Source: Enterococcus sp. AZ128
GTDB lineage: Bacteria > Bacillota > Bacilli > Lactobacillales > Enterococcaceae
Assembly: GCF_051714485.1 (NCBI RefSeq)
Contig: NZ_JBIORZ010000002.1
Coordinates: forward strand, 986,293-1,010,292
Direction: 5' to 3'
Length of the DNA stretch: 24,000 nucleotides
Part shown: in pieces, positions 1 through 24,000 of the stretch
Numbering within the stretch: the first letter of the stretch is position 1
Layout of the letters: every line of letters starts with the position of its first letter
Notes under the pieces: model-generated
Told to the model about the DNA's origin: nothing
Seen by the model: only the letters and a program-made list of their open reading frames with translations
Database searches by the model: none
Program-made: the position numbers and the translations under genes

Positions 1-279
1 CTAATGGCAGAAATCGATGCGAAGTATCCCTTACCAGGCGAATTGTCGCAAAATGCTGCGGCTTTGGTTAAAGAAACGGCTCCGCCAGCGAAGAAAACGG
101 CTGGGAATAGTGAGTTATCTGGAAAAATAAAGCCAAAGGACATGTTACAAAAACCAGATACCACTTACGAGCACTATGGAAAAAGTATGGAACGCATCAT
201 GAATGAGCGTAAGGATAAACAGCTTCAGCGAGAGGTGAACAAACTGTTAGGCAAACCGAAAAATCGAAGGAAGAGGTGA
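1..279 (+). CDS. hypothetical protein, C-terminal fragment (5' end outside the window)
   Basis: The frame is open from the window edge (codon CTA at 1-3 precedes the first ATG) to TGA at 277-279. The tail is basic (KPKNRRKR). No family recognised. Confidence 0.35.
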   Translation, partial: LMAEIDAKYPLPGELSQNAAALVKETAPPAKKTAGNSELSGKIKPKDMLQKPDTTYEHYGKSMERIMNERKDKQLQREVNKLLGKPKNRRKR

Positions 280-423
280 AGTCTGTCTTTAGATGAACCT
301 AATACGAACTGTCTGATCGAAAAAAAGTGAGACGATTGGGCTTCTTAAGTATGGACTAATAAGAGCTTTGGACAATATGTTTAGGGTGGTTTATTAAATA
401 GAGTCTGCAAAGTTTATGCTGAA

Positions 424-464
424 CACGAGAGAACGGATAGCTATCCGTTCTCTCGTGCTTTTTG
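424..464 (+). terminator. rho-independent terminator
   Basis: Perfect inverted repeat CACGAGAGAACGGATAG / CTATCCGTTCTCTCGTG (424-440 / 441-457) followed by CTTTTT. Confidence 0.8.
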
Positions 465-530
465 CGTGCATTGAACAAGATAAGAATCGGTTATGATTCA
501 TATGCTGATAAAAAAATAGTTTCAATAATT

Positions 531-1505
531 ATGTATATGGACTATAATTTAGATGTTAACTATAAAAATAGTTTCAAAAGTGGTGATGATGTGTTAGCGA
601 AAGAGCTTTATTTAGATAGTAATCTAAAAGAATTGATGGAGTTTCCAGACAATGCGTTTCCCTTTGGTATTTGGCAGGATGATTTTAATGAGACGGTTGG
701 CCAGATCCTGAATTACCATTGGCATGAGACGATCGAAATGAATGTATTGATAAAAGGAAGACTGGATTATCGATTGAATGATCAACGCTTTATTTTAAAT
801 GAGGGCGACAGCATGATCGTTTATTCGAATAGTTTGCATGGAGCCGCGTTACGAGAAAATGAGGATTCGGCGGAGATGCTGACGATCGTTTTTTCAGCGG
901 ATATTTTGACTGGCGGCGTTGCGGGAACAATCTATCAGAAATATTTTCAATCATTAAGCAACGAAGGTTTTCTTGGAAAGAAATTTGAGCGGGACAGTAC
1001 AATAGGGCAGGAAATGTCCACCGCATTGATTGGGTTGGCAGCGATCGAGGAGCAGGCTGGTTATGAGTTGCGGATTCTTGCTAAACTCAGTCTGATCTGG
1101 GAAAAACTGTTTCTGCATTTACTAGATCAAGAAAAGTGTCCTCTGACAAAACGTCCAGAGAAATATGAAAAAGAAATCAAAGCTGTGATGACTTATATCC
1201 AGCAAAATTATATGGAGCGGATCACGATTCAAACGATTTGTGAATTTGCCGGTATCAGCCGTTCAGAATGTTTTCGAATTTTCGCCCGCTTTACACAAAA
1301 GAAACCAATAGAGTATATCAATGATTATCGTATGTCGTTGGCTGTCGCGCTGATGCTAAATACTAATTGGACAGTTGATCGTATCGCCCAAGAGTGCGGG
1401 TTCAAAAATGCCAGCTATTTTGGAAAACTATTTAAAGATCGTTTTAATCAAACGCCGAAAAATTATCGAATAAACCAAAGAAAAGAGGAACGCTCGATTG
1501 GATAA
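531..1505 (+). CDS. AraC-family transcriptional regulator (N-terminal cupin-like sensor, C-terminal HTH)
   Basis: It has an HWHETIEMN cupin-like motif and a C-terminal AraC-type double HTH (TIQTICEFAGISRSECFRIF ... IAQECGFKNASYFGKLFKDRFNQTPKNYR). The ORF-track TTG at 462 lies inside the upstream terminator, so I moved the start to ATG 531. No clear SD precedes it, so the start is uncertain (ATG 537 is also possible). Confidence 0.8.
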   Translation: MYMDYNLDVNYKNSFKSGDDVLAKELYLDSNLKELMEFPDNAFPFGIWQDDFNETVGQILNYHWHETIEMNVLIKGRLDYRLNDQRFILNEGDSMIVYSNSLHGAALRENEDSAEMLTIVFSADILTGGVAGTIYQKYFQSLSNEGFLGKKFERDSTIGQEMSTALIGLAAIEEQAGYELRILAKLSLIWEKLFLHLLDQEKCPLTKRPEKYEKEIKAVMTYIQQNYMERITIQTICEFAGISRSECFRIFARFTQKKPIEYINDYRMSLAVALMLNTNWTVDRIAQECGFKNASYFGKLFKDRFNQTPKNYRINQRKEERSIG

Positions 1506-2436
1506 AATTGCAGTATTGATCCCCTGTTACAACGAAGCCCAAACAATTCAAGCGGTGATTGATGATTTCAAAAAGGAATTACCGGAAGGGACGATTTATG
1601 TTTATGACAATAATTCCACCGATGAGACCTACGCGATTGCCAAAGCGGCAGGTGTGAAGGTCAAAAAAGAAAGTCGGCAGGGAAAAGGCAATGTGGTGCG
1701 GACAATGTTTCGCGAGATCGAGGCGGAATGTTATTTGCTGGTGGACGGAGATGATACTTATCCGGCCAAAGATGCCCGCAATTTGTGCCGTGAGGTCTTG
1801 GAGAATGGTGCTGATATGGTGACGGGTGATCGGTTATCATCGACGTATTTTTCAGAGAATAAGCGTCCCTTCCATAACTCAGGCAATGTCGTCGTTCGAA
1901 ACCTGATCAATTATTTCTTCAAAGGGAATATCAAGGATATTTTGACAGGCTATCGTGCCTTGAGTCCGCTTTTTGCTAAAAGCATGCCGGTATTAAGCAA
2001 AGGGTTTGAGATTGAGACTGAAATGAACATTCATGCGCTGGACAAAAACTTTGTAATCAAAAATGTTGAGGTAGATTATCGTGATCGGCCTGAAGGCAGC
2101 GATTCGAAGTTGAATACGATCTCTGATGGGATGCGAGTAATCAAGACGATTTTTCAATTGTTCAAAGATTATCGTCCGCTACTGTTTTTCAGTGCAGTGG
2201 CTGCTTGTTTAGCAGTGTTGGCAGTCATTTTAGGTATTCCAGTCTTCTTAGAATATTTCCGCACAGGCCTAGTTGAACGGATGCCGACACTGATTACGGC
2301 TGGGTTTCTGATGCTGGCTGCGCTATTGAACTTATCTTGTGGATTTATTTTGGATACAGAAAATAAAAAAGCTCGACAAAATTTTGAATTGCAATTGAAC
2401 GTATTACAACAACTTATCAAAGGAGGAAGCGTATGA
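1498..2436 (+). CDS. family 2 glycosyltransferase, GtrB/CsbB-like polyprenol-phosphate glycosyltransferase
   Basis: GT2 N-terminus (VLIPCYNEAQTI), a DxD-type motif (LVDGDDTY) and two C-terminal hydrophobic helices (LLFFSAVAACLAVLAVILGIPVFL, MPTLITAGFLMLAALLNLSCGFIL), at about 310 aa, typical of GtrB/CsbB. TTG start at 1498 is preceded by AAAGAGGAA (1482-1490) and overlaps the araC stop. Confidence 0.85.
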   Translation: MDKIAVLIPCYNEAQTIQAVIDDFKKELPEGTIYVYDNNSTDETYAIAKAAGVKVKKESRQGKGNVVRTMFREIEAECYLLVDGDDTYPAKDARNLCREVLENGADMVTGDRLSSTYFSENKRPFHNSGNVVVRNLINYFFKGNIKDILTGYRALSPLFAKSMPVLSKGFEIETEMNIHALDKNFVIKNVEVDYRDRPEGSDSKLNTISDGMRVIKTIFQLFKDYRPLLFFSAVAACLAVLAVILGIPVFLEYFRTGLVERMPTLITAGFLMLAALLNLSCGFILDTENKKARQNFELQLNVLQQLIKGGSV

Positions 2437-3227
2437 TCAAGGCAGTAGCAGTAGATATGGATGGGACATTTTTAAATAGTCAAAACGACTATGACCGACC
2501 GCGGTTTGAGCAGTTATTTCTTCAAATGCAGGAAAAGGGGATTCGTTTCATTGTAGCCAGTGGCAATCAGTATTATCAGTTGCGGTCATTTTTTGAGGCT
2601 GACTGTGAGATTACGTATGTGTCGGAAAATGGCGCGTTGATTTTTAATGATCAAGGATTGCAGCGGGAACGACATTTCTCAAAGGAAATAACTGAAAAAA
2701 TTATGACGTATCTAGTTGAAGGTGCCCATGATTTAGAGTTTGTAGCCTGTGGGATCGCATCTTCGTATGTACTGAAAAGTGCCAGCGAAGAATTTAAAAA
2801 ATTTGCTGGGATTTACAGTTATCGGCTGGAAGAATTGGTAGATTTTGCCAACCTGCCTGAAGATCCGATCGTGAAATTTGCTTTGGATGTTGAGGTGGAG
2901 AAGACCAATGAGATCGCCGCGCAGTTAAACGAACTATTCGCTGATGAGATCACGGCGGTCACTAGTGGGCATGGCAGTATTGATATTATTGTTCCTGGTG
3001 TAACAAAAGGTCGAGCCATCAGTTATTTGTTAGATCAATGGGGGATCGAACCGAATGAATTGGCCGCATTTGGCGATGCCAATAATGATTTGGAAATGCT
3101 GGCGTTAACGGAACACAGCTACGCCATGAAAGAGTGCAGTCCTGATGTGTTGACCACTGCGAAGAATCAAGCCCCTTCGAATAATGAGTCGGGTGTCCTG
3201 CAGGTGTTAGAAGAGTTATTGAAATAG
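2433..3227 (+). CDS. Cof-type HAD-IIB family hydrolase (sugar-phosphate phosphatase-like)
   Basis: HAD motif I (VAVDMDGTFL) and motif IV (FGDANNDLEML). The ATGA start/stop overlap with the GT2 gene suggests translational coupling. Confidence 0.85.
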   Translation: MIKAVAVDMDGTFLNSQNDYDRPRFEQLFLQMQEKGIRFIVASGNQYYQLRSFFEADCEITYVSENGALIFNDQGLQRERHFSKEITEKIMTYLVEGAHDLEFVACGIASSYVLKSASEEFKKFAGIYSYRLEELVDFANLPEDPIVKFALDVEVEKTNEIAAQLNELFADEITAVTSGHGSIDIIVPGVTKGRAISYLLDQWGIEPNELAAFGDANNDLEMLALTEHSYAMKECSPDVLTTAKNQAPSNNESGVLQVLEELLK

Positions 3228-3264
3228 ATCAATAAAATAGGTCTTTACACTAGAGGGGAGACAG

Positions 3265-3675
3265 ATGGACAGCAAAGAGAGAGTAAAACAATTCTATGAA
3301 GGAGTCGTTTCGAACAATTTGATCGATCAGGTTTCAGACTATATTTCTCCCGAATGTACTATTAAAGCCGGTGAAACGATCATTCCATTGGGAGTCGATG
3401 GAATGAAGGAGCATCTGATTGATGTGAAGAAAACGTATCCTGATTATACGATGAAAATTATTCGTCAATTCCAAGATCAGGACTATGTTATTTCGGAATT
3501 TATTATGGAAGGGACGCATAAAGGGGATTGGTTAGGGATGAAAGCTACGAATAAGAAGCTTTCTTTCACAGGAGTAGATATTGATCGAGTTGTGGACGGA
3601 AAAATCGTGGAGCATGGCGGCGCGGTAAATACCTTCGAGACACTCTTTCAAGAGAAGATCATCAAGCCCTCTTGA
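3265..3675 (+). CDS. SnoaL-like / ester cyclase family protein
   Basis: 136 aa. N-terminus KERVKQFYEGV and the central EGTHKGDWLGMKATNKKLSFTGVDIDR resemble SnoaL-like polyketide-cyclase-fold proteins. RBS GAGGGGA lies upstream of ATG 3265. Confidence 0.65.
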   Translation: MDSKERVKQFYEGVVSNNLIDQVSDYISPECTIKAGETIIPLGVDGMKEHLIDVKKTYPDYTMKIIRQFQDQDYVISEFIMEGTHKGDWLGMKATNKKLSFTGVDIDRVVDGKIVEHGGAVNTFETLFQEKIIKPS

Positions 3676-3699
3676 TGGCATGCTAAAAATGATTAAACG

Positions 3700-3742
3700 A
3701 AAAAAACGCGAAAACAGTGTAGCTTCTGTTTTCGCGTTTTTT
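3700..3742. terminator. bidirectional rho-independent terminator between convergent genes
   Basis: Stem CGCGAAAACAG (3707-3717) / CTGTTTTCGCG (3726-3736), with an A-run on the left and a T-run on the right. The T-run abuts the LtaS-family stop codon at 3741-3743. Confidence 0.8.
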
Positions 3743-5834
3743 AGTTAGTCCCCTCAGCGGCATATTCTTTATAAGATTTGGTTTTGTAGAACTCTTCCGT
3801 TGAACGCTGTCCATTTTTAGAAAAGATACTGGTTGAATCGCTCCCCAGCTTTTTCTCGAGGCTGGTTAGTGTTTTTAAAGAATTTTTGTAGCTGATTTCT
3901 TCTGATTTGACAGTAGTTAGACCGCCGTCGTAATAAAACCTCAGCAAGTCGCCATTGTTGATTTGGTCAGAAATAGCCAGCTGTTCATCAACTTGCTTTT
4001 TGACTACTTTTGCCGCCTCATAGATCTCAGGCTGACTGAAGTTCAATAGCTCGCCGGTTTGATTGTCATAGACATCGCCTTTGTGGTAGGAATAATCCTT
4101 TGTAACGAAATTTCCGTTGCGAAACGCGACTAATTGTTCTTTATTAGGTGAGAGCAAATCATGCCCCAATAGCATCAAGTTATCCGAACCGTAACCGATC
4201 ATATTTAGTAAGGTCGGCAGTACATCGATTTGTCCACCGTAAGTATGATTGATAGTCCCTTTTTCTTGACCGGGAATATGGATGATCAGCGGTACTTTCT
4301 GGGCCTGCATCGTGTCAAAGGTCGTCCAATCTTCTTTACCGAATAATTCCTTCGTATCCTCGATCCGAGAATCAGATATACCGTAATGATCCCCGTATAA
4401 GACGATCATGGAGTTCTCATAAAGGCCGCTTGCTTTTAGGTAGTCAAAGAATTCTTTGATGGCGGTATCTGTATAATTAGCTGTCGCGAAGTAACCATCG
4501 ATCGTTGAATCTCCGGTGTTAACTTTCGGGAATCCATTTTCGGCTTCAGGCAGCTCAGAAAACGGATAGTGATTGGAAACGGCCAAAAATTTCGCGTAAA
4601 AGGGCTGCTGCAGGTGTTCCAAATACTTCACCGATTGTTGGAAGAAGGGCTTATCATGCAAGCCATATTGGAAGGAATTTTTGTCATTCACTTTGTAGTA
4701 GCTGGCATCAAAGAAATGCTGATAGCCAAATTTTTTATAGGTTTCATTTCGATTCCAAAAGCTGCCGGCATTTCCATGGAAAGCCGCCGTCGTATAGCCT
4801 AGTTTTTGATCAAGTATCGCAGGAGCGGCGTTAAAGGTGTTCTTTCCGCCCAATTGTGAAAAAAGCGATCCCTGGTTCAAGCCAAACAATGAATTTTCTA
4901 ATAAGGTTTCTGCGTCGCTGGTTTTTCCAGCGCTGACTTGATGGTAAAAATTATCGAAGCTAAAAGAGCCGTTGCTGTGATATAAGCTGTTTACAAAAGG
5001 CATGACTTCGTGTTCGATGCCATTCTCATCTTTAACCTTGTAATCAATTAAGAATTGGTGGGCACTTTCCAGATGAACATAGATGATATTCTTGTCTTTG
5101 GCGATACCGAATGTTTCCAAATTTGTTTCTTTTGGCTGCTGTTTGAGTTTTTCTGCCAAAACTTCCATATCATTGGGACTAGCTTGTGCACGGATCTGAG
5201 AAACTTGATAAGTTTTGATGCCGTCATAAACGGTGTAGGCATTGATCCCTAGATATTTCACCAGATAATCTCTAGAAAAAGTCCTAGTTAACAGCCCGGG
5301 CCGACTTGTTTCCGCCAAAATAATATTACCTGATAGAAGCAGTAAAGCGGCGATCGTTACTGAAAAAGCTGCTCTCGCCCGAACTGGACGGACATCCAGT
5401 GGAATTTTTTTCAAAAGTAGGACAGCCAATACAACGATGCAATCGAGAAAATACAGAACGTCATGGGGCTTAAATAAACGAATGGCACTCTCGCCAAGTC
5501 CGCTGGCGACTTTTCCGGCACCTAAAATCGTATCGATAGTGAGAAAATCAGTAAATTCCTGATAGTAGACGACATTCGCAAAAAGCAGGATGCTCAGTAA
5601 TAGGTAAATAAGATAGCCGGTGATGTAGGCGGCTCGTGTTCTTTTGATAAATAGAAAAATCGACAAAAAGAGCATCGTCGTTGCGATTGGATTGATCAGC
5701 AGGATAAATACTTGAAGAGCATTGTCCAGCCTCAAATCAAAATCAATGAAATAAGCAAATAGATTTTTCGCCCATAGTAAAAGTATTAATAATAGAAAGA
5801 AGCCGAAGCGTGAATTCAGTTTGCGCTTGCTCAT
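3741..5834 (-). CDS. ltaS: LTA synthase (LtaS) family protein: polytopic N-terminal membrane domain plus extracellular sulfatase-like domain
   Basis: 697 aa with about five N-terminal hydrophobic helices. The sulfatase-type domain carries the LtaS catalytic-Thr context SAGKTSDAETL, recalled from S. aureus LtaS GKTSD. RBS GAGAGG lies upstream of ATG 5834. Which paralog this is cannot be told. Confidence 0.85.
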   Translation of the reverse strand: MSKRKLNSRFGFFLLLILLLWAKNLFAYFIDFDLRLDNALQVFILLINPIATTMLFLSIFLFIKRTRAAYITGYLIYLLLSILLFANVVYYQEFTDFLTIDTILGAGKVASGLGESAIRLFKPHDVLYFLDCIVVLAVLLLKKIPLDVRPVRARAAFSVTIAALLLLSGNIILAETSRPGLLTRTFSRDYLVKYLGINAYTVYDGIKTYQVSQIRAQASPNDMEVLAEKLKQQPKETNLETFGIAKDKNIIYVHLESAHQFLIDYKVKDENGIEHEVMPFVNSLYHSNGSFSFDNFYHQVSAGKTSDAETLLENSLFGLNQGSLFSQLGGKNTFNAAPAILDQKLGYTTAAFHGNAGSFWNRNETYKKFGYQHFFDASYYKVNDKNSFQYGLHDKPFFQQSVKYLEHLQQPFYAKFLAVSNHYPFSELPEAENGFPKVNTGDSTIDGYFATANYTDTAIKEFFDYLKASGLYENSMIVLYGDHYGISDSRIEDTKELFGKEDWTTFDTMQAQKVPLIIHIPGQEKGTINHTYGGQIDVLPTLLNMIGYGSDNLMLLGHDLLSPNKEQLVAFRNGNFVTKDYSYHKGDVYDNQTGELLNFSQPEIYEAAKVVKKQVDEQLAISDQINNGDLLRFYYDGGLTTVKSEEISYKNSLKTLTSLEKKLGSDSTSIFSKNGQRSTEEFYKTKSYKEYAAEGTN

Positions 5835-5952
5835 AATAGAACCTCTCTTAATCAGCTTTGTATCCCTTCATTGTACCGAAGAAACAATCGGTATGTAAAG
5901 GCTGTCAATATTTTGTGTATCGAAATTTATAAAAAAAGAAAGGCTAAGTGCC

Positions 5953-5984
5953 TAAAAAAAGAACGATAGATTCCCTCTATCGCT
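5953..5984 (-). terminator. rho-independent terminator downstream of queH
   Basis: On the minus strand, stem CGATAGA (5976-5982 / 5964-5970) is followed by a T-run (complement of the A-run at 5954-5960). Confidence 0.55.
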
Positions 5985-5990
5985 CTCATT

Positions 5991-6734
5991 TTAGGCTTCA
6001 GTTGGTTGTTTTTGATGTTCGCTGACAAAAGCCTTCGCTTCCTTATTGATCGTCTTCAAATCAACGCCTTGCTGCTTCGCCGCAAAAACACAGCCACAGT
6101 AGCATTGGCGGTAGACATCATACTCTTTACACATCTCGATTGACCGTTGATAACCGGAGTTCTTCTTAAAATCACTCGGTAAATAATGAGTATTATAAAT
6201 TTTTTGGATATCCATACCAATTTGATTGATCAATTGACTATTTTTTTTCGGGGAAATCGTCAAGGCGCTGCCGAAATAATCGTAGCCCCGGTCCAACGCT
6301 TCCTTCGCTGCTAAATCCAACCGCATATTGAAGCAAGCGGTACAGCGTTTGCCGCCTTCCGGTTCTTCCGTCAGATTTTTTTGCTGCATCACTTGGATGA
6401 ATTCGTTTGGTTTGTAATCATCAATGATCAGATCCACATGATTGTCAGTCGCGGCGTTAAAGTCATTGATAAATTTTTCCTGAACCAAAACCCGCCGTTG
6501 GTACTCACTTTCAGGATGAATATTGGAATTAGAGAAGAAGATCGTGATATCCGCATGCTGAGTCAAAAATTCCAATGTGTATGTACTGCACGGCGCACAG
6601 CAGGAATGAATCAGAATTCTAGGGCGTACGTCCGCTTTTTCCCATGATTGAATCATCTTATGGAGGACACGATCATAATTTATTTTTTGGTTGCTCATCT
6701 TTTCAACGATTTCCGTTGCATCAATAGTATTCAT
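5991..6734 (-). CDS. queH: epoxyqueuosine reductase QueH (DUF208 family)
   Basis: Cys motifs HSCCAPCS, GGKRCTACF and YRQCYCGCVF are characteristic of QueH/DUF208. I moved the start to ATG 6734 (MNTIDATE...), which is preceded by AGGTGA. The ORF-track extension to 6866 has no RBS and runs into the promoter region. Confidence 0.85.
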   Translation of the reverse strand: MNTIDATEIVEKMSNQKINYDRVLHKMIQSWEKADVRPRILIHSCCAPCSTYTLEFLTQHADITIFFSNSNIHPESEYQRRVLVQEKFINDFNAATDNHVDLIIDDYKPNEFIQVMQQKNLTEEPEGGKRCTACFNMRLDLAAKEALDRGYDYFGSALTISPKKNSQLINQIGMDIQKIYNTHYLPSDFKKNSGYQRSIEMCKEYDVYRQCYCGCVFAAKQQGVDLKTINKEAKAFVSEHQKQPTEA

Positions 6735-6866
6735 AAAATCACCTGTTGGTATTATAAGCGAAACAGGGTCGGAAAGAAAGCTGGATAAAAAGATATTCCT
6801 ATTAAAACCGTCTGGCCTAAAACTAAAAAAAGTCTGAGAATGATTGAATTTTTTTAAATTGCGCAT

Positions 6867-6892
6867 ATAGTATATACTGTTAGGTATATACC
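6867..6892. promoter_or_regulatory. paired palindromic operator candidates (AGTATATACT 6869-6878 and GGTATATACC 6883-6892) in the divergent queH/gntR intergenic region
   Basis: Two perfect 10-bp palindromes lie 14 bp centre to centre. The reverse complement of 6867-6891 matches 10187-10211 at 23 of 25 positions. The GT-N4-AC core fits the general GntR/HutC operator pattern. Confidence 0.55.
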
Positions 6893-6978
6893 GAATGTAT
6901 TTTTAATCGGTAAAGTTGGTCTAGCCAATTTGACGAAGAATCAGTATAGTGAGGTTGAGAATACTTTCGACATCGTAG

Positions 6979-7085
6979 AAATAAATCCGTTAATAAGAAT
7001 AAGGATACCAGTTTCTCTCGCATTTTCAATGGGGTAGAGAAATGGTATACGGCAAGAAAAATAAATCCATTATTAAGAATAAGGA
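6979..7085 (+). repeat. 27-nt direct repeat pair (6979-7005 and 7059-7085, 25/27 identical) flanking a hairpin (7005-7048)
   Basis: AAATAAATCCGTTAATAAGAATAAGGA versus AAATAAATCCATTATTAAGAATAAGGA. The second copy supplies the AAGGAG RBS of the gntR gene. Between the copies, ATACCAGTTTCTC pairs with GAGAAATGGTAT (12 bp, one bulged G). Confidence 0.7.
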
Positions 7086-7091
7086 GAGAAT

Positions 7092-7823
7092 ATGGAAGAG
7101 AAAAAAACGACAAAGGCGAAATTTGATCAGGTATCTGCTGAGATCGAGAAGCGCATTCACGAAGGGATGTATGTCAGTTCGCAAAAATTGCCCTCTGAGT
7201 ATGATCTAGCTAAGGAATTTGATTGCAGCCGCCTGACGATTCGTAAAGCGATCGATGATTTGATCAATAAGAATATTTTGGTTAAGCGGCGCGGAAAAGG
7301 CAGTTATGTGATGTCGCAGCCAAAGATCCAAAGCGGGCGTTCGGGTCTACAAGGCTTTACCGAAGCGGCGAAATCGTATGGCAAAACCAGCAGTACGGAA
7401 GTCATTTCATTCCAAAAGGTTGAAGAACCATCAGAAGAAATTCTGAACGCGTTGCAGTTAGAAGCAGATCATCCAATCTATGAATTGGTTCGCCGCCGAA
7501 TTTTGGACAATGAACCAATGACGGTCGAAAAGATTTATTTATCAGAGTATTACGTTAAAGGATTGACTAAGGAAGATTTTAACGGCTCTTTATTTAAATT
7601 GCTGGAGGAAAAGACCGAGATCGCCTATTCACATCAAGAGGTCGAGGCAATCTTAGTCAAACCGGATCTTTCAAAATTATTAGACGTTCCTATGGGTGAC
7701 CCATTATTACAAGTTTATTCAGTGACCTATGCACTGGACGCGACACCGATTTTTTACGATATTTCTTATTATCGTTCGGATCGCTATGTATTCAAAACAA
7801 CCCTTACTCGTTATAACCATTAG
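7092..7823 (+). CDS. GntR-family transcriptional regulator, HutC subfamily (wHTH plus UTRA effector domain)
   Basis: N-terminal GntR wHTH (KLPSEYDLAKEFDCSRLTIRKAIDDLINKNILVKRRGKGSYV) followed by a UTRA-like C-terminal domain, 243 aa. RBS AAGGAG at 7081-7086. Confidence 0.9.
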   Translation: MEEKKTTKAKFDQVSAEIEKRIHEGMYVSSQKLPSEYDLAKEFDCSRLTIRKAIDDLINKNILVKRRGKGSYVMSQPKIQSGRSGLQGFTEAAKSYGKTSSTEVISFQKVEEPSEEILNALQLEADHPIYELVRRRILDNEPMTVEKIYLSEYYVKGLTKEDFNGSLFKLLEEKTEIAYSHQEVEAILVKPDLSKLLDVPMGDPLLQVYSVTYALDATPIFYDISYYRSDRYVFKTTLTRYNH

Positions 7824-7858
7824 AATGGTGAAACCAAACATAATAAAGGAGTCTTCTT

Positions 7859-9160
7859 ATGTCAGTTGATTTTAGAAAAGTGATTGAAGAGAGTAAAGAA
7901 CAATTTTACCAGGATCTTGATCAAGTAATGCAAGTGGAAAGTGTCAAAGGAACACCGGAGCAGCATGCGCCCTTTGGCAAAGGCCCCAAAGAAGCCTTGG
8001 AAACGGTACTGGACTTGGCTCAGAAATATGGGTTTAAAACAGCGATCGTAAATGATGCGGTCGGCTATGCCCAATGGGGAGAAGCTGAAGAATATATTGG
8101 TGTTGTCGGGCATTTAGATGTCGTCCCTGCTGGTGAAGGCTGGTCTTTTCATCCCTTCAAATTGAGTAAACAGGACCAACGTTTTTATGGACGGGGAATT
8201 TTAGACAATAAAGGACCGATTTTAGCTTGCTTATTTGGTTTAAAGCTGTTGAAAGAACTGAATCTGCCCATTCGAAAAACGATTCGAATCGTTTTTGGAA
8301 CAGATGAAGAAAATGGCAGTTCGGACATTCCAATGTATCTAAGCGATGAAAAAGCGCCTGAATTCGGCTTCACTCCAGACTGTAAATATCCAGTGGTGTA
8401 TGGTGAGCGGGGCATTGTGAATTATGATATTTTGACAGCGTTTCCCGAATCGGAACTGAACACGCTAGGAGAATTTATGGGCGATCAGGCGCGTGACCAT
8501 GTGCCCGATGAACTATCTTTAGCCATTGATGGAAAAACAATTCGTGTAATTGGAAAAAGAGCGCCTTCGAATGCGCCAGAACTTGGCGAAAATGCGATCA
8601 CCTTATTAGCTGAAAAAATCACTCAAGAGGGGCTGACTACGGGCAGCTTGGCGGATTATTTCTTATGGATCGTAAAAAGCTTAGCTAATCAGCATTATGG
8701 TGAAGGCTTAGGTATCGATTTTTCAGATGCGGATAGTGGGAAGTTAATGATCACGCCATATCAGTTAGTCAAAAAAGATGGACAGCTAGCGCTTTCTGTT
8801 GCAATTCGTTATCCAGTCTCTGTGACGGAATCAGAAGTAACCGAGGCATTAGAGAATCATCTGCCTCTCGCTAGTCAATTAAACGTTGTCCGCCGAATCA
8901 AAAGCAGCCATTTCCCGAAAGAAGATGCGAATGTTCAAAAATTGGCCAATGTTTATGAAGAAGTGACTGGTTTAGATGGGACACCTGTGACAACGACTGG
9001 GGCTACTTATGCTCGTTTTGTCCCGAATATCGTCGCATTTGGTCCATCATTTCCGGGTCAAAAAGGCATCGCTCATAATCAAGATGAATACATGGATGAA
9101 GAGGATCTGCTATTAAACATGGAAATCTATATGCGGGCCATGTTGAAATTAATTGAATAA
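7859..9160 (+). CDS. M20-family dipeptidase (Sapep/PepV-like)
   Basis: M20 metal and catalytic motifs GHLDVVP, GRGILDNKGP and GTDEENG. RBS AAAGGAG at 7845-7851. Only 35 nt separate it from gntR and there is no terminator, so it is probably co-transcribed. Confidence 0.85.
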   Translation: MSVDFRKVIEESKEQFYQDLDQVMQVESVKGTPEQHAPFGKGPKEALETVLDLAQKYGFKTAIVNDAVGYAQWGEAEEYIGVVGHLDVVPAGEGWSFHPFKLSKQDQRFYGRGILDNKGPILACLFGLKLLKELNLPIRKTIRIVFGTDEENGSSDIPMYLSDEKAPEFGFTPDCKYPVVYGERGIVNYDILTAFPESELNTLGEFMGDQARDHVPDELSLAIDGKTIRVIGKRAPSNAPELGENAITLLAEKITQEGLTTGSLADYFLWIVKSLANQHYGEGLGIDFSDADSGKLMITPYQLVKKDGQLALSVAIRYPVSVTESEVTEALENHLPLASQLNVVRRIKSSHFPKEDANVQKLANVYEEVTGLDGTPVTTTGATYARFVPNIVAFGPSFPGQKGIAHNQDEYMDEEDLLLNMEIYMRAMLKLIE

Positions 9161-9178
9161 ATGGACTTGTTGTACTAT

Positions 9179-9240
9179 AAATCGAGTCGCTGGGTAGAAA
9201 GTTGGAAAGGGTAGTCAACTTTGCCCGCGGCTCGATTTTG
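9179..9240 (+). terminator. probable terminator (long imperfect hairpin followed by T-run)
   Basis: AAATCGAGTCGC (9179-9190) pairs with GCGGCTCGATTT (9227-9238) with one G-U. Inner pairing is GAAAGTTG/CAACTTT, followed by TTTTG. Confidence 0.5.
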
Positions 9241-9292
9241 TTGAATTTACTTTGGGTTCAATTTCTATTAATACGTTTTATATTGGCCCCCC

Positions 9293-9321
9293 TTGACAAT
9301 TATTTTAGCAGGACATACAAT
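9293..9321 (+). promoter_or_regulatory. sigma-A-type promoter of the GNAT gene
   Basis: TTGACA (9293-9298), a 17-nt spacer, then TACAAT (9316-9321). Confidence 0.6.
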
Positions 9322-9375
9322 TTCACTAGTATGAGATGAATGCGTTTTCCTGAATTGGGATGTAGAAAGAGGGAT

Positions 9376-9897
9376 ATGATGAGTTTAAATGAGAGTGTTA
9401 TTTATAGAGAACCGGTCATAGACGATGCCGAGGAGATTGTCGCTTTTTACAATCGAGTCGGTGGTGAGACAACTTATTTGAGTTTTACAGAGAACGAGTA
9501 TCCGCTAGATGTGGATATGCAGAAAGAAGCCATTTTAGGTACTGAACAGCAGCCGAATTCTGTCATGATTTTGGCAGTCGCTGGAGATCAGATTGTTGGG
9601 ATTGGAACGATTAGCTCGGGGAATAAAATTAAGGCTAGACATTGCGGAGAACTAGGCATCGTTGTCACAGAAAAATACCAAGGAAAAGGGATCGGCAGTG
9701 AGTTGATCCGTTGTCTGTTAGAGTGGTCCAGAGGAAACAGAATAACTACCAAGGTTCAGCTGGATACTAGAAAAGACAACGAAATGGCAGTGGAATTGTA
9801 TAAAAAATTTGGTTTTGAAATCGAAGGGGAATTGAAGAATACTACGTTGATTGATGGCCAATATTATCATTTATATGTCATGGGCTTGATGCTGTAG
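9376..9897 (+). CDS. GNAT-family N-acetyltransferase
   Basis: Acetyl-CoA-binding motif QGKGIGSELI followed by a YKKFGFE beta-bulge region. Start moved to ATG 9376 (MMSLNES...), preceded by AAAGAGGG (9366-9373). Confidence 0.8.
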   Translation: MMSLNESVIYREPVIDDAEEIVAFYNRVGGETTYLSFTENEYPLDVDMQKEAILGTEQQPNSVMILAVAGDQIVGIGTISSGNKIKARHCGELGIVVTEKYQGKGIGSELIRCLLEWSRGNRITTKVQLDTRKDNEMAVELYKKFGFEIEGELKNTTLIDGQYYHLYVMGLML

Positions 9898-10001
9898 ACT
9901 TTTTCTTTTTTTTGTAACTAACTATAAAAAAAGCAGAGATTCATAGTTTTAGCTTTATCACTTTCAACGACGTCACTTTTTAATCAATCATTTGCGTGAA
10001 G

Positions 10002-10037
10002 AACTACACTCCTGATCTATCGGGCGTGTAGTTTTTT
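10002..10037 (+). terminator. probable rho-independent terminator after the GNAT gene
   Basis: Stem AACTACAC (10002-10009) / GTGTAGTT (10026-10033), a 16-nt loop, and a T-run to 10037. Confidence 0.55.
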
Positions 10038-10185
10038 GATTCTCTGCAATTAATTAGAAGCGATTGAAGACTATGTTTTATTTCTATTTAAAAGTGATAT
10101 TCCATTACAGTGGCGTACCGTTTTTTTATTTTATCCTTTTTTTAACTTAGAAAACGCTAAAAAAAGATAAAAAAATTTGTCATTT

Positions 10186-10218
10186 AGTATATACAAAACA
10201 GTATATACTATTTATAAT
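10186..10218 (+). promoter_or_regulatory. operon promoter with two overlapping palindromic operator candidates
   Basis: -35 TATACA (10190-10195), 17-nt spacer, -10 TATAAT (10213-10218), with an A-rich tract upstream. AGTATATACA (10186-10195) overlaps the -35 and AGTATATACT (10200-10209) sits in the spacer, with the same 14-bp spacing as at 6869/6883. Confidence 0.55.
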
Positions 10219-10234
10219 GAGGTCAGATTTTGAA

Positions 10235-10249
10235 ATGTAAACGGTAACG
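10235..10249 (+). promoter_or_regulatory. candidate cre (CcpA) site in the operon leader
   Basis: ATGTAAACGGTAACG fits the recalled consensus WTGNAANCGNWNNCW at every constrained position except the last. It lies between the -10 and the RBS AAGGGG (10251-10256). Confidence 0.4.
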
Positions 10250-10263
10250 GAAGGGGTACGACA

Positions 10264-11217
10264 ATGGTTTGGGGAGCAATTGCCACGTGGCGTATGGCAC
10301 ACGATGGTGTGGTAGAAGCATTGCGCTTATTAGAGAAAAAAGAGGGAGCCGGCGATGCCGTAGAGACCTTGATCAAGACAGTAGAGGATTATCCTTACTA
10401 TAAATCAGTGGGATTTGGCGGATTGCCGAACGCTGAAGGTATCTTAGAAATGGATGCTGCTTTTATGGATGGAGATACCTTTGAGATCGGTGCAGTCGCC
10501 GGAATCACAGATGTAAAGAACCCGATCGCTGTTGCACGACAGTTAAGCAAAGATAAATTCAATAGCTTCCGGGTAGGTGAAGGCGCCACCAAGTATTCGA
10601 TGCTGGAGGGTTTTGAGCGGAAGAGTATGCTGACAGAGCGTGCTCATAAAATCTGGGAAAAACGCTTGAAGGAAATTCAAGAGAACAATTTGAACCCTTA
10701 CGATGGTCACGATACAGTTGGAGCGATTACGCTAGATCAAATGGGCACGATGACGGCTGGAACTTCTAGCTCCGGATTGTTCATGAAAAAACCTGGTCGC
10801 GTAGGGGATTCACCTTTATCTGGTTCCGGATTTTATGTGGATAGCGAGATTGGTGGAGCAGCTGCCACTGGATTAGGGGAAGACTTGATGAAGGGCTGTT
10901 TATCCTATGAGATCGTTCGTTTGATGGGTGAAGGCGTAAAACCACAGGCAGCTTGTGACAAAGCGGTCTATGAATTTCACGATAAATTGACAGCACGTTA
11001 TGGAAAAGCAGGTGCGTTTTCACTAATTGCGATGAATACCAAAGGCGAGTGGGGAGTTGCTACGAACGTGGAATTTACCTTCAGCGTTGGCAACGATCAG
11101 GAAGATGCGCAAATATTTATCGCTAATATGGGAGCGAACCATACTACCGATATTCAACCAATCACGCAAGAATGGTTGAAGGCTTACGAAAAACGGATTA
11201 AGGCACCAATTGAATAA
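10264..11217 (+). CDS. Ntn-hydrolase of the asparaginase-2 family, glycosylasparaginase (aspartylglucosaminidase)-like, cytoplasmic
   Basis: Autoprocessing and nucleophile site YDGHD|TVGAITLD (Thr151, ACA at 10714-10716). GRVGDSPLSGSGFY and GAAATGLGEDLMK match my recollection of the AGA motifs HDT|IGM, GRVGDSP and ATGNGD. No signal peptide; the protein starts directly at the conserved ATW core. Confidence 0.75.
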   Translation: MVWGAIATWRMAHDGVVEALRLLEKKEGAGDAVETLIKTVEDYPYYKSVGFGGLPNAEGILEMDAAFMDGDTFEIGAVAGITDVKNPIAVARQLSKDKFNSFRVGEGATKYSMLEGFERKSMLTERAHKIWEKRLKEIQENNLNPYDGHDTVGAITLDQMGTMTAGTSSSGLFMKKPGRVGDSPLSGSGFYVDSEIGGAAATGLGEDLMKGCLSYEIVRLMGEGVKPQAACDKAVYEFHDKLTARYGKAGAFSLIAMNTKGEWGVATNVEFTFSVGNDQEDAQIFIANMGANHTTDIQPITQEWLKAYEKRIKAPIE

Positions 11218-11238
11218 AGATTAGGAGAGTGGAGAGTT

Positions 11239-11568
11239 ATGAAAAAAAAGGTCTATCTATTTTGTAGTCAAGGAATGTCAACGAGTATGCTAGCTCAGAA
11301 AATGCAAAATGTTGCCGACGAGCATAATTTACCAATGGAGGTAGCTGCGTATTCCCATGGTCTATTAAACCAAATTATTAATGAGAAAAAGCCAGATGTT
11401 ATTATGCTTGGCCCACAAGTTAAATATTTATATGACGATACAGTTAAAAATTTTGGTTCTTATGGAGCACCAATTCTAATGATTAACCCTGAAGACTATG
11501 GAGTAATGAATGGGGAAAAAGTGTTAAAACAGGCAATCGTTGCTTTAAAAAAGAAAAAAACTCAATAG
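11239..11568 (+). CDS. PTS EIIB component, lactose/cellobiose (chitobiose) family
   Basis: 109 aa. Phospho-Cys context VYLFCSQGMSTSMLA resembles ChbB/CelA. RBS AGGAGAGTGGAGAG lies upstream. Confidence 0.9.
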   Translation: MKKKVYLFCSQGMSTSMLAQKMQNVADEHNLPMEVAAYSHGLLNQIINEKKPDVIMLGPQVKYLYDDTVKNFGSYGAPILMINPEDYGVMNGEKVLKQAIVALKKKKTQ

Positions 11569-11593
11569 AGAGTAAATAAAAGGGGGATACAAA

Positions 11594-12937
11594 ATGTTTG
11601 ATGCATTAGAGAAAACTATGATGCCTTTAGCTGAAAAATTAGGGAAGAATAAAGTATTAGTAGCAATCAGAGATGGCTTCTTAATAACAACGCCGTTAAT
11701 AATCGTCGGATCTCTATTTTTACTATTTAGTAACTTTCCTATCCCTGGATGGGAAAATTTTTGGACAGGGATCTTAGGGAATCAGTGGAGTTCGTGGTTT
11801 AGCAATGTTTCTGGAGCTGTTTTCGATGTAGTTGGATTTTTATCGTGTTTAGGTACTGCCTATGCATACGGAAGAGAATTGGAAGTTGATCCCATTCAAT
11901 CTGCTGCGGTAGCTGTTGTAGGCTTTCTTATCTTGACTCCAATGAGAATGAATGTGGCTGGTGTCGCTGATCCTTTAGGAGCTATTGATCTGCAATATTT
12001 AGGAACAAACGGGATATTTTTAGCTTTAGTTGTTGCTATCGTTTCTGTTTTAATATATGCTTTTGTATCCAAAAGAGGTTGGACGATCAAGATGCCTGAT
12101 GGTGTACCACCAGCAGTGTCAAAATCTTTTGAAGCACTAATTCCTAGTGGCGTGGTAATGTTATTATTCTTTTTTATAAGAATTGGGTTTGAATTTACAT
12201 CATATGAAACAGTTCATAATTTCATTTTTGAAATTTTACAAACTCCATTAAAGGGTGCGGGGAATACTTTGTTTGCCCAAATTATTTACTCGTTAGCTTG
12301 TACTGTTTTCTGGTTCTTCGGAATCAATGGTCCTGCTGTGGCAAATTCCGTTTTTGCTCCGATTAGTAAAGTGTTAACAATGGAAAATTTGAATGCTTTT
12401 CAAGCAGGTAAAGAATTGCCTAATATTTTTACTGATCCATTTTCTAACTTTTTCACTAATTATGGAGGGGGAGGTAGTACCTTATCCTTGGTCATTGTGA
12501 TGGTTATTTTCTGCAAATCTGAACGGATCAAAAAGTTAGGTAAATTATCTCTTGTACCTGGTATATTTGGAATTAATGAACCAATAATTTTTGGATTACC
12601 TATTGTATTGAACCCCATCATTATTATTCCGTTCATTTTAACGCCAACGATCAACTTATTACTCTCTACTGCGGTGACGAAACTGGGTATCATTCCGTAT
12701 ACAAATGGTGTTGCTTTACCGTGGACGACCCCAATTGGATTTTCAGGATATTTATCTACGGGGAGCTTTTTAGCAGTTATTTGGCAATTTCTATTGTTGG
12801 GTTTAGGTTGTTTCATTTATTATCCATTTATTAAAACTTTAGACAAACAATACTTAAAGGAAGAAGCTGAGGCTAGTATTCGAAAGGATGAAGAAGAAGA
12901 CCTCTCTTTTGATGATTTAAATTTTGATGATTTATAG
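11594..12937 (+). CDS. PTS EIIC permease, lactose/cellobiose family, with acidic C-terminal tail
   Basis: 447 aa, polytopic. N-terminus MPLAEKLGKNKVLVAIRDGFLITTPLIIVGSLFLL is typical of CelB/ChbC-type EIIC. RBS AAGGGGGA lies upstream. Confidence 0.9.
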   Translation: MFDALEKTMMPLAEKLGKNKVLVAIRDGFLITTPLIIVGSLFLLFSNFPIPGWENFWTGILGNQWSSWFSNVSGAVFDVVGFLSCLGTAYAYGRELEVDPIQSAAVAVVGFLILTPMRMNVAGVADPLGAIDLQYLGTNGIFLALVVAIVSVLIYAFVSKRGWTIKMPDGVPPAVSKSFEALIPSGVVMLLFFFIRIGFEFTSYETVHNFIFEILQTPLKGAGNTLFAQIIYSLACTVFWFFGINGPAVANSVFAPISKVLTMENLNAFQAGKELPNIFTDPFSNFFTNYGGGGSTLSLVIVMVIFCKSERIKKLGKLSLVPGIFGINEPIIFGLPIVLNPIIIIPFILTPTINLLLSTAVTKLGIIPYTNGVALPWTTPIGFSGYLSTGSFLAVIWQFLLLGLGCFIYYPFIKTLDKQYLKEEAEASIRKDEEEDLSFDDLNFDDL

Positions 12938-12949
12938 AAAGGAAATACA

Positions 12950-13471
12950 ATGAAAATTTTAATGATATTCGATCAAATCCAAGCAGGTTTTGGTGGGAAA
13001 GAAAACGGTGATTTAGAATTAGGTGGAAAAATGATGCCGATTGGATCAGCTAATATGTTCGATAAATATTTGGCAGATGTAAATGGACAAATCATTGGTA
13101 CTTTATATTGCGGAGATGATTTTTATCTAAACAATAAAGATATGGTCACTAAAAAATTGGTCGCAATGACAAAAAAACTTTCCCCGGATGTTGTAATCTG
13201 TGGCCCAGCCTTCAATTACGAAAAATATGGATTGCTGTGTTCAGAAGTTGGTCAGGCTATAGAAAGGAAGATACAAATCCCGGTTGTTGCTGCTATGTCA
13301 GTCGAATGTACAGAGGGAATTGCTGCCAATAAAAATAATTTAACGATTGTAAAAATGCCCAAAAAAGGTGGAATTGGCTTAACAGATTCACTGAAAAAAA
13401 TCTTAGAATTAGCGTCATTAAAAGTATCGGATCAACCTATTGGCCAGTTTGTTAAAGCTAATTGTTATTAA
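12950..13471 (+). CDS. short GrdB-N-terminal-domain-like protein (glycine/sarcosine/betaine/D-proline reductase protein B family), no Sec/Cys redox motif
   Basis: 173 aa. IFDQIQAGFGGKENGD, YCGDDFY, PDVVICGPAFNYEKYGLLCS and IPVVAAM parallel my recollection of GrdB N-termini (HYINQFFAGIGGEEKAD, ICGDxYF, PDLFIAGPAFNAGRYG, IPxVTGM). Family call is from memory only. Confidence 0.55.
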   Translation: MKILMIFDQIQAGFGGKENGDLELGGKMMPIGSANMFDKYLADVNGQIIGTLYCGDDFYLNNKDMVTKKLVAMTKKLSPDVVICGPAFNYEKYGLLCSEVGQAIERKIQIPVVAAMSVECTEGIAANKNNLTIVKMPKKGGIGLTDSLKKILELASLKVSDQPIGQFVKANCY

Positions 13472-13495
13472 TTTCTGAAAAGTGAGGGATAAATA

Positions 13496-14560
13496 ATGTT
13501 TATAGATATGCCTTTATTTGATAAATTGAGTGAGATTGACAGTGTTTCTGGTGATGAAAAGGATATTTCTCTTTTGTTAAAGTCGGAATACGAAGCGTTA
13601 ACGGATACTATTATTTATGATAACTTAGGATCTATCTTTGCTGTTAAAAAAAGCAAAAAGAAAAATGCACCCCATGTGATGATTGTTGGTCACATGGACG
13701 AAGTTGGATTCATTCTAAAAAAGATTAACGAAAATGGAACAATTAGAGCCTTAGCACTTGGAGATGTAAAATCTACCAGTCTTTTAGGAACATCGGTCAG
13801 GTTAAAAACTAGAAATAATAAAACTATTAATGGTATGTTGCTCGCCTACGACAAAACCGAAAATGTTTTGGATGAATCGAAAGAAGTCATAGTTGATTTT
13901 GGATTTGAAAACAAAGAAGAAGCAATTAGGAATGATTTGAATTTTGGAGATCGCATTGCTTTTGCAAACCAAAGTGGACAGTTTCTAAATAACAGAAGGT
14001 TATTTTCTAAAAACTGGGATGGGCGATATGCTCCGCTTATGGGTATTGAAGTATTGAAAGCTATAAAAGATCATGAATTTGATTTTGACTTATACATTGG
14101 ATGTACTGTGCAGGAACAAGTGGGTTTTAGAGGAATTCAAACAGCAACGAACCTAGTTAAACCTGATTTAGGTATCGTCTTAGATACGAATAAAGCATTT
14201 GACTATCAGACAGATATCAAAGAAAAAAATGGCGAGTTAGGAAAAGGAGTTTTAATAAATTTCTATGATACAACTGTATTACCTAATCGATTATTACTAA
14301 CAACTTTAAAAAATATTTGTGAAGAGAACAATCTTCTACACCAGTATTATTATTCTATGGAAGGTTCTGATGCAGCTTGGATAAATAAGTTGAGAGTAGG
14401 AACACCTACTCTTTTCATAAATGTTCCAATCAGAAATATGAATACTCCATCTTCTATCATGGATATAAAGGATTATGGAGCAGCTAAGAGTGCTTTACTA
14501 TTATTTTTAGAATCTCTTACTGCAAAAAAAATTCAAGAGTTTAAAGAAGAAAATCGTTGA
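13496..14560 (+). CDS. M42-family peptidase paralog with degenerate metal site
   Basis: M42 motifs GHMDEVGF, NWDGR, TVQEQVGFRG, IVLDTN and EGSDAA are present. Gln replaces the second Glu of the QEEVG motif (CAA 14117-14119), and Asn replaces the C-terminal His ligand (RNMNTP versus RYMHSP; AAT 14441-14443). RBS GAGGG at 13484-13488. Confidence 0.85.
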   Translation: MFIDMPLFDKLSEIDSVSGDEKDISLLLKSEYEALTDTIIYDNLGSIFAVKKSKKKNAPHVMIVGHMDEVGFILKKINENGTIRALALGDVKSTSLLGTSVRLKTRNNKTINGMLLAYDKTENVLDESKEVIVDFGFENKEEAIRNDLNFGDRIAFANQSGQFLNNRRLFSKNWDGRYAPLMGIEVLKAIKDHEFDFDLYIGCTVQEQVGFRGIQTATNLVKPDLGIVLDTNKAFDYQTDIKEKNGELGKGVLINFYDTTVLPNRLLLTTLKNICEENNLLHQYYYSMEGSDAAWINKLRVGTPTLFINVPIRNMNTPSSIMDIKDYGAAKSALLLFLESLTAKKIQEFKEENR

Positions 14561-14571
14561 GTGGAGGTAAT

Positions 14572-15702
14572 ATGATGTCAAGCTTCAATGAAATTGATCT
14601 AGACTTATTAAAACGATTGTCTGAAGCAGATGGTATCGGTGGAAGAGAAAGGGAAGTAAGTCGAATCGTTACTTCTTATGGTAGAAAATATAGCGATGAG
14701 ATTCAATATGATAATTTGGGTTCAGTCATCTTAAAGTCTGCTGGAAAATCCAGAGTTAATACTCCTAAAATAATGCTATCAAGTCATATGGATGAAGTAG
14801 GTTTTATGGTGAGAAGTATTACAGAAGATGGCTACGTTAATCTGTTGCCAGTAGGTGGTTGGTGGGGACATGTGATGCCAGCTCAAGAAATGACTATCAC
14901 CACGGCGAATTCAGAGAAAATTATTGGTGTAATTGGTTCAAGAGCACCTCATGGTTTGCCAGCAGAAATAAAAGAGAAAGTTATTCAACCGATGGATATG
15001 TATTTAGATCTGGGAGTTAATTCAAGAAAATCTGTTGAAGGATTAGGCGTGTCAATTGGCGATATGATTACGCCAAACGTACTATTTAGAGAGATGAACG
15101 ATTCTAACTATCTTATGGGAAAAGCGTGGGATGATCGATGTTGTGTGGGTGTGGGTCTGGAAGTTTTAAAAAACTTGAGCGAGAGTGATTATGAAGCCGA
15201 TGTTTACTTTGCTGCCACGACTCAAGAAGAAGTAGGAATTAGAGGGGCGAGAACAGCTGTTCATACGATTAAACCAGATGTGGCGATTGCTTTAGATGTA
15301 ACTACTGCAACAGATACCCCTTTTGATAAGAAAGGGATGAAGTTAGGGGATGGAGTAGTTTTATCAGTACTAGACTCACTTACTATTGGTAATAGCGGAT
15401 TAGTTCAAATGATGGAAGAAATTGTACAAGATCTATCATTAGATGTGCGCTATGATTTTATGACTGTTGGTGGAACAGATGCTTGTAATATTCACAAGAT
15501 GATGGATGGAGTTGTTAGTATGACACTTTCTCTCCAAACAAGATACATGCACTCACCAAGATTGATTATTCATAGAGAAGATTATATACAAACAATTAAA
15601 TTGGTTACGGAATTTTGCAGAAGATTGAATTTAGAAAAATTAAACCAATTAAAAGCTTCTATCGGAATAACAAATTTTAGGGAGAACCATTATTTAGATT
15701 AA
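14572..15702 (+). CDS. M42-family metallo-aminopeptidase (all canonical ligand motifs present)
   Basis: SSHMDEVGF, AWDDR, TTQEEVGIRG, IALDVT, GGTDA and RYMHSP are all present. Start set at ATG 14572 or 14575, downstream of GGAGG (14563-14567). The ORF-track TTG at 14557 overlaps the upstream stop and is less likely. Confidence 0.85.
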   Translation: MMSSFNEIDLDLLKRLSEADGIGGREREVSRIVTSYGRKYSDEIQYDNLGSVILKSAGKSRVNTPKIMLSSHMDEVGFMVRSITEDGYVNLLPVGGWWGHVMPAQEMTITTANSEKIIGVIGSRAPHGLPAEIKEKVIQPMDMYLDLGVNSRKSVEGLGVSIGDMITPNVLFREMNDSNYLMGKAWDDRCCVGVGLEVLKNLSESDYEADVYFAATTQEEVGIRGARTAVHTIKPDVAIALDVTTATDTPFDKKGMKLGDGVVLSVLDSLTIGNSGLVQMMEEIVQDLSLDVRYDFMTVGGTDACNIHKMMDGVVSMTLSLQTRYMHSPRLIIHREDYIQTIKLVTEFCRRLNLEKLNQLKASIGITNFRENHYLD

Positions 15703-15728
15703 TTATGAGAATCTTTGAAAGGATAATT

Positions 15729-15765
15729 AAAACTGATAGATCATGATGATTTATCAGTTTTTTTA
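15729..15765 (+). terminator. rho-independent terminator ending the six-gene operon
   Basis: AAAACTGATA (15729-15738) / TATCAGTTTT (15752-15761) with a T-run to 15764. Confidence 0.7.
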
Positions 15766-15814
15766 TGCATAAAAAAATTTTGTTTTATCTGAAAAGAACC
15801 AACCGGATCACACC

Positions 15815-15823
15815 TGATATAAT
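15815..15823 (+). promoter_or_regulatory. extended -10 promoter element
   Basis: TGATATAAT (TG-N-TATAAT) lies 24 nt upstream of ATG 15847. No good -35 was seen. Confidence 0.4.
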
Positions 15824-15846
15824 AGTAATAAAAAGGGGTGTTCCTA

Positions 15847-16605
15847 ATGAAATTTCACGTATTCGGTGATGAGCAAGCACCGATCATCCTGCTGCTCCAT
15901 GGCATTCAAACACCTTGGCAGATTTGGCAAACGCAGATTGAGTACTTTCAAAAGGATTATTTGGTCATTGCCCCAGCATTGAATGGACATGAGGAAGATG
16001 CGGAAAGTGAATTTGAGAGTTTGGAAAAAGAGGTCGAAGAAATTGAAGATTACTGCCTTATTAACGGACATAAAGCTATTTTTGCGGTGTGCGGACTTTC
16101 GATGGGCGGAGTGCTGGCGTATAAATTATGGCTCAATGCAAGAATGTCCATCCAGCATCTTGTGATGGATGGGGCGCCTTTAGTGGCCAATAATAAGCTG
16201 GTACAGACAGCCATGACGAGACAATACCTGTCAATTACCCATAAAGCGCAACAGCGCGAGAGAAAGACAATGGAGAATTTTTCTAAGTTTTTTCTACCTA
16301 TAGAATACCTCGACAGTTATTTAAAAATTGCGGATAATATGAGCGACCAAACAATTAGAAATCTTGTACGGTCATTAGGAGAAAACGAGCTGGCTAGCCC
16401 CCCAGATAGGAGCGGGGAAGAGATCCTGTATTTGTATGGAACAGGAACTAATGAGCTGTTTTCAAAAAAATCAGCGAAACAACTAAGCCAGATCTATCCT
16501 GAGGCTACGATCGTCAGGCTTGATGGGTATGGACATACTCAAAAGGCCATATATGAACCGGAAGAGTGGCTTCAATTAATAGAAAAACAGATAAGGAAAA
16601 AATAA
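15847..16605 (+). CDS. alpha/beta-fold hydrolase
   Basis: Nucleophile elbow VCGLSMGGVLA (GxSxG), an N-terminal HG oxyanion motif (ILLLHGIQ) and a C-terminal GYGHT. Start moved to ATG 15847, preceded by AAGGGG. Confidence 0.75.
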   Translation: MKFHVFGDEQAPIILLLHGIQTPWQIWQTQIEYFQKDYLVIAPALNGHEEDAESEFESLEKEVEEIEDYCLINGHKAIFAVCGLSMGGVLAYKLWLNARMSIQHLVMDGAPLVANNKLVQTAMTRQYLSITHKAQQRERKTMENFSKFFLPIEYLDSYLKIADNMSDQTIRNLVRSLGENELASPPDRSGEEILYLYGTGTNELFSKKSAKQLSQIYPEATIVRLDGYGHTQKAIYEPEEWLQLIEKQIRKK

Positions 16606-16625
16606 ATTTGGAAAGCCGTGAACAG

Positions 16626-17417
16626 ATGAGTCCATTTACTATTTATAATGAAGGAAAACATGTATACCCAGTAATTATCAGTCTTCCTCACAGCGGGACA
16701 TGGATTCCAGCGGAGATGCGTAAAAGCTTGCGAAAAGAGGCAGTTTTGGCGAATACGGACTGGTTTCTGCCAGAATTATATCGTTTTTTCGCGGCGAACG
16801 GCTGCACGGTGATCGAGAATCACGTCAATCGCTATGTTATTGATCCGAACCGTGAAAGCCAGATGGCTGGTGATGATTATCAGGATACAGTTGTTTACCA
16901 ACAAAACACCTTTGGCAACTCTCTGTATAGTGAACCGTTGGCTCCGAAAAGAATCAAAGAACGTTTAGACAGCTACTATTGGCCGTATCACCAGACTCTG
17001 CAAGAATTGATCAAAGAGAAAAGAAAGCTTTTCTCAAAGGTCTATCTATTTGATTTGCATAGCTTTGCGGAGTACCCGAATGATGATCAGACTGCTCCGG
17101 CAGATTTCGTGATTGGAAACCAAGAGGATCAAACAGCTGGTTTGGATTTACGATTAGGCTTAACGCGCGCTTTAGAAGCCGCGGGCTACAGTGTTTCGAA
17201 TAATCATCCGTTTTGCGGCGGGTTTATTACGCAGCATTATGGGCAGCAAGCTGGGGTCGAAGCGTTGCAATTAGAAATTCGCTACAATCAATACATTGAT
17301 CAGCGCTCGTTTGGTGAAGAGGAATTAACGGATTATGACCCAGAATTATTCCTTTCCGCGCAGACTAAGCTGAAGAATATTTTTGAAACCTGCTTGAATG
17401 AACAACTAAATCATTGA
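16626..17417 (+). CDS. N-formylglutamate amidohydrolase (FGase) family protein
   Basis: N-terminal ISLPHSGTWIP, then YVIDPNR and FDLHSF motifs typical of the FGase family as I recall it. Start moved to ATG 16626 (MSPFTIYNEG...). Confidence 0.7.
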   Translation: MSPFTIYNEGKHVYPVIISLPHSGTWIPAEMRKSLRKEAVLANTDWFLPELYRFFAANGCTVIENHVNRYVIDPNRESQMAGDDYQDTVVYQQNTFGNSLYSEPLAPKRIKERLDSYYWPYHQTLQELIKEKRKLFSKVYLFDLHSFAEYPNDDQTAPADFVIGNQEDQTAGLDLRLGLTRALEAAGYSVSNNHPFCGGFITQHYGQQAGVEALQLEIRYNQYIDQRSFGEEELTDYDPELFLSAQTKLKNIFETCLNEQLNH

Positions 17418-17430
17418 AATACAGAAAAAA

Positions 17431-17463
17431 AGCGTTCGATCCCATGGGATCGAGCGCTTTTAG
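17431..17463. terminator. bidirectional rho-independent terminator between convergent genes
   Basis: AGCGTTCGATCCC (17431-17443) / GGGATCGAGCGCT (17446-17458) with one G-U pair. An A-run lies upstream and a T-run downstream. Confidence 0.8.
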
Positions 17464-18002
17464 TAATCATTTGGATAATGAACGACAATAAACTTCACGA
17501 GATTGTTAGTCTGATTGTCCCAGTTATGATAGATCGTTGAAAAATAATGGGCTGAATCGCCAGGATACAGCTGATACGTCTTTTCATCAATCACCAATGT
17601 CAGAATGCCTTCTAACACATACACGAATTCTTCACCTTGATGAGGATAGCTGGCTGGCAGCTCCCGTTTTTCATGAGGCATGATCTCGATCATCTTCGGG
17701 GCGATTTTTTTATCCTGAGGGGATTGGCTTAACTGTTTGTAAATCATGTTGTTTAGTTTATGGATAACCGGCTGATCGTAGCCCCGTACAATCGGTTCGA
17801 TCTCGGGTTCTTCTTCAAAAAAGTAATTGATCTTGACGTTAAATAAATCTGCGATATTTGAAAGATGTTCGACTGCGATAGTCGTGATGCCTCGTTCAAA
17901 CTGCGACAAAAAGCCTGTCGATAGGCCCGTAGCTTCTGAAAGCTGTTTGAGAGTCATTCCTCGTTCATTACGCAGGTTCTTCACTTTTTCACCAATGTTC
18001 AT
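17460..18002 (-). CDS. XRE-family transcriptional regulator with C-terminal cupin domain
   Basis: HTH_3-type N-terminus (IGEKVKNLRNERGMTLKQLSEATGLSTGFLSQFERG) and a cupin_2-like C-terminus (HQGEEFVYVLEGILTLVIDEKTYQLYPGDSAHY). RBS GAGGT lies upstream of ATG 18002. Confidence 0.85.
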   Translation of the reverse strand: MNIGEKVKNLRNERGMTLKQLSEATGLSTGFLSQFERGITTIAVEHLSNIADLFNVKINYFFEEEPEIEPIVRGYDQPVIHKLNNMIYKQLSQSPQDKKIAPKMIEIMPHEKRELPASYPHQGEEFVYVLEGILTLVIDEKTYQLYPGDSAHYFSTIYHNWDNQTNNLVKFIVVHYPNDY

Positions 18003-18269
18003 TTGCTTACCTCAATTTCATATTAAAATATTTCTTTTTTCTTGGGTGAAAAAAGAGTAGGATTCTCATCACATCTATTATTTTACCAAACTAACGGATT
18101 ATTTGATTCAGTAAAATAAAAAAAGTTAAAATCATGTGAAAGAATGGATATTCTTACGATAAATGTCTGTTTTAAGTATACCTGAAAAACGTGCAAACGC
18201 CTAACCGTCATTTAAATGAAAAACTTCAGAAAAAATAAATTAAAAAATTCACGAATATGAATAAAGCGG

Positions 18270-18298
18270 TTGCAAGTAAGGCGCAGGAGTCTTATAAT
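18270..18298 (+). promoter_or_regulatory. sigma-A-type promoter of the glycyl-radical operon
   Basis: TTGCAA (18270-18275), a 17-nt spacer, then TATAAT (18293-18298). The RBS GGGAGGG starts about 8 nt after the -10, implying a very short leader. Confidence 0.6.
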
Positions 18299-18318
18299 TG
18301 AAGACGGGAGGGAAGCAC

Positions 18319-19098
18319 GTGAAAAAGCCTACGATTTTTAATATTCAGAAGTTTTCGACTCATGATGGGCCGGGGATTCGTACGACGATTTTTTTCAAAG
18401 GGTGTCCCATCAGATGTGAATGGTGTCACAATCCTGAAAGCCAAGTGTTTGCACCAGAGATCATGTTAAATAAATATGGTAAAGAAGAAATGATTGGTAA
18501 AGATTATTCGATTCGCGAGCTGGTAAAGAAGATTCAAGCGGATCAAATCTTTTATGACCAGTCCGGCGGAGGTGTTACATTTTCCGGTGGTGAAGTGATG
18601 GCGCAAAACATGGACTATGTGGTGGAGCTGGCAAAAGAATGTCAACGCTTAGGGATTACAGTTGCCATTGATACTTGCGGAGTAGCGCCAACTGAAAACT
18701 ATCGGCGAATCTTGCCATATGCAGATTTATTTTTGTATGATCTAAAGTTCATAGATTCACATAATCATCAACTTTATACTGGCGCAGGCAATCAATTGGT
18801 ACTTGAAAATTTACGTTTCTTATCGGAGCATCAGGCAGAGATCAATTTACGTTTGATCTTATTGGATGAAATCAATGCGGAAGAACTAGATGCTGAAGCG
18901 ATTATTGATTGGTTAATAGAAGAGAAAATTCATGTGAGTGAAATTTCATTGTTGCCATATCATGACTTTGGTCGCGACAAGTACGAACGTTTGAACCGTA
19001 TTTGTACTCAAAATTTTAAAAAACCATCAGATGAAAAAGTAGCAGCCCTGCAAAAAGTCTACCAAGATGCAGGATACCAAGCGACGATCGGCGGATAA
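18319..19098 (+). CDS. glycyl-radical enzyme activating protein (radical SAM), short form without ferredoxin-like insert
   Basis: FSTHDGPGIRTTIFFKGCPIRCEWCHNPES (CX3CX2C) and SGGGVTFSGGE. GTG start at 18319 is preceded by GGGAGGG (18306-18312). There are six Cys in total and no CX2CX2CX3C motif. Confidence 0.9.
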   Translation: MKKPTIFNIQKFSTHDGPGIRTTIFFKGCPIRCEWCHNPESQVFAPEIMLNKYGKEEMIGKDYSIRELVKKIQADQIFYDQSGGGVTFSGGEVMAQNMDYVVELAKECQRLGITVAIDTCGVAPTENYRRILPYADLFLYDLKFIDSHNHQLYTGAGNQLVLENLRFLSEHQAEINLRLILLDEINAEELDAEAIIDWLIEEKIHVSEISLLPYHDFGRDKYERLNRICTQNFKKPSDEKVAALQKVYQDAGYQATIGG

Positions 19099-19146
19099 GT
19101 TCCATTAAAAGAATAATTGCCTAAATATACTATAGGAGGAATAAAA

Positions 19147-21549
19147 ATGGCAGAATTAACACTAGAACCAACCAGAAGAGGGAGCACTGAGCGAATCAAA
19201 CGTTTGCGGGAGATCAGTGACAAGGAATGTACACCAAGTATTTCGATGGAACGCGCAGTCCTATTGACCGAAGCTTACAAAAAATGGGAAGGTAAAGTTT
19301 CTGCACCTGTGTTACGAGGAGAAGCCTTCAAGTACATCATGGAAAACCGGACGAACTATATTGAAAAAGGGTCGCTGGTTCTTGGTGAAAAAGGCGATAA
19401 ACCTTGGGCGGCTCCGACGTTCCCAGAATTGTGCTGCCATACGTTAGAGGATTTTGACAACATGCATAATCGCGAAAAAGTTTTCTTCCGAGTAAGTGAA
19501 GAAGATCGACGCGTTCAAGAAGAAGTGATCATTCCTTATTGGCATGATCGTGCGATGATGACGCGGATGAATCGCTTACTACCAGAAGAATGGCATTTAT
19601 TATTTGATGCGGGACTTTATACAGAATTCTTGATGCAGCGCGGACCGGGCCATACGGTAGCAGATGGAAAAATGTATCAAAAAGGATTTGCTGATTTTAA
19701 AGCAGATATTCAACAAGAGATCGACAACTTAGATTACAACAATGATATGGAAGCGTTAAATAAACGTGAAGAACTAGAAGGAATGAAGCTGGTCTGCGAA
19801 GGCATGATCATTTACGGAAAACGCTATGCAAAAGAATGTCGTGAGTTAGCGGAAAAGGAAACGGATCCTCAATGGAAGCAAGAGCTGTTAGAATTAGCTG
19901 AAGTTTGTGATGTCGTACCGGAACATGCGCCGCAAACCTTCCGTCAAGCGATCCAAATGTATTGGTTCACTCATATTGGTGTGACGGTGGAAATGAACAA
20001 CTGGGATGCGTATTCTCCAGGTAAATTAGATCAGCATTTAGAACCATTCTATGAAAAGGATATCGAAGAAGGGCGCTTGACTCGGGAAGAAGCGCGTGAA
20101 TTGTTGGAAAATCTGTGGATTCAATTCAATAATCAGCCTGCACCGCCAAAAGTTGGGATCACGTTGAAAGAAAGCGGTACGTATACCGACTTCTGTAACT
20201 TGAATACTGGTGCATTGCGTCCAGACGGCACAAGCGGTGTCAGCGACGTCAGCTATCTGATCTTAGAAGTCATGGATGAAATGAAGTTATTGCAGCCAAG
20301 CTCAAATGTGCAGATTTCTCGCAAATCACCAGAAAAATTCTTGCGCGAAGCCTTAAAAGTTTCTCGTAAAGGCTGGGGACAGCCAGCGATGTATAACTCA
20401 GAAGCGATCTTGGCGGAGTTAAGTTATCTTGGCAAGTCTGTTGATGATGCTCGTGAAAGCGGGATTTGTTCAGGCTGTGTAGAAGTCGGAGTTGCAGGAA
20501 AAGAAGCCTATGTGCTGACTGGATATCTGAATATTCCGAAGGTCTTCGAATTAGCGATGAACCGTGGGTATGATCATTACACGGATAAACAAGTTGGGAT
20601 CGATGTAGGCGACTTCACTAAGATGGAAACTTATGAAGAAATCTTTGAAGCCTTCCATAAAGAATTGCAATACGTGGTGGACGTGAAGGTCGCAGGGAAT
20701 AACATGATCGAACGGATGTATATGGAATTTATGCCAGTTCCATTACTCTCAGTGATGTCAGATGATTGTATATCTGTTGGTAAAGACTACAATGCTGGCG
20801 GGGCGCGTTACAACACAAGCTACATTCAGTGTGTGGGTATCGCAACGATTACCGATTCGTTAGCAGCGATGAAGCACAATGTTTTTGAAGAAAAAACAAT
20901 GACGATGCAGGAATTGTTAGCTGCATGTGAAGCCGATTTTGAAAATTATGAAGAAATCTATGACAGAGTGTATAACGAAACGCCTAAATATGGGAATGAT
21001 GATGAATACGCGGATACTTTATTACGTGATGTGGCGGAATCTCTGCAAGAGGTCATCGCAGGACGTCCAACGCCGAAAGGTTCGAAAACAGTTGTTGAAT
21101 TCTTACCGACAACTTGTCACGTATACTTCGGCCAAGTTATGGAGGCTTCACCAAATGGCCGCCATAAAGGCATTCCATTGCCAGACGGCATCTCACCAGA
21201 AAAAGGCGCCGATCGCAATGGTCCGACAGCTGTAATCAAATCTGCCTCAAAAATTGACCAAACGAAAACAGGCGGCGCTTTGTTGAATCAGAAGTTCACA
21301 CCTAGTGTGGTAGCCGGAGAAGCTGGAATCACCAACATGGCTTCGTTAGTCCGCAGCTACTTTGCCTTGGATGGACACCATATCCAATTCAATGTAATCG
21401 ATCGCCAAACATTATTAAAGGCACAGCAGCATCCGAAGGAATACGAAAACTTGATCGTACGAGTAGCGGGCTACAGTGATTACTTCAACAATTTAGAAAA
21501 GGCTCTGCAAGATGAGATTATCTCAAGAACAGAGCAGGCATTTGGATAA
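19147..21549 (+). CDS. glycyl radical enzyme, PFL2/glycerol-dehydratase-type (1,2-eliminase) clade; substrate unknown, possibly trans-4-hydroxy-L-proline dehydratase-like
   Basis: C-terminal glycyl-radical motif LIVRVAGYSDYF. The Cys loop SGCVEVG has Cys plus Glu at +2, as in glycerol dehydratase, CutC and HypD, rather than the CC of PFL. 800 aa from ATG 19147, preceded by AGGAGG (19134-19139). Confidence 0.9.
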   Translation: MAELTLEPTRRGSTERIKRLREISDKECTPSISMERAVLLTEAYKKWEGKVSAPVLRGEAFKYIMENRTNYIEKGSLVLGEKGDKPWAAPTFPELCCHTLEDFDNMHNREKVFFRVSEEDRRVQEEVIIPYWHDRAMMTRMNRLLPEEWHLLFDAGLYTEFLMQRGPGHTVADGKMYQKGFADFKADIQQEIDNLDYNNDMEALNKREELEGMKLVCEGMIIYGKRYAKECRELAEKETDPQWKQELLELAEVCDVVPEHAPQTFRQAIQMYWFTHIGVTVEMNNWDAYSPGKLDQHLEPFYEKDIEEGRLTREEARELLENLWIQFNNQPAPPKVGITLKESGTYTDFCNLNTGALRPDGTSGVSDVSYLILEVMDEMKLLQPSSNVQISRKSPEKFLREALKVSRKGWGQPAMYNSEAILAELSYLGKSVDDARESGICSGCVEVGVAGKEAYVLTGYLNIPKVFELAMNRGYDHYTDKQVGIDVGDFTKMETYEEIFEAFHKELQYVVDVKVAGNNMIERMYMEFMPVPLLSVMSDDCISVGKDYNAGGARYNTSYIQCVGIATITDSLAAMKHNVFEEKTMTMQELLAACEADFENYEEIYDRVYNETPKYGNDDEYADTLLRDVAESLQEVIAGRPTPKGSKTVVEFLPTTCHVYFGQVMEASPNGRHKGIPLPDGISPEKGADRNGPTAVIKSASKIDQTKTGGALLNQKFTPSVVAGEAGITNMASLVRSYFALDGHHIQFNVIDRQTLLKAQQHPKEYENLIVRVAGYSDYFNNLEKALQDEIISRTEQAFG

Positions 21550-21702
21550 ATAGTTATTTAGAGGTTGTGACAGAAGTGGTCAGCCTCAAGAAATTTCGGC
21601 TTATTTCCGCATACAAGTTCTGCTTTGTGTAACTTAGTAGTAACTGTATGTGTAGCCTGCGAAGAAGAAGTTACTTCTGGAGTACCGTTTGTTCGGAAAA
21701 GG

Positions 21703-21740
21703 GAGGTGTGACAAGACTTTTGTTACACCTCTTTTTTTTT
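21703..21740 (+). terminator. strong rho-independent terminator after the glycyl radical enzyme gene
   Basis: GAGGTGTGAC (21703-21712) / GTTACACCTC (21722-21731), 10 bp including one G-U, followed by T9 (21732-21740). Confidence 0.85.
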
Positions 21741-21792
21741 ACGCCTGGAAAATAGCTGGCACTGATTCCTAAGAGATTTTAAGAAAGCTATC

Positions 21793-21801
21793 TGATATAA
21801 T
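21793..21801 (+). promoter_or_regulatory. extended -10 promoter element upstream of the FadR-type GntR gene
   Basis: TGATATAAT at 21793-21801, 35 nt upstream of ATG 21837. Confidence 0.4.
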
Positions 21802-21836
21802 TAGTTGAATATTGTCGGAGGGGTGCTGATTCATGT

Positions 21837-22535
21837 ATGGATGTTAAACCTAGATATGAAAAACAGAGTTTGAGCGATAAGGTTGTATTAGATGTGAAAC
21901 GTCGAATTTTGGCAGGTACGCTAAAGAGTGGAGCTCGTCTAATTGAGACAGATATCTCAAATGAGTTTACGATCAGTCGAGCTCCTGTCAGAGAAGCAAT
22001 GCGTATCCTGAATCAACAAGGCTTGATTATTTTTTCTCCTCGGAAGGGCAATCATATAATTGAGATGGGCCCAGATGAATTGCTGGAGGTTTTTGAAATT
22101 CGAACGTCGTTGGAGAGACAAAGTTTGCATAAAATTTTGCGGAAACAGCTGCTCAAGGAAGAGGATTTTCAGCAATTGACCCAAATTGCGCTTGATATGA
22201 AGGATGATGAGCGGCACTGTCAAAGTGAAGAGGAAAAAGTCTTTTTATTTAATTCACTGGACCTTGCTTTTCATAAATATCTTTGGGAATTATCTGGGAA
22301 TGTGAGAAGAACGCGAATTTTAGAAGGCCTATATTATCAATTACTGATTGTGATGAATGAGGATCTTTCTTCACATGAAACGCTAGAAAAGAAATCGGAA
22401 GAACACCTAGCATTTGTGGATGTTTTGCGCGGAAATGACCTTTCGACGGTTGTTCGCGAGTTTCACGACCATATCTACGCGTACGTTAAGGCTACCTTGC
22501 CGACAGAAGAAAAGAATTTTTACTTGGATTGCTAA
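21837..22535 (+). CDS. GntR-family transcriptional regulator, FadR subfamily (wHTH plus FCD domain)
   Basis: GntR wHTH (LIETDISNEFTISRAPVREAMRILNQQGLI) and an all-helical C-terminal domain with His/Asp positions typical of FCD (DLAFHKYL, EEHLAFV, FHDHI). RBS GGAGGGG at 21818-21824. Confidence 0.85.
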   Translation: MDVKPRYEKQSLSDKVVLDVKRRILAGTLKSGARLIETDISNEFTISRAPVREAMRILNQQGLIIFSPRKGNHIIEMGPDELLEVFEIRTSLERQSLHKILRKQLLKEEDFQQLTQIALDMKDDERHCQSEEEKVFLFNSLDLAFHKYLWELSGNVRRTRILEGLYYQLLIVMNEDLSSHETLEKKSEEHLAFVDVLRGNDLSTVVREFHDHIYAYVKATLPTEEKNFYLDC

Positions 22536-22575
22536 AAGAGTTATCTTTACTTAATGAGTATGGCTGGAAATAAAA

Positions 22576-22609
22576 AATGAACCGTCCATTTTTTTTGGAC
22601 GGTTCATTT
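22576..22609. terminator. bidirectional rho-independent terminator between convergent genes
   Basis: AATGAACCGTCCA (22576-22588) / TGGACGGTTCATT (22597-22609), a T8 loop, an A-run on the left and a T-run on the right. Confidence 0.85.
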
Positions 22610-24000
22610 TATTTTTTCAAAGCAATTTGCTGTGCGTGGACGTTTTTCAGGAAGGCCTGGTCATGCTCAACGATCAGCATTGTTGGTTTGATCTGTAATA
22701 AAAGATCTTCCAATTGCTTTTGATTGAAGACATCAAGATAGTTCAAGGGTTCATCCCAAATGTAGAGCTCTGCTTCTTGCGCGAGCGATTTAGCCAGCTC
22801 GACTTTCTTACGCTGGCCCATACTCATTTCTTCAATGCGATTTGAAAAAACATTACGTTCCATACCGAGTTTCCGCAGATTATTCAAAAAGATAGAATAA
22901 TCCAATTGGTTTTTCTCTGCGAAGTCTTGCAGATTCCCTTGATTGCTTTCATAGTTTTGTCTAACATAACTGACTTTCACGTTTGGCCGCAGGAGTTCAC
23001 CGCTGGCCTCGCCCAGAAAAGTTCCTAATAAATAATGCAATATGCTAGATTTTCCGATCCCATTTGGCCCAGTCAATGCTGTGATTTCTCCTCGTTTCAA
23101 TTCAAAGGATAAAGGAGCGAAGAGGGGCTCTTGGTTCGCGTAGTGCAGAGTCAAATCTTCCACCTTCAAAAGCTGAGCATGACGGCTAGACTGATAGTTC
23201 ATTGTGAGGCGATCGACATCTTCCAAATCTTTTAAAAGTCCTTCTTTAACATCGATTTGATCGGACATGCGCTGTTCAATCATTTTAGAACGCTTCATTG
23301 TACGCGCGGCACGAGCGCCAATGAAGCCAGTATCGAAAATTCCGCCGCTGCCTTTTTCTGAGGGTTTGCCGTACTTTTCTTTTTCACGAGAACGGGACCA
23401 CTCAGCCTTTTCAGCGGCAGTTTTCTTCAATCGGCTGACTTCCTTCTTTATTTTTCTGTTTTGTGCTAATTCAAATTCATCCCGCAGTTCTTTTTGTTCT
23501 TCATAGGTCGCGAAATTACCTTGATAGAGTACCAGCTGGCTTTTTTCGATCGCTAAAGTATGATCGGTAACTTGATTTAAAAATTGGCGGTCGTGACTAA
23601 CAACGATAAAGCCATCCTTGTGCTGCAAATAGTCCGCGACATGTTGGCGGCCCTGCAGATCCAAGTGATTTGTCGGTTCATCGATCAGCGGGAAAAAATT
23701 TTCTTGCGTGAAGAGCAATGCTAACAGCACTTTTGTTTGTTCTCCGCCAGAAAGTGTCTGGTACGGCTGCCACAGCACTTGCGGGTCTAATTGAATCAAG
23801 TTCATTTCTCGTTCTAATTCCCATAACTCAAAATCGGCGACTTCCAGTAGTGCATAATAAGTCAGCTGGTCTGTTTCTTCCACAGTTGCTGGGAAATAAA
23901 CCGGCTGTAAAGGAAATTGAATCTCCCCTTGGTACGCATGTTTTCCTAACAGCAGCTGCAGCAATGTAGTTTTACCACGGCCATTGCGGCCGACTAACCC
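22609..24000 (-). CDS. lsa: ABC-F ATPase of the Lsa family (ribosomal-protection type), N-terminus outside the window
   Basis: Two ABC cassettes (GRNGRGKTT, LSGGEQTK, LIDEPTNHLD; GPNGIGKSS, MSMGQRKK, IWDEPLNYLD) joined by a charged linker (RKIKKEVSRLKKTAAEKAEWSRSREKEKYG), with no TM domain. Long stretches match my recollection of E. faecalis Lsa(A), for example NQLDY..FLNNLRKLGMER and ELYIWDEPLNYLDVFN. The frame stays open to position 24000. Confidence 0.85.
   Translation of the reverse strand, partial: GLVGRNGRGKTTLLQLLLGKHAYQGEIQFPLQPVYFPATVEETDQLTYYALLEVADFELWELEREMNLIQLDPQVLWQPYQTLSGGEQTKVLLALLFTQENFFPLIDEPTNHLDLQGRQHVADYLQHKDGFIVVSHDRQFLNQVTDHTLAIEKSQLVLYQGNFATYEEQKELRDEFELAQNRKIKKEVSRLKKTAAEKAEWSRSREKEKYGKPSEKGSGGIFDTGFIGARAARTMKRSKMIEQRMSDQIDVKEGLLKDLEDVDRLTMNYQSSRHAQLLKVEDLTLHYANQEPLFAPLSFELKRGEITALTGPNGIGKSSILHYLLGTFLGEASGELLRPNVKVSYVRQNYESNQGNLQDFAEKNQLDYSIFLNNLRKLGMERNVFSNRIEEMSMGQRKKVELAKSLAQEAELYIWDEPLNYLDVFNQKQLEDLLLQIKPTMLIVEHDQAFLKNVHAQQIALKK

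Follow-up and report, generated by a model that had tools for sequence, protein, structure and literature searches.

Paired palindromes as predicted tandem operators of an EgaR/AlfR2-type regulator in Enterococcus sp. AZ128

Described relatives and the organization of the AZ128 locus

The ega locus of E. faecalis has been described as egaR-egaP / egaG-PTS IIB-IIC-oxidoreductase (Combret et al., PMID 37977353, as relayed by PMC11549559 and PMC11976118), and two promoters are reported for it (PMC11549559). In L. casei BL23, deletion analysis identified AlfR2 of the alf-2 cluster as a repressor, and the system was induced by 6'-fucosyl-GlcNAc-Asn (6'FN-Asn) and not by GlcNAc (Becerra et al. 2020, mBio, PMC6960285). 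The words operator, palindrome, binding site and promoter were absent from the text of PMC6960285. In the literature that we covered, which consisted of sources other than the original text of Combret et al., no published operator for this regulator family was found, and no binding site was described in three open papers citing Combret et al. In C. difficile, two GTATATAC-core repeats are present in a promoter bound by CelR, another HutC regulator, and the HutC core consensus has been given as N(y)GT(A/C)TA(T/G)AC N(y) (both from bioRxiv 10.1101/2021.06.26.450058).

The window analyzed here was a stretch of 24,000 nucleotides from Enterococcus sp. AZ128 (avium group), and its relevant features are collected in Table 1. 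Similar to the ega locus, the regulator and the M20 dipeptidase formed one unit, and the glycosylasparaginase (AGA), PTS IIB, PTS IIC and GrdB-like genes made up a second unit that had a separate promoter. The regulators belonged to the same NCBIfam family and were 68% identical, the AGA proteins were 81% identical, and the tandem motif considered below was present at both E. faecalis promoters (with 0 and 1 mismatch), including an identical GTATATACAAAACAGTATATAC before AGA. On the other hand, the PTS IIB, IIC and GrdB-like proteins of AZ128 shared only 41%, 50% and 36% identity with their E. faecalis counterparts, its operon contained two extra M42 peptidase genes, a GNAT gene was inserted between the two operons, and there was a third operon (AGA2-kinase-MFS-fucosidase) with an operator. 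From PTS IIB through the second M42 gene, the AGA-PTS operon extended over 11239..15702 with short or overlapping intergenic gaps.

The alf-2 system shared the alfR2-pepV-asnA2 core with AZ128, and the genes for the regulator, the M20 dipeptidase and the glycosylasparaginase were arranged in AZ128 as in an EgaR/AlfR2 regulon. The regulator of the L. casei group was also a member of NF041547 (341 bits), and the tandem motif (1 or 2 mismatches) was located in the divergent alfH / alfR2 or asdA region. Namely, the L. casei cluster and the asdA-containing alf-2 cluster had two tandem sites each (1 and 2 mismatches), with no further matches at up to 3 mismatches in these two loci. Both clusters were located by protein search, and the related-locus search with the L. 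chiayiensis regulator omitted L. casei, L. paracasei and L. rhamnosus. The loci of L. casei and E. faecalis, which have been studied by experiment, both had the motif at their promoters. The AGA2-ROK kinase-MFS-fucosidase order of AZ128 mirrored asnA2-sugK together with alfH-alfC. However, L. casei relies for uptake on the MFS permease AlfH only and needs the 6'-fucose, whereas AZ128 adds a PTS route with the same operator. The two repeats of CelR likewise span the promoter of a PTS operon, but they are 23 bp apart, in contrast to the fixed 14 bp centre to centre observed here, with three units in some species.

The regulator at 7092-7823 matched PF00392 and PF07702 and scored 350.5 bits against NCBIfam NF041547 ('LSA1692 subfamily'), where the cut-off was 275. 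It was the sole NF041547 member among the 15 UTRA paralogs of the genome, and the next paralog reached 158 bits. The protein was 59% identical to its counterpart in L. chiayiensis, and its closest solved structure was that of B. subtilis YvoA/NagR (2WV0, 4U0V, 4WWC; E = 2e-29). We regard it as orthologous to EgaR of E. faecalis and AlfR2 of L. casei.

Table 1. Features of the two operons and their upstream regions (window positions; operators, promoters and the cre-like site are predictions)
Feature	Position	Strand	Description
Operator O1	6869..6892	.	A-GTATATAC-TGTTAG-GTATATAC-C, upstream of regulator operon
O1 octamers	6870-6877, 6884-6891		
Candidate promoter, regulator operon	6844..6871	+	TTGAAT-16-TATAGT, consensus scan
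Second promoter-like element	6922..6950	+	TAGCCA-17-TATAGT, downstream of O1, conserved in avium group
HutC-type regulator gene	7092..7823	+	GntR wHTH and UTRA (Pfam), NCBIfam NF041547
M20 dipeptidase (PepV/EgaP-like)	7859..9160	+	Profile matches; 35 nt gap to regulator gene
Terminator hairpin, regulator-M20 operon	9179..9238	+	-30.5 kcal/mol, z -4.9, then UUUUG
Operator O2	10186..10209	.	A-GTATATAC-AAAACA-GTATATAC-T, upstream of AGA operon
O2 octamers	10187-10194, 10201-10208		
AGA operon promoter	10190..10218	+	TATACA-17-TATAAT, consensus scan 10/12
cre-like (CcpA) site	10236..10249	+	TGTAAACGGTAACG, leader of AGA operon, downstream of -10
Glycosylasparaginase (AGA; Asparaginase_2; EgaG/AsnA2-like)	10264..11217	+	First gene of AGA-PTS operon
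PTS IIB	11239-11568	+	
PTS IIC	11594-12937	+	
GrdB-like protein	12950-13471	+	
M42 peptidase	13496-14560	+	
Second M42 peptidase	14557-15702	+	
Terminator, AGA-PTS operon	15729..15761	+	-15.5 kcal/mol, z -5.4, then U-run

Occurrence and conservation of the tandem motif

The sequence at 10187-10211 (GTATATACAAAACAGTATATACTAT) and the reverse complement of 6867-6891 (GTATATACCTAACAGTATATACTAT) were identical at 23 of 25 positions, as a previous sequence-only reading of this DNA had stated. That reading treated the 25 nucleotides as one shared block. The two octamers common to both loci stood, but the block as a unit did not, with about 18 positions constrained across species. The additional spacer matches between O1 and O2 appeared to be incidental because the site-1 spacer varied freely across species. 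In the window, exact GTATATAC started at 6870, 6884, 10187 and 10201 and nowhere else, giving two copies per locus and no further ones, again as claimed. The octamer matched the HutC core GT-(A/C)-TA-(T/G)-AC, so the proposed fit to GntR/HutC operators held at the level of the GT-N-TA-N-AC core. The octamers were AT-rich, with -10-like TATATA or TATACT strings.

The word GTATATAC itself was not unusual since 28 copies were seen genome-wide and 27.8 were predicted by a 6th-order Markov model. A mononucleotide model predicted 152 copies, but the higher-order model indicated no real avoidance. The pair GTATATAC-N6-GTATATAC occurred exactly three times in the 5.06 Mb genome, always with a gap of 6 nt, and about 1.5e-4 octamer pairs at one fixed spacing were expected in the whole genome. 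Over the same genome, there was no tandem motif at 1 mismatch and no exact pair with any other gap from 0 to 20 nt. The sequence-only reading had proposed such a scan and considered that the motif might turn up in many unrelated AT-rich intergenic regions, which was not the case. The three sites preceded the HutC regulator-M20 operon, the AGA-PTS operon and, outside the window (G000:C1:1391801-1391822), a second AGA operon with the order AGA2, ROK kinase, MFS permease, fucosidase. Thus, one site each was located upstream of the regulator gene and of the two Asparaginase_2 genes that the genome encodes. Site 3 was a paralog of site 2, with 97% identity between the coding sequences and homology reaching ~95 nt further upstream, and therefore it did not provide independent evidence.

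Comparison of the regions upstream of orthologous operons, also suggested by that reading, revealed both octamers and the 14-bp spacing in about 40 species of Enterococcus, Vagococcus and Lacticaseibacillus, with drift in the spacer and flanks of site 1. Across 62 distinct sites, nothing but the octamers and the flanking A and T on their outer sides was conserved. The O1 octamers were unchanged in 18 of 19 orthologous Enterococcus loci, where the spacer and flanks diverged, and O2 was kept in all 17 Enterococcus loci compared, its spacer being nearly invariant (AAAACA or AAAATA). In E. casseliflavus, E. gallinarum, E. dispar, E. canintestini and E. mundtii, the AGA promoter had three octamers in the 14-bp register.

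The motif also followed the regulator. At the genus level, motif, regulator and AGA occurred together in the same 17 of 25 genomes and none of the three was present in the remaining 8, and a control pattern gave 0 matches. At the order level (301 Lactobacillales genomes, with motif presence defined as a tandem site at ≤1 mismatch), 29 genomes had both motif and NF041547 regulator and 255 had neither, the regulator stood alone in 14 and the motif in 3 (Fisher p = 1.6e-26, with related genomes not being independent of one another). In this set, 50 of 56 sites were within 8 kb of the regulator gene. Some of the 14 regulator-bearing genomes that lacked a tandem site at this threshold had a single palindrome instead.

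Placement of the sites and competing explanations

We consider that the paired GTATATAC palindromes are tandem operators of the adjacent HutC-type, EgaR/AlfR2-type repressor, and we give this reading a probability of roughly 0.88. At the regulator operon, the -10 of the candidate promoter overlapped the first O1 octamer and the predicted start was within the operator. Relatives in the avium group, as well as E. courvalinii and E. thailandicus, shared the TTGAA -35 at an unchanged distance, with a spacer that was not conserved. At the AGA operon, the -35 was inside the first O2 octamer, the second octamer was within the promoter spacer, and TATAAT was at a fixed distance past it in relatives. 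The consensus scan and this conservation supported the earlier claim that the operator overlaps the -35 (TATACA) and the spacer before TATAAT. The joint regulon that had been proposed, with autoregulation of the regulator-M20 unit and repression of the AGA-PTS operon, gained comparative support, as the motif tracked the regulator and overlapped both predicted promoters.

The M20 dipeptidase gene is predicted to be co-transcribed with the regulator gene, and nearly every locus that we compared had this pairing. Since a conserved promoter-like element was found downstream of O1, this operator may govern regulator transcription only in part. The long regulator leader matched no known riboswitch or RNA family, since an Rfam scan of 6600-10400 (E up to 1) gave zero matches. 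In the AGA leader, TGTAAACGGTAACG resembles the cre consensus and may represent a cre site, and an equivalent TGTAAACG or TGAAAGCG cre-like motif was kept in relatives and E. faecalis.

It had been left undecided which of the two divergent promoters site 1 controls, and a main role at queH, or at both genes, seemed improbable. In the avium group, queH is divergently upstream of site 1, and transcription from weak minus-strand promoter-like matches (6970-6943, 7029-7002) would cross the operator on its way to queH. However, site 1 was directly upstream of the regulator also in five loci with a different, co-directional upstream neighbour, and on this synteny across species we rejected queH as the target. 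The true queH start is likely at 6734, 136 bp from site 1, from which a protein of 247 aa, as in relatives, would be produced, and the gene was preceded by a TATAAT of its own (6756-6751) and by the ribosome-binding site AGGTGA, at least 114 bp from the operator. We know of no functional link between queuosine salvage and glyco-asparagine use. On the basis of synteny, we assign site 1 to the regulator and not to queH.

It was very unlikely that a different HutC paralog, such as the NagR ortholog controlling nagA and nagB, occupies the sites. Some NagR dre sites do contain the GTATATAC core, such as the S. pneumoniae glmS site AAACAAGTATATACTGTTTT (PMC5110562), the second half of O1 (GGTATATACC) resembles the dre core, and the other UTRA paralogs could serve as alternative binders. 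Yet the likeness to NagR/DasR sites noted by the sequence-only reading was confined to the HutC core and did not extend to the longer motif. The AZ128 sites upstream of nagB and nagA (TTGGTGTATACCAA, TGGTCTACACCA) each consisted of one palindrome, flanked by TGG...CCA and with C or G in the third core position, whereas those at the AGA and regulator promoters were tandem with A...T flanks and did not qualify as dre sites. This motif difference, together with the phyletic pattern (the tandem motif was absent from 8/8 genus genomes without the NF041547 regulator and lay within 8 kb of its gene in 50 of 56 cases), led us to reject NagR as the binder. For at least two other HutC paralogs, one GTATATAC copy immediately preceded the paralog's own gene (C1:2098386, C1:2325947), and cross-talk between paralogs at the tandem sites may occur because the core is generic to the HutC family.

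We also regarded it as highly improbable that the regulator acts at these sites as an activator or a dual regulator. Some HutC regulators act both ways, B. thuringiensis NagR being reported as dual (PMC6141813), and O1 is upstream of the second promoter-like element. But the sites overlapped the -35, spacer, -10 or +1 in every lineage with a callable promoter, and the L. casei ortholog is a repressor. Finally, it was hardly credible that the repeats are AT-rich elements of a promoter or structural type, or what is left of a small mobile or repeated element, despite the composition of the octamers and the origin of site 3 by duplication, since the three copies without any relative at 1 mismatch ruled out a genome-wide repeat, both the 14-bp register and the G and C at the octamer ends were invariant across genera, the octamers were after the -10 at O1 but before it at O2, and they strictly co-occurred with one regulator family.

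Proposed mechanism and its meaning

For the EgaR/AlfR2-type repressor, we infer binding, repression, stoichiometry and effector as follows. Most likely, one regulator dimer would bind each 8-bp palindrome GTATATAC, so that two dimers, or three in some species, would be placed 14 bp apart centre to centre. At the regulator-M20 operon, the dimers would lie over the -10 and the transcription start, and at the AGA-PTS operon over the -35 and the promoter spacer, so that RNA polymerase could not gain access to either promoter. The third site would act likewise at the AGA2-kinase-MFS-fucosidase operon. The repressor would be released when its UTRA domain binds a glyco-amino acid imported by these systems, which could be GlcNAc-Asn, fucosylated GlcNAc-Asn or a phosphorylated derivative, and the cre-like site could add catabolite control at the AGA promoter. 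The effector is likely a glyco-amino acid rather than GlcNAc-6-P, since in L. casei 6'-fucosyl-GlcNAc-Asn, not GlcNAc, is the inducer.

A more specific version of this scheme is tentative, and we would sooner doubt it than rely on it. Here, the operator would consist of independent, phased dimer sites and require cooperative binding, with two or three octamers on different helix faces because of the strict 14-bp register. One repressor would couple the PTS route (GlcNAc-Asn) with the MFS/fucosidase route (fucosyl-GlcNAc-Asn), and the effector would be a shared downstream intermediate, not the fucosylated inducer of L. casei. If so, cooperativity could separate the regulator from the 14 other HutC paralogs with the same core.

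EgaR/AlfR2 repressors control the use of glycoprotein-derived GlcNAc-asparagine, that is, the sugar-asparagine stubs of host glycoproteins, in enterococci and lactobacilli. The ega locus matters during E. faecalis infection, to judge by the title of Combret et al. (PMID 37977353), and the authors of the L. casei study suggested that the trait may aid gut colonisation (PMC6960285). In AZ128, the PTS route and the fucosidase/MFS route would be under one switch. The system is very probably a sound but ordinary regulon, with a typical HutC operator and an EgaR/AlfR2 ortholog. Although this is conventional biology and the gain lies in annotation and the design of experiments and not in any new principle, the family obtains a testable operator, A-GTATATAC-N6-GTATATAC-T, through which the regulon would be readable directly from any genome sequence.

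Tandem octamer sites in the window and in the genome

According to the sequence-only reading, a 25-nt block was common to the locus of the HutC-type GntR/UTRA regulator and the promoter of the PTS/peptidase operon. A direct read confirmed the match: GTATATACAAAACAGTATATACTAT at 10187-10211 and GTATATACCTAACAGTATATACTAT, the reverse complement of 6867-6891, were identical at 23 of 25 positions. However, these were two instances of an 18-position motif rather than a block, since over 62 distinct sites conservation was confined to the two octamers, one preceding A and one following T or C. The exact octamer GTATATAC, an 8-bp palindrome, occurred in the window at 6870, 6884, 10187 and 10201 only, all within the two sites, as had been claimed.

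In the whole genome (5.06 Mb, 39% G+C), of which the window is G000:C2:986293-1010292, 28 copies of the octamer were present versus 27.8 predicted by a 6th-order Markov estimate, so the word itself was not unusual. On the other hand, about 1.5e-4 octamer pairs were expected at any one spacing, and three were found, each with a 6-nt gap. No exact pair was present at the other gaps tried (0 to 20), and the genome scan proposed earlier returned no tandem pair at one mismatch. The tandem-site observation was genuine and chance was excluded. The sole genomic site with two mismatches was a different palindrome, GTATAGACAAAATTGTCTATAC (G000:C1:1365246-1365267); this intergenic, perfect 22-bp palindrome had the 14-bp layout of the tandem operator with another core.

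Site 1 preceded the regulator-M20 operon and site 2 the operon starting with AGA (glycosylasparaginase, Asparaginase_2). Three terminators divided the region into three transcription units, so the AGA operon required its own promoter, which site 2 overlapped at the -35 element and in the spacer, as previously described.

Features of the window region (gene calls from Pfam and NCBIfam)
Feature	Coordinates	Strand	Remarks
queH	5991-6866	-	longest ORF, 291 aa
Candidate regulator-operon promoter	6844-6871		TTGAAT-16-TATAGT; octamer 1 on -10 end and start site
Second promoter-like element	6922-6950		TAGCCA-17-TATAGT; downstream of site 1, conserved
GntR/UTRA regulator	7092-7823
M20 PepV-like dipeptidase	7859-9160
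Terminator, regulator-M20 unit	9179-9238		strong hairpin, U-run
GNAT acetyltransferase	9340-9897
Terminator, GNAT gene	9998-10037		strong hairpin, U-run
AGA operon promoter	10190-10218		TATACA-17-TATAAT; octamer 1 on -35, octamer 2 in spacer
cre-like site	10236-10249		TGTAAACGGTAACG; between -10 and ribosome-binding site of AGA operon
AGA	10264-11217
PTS IIB, PTS IIC, GrdB-like protein, two M42 peptidases	11239-15702		in this order, downstream of AGA
Terminator, AGA operon	15729-15761		strong hairpin, U-run

The GNAT gene, located between the two operons, had a strong promoter (TTGACA-17-TACAAT, 9293-9321) and its own terminator; among the compared loci, this insertion was common to Ca. E. murrayae only. 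The distance from operator to regulator start codon was about 200 nt here (6892-7091); it was about 110 nt in the majority of relatives and reached about 340 nt in E. malodoratus. The ribosome-binding-site region was directly repeated (about 6979-7005 and 7059-7085), and the leader (6892-7091) had no Rfam matches.

Site 3 was located outside the window (C1:1391801-1391822), 56 nt ahead of another AGA gene (AGA2), whose downstream neighbors encoded ROK kinase, MFS permease and alpha-L-fucosidase proteins (operon region G000:C1:1387610-1394491). AGA and AGA2 were the only Asparaginase_2 genes in the genome. Their coding sequences were 97% identical at the nucleotide level and the homology reached about 95 nt upstream; thus, site 3 was a paralogous copy of site 2, with intact octamers and an altered spacer, -10 element and upstream flank. 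The AGA2 operon suggested that AGA had undergone gene conversion after an acquisition or rearrangement event. An IS200-type transposase and about 1.8 kb devoid of long ORFs were located upstream of the operon. Its operator spacer, AATATA, recurred in E. sp. CSURQ0835, where the AGA-kinase-MFS-fucosidase set was directly 3' of the regulator-M20 pair.

Assignment of the sites to a regulator and a promoter

With a probability of roughly 0.88, we considered the tandem sites to be operators of the adjacent HutC repressor, the ortholog of EgaR and AlfR2. The genome encoded 15 UTRA paralogs and the octamer core was generic to the family. In the whole genome, the adjacent regulator alone exceeded the cut-off of NCBIfam NF041547 ('GntR, LSA1692 subfamily'), with 350 bits versus 158 for the next paralog. 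Motif, regulator and AGA were all present in the same 17 of 25 genomes of the genus and all missing from the other 8; a control pattern had no hits in these 25 genomes. Among 301 Lactobacillales genomes, where the motif was counted as a tandem site at one mismatch or fewer, 29 had both regulator and motif, 14 had the regulator without the motif, 3 had the motif without the regulator (single hits with one mismatch) and 255 had neither (Fisher p = 1.6e-26, related genomes not being independent). Moreover, 50 of the 56 sites were less than 8 kb from a regulator gene.

The sequence-only reading had pointed to a likeness to NagR- and DasR-type sites. This held for the core, generic as it was, but the NagR-type sites before nagB and nagA in this genome were single palindromes with TGG...CCA flanks, a different motif, and NagR was rejected as the binder. 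Therefore, the sites were assigned to the adjacent regulator by its NF041547 uniqueness, both distribution patterns, its proximity and the differing NagR motif. Lone GTATATAC palindromes were also located just 5' of two other HutC paralog genes (G000:C1:2098386 and C1:2325947) and within a TTGACA-17-TATTAT promoter (C2:1390684); they were probably operators of other HutC family members.

For site 1, the earlier reading had left the choice between the regulator and queH unresolved. The latter was indeed divergent here, but its length in relatives was 744 nt, corresponding to a start at ATG 6734 with an AGGTGA ribosome-binding site (6744-6739) and TATAAT (6756-6751). Since site 1 also remained before the regulator where queH was not a neighbor (loci L007, L010, L015, L016 and L019 of other genomes), it was assigned to the regulator operon and queH was rejected as its target. 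The longest queH ORF began 3 nt from the operator without a ribosome-binding site.

Conservation and characterized counterparts

The organism was placed in the Enterococcus avium group, and its regulator shared 95% identity with the Ca. E. murrayae and E. raffinosus proteins. Upstream conservation, proposed earlier as a check, was evident in named loci from Enterococcus (19 compared): the arrangement of regulator-M20 and AGA-IIB-IIC was kept, and the tandem site preceded both operons with invariant octamers and 14-bp register, while the site-1 spacer and flanks were free to diverge. The TATAAT after site 2 and the TTGAA -35 before site 1 were also kept in Enterococcus loci. Three octamers in the 14-bp register were present at the AGA promoter of E. 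casseliflavus, E. gallinarum, E. dispar, E. canintestini and E. mundtii, consistent with one binding unit per octamer. The first three species (L069, L074 and L081, about 7100-7210) had GTATAGAC, GTATATAC and GAATATAC followed by the cre-like TGAAAGCGCTA. A single canonical GTATATAC before the first gene, with a degenerate second unit, was seen in more remote loci that had the regulator, those of Lacticaseibacillus hegangensis, L. camelliae, L. jixianensis and Pediococcus stilesii (L062, L063, L065 and L064).

Identity of the window IIB and IIC was 95% with the Ca. E. murrayae proteins, 92% and 89% with the E. phoeniculicola pair, and only about 42% and 54% with their counterparts in E. avium, E. 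raffinosus and E. malodoratus. The block from PTS to the M42 genes had 32-38% G+C versus 42-46% for AGA and the flanks. Thus, the transporter module behind AGA was exchanged between lineages and the operator and AGA were retained.

The E. faecalis ega locus, reportedly described by Combret et al. (Res Microbiol 175:104169), had GTATAGAC-AGTGTG-GTATATAC before the regulator and GTATATAC-AAAACA-GTATATAC before AGA, the latter followed by TATAAT and a cre-like site. CelA1 is stated to be the EIIA of the GlcNAc-Asn PTS (PMC11976118). In L. casei BL23, alf-2 (asdA-alfR2-pepV-asnA2-sugK) is divergent from alfHC and repressed by AlfR2, and 6'-fucosyl-GlcNAc-Asn induces the cluster whereas GlcNAc and 6'FN do not (PMC6960285); the words operator, palindrome, binding site and promoter were absent from the text of that paper. 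Regulators of the L. casei-group clusters also belonged to NF041547, and the divergent intergenic region had tandem sites in 3 of 3 clusters (L. chiayiensis, L. casei CP074377 and one asdA-containing cluster). The two sites were GTATATAC-N6-GTACATAC and GTATATAC-TAAAAA-GTATAGAT, with no other hits at three mismatches or fewer in the L. casei CP074377 and asdA-containing loci. The closest solved structure to the regulator was B. subtilis YvoA/NagR, and a precedent existed in C. difficile CelR, with two GTATATAC-core repeats across a PTS promoter.

Proposed regulation

In the reading with most support, judged from position and orthologs, one regulator dimer would bind each octamer, and two neighboring dimers would block the core promoters. 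Autoregulation would apply to the regulator-M20 operon, and the AGA-PTS and AGA2-kinase-MFS-fucosidase operons would both be repressed until a glyco-amino acid, the likely effector, bound the UTRA domain. The promoter-like element downstream of site 1 may provide a basal, unrepressed regulator transcript. Catabolite control by CcpA may act at the cre-like site, whose equivalents (TGTAAACG or TGAAAGCG) were conserved in most relatives and E. faecalis. The L. sakei orthologs LSA1690, LSA1692 and LSA1693 were mildly up on ribose versus glucose (PMC3146418).

The locus is an orthologous instance of the known EgaR/AlfR2 regulon type with a typical HutC operator. No operator motif for this family was found in the open literature searched, a scope outside which the ega work of Combret et al. 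fell; the explicit motif A-GTATATAC-N6-GTATATAC-T and its strict 14-bp register, tandem or triple, may be new. The third target operon may be new as well, and it would bring the PTS and the MFS/fucosidase routes under one repressor in this organism.

Follow-up and report, generated by a model that had tools for sequence, protein, structure and literature searches.

A probable GlcNAc-asparagine salvage locus with an M42-bearing PTS cassette in Enterococcus sp. AZ128

A 24,000-nucleotide stretch of Enterococcus sp. AZ128 DNA (the window) most probably holds a locus of the ega type for the salvage of N-acetylglucosaminyl-L-asparagine (GlcNAc-Asn), here equipped with an M42-bearing cassette. GlcNAc-Asn is the limit product of N-glycoprotein digestion by endo-beta-N-acetylglucosaminidases and proteases. 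Compared with the E. faecalis pathway, which has experimental proof, the window version of the enterococcal operon has a different transporter module and two extra peptidase-like genes. The first-pass annotation had proposed that these genes import and cleave GlcNAc-Asn. The core of this reading is retained by homology, though its novelty is not, since PTS uptake of GlcNAc-Asn and cleavage of its amide are already known from the ega locus (Combret et al., Res Microbiol 2024;175:104169, PMID 37977353) and from L. casei AsnA2 (Becerra et al., mBio 2020, PMC6960285). Because the core inference rests on homology to these published systems, it is not a discovery.

Organization of the locus

The features of the region are as follows.
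6869-6892, no strand: two operator-like palindromes in tandem, AGTATATACT and GGTATATACC, with a centre-to-centre distance of 14 bp, preceding the GntR gene
7092-7823, + strand: GntR/HutC-type regulator, EgaR-like, with GntR and UTRA domains (NF041547 (GntR_LSA1692), 350 bits, cut-off 275)
7859-9160, + strand: M20 Sapep/PepV-family dipeptidase, EgaP/PepV-like (TIGR01887, 451 bits, cut-off 208)
9293-9321: promoter-like site of the GNAT gene itself
9340-9897, + strand: GNAT acetyltransferase (domain match), inserted between the regulator unit and the g1 operon
9998-10037, + strand: intrinsic terminator after the GNAT gene (-21.1 kcal/mol, z = -5.7, then a U run)
10186-10195 and 10200-10209: operator-like palindromes AGTATATAC(T), two copies over the g1 promoter
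10190-10218, + strand: sigma-70-like promoter (-35 TATACA 10190-10195, 17-nt spacer, -10 TATAAT 10213-10218)
10235-10248, + strand: weakly supported cre-like site ATGTAAACGGTAAC, after the -10 hexamer and before the ribosome-binding site
10264-11217, + strand: g1, glycosylasparaginase (Asparaginase_2, 3e-60)
11239-11568, + strand: g2, PTS EIIB, lactose/cellobiose family (PTS_IIB, 2e-16)
11594-12937, + strand: g3, PTS EIIC, lactose/cellobiose family, clade B (TIGR00410, 411 bits, cut-off 236)
12950-13471, + strand: g4, short GrdB-like protein (GRDB; NF041545 GrdB_like_no_Se, 232 bits, cut-off 175)
13496-14560, + strand: g5, M42a (Peptidase_M42, 1e-63)
14572-15702, + strand: g6, M42b (Peptidase_M42, 5e-89)
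15729-15771, + strand: intrinsic terminator of the operon (15-bp stem at 15729-15764, -16.5 kcal/mol, z = -5.4, then U7)

The genes g1 to g6 are codirectional (10264-15702), separated by gaps of 21, 25, 12, 24, and 11 nt, and bounded by the operator-bearing promoter and a strong terminator. The six + strand ORFs, their spacing, and the single promoter and terminator are as first described, and the family calls were upheld in profile searches with the Asparaginase_2, PTS_IIB, PTS_EIIC, GRDB, and Peptidase_M42 models. The start of g6 is placed at ATG 14572, just after a GGAGG, in place of TTG 14557 in the mechanical ORF list. Genes for GH1 or GH4 enzymes, EIIA, and sugar-phosphate catabolism, the usual partners that had been reported missing, were likewise not found among the ORFs examined in the 24 kb window, which outside 6000-18000 were those of at least 100 aa (lactose/cellobiose EIIA is about 105 aa). 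The M20 dipeptidase gene belongs to the transcription unit of the regulator, and the terminator at 9998-10037 sets the g1 operon apart from the upstream GNAT gene.

In the ega locus of E. faecalis OG1RF (OG1RF_10933-10939), GntR and dipeptidase genes share one promoter, while EgaG, EIIB, EIIC, and GrdB-like genes are under another, the GrdB-like gene being a pseudogene (Combret et al., 2024; PMID 37977353). The ega PTS is reported to import GlcNAc-L-Asn with CelA1, encoded elsewhere, as its EIIA. The window has the same two units with the same gene content and order, likewise lacking an EIIA gene at the locus, and the same likely substrate, an orthology assigned from architecture and published descriptions rather than from alignment of E. 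faecalis sequences. Unlike ega, it carries an intact GrdB-like gene, two M42 genes, and the inserted GNAT gene.

The glycosylasparaginase and its relatives

It is well supported that g1 encodes a cytoplasmic Ntn hydrolase, a glycosylasparaginase like EgaG and AsnA2, with a predicted autoprocessing site at HD|T151. The motifs GHD|TVGAI, RVGDSP, and AAATGLGED are present as quoted in the first-pass annotation, and NCBI names close relatives of g1 N(4)-(beta-N-acetylglucosaminyl)-L-asparaginase. The best solved-structure match is the Flavobacterium/Elizabethkingia glycosylasparaginase (PDB 1AYY, 2GAW, 1P4K, 9GAA; 1e-54, 189 bits), to which W9, T151, R179, D182, T202, and G203 of g1 align at Trp11, Thr152, Arg180, Asp183, Thr203, and Gly204, the nucleophile/catalytic and substrate-binding residues of that enzyme. 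This alignment begins at g1 residue 6, leaving no room for a signal peptide, in agreement with the earlier claim that there is none. The Flavobacterium enzyme, by contrast, is exported and has no link to a PTS.

Matches to EcAIII-type enzymes (2e-32, 116 bits) and Taspase (1e-19) are weaker, so that the proposed closeness of g1 to glycosylasparaginase holds. These comparisons bear on the suggestion that the substrates are instead beta-aspartyl (isoAsp) peptides or Amadori (glycated) asparagine, as with EcAIII/IaaA or the Salmonella fra locus. Although g1 shares a Pfam family with isoaspartyl peptidases and the locus is rich in peptidases, g1 reaches only 120 bits against the beta-aspartyl-peptidase equivalog (cut-off 567) and is of the HD|T type, whereas EcAIII-type enzymes have G|T. 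Moreover, the window ORFs gave no match to a deglycase (SIS) or sugar-kinase domain, and no peptide is known as a PTS substrate. These alternatives, raised in the first-pass annotation, are thus disfavoured and are the least probable of the readings considered here.

In L. casei, AsnA2 has been proven to be a glycosylasparaginase, cytoplasmic and self-processing, that cleaves GlcNAc-Asn in vitro and is needed for growth on 6'-fucosyl-GlcNAc-Asn; mutation of pepV leaves growth on the glycoamino acid unimpaired (Becerra et al., 2020; PMC6960285). The alf-2 locus of L. casei BL23 (alfR2-pepV-asnA2-sugK with alfHC) has the GntR-M20-glycosylasparaginase (AGA) triad in common with the window, whose GntR, M20, and AGA proteins share 59%, 55%, and 70% identity with casei-group orthologues (locus L064) in the same gene order. 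However, alf-2 relies on the MFS permease AlfH for uptake and on a ROK kinase for phosphorylation, includes an alpha-L-fucosidase, and lacks PTS, GrdB-like, and M42 genes. Most of the 80 genome loci compared show the GntR-M20-AGA order, in which the M20 gene adjoins both others, and by EIIC clustering 57 of the 80 have an EIIC gene after the AGA gene.

The PTS cassette and its M42 pair

The EIIB protein g2 has a Cys within an LFCSQGMSTS loop. EIIC clustering placed g3 in a separate clade (B), an assignment counted as new here, with 17 loci in Lactobacillales, Clostridia, and Erysipelotrichales. Of these 17, 15 have an M42a and M42b pair, compared with none of the 45 loci whose EIIC falls in another clade, a distribution likewise counted as new. 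The EIIB-EIIC-GrdB-like module of the window is part of a distinct cassette, spread across Firmicutes, that includes the M42 pair. Ca. E. murrayae and E. gallinarum also carry this cassette. As to conservation of the neighbourhood, which had been put forward as a check, the gene combination is kept in dozens of species from three bacterial classes.

Such conservation argues against an ordinary beta-glucoside (cellobiose/chitobiose) PTS lying by chance beside unrelated housekeeping peptidases and an asparaginase. The g3 protein does come near the cellobiose equivalog (411 bits vs 434), yet it falls below all cellobiose, lactose, and chitobiose equivalog cut-offs; no phospho-beta-glucosidase gene is present in the locus, and the six genes share a single promoter and terminator with gaps of 11-25 nt. 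A chance assembly is accordingly very improbable.

The cassette could also have a substrate of its own. In this case the clade-B genes (EIIB-EIIC-GrdB-like-M42a-M42b) would serve another sugar-amino-acid or sugar-peptide conjugate, with amides cut by M42 and M20 enzymes, and would merely have recombined behind egaG. The M42 pair follows the EIIC clade rather than the AGA gene. The g3 protein is 50-55% (about 54%) identical to the EIICs of the closest, E. faecalis-like Enterococcus loci, whose M42-less modules of another clade stand in for ega, and 61-67% identical to versions from Clostridia and Erysipelotrichales, so its substrate could differ from that of the E. faecalis-like transporters. 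Synteny with E. hulanensis and E. malodoratus is lost at window position 11288 and regained at 16626, and no AGA gene was found within the examined DNA around the cassette loci of Erysipelotrichales and C. disporicum. Nevertheless, a separate substrate is considered unlikely. The cassette and g1 lie in one operon, with operators common to E. faecalis-like loci and a near-identical regulator. Most cassette loci, that of L. sakei among them, have an AGA gene within or close by, and this linkage is seen in at least six distinct lineages (the Enterococcus/Vagococcus group, L. baoqingensis, L. sakei, Crassaminicella, Tepidanaerobacter, and L091). Among the neighbours of cassette loci are further genes for peptidases or related to aspartate, namely M20, M3, M19, MlrC, nagA/nagB, and fumarase plus aspartase-like lyase genes, so that nagA/nagB and aspartate-catabolic genes lie beside some of them.

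The asnA2 locus of Latilactobacillus sakei (LSA1693/LSA1692 region) carries the same clade-B cassette, with identities to the window of 75% for EIIC, 53% for the GrdB-like protein, 52% for M42a, 66% for M42b, and 69% for AGA. Its gene order differs (AGA-GntR-EIIC-GrdB-M42a-M42b-M20), an EIIB gene is missing from the locus, and its regulator is just 41% identical to that of the window. The L. sakei asnA2 gene is reported to be induced in meat fermentation and required for full growth on meat (PMC6960285).

The GrdB-like protein g4 lacks selenocysteine and has an alpha/beta Rossmann-like fold; its gene is missing from many avium-group loci. The g5 protein retains only three of five metal ligands, with QEQ in place of QEE and NMN in place of YMH, and is therefore probably no normal metallopeptidase. 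Its orthologues in Lactobacillales and Clostridia are degenerate at the same positions, with L. sakei M42a also having NMN at the His position. In contrast, g6 keeps all metal ligands of a TET-type aminopeptidase, as do all its orthologues, and resembles B. subtilis YsdC (1VHE; 1e-88) and P. horikoshii TET2 (1Y0R). This contrast between a degenerate M42a and a canonical M42b is counted as new here. The genes frvX, sgcX, and ypdE are M42 genes inside E. coli PTS operons, an arrangement shared with the window. However, the E. coli operons are of fructose or galactitol type rather than lactose/cellobiose type, and the window genes differ in forming a conserved pair, one member of which has a degenerate metal site.

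Regulation and proposed pathway

The operator pair is present at both window promoters, those of the GntR gene and of g1. With up to one mismatch, the window contains 11 copies of the AGTATATAC(T) motif where 3.2 are expected, a count reached by none of 100 shuffles; cre-like matches number 2 against 1.3 expected by chance. In 24 related loci the GntR orthologue is preceded by a GTATATAC pair (up to one mismatch) with 14-bp spacing, and in 41 related loci, drawn from both module types, an operator pair with this spacing precedes the AGA gene. Among close relatives, regulator identity is 94-95% whichever PTS module they carry (E. faecalis-like L001 and L009-L011; window-type L003), making the same inducer likely. 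Tandem predicted operators and a regulator common to M42-bearing and M42-less locus types are counted as new here.

Under the GlcNAc-Asn reading, the GntR/HutC repressor (7092-7823) would bind the tandem GTATATAC palindromes at its own and the g1 promoter until the glycoamino acid lifts repression, a step suggested by operator conservation and the reported E. faecalis regulation. EIIB and EIIC, fed by HPr and a lactose/cellobiose-type EIIA from elsewhere, would import the substrate and phosphorylate its GlcNAc moiety, as homology and the E. faecalis report suggest. The g1 protein, whose class and residues are read from its sequence and whose activity has been shown in homologues, would then autoprocess at Asp150|Thr151 and cut the beta-aspartyl-glucosylamine bond, yielding aspartate and GlcNAc-6-P-amine that decays to GlcNAc-6-P and ammonia. 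The cassette might widen the substrate range to short Asn-glycopeptides, for which a trimming role of the M42 pair is plausible: these may be trimmed to GlcNAc(-6P)-Asn for g1 by the M20 dipeptidase and by g6, the latter possibly joined with g5 in a mixed TET-type oligomer, with the GrdB-like protein as a putative accessory factor.

Several observations fit this pathway less well, namely the divergence of the EIIC, the cassette loci without AGA, the ligand loss in g5, the dispensable L. casei PepV, and the loss or pseudogenization of the GrdB-like gene. The GNAT gene is absent from the other loci compared and occurs, besides the window, only in Ca. E. murrayae (L003); it probably lies outside the salvage system.

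The glycosylasparaginase operon and its published counterparts

The first-pass annotation had described six same-strand genes between one promoter and one terminator, with gaps of 21, 25, 12, 24 and 11 nt. The ORF list bears this out, with all six genes on the + strand and every gap reproduced exactly, and both Pfam and NCBIfam profiles agree with the six families that had been named. The operon genes (g1 to g6) and their control elements are as follows.

9998-10037, terminator insulating the operon from the upstream GNAT gene, -21.1 kcal/mol
10186-10195 and 10200-10209, two AGTATATAC(T) copies overlapping the g1 promoter
10190-10218, + strand, g1 promoter, TATACA-17-TATAAT
10264-11217, + strand, g1, glycosylasparaginase (AGA), Asparaginase_2 (Pfam)
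11239-11568, + strand, g2, EIIB, PTS_IIB
11594-12937, + strand, g3, EIIC, PTS_EIIC, lactose/cellobiose subfamily
12950-13471, + strand, g4, GrdB-like protein, GRDB / NF041545 "GrdB_like_no_Se"
13496-14560, + strand, g5, M42a, Peptidase_M42
14572-15702, + strand, g6, M42b, Peptidase_M42
operon end, hairpin of -16.5 kcal/mol (z = -5.4), then U7

The ATG of g6 at 14572 is preceded by GGAGG; the mechanical ORF list starts this gene at the TTG at 14557. Genes for a GntR/HutC repressor and an M20 dipeptidase make up a unit of their own further upstream, since g1 has a terminator before it and a separate promoter. The dipeptidase matches TIGR01887 (451 bits, cut-off 208), and the regulator matches the equivalog NF041547 "GntR_LSA1692" (350 bits, cut-off 275), named for a gene that adjoins asnA2 (LSA1693) in L. 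sakei. A cre-like site at 10235-10248 shows no statistical difference from chance.

Among all solved structures, g1 is best matched by the Flavobacterium/Elizabethkingia glycosylasparaginases (1e-54, 189 bits), compared with 2e-32 and 116 bits for the EcAIII-type isoaspartyl peptidase/asparaginase and about 1e-19 for Taspase. Residues W9, H149-D150/T151, R179, D182 and T202-G203 of g1 correspond to what we take to be the Flavobacterium nucleophile and substrate-binding set. In the alignment to 1P4K/9GAA this set is fully conserved, including the HD/T autoproteolytic site. The alignment opens with residue 6 of g1 against residue 8 of the Flavobacterium chain in the structure, which leaves no room for a signal peptide. 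Close relatives of g1 are already named N(4)-(beta-N-acetylglucosaminyl)-L-asparaginase at NCBI. An identity as an isoaspartyl peptidase of the EcAIII type is rejected, since the beta-aspartyl-peptidase equivalog NF007589 gives 120 bits against a cut-off of 567, the processing site is D/T and not Gly/Thr, and the PDB score is lower than that for AGA. Thus, the earlier call of a glycosylasparaginase is upheld, while beta-aspartyl peptides, offered at the time as an alternative substrate, are rejected on scores and gene content.

Amadori asparagine had been put forward as another alternative. The Salmonella fra locus comprises a FraB-type deglycase, the FraD kinase, and a type II asparaginase; a locus of this type is rejected for the window because domain searches of its ORFs found neither a SIS/deglycase nor a sugar-kinase domain. 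A plain cellobiose/chitobiose PTS is likewise rejected on scores and gene content. In NCBIfam, the EIIC scores above the lactose/cellobiose subfamily cut-off and below every cellobiose, lactose, and chitobiose equivalog cut-off. As had been claimed for the operon, no EIIA, GH1/GH4, or sugar-phosphate catabolic enzyme was found encoded in the 24 kb window by ORFs and domain searches, which outside 6000-18000 covered ORFs of 100 aa or more.

The L. casei alf-2 cluster contains alfR2 (GntR), pepV (M20), and asnA2, with AsnA2 being a self-processing cytoplasmic glycosylasparaginase that is active on GlcNAc-Asn in vitro and needed for growth on 6'-fucosyl-GlcNAc-Asn, and pepV being dispensable (Becerra et al., 2020; PMC6960285). 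In E. faecalis, the use of GlcNAc-Asn during infection is tied to the ega locus by the title of the study describing it (Combret et al.). As related in papers citing that study, OG1RF_10933/10934 are a GntR regulator and a dipeptidase with their own promoter, OG1RF_10935-10939 comprise EgaG, EIIB, EIIC, and a pseudogene of a putative GrdB-like oxidoreductase, and the EIIA of the E. faecalis "GlcNAc-L-Asn PTS" is CelA1, encoded elsewhere. The window shares this arrangement, with a GntR/HutC repressor and an M20 dipeptidase in a separate upstream unit and a second unit that opens with a cytoplasmic glycosylasparaginase, followed by a lactose/cellobiose EIIB, EIIC, and a GrdB-like gene; no EIIA gene was found in it, and E. 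faecalis supplies its EIIA in trans. The gene-for-gene likeness is one of architecture, drawn against the published descriptions as relayed by citing papers. The regulator EgaR is said to be a repressor released by GlcNAc-Asn, and EgaG reportedly yields aspartate and 6-P-GlcNAc-amine.

The pathway proposed in the first-pass annotation, GlcNAc-Asn salvage by a PTS and a glycosylasparaginase, is therefore right in that it matches ega and alf-2/AsnA2, and it is not new, being already known from these two systems. The locus probably serves the salvage of glycoamino acids of the GlcNAc-Asn type, which is a way for gut and meat-associated lactic acid bacteria to feed on host or food glycoproteins. 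With the pathway known, the contribution of the window is comparative.

Transport modules behind the glycosylasparaginase

To compare loci, an alignment of EgaG was used to search a single genome for each species, and 80 of 187 loci were kept. Among these 80, E. hulanensis (96%) and the E. avium group match best; E. faecalis is neither among them nor among the matches listed by a homologue search seeded with the E. caccae EgaG. By tblastn of the window proteins, GntR-M20-AGA is nearly universal in the loci, and the part downstream of AGA varies.

The EIIC sequences cluster into four clades. Clade A consists of 30 Enterococcus/Vagococcus loci that are 50-55% identical to the window EIIC (one at 47%) and carry EIIB; some of them have a GrdB-like gene as well. 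Lactobacillus/Pediococcus loci (13) have the order AGA-GrdB-EIIC without EIIB, and two Lactococcus loci form a further clade. The window belongs to clade B, which has 17 loci in all. Other members are Ca. E. murrayae (95%), E. phoeniculicola, E. canis, E. gallinarum, V. fluvialis, and Lacticaseibacillus baoqingensis, and, at 61-67%, Clostridium disporicum, Crassaminicella, Tepidanaerobacter, and Erysipelotrichales. Of the 17 clade-B loci, 15 have both M42a and M42b, compared with 0 of 45 loci of the other clades. The clade-B module of EIIC, GrdB-like protein, M42a, and M42b (the cassette) is also present in L. sakei (EIIC 75%, M42b 66% identity). No relevant plasmid matches were found for a plasmid-borne cassette.

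Window DNA aligns colinearly at ~80% identity with that of E. hulanensis and E. malodoratus until 11288, just inside EIIB, and the homology picks up again at 16626; Ca. E. murrayae is colinear with the entire arrangement. The break and resumption of colinearity place two non-orthologous transport modules in one chromosomal slot behind the same enzyme. The window thus shows a variant whose transporter module has given way to a distinct EIIC-GrdB-like-M42a-M42b cassette that is widely conserved. Across the loci compared, the same regulator, operators, and enzyme are followed by at least two PTS modules that are not orthologous.

The tandem palindromes at the g1 promoter recur upstream of the GntR gene at 6869-6892, with centres 14 bp apart. 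With one mismatch allowed, 41 loci, drawn from both module types, have a GTATATAC pair at 14-bp spacing 5' of AGA, and 24 loci have such a pair 5' of the GntR gene. Clade-A species and Ca. E. murrayae, a member of clade B, have regulators that are 94-95% identical, which suggests a common inducer for both types of loci. It follows that the clade-B module must deliver GlcNAc-Asn or something converted to it.

Upstream of AGA, E. gallinarum, E. casseliflavus, E. mundtii, E. dispar, and relatives (loci L044/L045, L047, L048, L050, L035, and L040) have three palindromes at 14-bp spacing and not two. The 6869-6892 operator pair of the window sits in the divergent queH/GntR intergenic region. The minus-strand queH ORF (5991-6866) probably starts at an internal Met, since its QueH domain begins only at residue 84 of 291 aa. 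The leader of the GntR gene (6975-7090) contains a direct repeat of ~26 nt, AAATAAATCCRTTA..TAAGAATAAGGA, which includes the ribosome-binding site, is seen as overlapping blastn segments against E. malodoratus, and looks like a local duplication.

The M42 pair and the GrdB-like protein

The two M42 proteins share 29% identity. The M42 metal-ligand scheme is taken here to be His, Asp, Glu, Asp, and His plus a catalytic Glu, with positions in P. horikoshii TET2 numbering. By this scheme g6 is a canonical M42 (TET) protein, with HMDEVGF, WDDR, QEEVG, LDVT, and RYMHS all present and B. subtilis YsdC as its best match among solved structures (1e-88). The five ligands are incomplete in g5, which has QEQVG for QEEVG (Glu to Gln) and RNMNT for RYMHS (His to Asn), changes that presumably remove the Glu and His holding one of the two metals in the TET2 active site. 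The M42a orthologues examined from Lactobacillales and Clostridia are degenerate at the same ligand positions, although they differ in which positions are changed and to what. Q, T, or K is the usual residue at the Glu-213 equivalent, the His-323 equivalent is replaced by N, D, E, S, or Q, and N is frequent at the Asp-182 equivalent; some clostridial copies have the catalytic Glu replaced instead. The Erysipelotrichales copies retain EE and His. M42b is canonical in 14 of 14 aligned cassette loci and in three further loci checked by motif. Given the lost metal ligands, g5 is, on sequence grounds, probably a non-catalytic or altered-function partner. We infer a mixed g5-g6 oligomer; mixed TET complexes are known in Pyrococcus. 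The cassette, with its conserved pair of one catalytic-looking M42 protein and one with a degenerate metal site, is ancient.

Nothing explanatory on PTS-linked M42 genes was found in the literature. The cassette offers a concrete, genetically tractable setting for asking why M42 aminopeptidases sit in PTS operons, with L. sakei, E. gallinarum, and the Enterococcus of the window as candidates. In E. xiangfangensis and E. hailinensis (L007 881-3776 and L013 346-3225), a further EIIB-EIIC pair, 33-34% identical to that of the window, lies ~7 kb upstream of the ega-like locus together with an M42 gene (31-32% to g6), and so the PTS-M42 linkage recurs in these genomes. E. hermanniensis has an M42 match alone (L012 1221).

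The selenoprotein GrdB has ~430 aa and a selenocysteine-containing C-terminal half. A true GrdB is rejected for g4, which has 173 aa, covers positions 3-164 of the 347-position Pfam model, lacks selenocysteine, and stays at 65-90 bits where the GrdB, GrdF, and GrdH equivalogs require 600-800. Instead, g4 matches NF041545 over its full length (232 bits, cut-off 175; residues 2-172 to positions 1-171 of 171). Its sequence is matched at 100% identity by a protein from Enterococcus sp. AZ135. The family is small: at E <= 1e-10 it has 131 clusters (50% identity), of which the full-length short form accounts for only about a dozen. DQxQAGxGGKE, LYCGD, CGPxFNY, and MPKKGGxGL are strictly conserved, and Cys54 and Cys84 are among the conserved residues. 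The AlphaFold model (pLDDT 95.2) has an alpha/beta Rossmann-like fold, for which no significant structural neighbour was found in the PDB; the literature likewise provided nothing explanatory. All 17 clade-B loci have the GrdB-like gene, whereas clade-A loci often lack it; this absence and its pseudogene state in OG1RF, as reported in papers citing Combret et al., suggest that it is dispensable there for the core pathway.

Cassette neighbours and candidate substrates

The neighbours of the cassette consistently include amide-bond hydrolase genes and genes with a link to GlcNAc or aspartate. An additional M20 gene (374 aa) and an Asparaginase_2 gene lie near some of the cassette loci, nagA and nagB near that of Crassaminicella, a fumarase and an aspartase-like lyase near that of C. 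disporicum, and MlrC, M3, and M19 peptidases near those of Erysipelotrichales. This circumstantial pattern favours a substrate with GlcNAc, Asn/Asp, and peptide bonds and fits the earlier idea of glycopeptides. Asn-glycopeptides are a defined candidate substrate class.

It is rather unlikely that the cassette is a dedicated, Firmicutes-wide machine that imports through the PTS and trims Asn-linked glycopeptides, beyond free GlcNAc-Asn. In such a scheme, catalytic M42b and metal-site-degenerate M42a would form a mixed TET-type particle that trims phosphorylated glycopeptides to GlcNAc-6P-Asn for the glycosylasparaginase, and the GrdB-like protein might handle a C-N step, such as glycosylamine-6-phosphate breakdown. 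If true, the long-unexplained M42 genes of PTS operons (frvX, sgcX, ypdE) would gain their first physiological role, and a PTS substrate that bears a peptide would be seen for the first time.

Several further genes accompany the cassette in other genomes. A CutC-family gene lies directly 3' of the Asparaginase_2 gene in L091 (16351-16522) and one gene (PTS EIIB) further downstream in L085 (13776-14399); from these two unrelated clostridial cassette loci, CutC may be a further conserved pathway partner. In Clostridia and Erysipelotrichales, an RDD-family membrane protein gene stands directly 5' of EIIB/EIIC (L081 5582-6181; L082; L086 5480-6082; L087 5882-6469; L089 3267-3959; L091 5709-6230), usually after a PRD/Mga-type regulator that is found there in place of the GntR repressor. 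In Tepidanaerobacter (L083/L084 11087-16496), a second lactose/cellobiose-type PTS (IIA-IIC-IIB) with an MlrC-like (DUF1485 + MlrC_C) peptidase gene beside the cassette is another PTS-peptidase pairing; an MlrC-like gene also adjoins the cassette in L089 (9892-11355).

In the window, an alpha/beta-hydrolase ORF (15838-16605) directly follows the operon terminator and has a counterpart in 0 of 87 loci (L001-L087). Its 3' end is overlapped by 40 nt by an N-formylglutamate amidohydrolase family gene (16566-17417), which avium-group species conserve downstream of their ega-like locus. Further downstream, 18298-21549 encodes a glycyl-radical enzyme (PFL-like + Gly_radical domains, 810 aa) beside a radical-SAM activase (266 aa), a pair flanked by HTH-cupin (17460-18002, minus strand) and GntR/FCD (21837-22535) regulators.

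What the first reader, a model, noticed from the sequence alone, without database searches (positions are those of the whole stretch)
17460..22535. Orphan two-gene glycyl-radical module (eliminase-type GRE plus activase) bracketed by an XRE-cupin and a FadR-type regulator, with no pathway partners
Seen: the operon is promoter (18270-18298), activase, GRE, then a strong terminator (21703-21740). The GRE has RVAGYS and a GCVE Cys loop. Established knowledge: Cys with Glu at +2 marks the dehydratase/lyase clade (glycerol dehydratase C433/E435, CutC C489/E491, HypD C434/E436) rather than pyruvate formate-lyase. Several stretches (NNQPAPPKVG, ESGTYTDF, VEMNNWDAYSPGKLDQHL, the C-terminal DEIISRTEQAF) resemble what I remember of HypD. 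The positions of His, Asp, Cys and Gly sit about 9-10 residues beyond HypD numbering. I cannot verify this recollection, so the substrate call stays open. The window contains none of the usual context genes: no P5C reductase, microcompartment shell genes, transporter, aldehyde or alcohol dehydrogenase, or sulfite-handling genes. It does have two candidate local regulators, each with a small-molecule-binding domain (cupin, FCD). The substrate and physiological role in a facultative lactic acid bacterium are therefore undetermined.
Basis: partly seen in the sequence, partly recalled or inferred. Interest (0 to 1): 0.66.

Follow-up and report, generated by a model that had tools for sequence, protein, structure and literature searches.

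The report
Ordinary enterococcal hydroxyproline dehydratase operon
The "orphan" radical enzyme is the already characterised anaerobic hydroxyproline dehydratase HypD with its activase and a dedicated regulator, and the apparently missing pathway partners (proline-forming reductase, selenium-dependent proline reductase, a likely transporter) lie elsewhere in the same Enterococcus genome.

Summary

The open substrate call does not hold. The GRE is trans-4-hydroxy-L-proline dehydratase (HypD). It scores 1290 bits against NCBIfam NF043068 (cut-off 1100). It is 59% identical to the C. difficile HypD crystal structure. All 15 published active-site residues are conserved.

The genome belongs to the Enterococcus avium/raffinosus group. 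HypD is present in 20 of the 24 other species of that genus.

The module is not orphan at genome level. The genome also holds:
- two proC genes;
- a complete prd (D-proline reductase) operon with a selenocysteine PrdB;
- selA, selB and tRNA-Sec.

The XRE-cupin gene travels with activase-hypD across several bacterial orders. Two TCAYN4RTGA boxes, 41 bp apart, abut the promoter. The only other such pair in the 5 Mb genome precedes a TauE-family permease. That permease's orthologue sits directly behind hypD in three other enterococci.

The FCD regulator occurs in only 4 of 16 enterococcal loci, so it is not part of the module.

This scan has noted HypD modules many times before (145 notes, at least 137 genomes).

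The parts
17460..18002 (-). XRE-cupin transcription regulator (180 aa), divergent from the operon. It is the proposed hydroxyproline-responsive regulator of hypD.
   Evidence: It has HTH_3 and Cupin_2 domains. A homologue lies beside activase-hypD in Enterococcus, Vagococcus, Clostridium tyrobutyricum and C. luticellarii, Selenomonadales, Sporomusaceae, three Lactobacillaceae genera, Erysipelotrichales and Desulfovibrio. All 16 homologues at 54% identity or more that were retrieved independently are next to activase-hypD. The genome has no close paralogue; the next best is 29-33% identical.
18208..18219 (.). Operator-like box 1: the perfect palindrome TCATTTAAATGA (consensus TCAYN4RTGA).
   Evidence: The arms are conserved and the centre varies in 15 of 15 enterococcal loci. 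The box is also present in distant genera.
18249..18260 (.). Operator-like box 2: TCACGAATATGA. It lies 41 bp from box 1 and ends 9 nt before the -35 hexamer.
   Evidence: A pair at 40-41 bp is conserved in 14 of 15 enterococcal loci. It is also seen in Vagococcus, C. luticellarii, Selenomonadales, Sporomusaceae and Loigolactobacillus. Only two pairs with this spacing exist in the 5.06 Mb genome.
18270..18298 (+). Sigma-70-type promoter of the activase-hypD operon: TTGCAA, 17 nt, TATAAT.
   Evidence: It matches 10 of 12 consensus positions. Both hexamers are conserved across enterococcal loci.
18319..19098 (+). HypD activating enzyme, short form (259 aa). It has a radical-SAM CX3CX2C motif only and no ferredoxin-like auxiliary-cluster insert.
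   Evidence: It passes the general GRE-activase model TIGR02494 (265.8 against a cut-off of 174). It scores 321.9 against the HypD-activase model NF043069 (cut-off 425), with about 41 profile positions missing. It has no CX2CX2CX3C motif. The same short form accompanies all 70 activases found beside HypDs of 67% identity or more.
19147..21549 (+). trans-4-hydroxy-L-proline dehydratase HypD (800 aa). The radical glycine is Gly775 and the Cys loop is C444-V445-E446.
   Evidence: It scores 1290.2 against NF043068 (cut-off 1100). It scores 1112.6 bits against PDB 6VXC, with 513 for the next structure. It is 59% identical over 788 aligned residues and all 15 active-site residues are conserved. The start codon was fixed.
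21550..21702 (+). 3' untranslated stretch of about 150 nt. It is specific to this genome and probably has no conserved function.
   Evidence: Related enterococci place a terminator 20-40 nt after the stop codon, and this stretch does not align with them. It has no Rfam match.
21703..21740 (+). Intrinsic terminator of the operon.
   Evidence: It forms a 17-bp stem (including flanking A-U pairs) at -21.2 kcal/mol, z = -5.6, followed by T9.
21837..22535 (+). FCD/GntR (FadR-type) regulator. It is a monocistronic neighbour and not part of the hypD module.
   Evidence: It has GntR and FCD domains. It has its own extended -10 element, TGATATAAT, and a bidirectional terminator at 22574-22610. It is present in only 4 of 16 enterococcal hypD loci. 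In E. devriesei, E. xiangfangensis and E. pseudoavium the ABC-F gene follows hypD directly.

Best explanation
This is a regulated hypD operon in an Enterococcus of the avium/raffinosus group.

Shown by sequence:
- The activase is a single-cluster radical-SAM enzyme.
- The GRE has every sequence determinant of trans-4-hydroxy-L-proline dehydratase. By analogy with C. difficile HypD, the activase installs the Gly775 radical. Cys444 then abstracts H from C5 of hydroxyproline (Hyp), water leaves from C4, and the product is (S)-delta1-pyrroline-5-carboxylate (P5C).

Inferred from comparative genomics:
- The divergent XRE-cupin protein binds two TCAYN4RTGA boxes spaced four helical turns apart, just upstream of a near-consensus promoter.
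- It probably acts as a repressor that is released when Hyp, or a closely related molecule, binds its cupin domain.
- The same box pair and promoter layout precede a TauE/SafE-family permease at genome position C2:503585-504466. This permease is proposed as the Hyp importer of the same regulon.

Inferred from genome content:
- P5C is reduced to L-proline by the chromosomal ProC.
- Proline is racemised by PrdF and reduced by the selenoenzyme PrdAB to 5-aminovalerate.
- Collagen-derived Hyp would therefore serve this facultative fermenter as an electron acceptor, and also as a proline source, as in clostridial Stickland metabolism.

The FCD regulator downstream is an unrelated, variably present neighbour.
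For: HypD identity:
- NF043068 equivalog, 1290.2 against a cut-off of 1100. The next families score 628 or less.
- PDB 6VXC/6VXE HypD scores 1112.6 bits, against 513 for glycerol dehydratase and 472 for HpyG (8ID1).
- F152, R156, H160, W277, D278, K326, S334, D339, F340, C434, V435, E436, Y450, T645 and G765 of C. difficile HypD are all conserved (residue roles from PMC7077986).
- Only one of the genome's 11 GRE genes passes the HypD cut-off.
- dN/dS is 0.01-0.03.

Regulator:
- Its linkage to activase-hypD is conserved across orders.
- More distant homologues (42-52% identity) sit beside Xaa-Pro (M24) peptidases, peptide-uptake genes or oxoprolinase.

Operator:
- The boxes are conserved with variable centres at a fixed 40-41 bp spacing.
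- The genome holds 487 single sites but only 2 pairs at 41 bp.
- The second pair lies 7 nt before a TTGATA-17-TATAAT promoter that points at the TauE permease.
- The same pair, plus a third box, is conserved before the permease orthologues of E. malodoratus and E. avium.
- That permease's orthologue (83-87% identity) lies immediately downstream of hypD in E. pallens, E. florum and Ca. E. moelleringii.

Downstream pathway:
- proC: 282.9 and 208.6 bits, both over the cut-off.
- PrdC, PrdA, PrdB (in-frame TGA at the Sec position) and PrdD pass their cut-offs. PrdE is recognisable, and the proline racemase PrdF scores just under its cut-off (532.9 against 556). A proline iminopeptidase, a PepQ-like peptidase and a 453-aa membrane protein that looks like a POT-type peptide transporter (not family-tested) lie upstream.
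- tRNA-Sec, SelB and SelA are present nearby.
- 22 of the 23 HypD-positive genomes in the family also have PrdA.
Against: - No biochemical, transcript or growth evidence was available.
- The sign of regulation and the ligand of the cupin domain are inferred only.
- The box pair lies about 580 nt upstream of the permease start codon. An AT-rich hairpin followed by a T-run, read by eye about 60 nt after the promoter, lies in between. Read-through into the permease gene is therefore not shown.
- About 0.1 chance pairs at this spacing are expected genome-wide, so the second pair alone would be weak. Its weight comes from conservation in two other species and from the operon linkage in three more.
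- HypD and Prd co-occur mostly within one genus, so the co-occurrence counts are not independent.
- Huang et al. 2018 suggest that in genomes without an adjacent proC, P5C may take other routes.
- The activase fails the curated HypD-activase cut-off because the auxiliary-cluster domain is absent.
Confidence: 0.8

Rival explanations
1. HypD works here only as a salvage enzyme. Hyp is converted through P5C to proline (or to glutamate or ornithine) for biosynthesis, osmoprotection or nitrogen supply. It is not functionally coupled to proline reductase.
For: There is no proC or prd gene in the operon or the window. Huang et al. 2018 argue that most HypD genomes lacking an adjacent proC may not reduce Hyp to proline. 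One HypD-positive genome in the family (G092) lacks PrdA. proBA is present, so ProC also has a biosynthetic role.
Against: 22 of 23 HypD-positive genomes in the family carry PrdA. The prd operon is complete, with its selenocysteine machinery. Paralogues of the hypD-linked permease sit at the end of the prd operon and near proC.
Confidence: 0.17
2. The GRE acts on a different substrate, such as another hydroxyproline isomer, an N-methylated hydroxyproline or an unrelated alcohol. In that case the first reader's 'substrate open' call stands.
For: No assay has been done on this protein. Related GREs act on N-methyl-cis-4-hydroxyproline (HpyG, HpzG) or trans-4-hydroxy-D-proline (HplG). The activase is an atypical short form.
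Against: All Hyp-contacting residues are identical to C. difficile HypD. Scores against HpyG, HpzG and HplG structures are 472, 424 and 381 bits, against 1113 for HypD. The genome carries a separate HpyG orthologue (1485 bits to 8ID1) and a second HpyG-like paralogue for the methylated substrates.
Confidence: 0.03
3. Both flanking regulators control the operon. The FCD/GntR protein is a second, effector-binding regulator of hypD.
For: It lies directly downstream and carries a small-molecule-binding FCD domain. It is also present at the same position in E. raffinosus DSM 5633, Ca. E. murrayae and E. hulanensis.
Against: It is absent from 12 of 16 enterococcal hypD loci and from all loci outside the genus. 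It has its own promoter and terminator. No FadR-type operator was recognised by eye in the hypD control region; no pattern search was run.
Confidence: 0.07

Closest known systems
Clostridioides difficile HypD / HypD-AE / P5C reductase cluster (Levin et al. 2017; Huang et al. 2018, PMC6219649; Backman et al. 2020, PMC7077986; PDB 6VXC, 6VXE)
   Same: The enzyme family is the same. It is 59% identical, with identical Gly loop, CXE Cys loop and all substrate-binding and acid-base residues. The activase is adjacent. The genome also has a prd operon, so the same Hyp to proline to 5-aminovalerate route is possible.
   Different: There is no adjacent proC. The activase lacks the ferredoxin-like domain with two CX2CX2CX3C motifs. 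The host is a facultative enterococcus and not a clostridium. The transporter, ProC and Prd are dispersed over the chromosome.
[quoted passage not shown]
   Same: They are GRE eliminases acting on hydroxyproline derivatives, with a CXE Cys loop. An HpyG orthologue with its own proC-like reductase and an XRE-type (HTH) regulator exists in the same genome.
   Different: The window's enzyme scores only 472, 424 and 381 bits against them, compared with 1113 against HypD. It keeps the HypD-specific residues.
PFL-AE (PflA) and NrdG, the only GRE activases generally described as lacking the auxiliary ferredoxin-like domain (review PMC13450708)
   Same: Single-domain architecture with only the CX3CX2C cluster site.
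   Different: By sequence the window's activase belongs with the HypD and eliminase activases. Its best hit is NF043069, and it scores 161 bits on the PflA model. It has a short Cys-free linker of roughly 15-20 residues where the ferredoxin-like domain would sit.
PuuR-type XRE-cupin regulators (E. coli putrescine repressor PuuR)
   Same: N-terminal HTH_3 plus C-terminal cupin effector domain. The protein is encoded beside the catabolic genes it is thought to control.
   Different: It scores only 56.5 bits on the PuuR model (cut-off 211). It has a different operator (TCAYN4RTGA pairs) and a different predicted effector (Hyp or a related imino acid). No member of this hypD-linked group is described in the literature searched.

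Membership tests
HypD, trans-4-hydroxy-L-proline dehydratase (NCBIfam NF043068 equivalog) | Whole-protein score above the curated equivalog cut-off | tested here: met
   1290.2 bits against a cut-off of 1100. The next best families are PFL2-3 at 628 and HpsG at 576.
HypD, trans-4-hydroxy-L-proline dehydratase (NCBIfam NF043068 equivalog) | C-terminal glycyl radical motif RVxG[FWY] and a Cys loop with the CXE motif | tested here: met
   RVAGYS with Gly775, and GCVE with C444 and E446 in 800-aa numbering. Pfam Gly_radical scores 128.5 bits.
HypD, trans-4-hydroxy-L-proline dehydratase (NCBIfam NF043068 equivalog) | HypD-specific catalytic and substrate-binding residues: His160, Asp278, Asp339, Ser334, Phe340, Tyr450 and Thr645, plus Phe152, Arg156, Trp277 and Lys326 | tested here: met
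   All are identical in the HMMER alignment to 6VXC. Residue roles are taken from PMC7077986.
HypD, trans-4-hydroxy-L-proline dehydratase (NCBIfam NF043068 equivalog) | The nearest solved structure is HypD and not another eliminase | tested here: met
   6VXC scores 1112.6 bits. Others: glycerol dehydratase 513, HpyG 472, CutC 461.
HypD, trans-4-hydroxy-L-proline dehydratase (NCBIfam NF043068 equivalog) | Dehydration of trans-4-hydroxy-L-proline to P5C after activation | not testable with these tools
   This needs anaerobic reconstitution, EPR and a coupled assay or LC-MS.
HypD activase (NCBIfam NF043069 equivalog) | Whole-protein score above the curated cut-off | tested here: not met
   321.9 bits against a cut-off of 425. 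The match is in two stretches and about 41 profile positions are missing. I therefore do not file it under this equivalog. It does pass the general GRE-activase model TIGR02494 (265.8 against 174.35).
HypD activase (NCBIfam NF043069 equivalog) | Ferredoxin-like insert with two CX2CX2CX3C motifs after the CX3CX2C motif | tested here: not met
   It has no such motif and only six Cys in total. The long form, with both motifs, does occur beside the 58%-identical HypDs of C. oceanicum and Natronincola.
Clostridial hypD-activase-proC Stickland cluster | P5C reductase gene adjacent to hypD | tested here: not met
   There is no proC in the 24-kb window. proC genes lie at C3:363975-364787 and C2:701531-702346.
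Clostridial hypD-activase-proC Stickland cluster | D-proline reductase (prd) operon in the same genome | tested here: met
   PrdC 512 (cut-off 490), PrdA 967 (700), PrdB 403 (300, with in-frame TGA) and PrdD 353 (320). PrdE and a proline racemase (533 against a cut-off of 556) are also present, all within C2:750025-756811. tRNA-Sec, SelA and SelB are present.
XRE-cupin (PuuR-like) effector-binding regulators | HTH_3 DNA-binding domain plus C-terminal Cupin_2 domain | tested here: met
   HTH_3 scores 48.2 bits and Cupin_2 scores 50.9 bits. It is not a PuuR equivalog (56.5 against 211).
FCD regulator as a component of the hypD module | Conserved co-occurrence with activase-hypD across species | tested here: not met
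   Present in 4 of 16 enterococcal loci and in none of about 60 loci in other genera.

The most novel reading that the evidence does not exclude
Enterococci of the avium group, usually regarded as lactic-acid fermenters, may run a clostridial-type reductive Stickland branch on collagen-derived hydroxyproline. The branch would be built from a dispersed regulon. A Hyp-sensing XRE-cupin repressor with a defined two-box operator (TCAYN4RTGA, 41 bp apart) would control both hypD and a TauE/SafE-family permease. That permease would be the first identified hydroxyproline importer of anaerobes. A naturally minimal, single-cluster activase would suffice to activate an eliminase-type GRE.
Probability: 0.4. 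Interest if true: 0.5.

Novelty: new member of a known kind. Interest (0 to 1): 0.3.

Why it matters
As an enzyme discovery it does not matter much. HypD is characterised, was already reported in Enterococcus (PMC6219649), and this copy would be named correctly by NCBI's own annotation model.

Three modest points go beyond the papers I could search.
- A dedicated XRE-cupin regulator with a recognisable operator accompanies hypD across several bacterial orders. No hypD regulator is named in the papers I could search.
- A TauE-family permease is tied to hypD by two independent lines, operon linkage and a shared operator. This gives a testable candidate for the unknown Hyp transporter.
- The E. 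avium group combines HypD, two HpyG-type enzymes and a selenocysteine proline reductase. These opportunistic gut enterococci could therefore compete with C. difficile for hydroxyproline and proline.

The widespread short activase is also a natural test case for what the auxiliary clusters of GRE activases are for.

Tried and rejected
- Structured RNA in the leader or the 150-nt 3' stretch: no Rfam match at E up to 1. The 3' stretch is not conserved in any related enterococcus, so it was rejected as a conserved element.
- FCD regulator as part of the module: rejected on conservation.
- Alpha/beta hydrolase and N-formylglutamate amidohydrolase-like genes (15838-17417) as partners: an FGase-like gene recurs upstream in 9 of 16 enterococcal loci (62-77% identity) and in none outside the genus. 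The hydrolase was not found in any related locus. Both are treated as neighbours.
It is not linked to hypD in other genera.
- Horizontal-transfer signal: there is no GC anomaly. The module is 0.40-0.44 GC, like its flanks.
- Single TCAYN4RTGA boxes near prdC (72 nt upstream) and pepQ: single sites occur about once per 10 kb, so they were not counted as regulon evidence.
- The box pattern is enriched in the window (8 against 2.2 expected). Six of the eight sites are in coding sequence and were ignored.
- TTG 19117 as the GRE start: rejected in favour of ATG 19147.
- Literature search for a named hypD regulator, or for proline reductase in E. avium or E. raffinosus: nothing found in the held library.


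Full report
**Observation**

The ORF map shows, in order:
- a 180-aa gene on the minus strand (17460-18002);
- a 316-bp AT-rich spacer;
- a radical-SAM activase;
- an approximately 800-aa glycyl radical enzyme (GRE);
- a 232-aa regulator on the plus strand (21837-22535);
- a convergent Lsa-family ABC-F gene.

Pfam gives HTH_3 plus Cupin_2, Fer4_12 plus Radical_SAM, PFL-like plus Gly_radical, and GntR plus FCD for the four proteins.

The promoter TTGCAA-17-TATAAT at 18270-18298 is the best sigma-70 match in the region. The hairpin at 21703-21740 folds at -21.2 kcal/mol (z = -5.6) and is followed by T9.

The true start codons are GTG 18319 for the activase, behind GGGAGGG, and ATG 19147 for the GRE, behind GGAGG. 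Relatives have stop codons upstream of the equivalent ATG.

**What the enzyme is**

The GRE passes NCBI's curated equivalog model for trans-4-hydroxy-L-proline dehydratase (NF043068) at 1290.2 bits against a cut-off of 1100. No other family exceeds 628 bits.

Against all PDB sequences the best hit is C. difficile HypD (6VXC/6VXE) at 1112.6 bits. Glycerol dehydratase follows at 513, HpyG at 472 and CutC at 461.

Parsing that alignment gives 59% identity over 788 residues. Every residue that Backman et al. 2020 (PMC7077986) showed to contact Hyp or to be essential is identical: F152, R156, H160, W277, D278, K326, S334, D339, F340, C434, V435, E436, Y450, T645 and G765.

Of the 11 GRE genes in this 5.06 Mb genome, only this one passes the HypD cut-off.

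The substrate call is no longer open, short of a biochemical assay.

**Organism and distribution**

The closest loci are E. raffinosus, E. hulanensis, Ca. E. murrayae, E. avium and E. malodoratus, at 96-98% amino-acid identity.

In a scan of 134 genomes of the family (133 besides this one), HypD is over the cut-off in 20 of the 24 other genomes of the same genus. It is over the cut-off in only 2 of 109 genomes elsewhere in the family.

Huang et al. 2018 (PMC6219649) already list Enterococcus among HypD-bearing genera. [quoted passage not shown] Absence of proC from the locus is therefore the rule and not an oddity.

Between species the three module genes show dN/dS of 0.01-0.03 where synonymous sites are not saturated. 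The module is maintained by selection.

**Not orphan at genome level**

proC is present twice (C3:363975-364787 and C2:701531-702346), and proBA is present as well.

A Pfam Gly_reductase search led to C2:746122-757711. Its products pass, or nearly pass, the curated models as follows:

| Product | Score | Cut-off |
|---|---|---|
| Proline iminopeptidase | 512.9 | 400 |
| PrdC | 512 | 490 |
| PrdA | 967 | 700 |
| PrdB (in-frame TGA exactly at the TAG-U-GTC position) | 403 | 300 |
| PrdD | 353 | 320 |
| PrdE | matches the C-terminal part of the PrdA model (160 bits) | |
| Proline racemase | 533 | 556 |

The region also holds a PepQ-like M24 peptidase, a 453-aa membrane protein that looks like a POT-type peptide transporter (named from its sequence, not family-tested) and a terminal membrane protein.

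tRNA-Sec (C2:779834), SelB and SelA lie within 30 kb.

PrdA is over its cut-off in 23 of the 24 other genus members. 22 of the 23 HypD-positive genomes in the family, this one included, also have PrdA. These genomes are close kin, so the counts are not independent.

The enzymes for Hyp to P5C to L-proline to D-proline to 5-aminovalerate are thus all encoded, though dispersed. Whether flux actually goes this way is inference.

**The regulator**

The XRE-cupin gene lies beside activase-hypD, usually divergent from it, in all enterococcal loci. The same holds in Vagococcus, C. tyrobutyricum, C. luticellarii, Selenomonadales, Sporomusaceae, Lapidilactobacillus, Loigolactobacillus, Lactiplantibacillus, Erysipelotrichales and a Desulfovibrio.

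Searching from the regulator outward, all 16 homologues at 54% identity or more are next to activase-hypD. Two at 49-53% (C. oceanicum, Natronincola) are next to HypDs of the other clade, which carries the long activase. Those at 42-52% are next to M24 Xaa-Pro peptidases, an EutH permease, a peptide-binding protein or oxoprolinase.

The family therefore appears dedicated to imino-acid and proline-peptide metabolism. The genome has no close paralogue. I found no named hypD regulator in the literature held. Reed et al. 2022 report Hyp-induced hypD expression in C. difficile strains.

**The operator**

Aligning the control regions of 16 enterococcal loci shows two conserved boxes, TCAYN4RTGA. They lie at 18208-18219 (the perfect palindrome TCATTTAAATGA) and 18249-18260. 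The arms are conserved and the centres vary. Box 2 ends 9 nt before the -35 hexamer.

A pair at 40-41 bp recurs in 14 of 15 enterococcal relatives. It also recurs in Vagococcus, C. luticellarii, Selenomonadales, Sporomusaceae and Loigolactobacillus. In C. tyrobutyricum the spacing is 30 bp. Single boxes occur in the long-activase loci.

Genome-wide there are 487 single sites but only two pairs at 41 bp: the hypD promoter and C2:505045/505086. The second pair sits 7 nt before a TTGATA-17-TATAAT promoter on the minus strand. That promoter points at a 294-aa TauE/SafE-family permease, C2:503585-504466.

Both promoters are near consensus. This favours repression over activation, but the sign is not established.

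**The permease link**

Two observations independent of the motif search support the link.
- The orthologue of this permease (83-87% identity) begins right after the hypD stop codon in E. pallens, E. florum and Ca. E. moelleringii.
- In E. malodoratus and E. avium the permease is unlinked, as here. Their orthologues (97-98% identity) carry the same 41-bp box pair plus a third box upstream, again with diverged centres.

Paralogues lie at the end of the prd operon and 2.5 kb from proC.

I therefore propose it as the Hyp importer of the same regulon. One caveat is the roughly 530-nt leader, which contains an AT-rich hairpin (read by eye).

**The activase**

It has only the CX3CX2C site and lacks about 41 positions of the HypD-activase profile (NF043069, 321.9 against a cut-off of 425). 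It passes the general GRE-activase model.

A 2026 review states that the vast majority of GRE activases carry the ferredoxin-like domain and names only PFL-AE and the RNR activase as exceptions (PMC13450708).

The short form is nevertheless not peculiar to this genome. All 70 activases found beside HypDs of 67% identity or more are short. These span Bacillota, Bifidobacterium, Propionibacteriaceae and others. The 58%-identical clade has the long form. This was the subject of a separate first-reader note.

**What does not belong**

- The FCD regulator is present in 4 of 16 enterococcal loci. Elsewhere the ABC-F gene or other genes follow hypD. It has its own extended -10 element and terminator.
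- The 150-nt 3' stretch is unique to this genome and matches no Rfam family.
- GC content gives no sign of recent transfer.

**Verdict**

This is a correctly observed but ordinary HypD operon. The scan had already logged 145 HypD notes in at least 137 genomes. First readers had also noted XRE-cupin genes and a TTCATATATATGAA palindrome beside hypD elsewhere.

The added value is comparative:
- a defined candidate operator;
- a candidate Hyp permease;
- the genome-level link to a selenocysteine proline reductase in the E. avium group.

None of this was tested experimentally.

Noticed in passing
G000:C2:693890-702346 (minus strand; loci L006 and L002): A second hydroxyproline-type GRE cluster: proC-like reductase (271 aa), XRE-type regulator (196 aa), GRE (796 aa), short activase (275 aa), a 436-aa membrane protein and a 563-aa protein that look like transporters by eye. 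[quoted passage not shown] It is therefore an HpyG orthologue, and this proC copy probably serves it and not HypD.
   Followed up: partly
G000:C2:350533-352878 (locus L005): A third related GRE (797 aa, CGCVETN Cys loop). It scores 1191 bits against HpyG (8ID1) and 903 against HpzG (8IOF), and is below every NCBIfam equivalog cut-off. It is an HpyG-like paralogue of unknown substrate.
   Followed up: partly
G000 whole genome: The genome carries 11 GRE genes: HypD, six other PFL2-type enzymes and four PFL-type enzymes. The four include two nearly identical 763-aa PFL copies at C1:1380316 and C1:1462050 that differ at only two residues. This is an unusually large GRE complement for an enterococcus.
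   Followed up: no
G000:C2:630128-635750: A second prd-like cluster. Its PrdA homologue (588 aa) scores 867 bits, over the cut-off. Its PrdB homologue has Cys (TGGCGTCHR) where the main PrdB has selenocysteine (TAGUGTCHR). It may be a selenium-independent reductase, or one for a different imino acid.
   Followed up: partly
window 18319-19098 and loci L012-L089: The short, single-cluster activase accompanies every HypD of 67% identity or more that was examined (70 of 70). The taxa include Bifidobacterium, Megasphaera and Propionibacteriaceae. It falls below NCBI's HypD-activase cut-off, so it is likely to be annotated only generically.
   Followed up: yes
G000:C2:504470-505000 (locus L149 2470-3000, minus strand): The box-controlled promoter before the TauE permease is followed, after about 60 nt, by an AT-rich hairpin with a T-run and then about 470 nt of non-coding sequence before the gene. 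This could be a leader or attenuator, or a separate small transcript. It has no Rfam match.
   Followed up: partly
window 21550-21702: The 150-nt stretch between the hypD stop codon and the terminator is absent from all related enterococci, which terminate within 20-40 nt. It looks like a lineage-specific insertion and not a conserved regulatory RNA.
   Followed up: yes
window 18003-18145: The divergent control region is about 140 bp longer here (316 bp) than in most relatives (about 175 bp). The extra AT-rich DNA lies next to the XRE-cupin start codon.
   Followed up: no
window 22609-24000: An Lsa-family ABC-F ribosomal-protection gene, cut by the window end. It scores 664 bits on the Lsa model (cut-off 750) and passes the general ABC-F protection model. 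It is conserved next to the hypD locus in several avium-group species.
   Followed up: no
window, whole: The pattern TCAYN4RTGA occurs 8 times in the window against 2.2 expected (0 of 100 shuffles reach 8). Six of the sites are inside coding sequences and remain unexplained.
   Followed up: no
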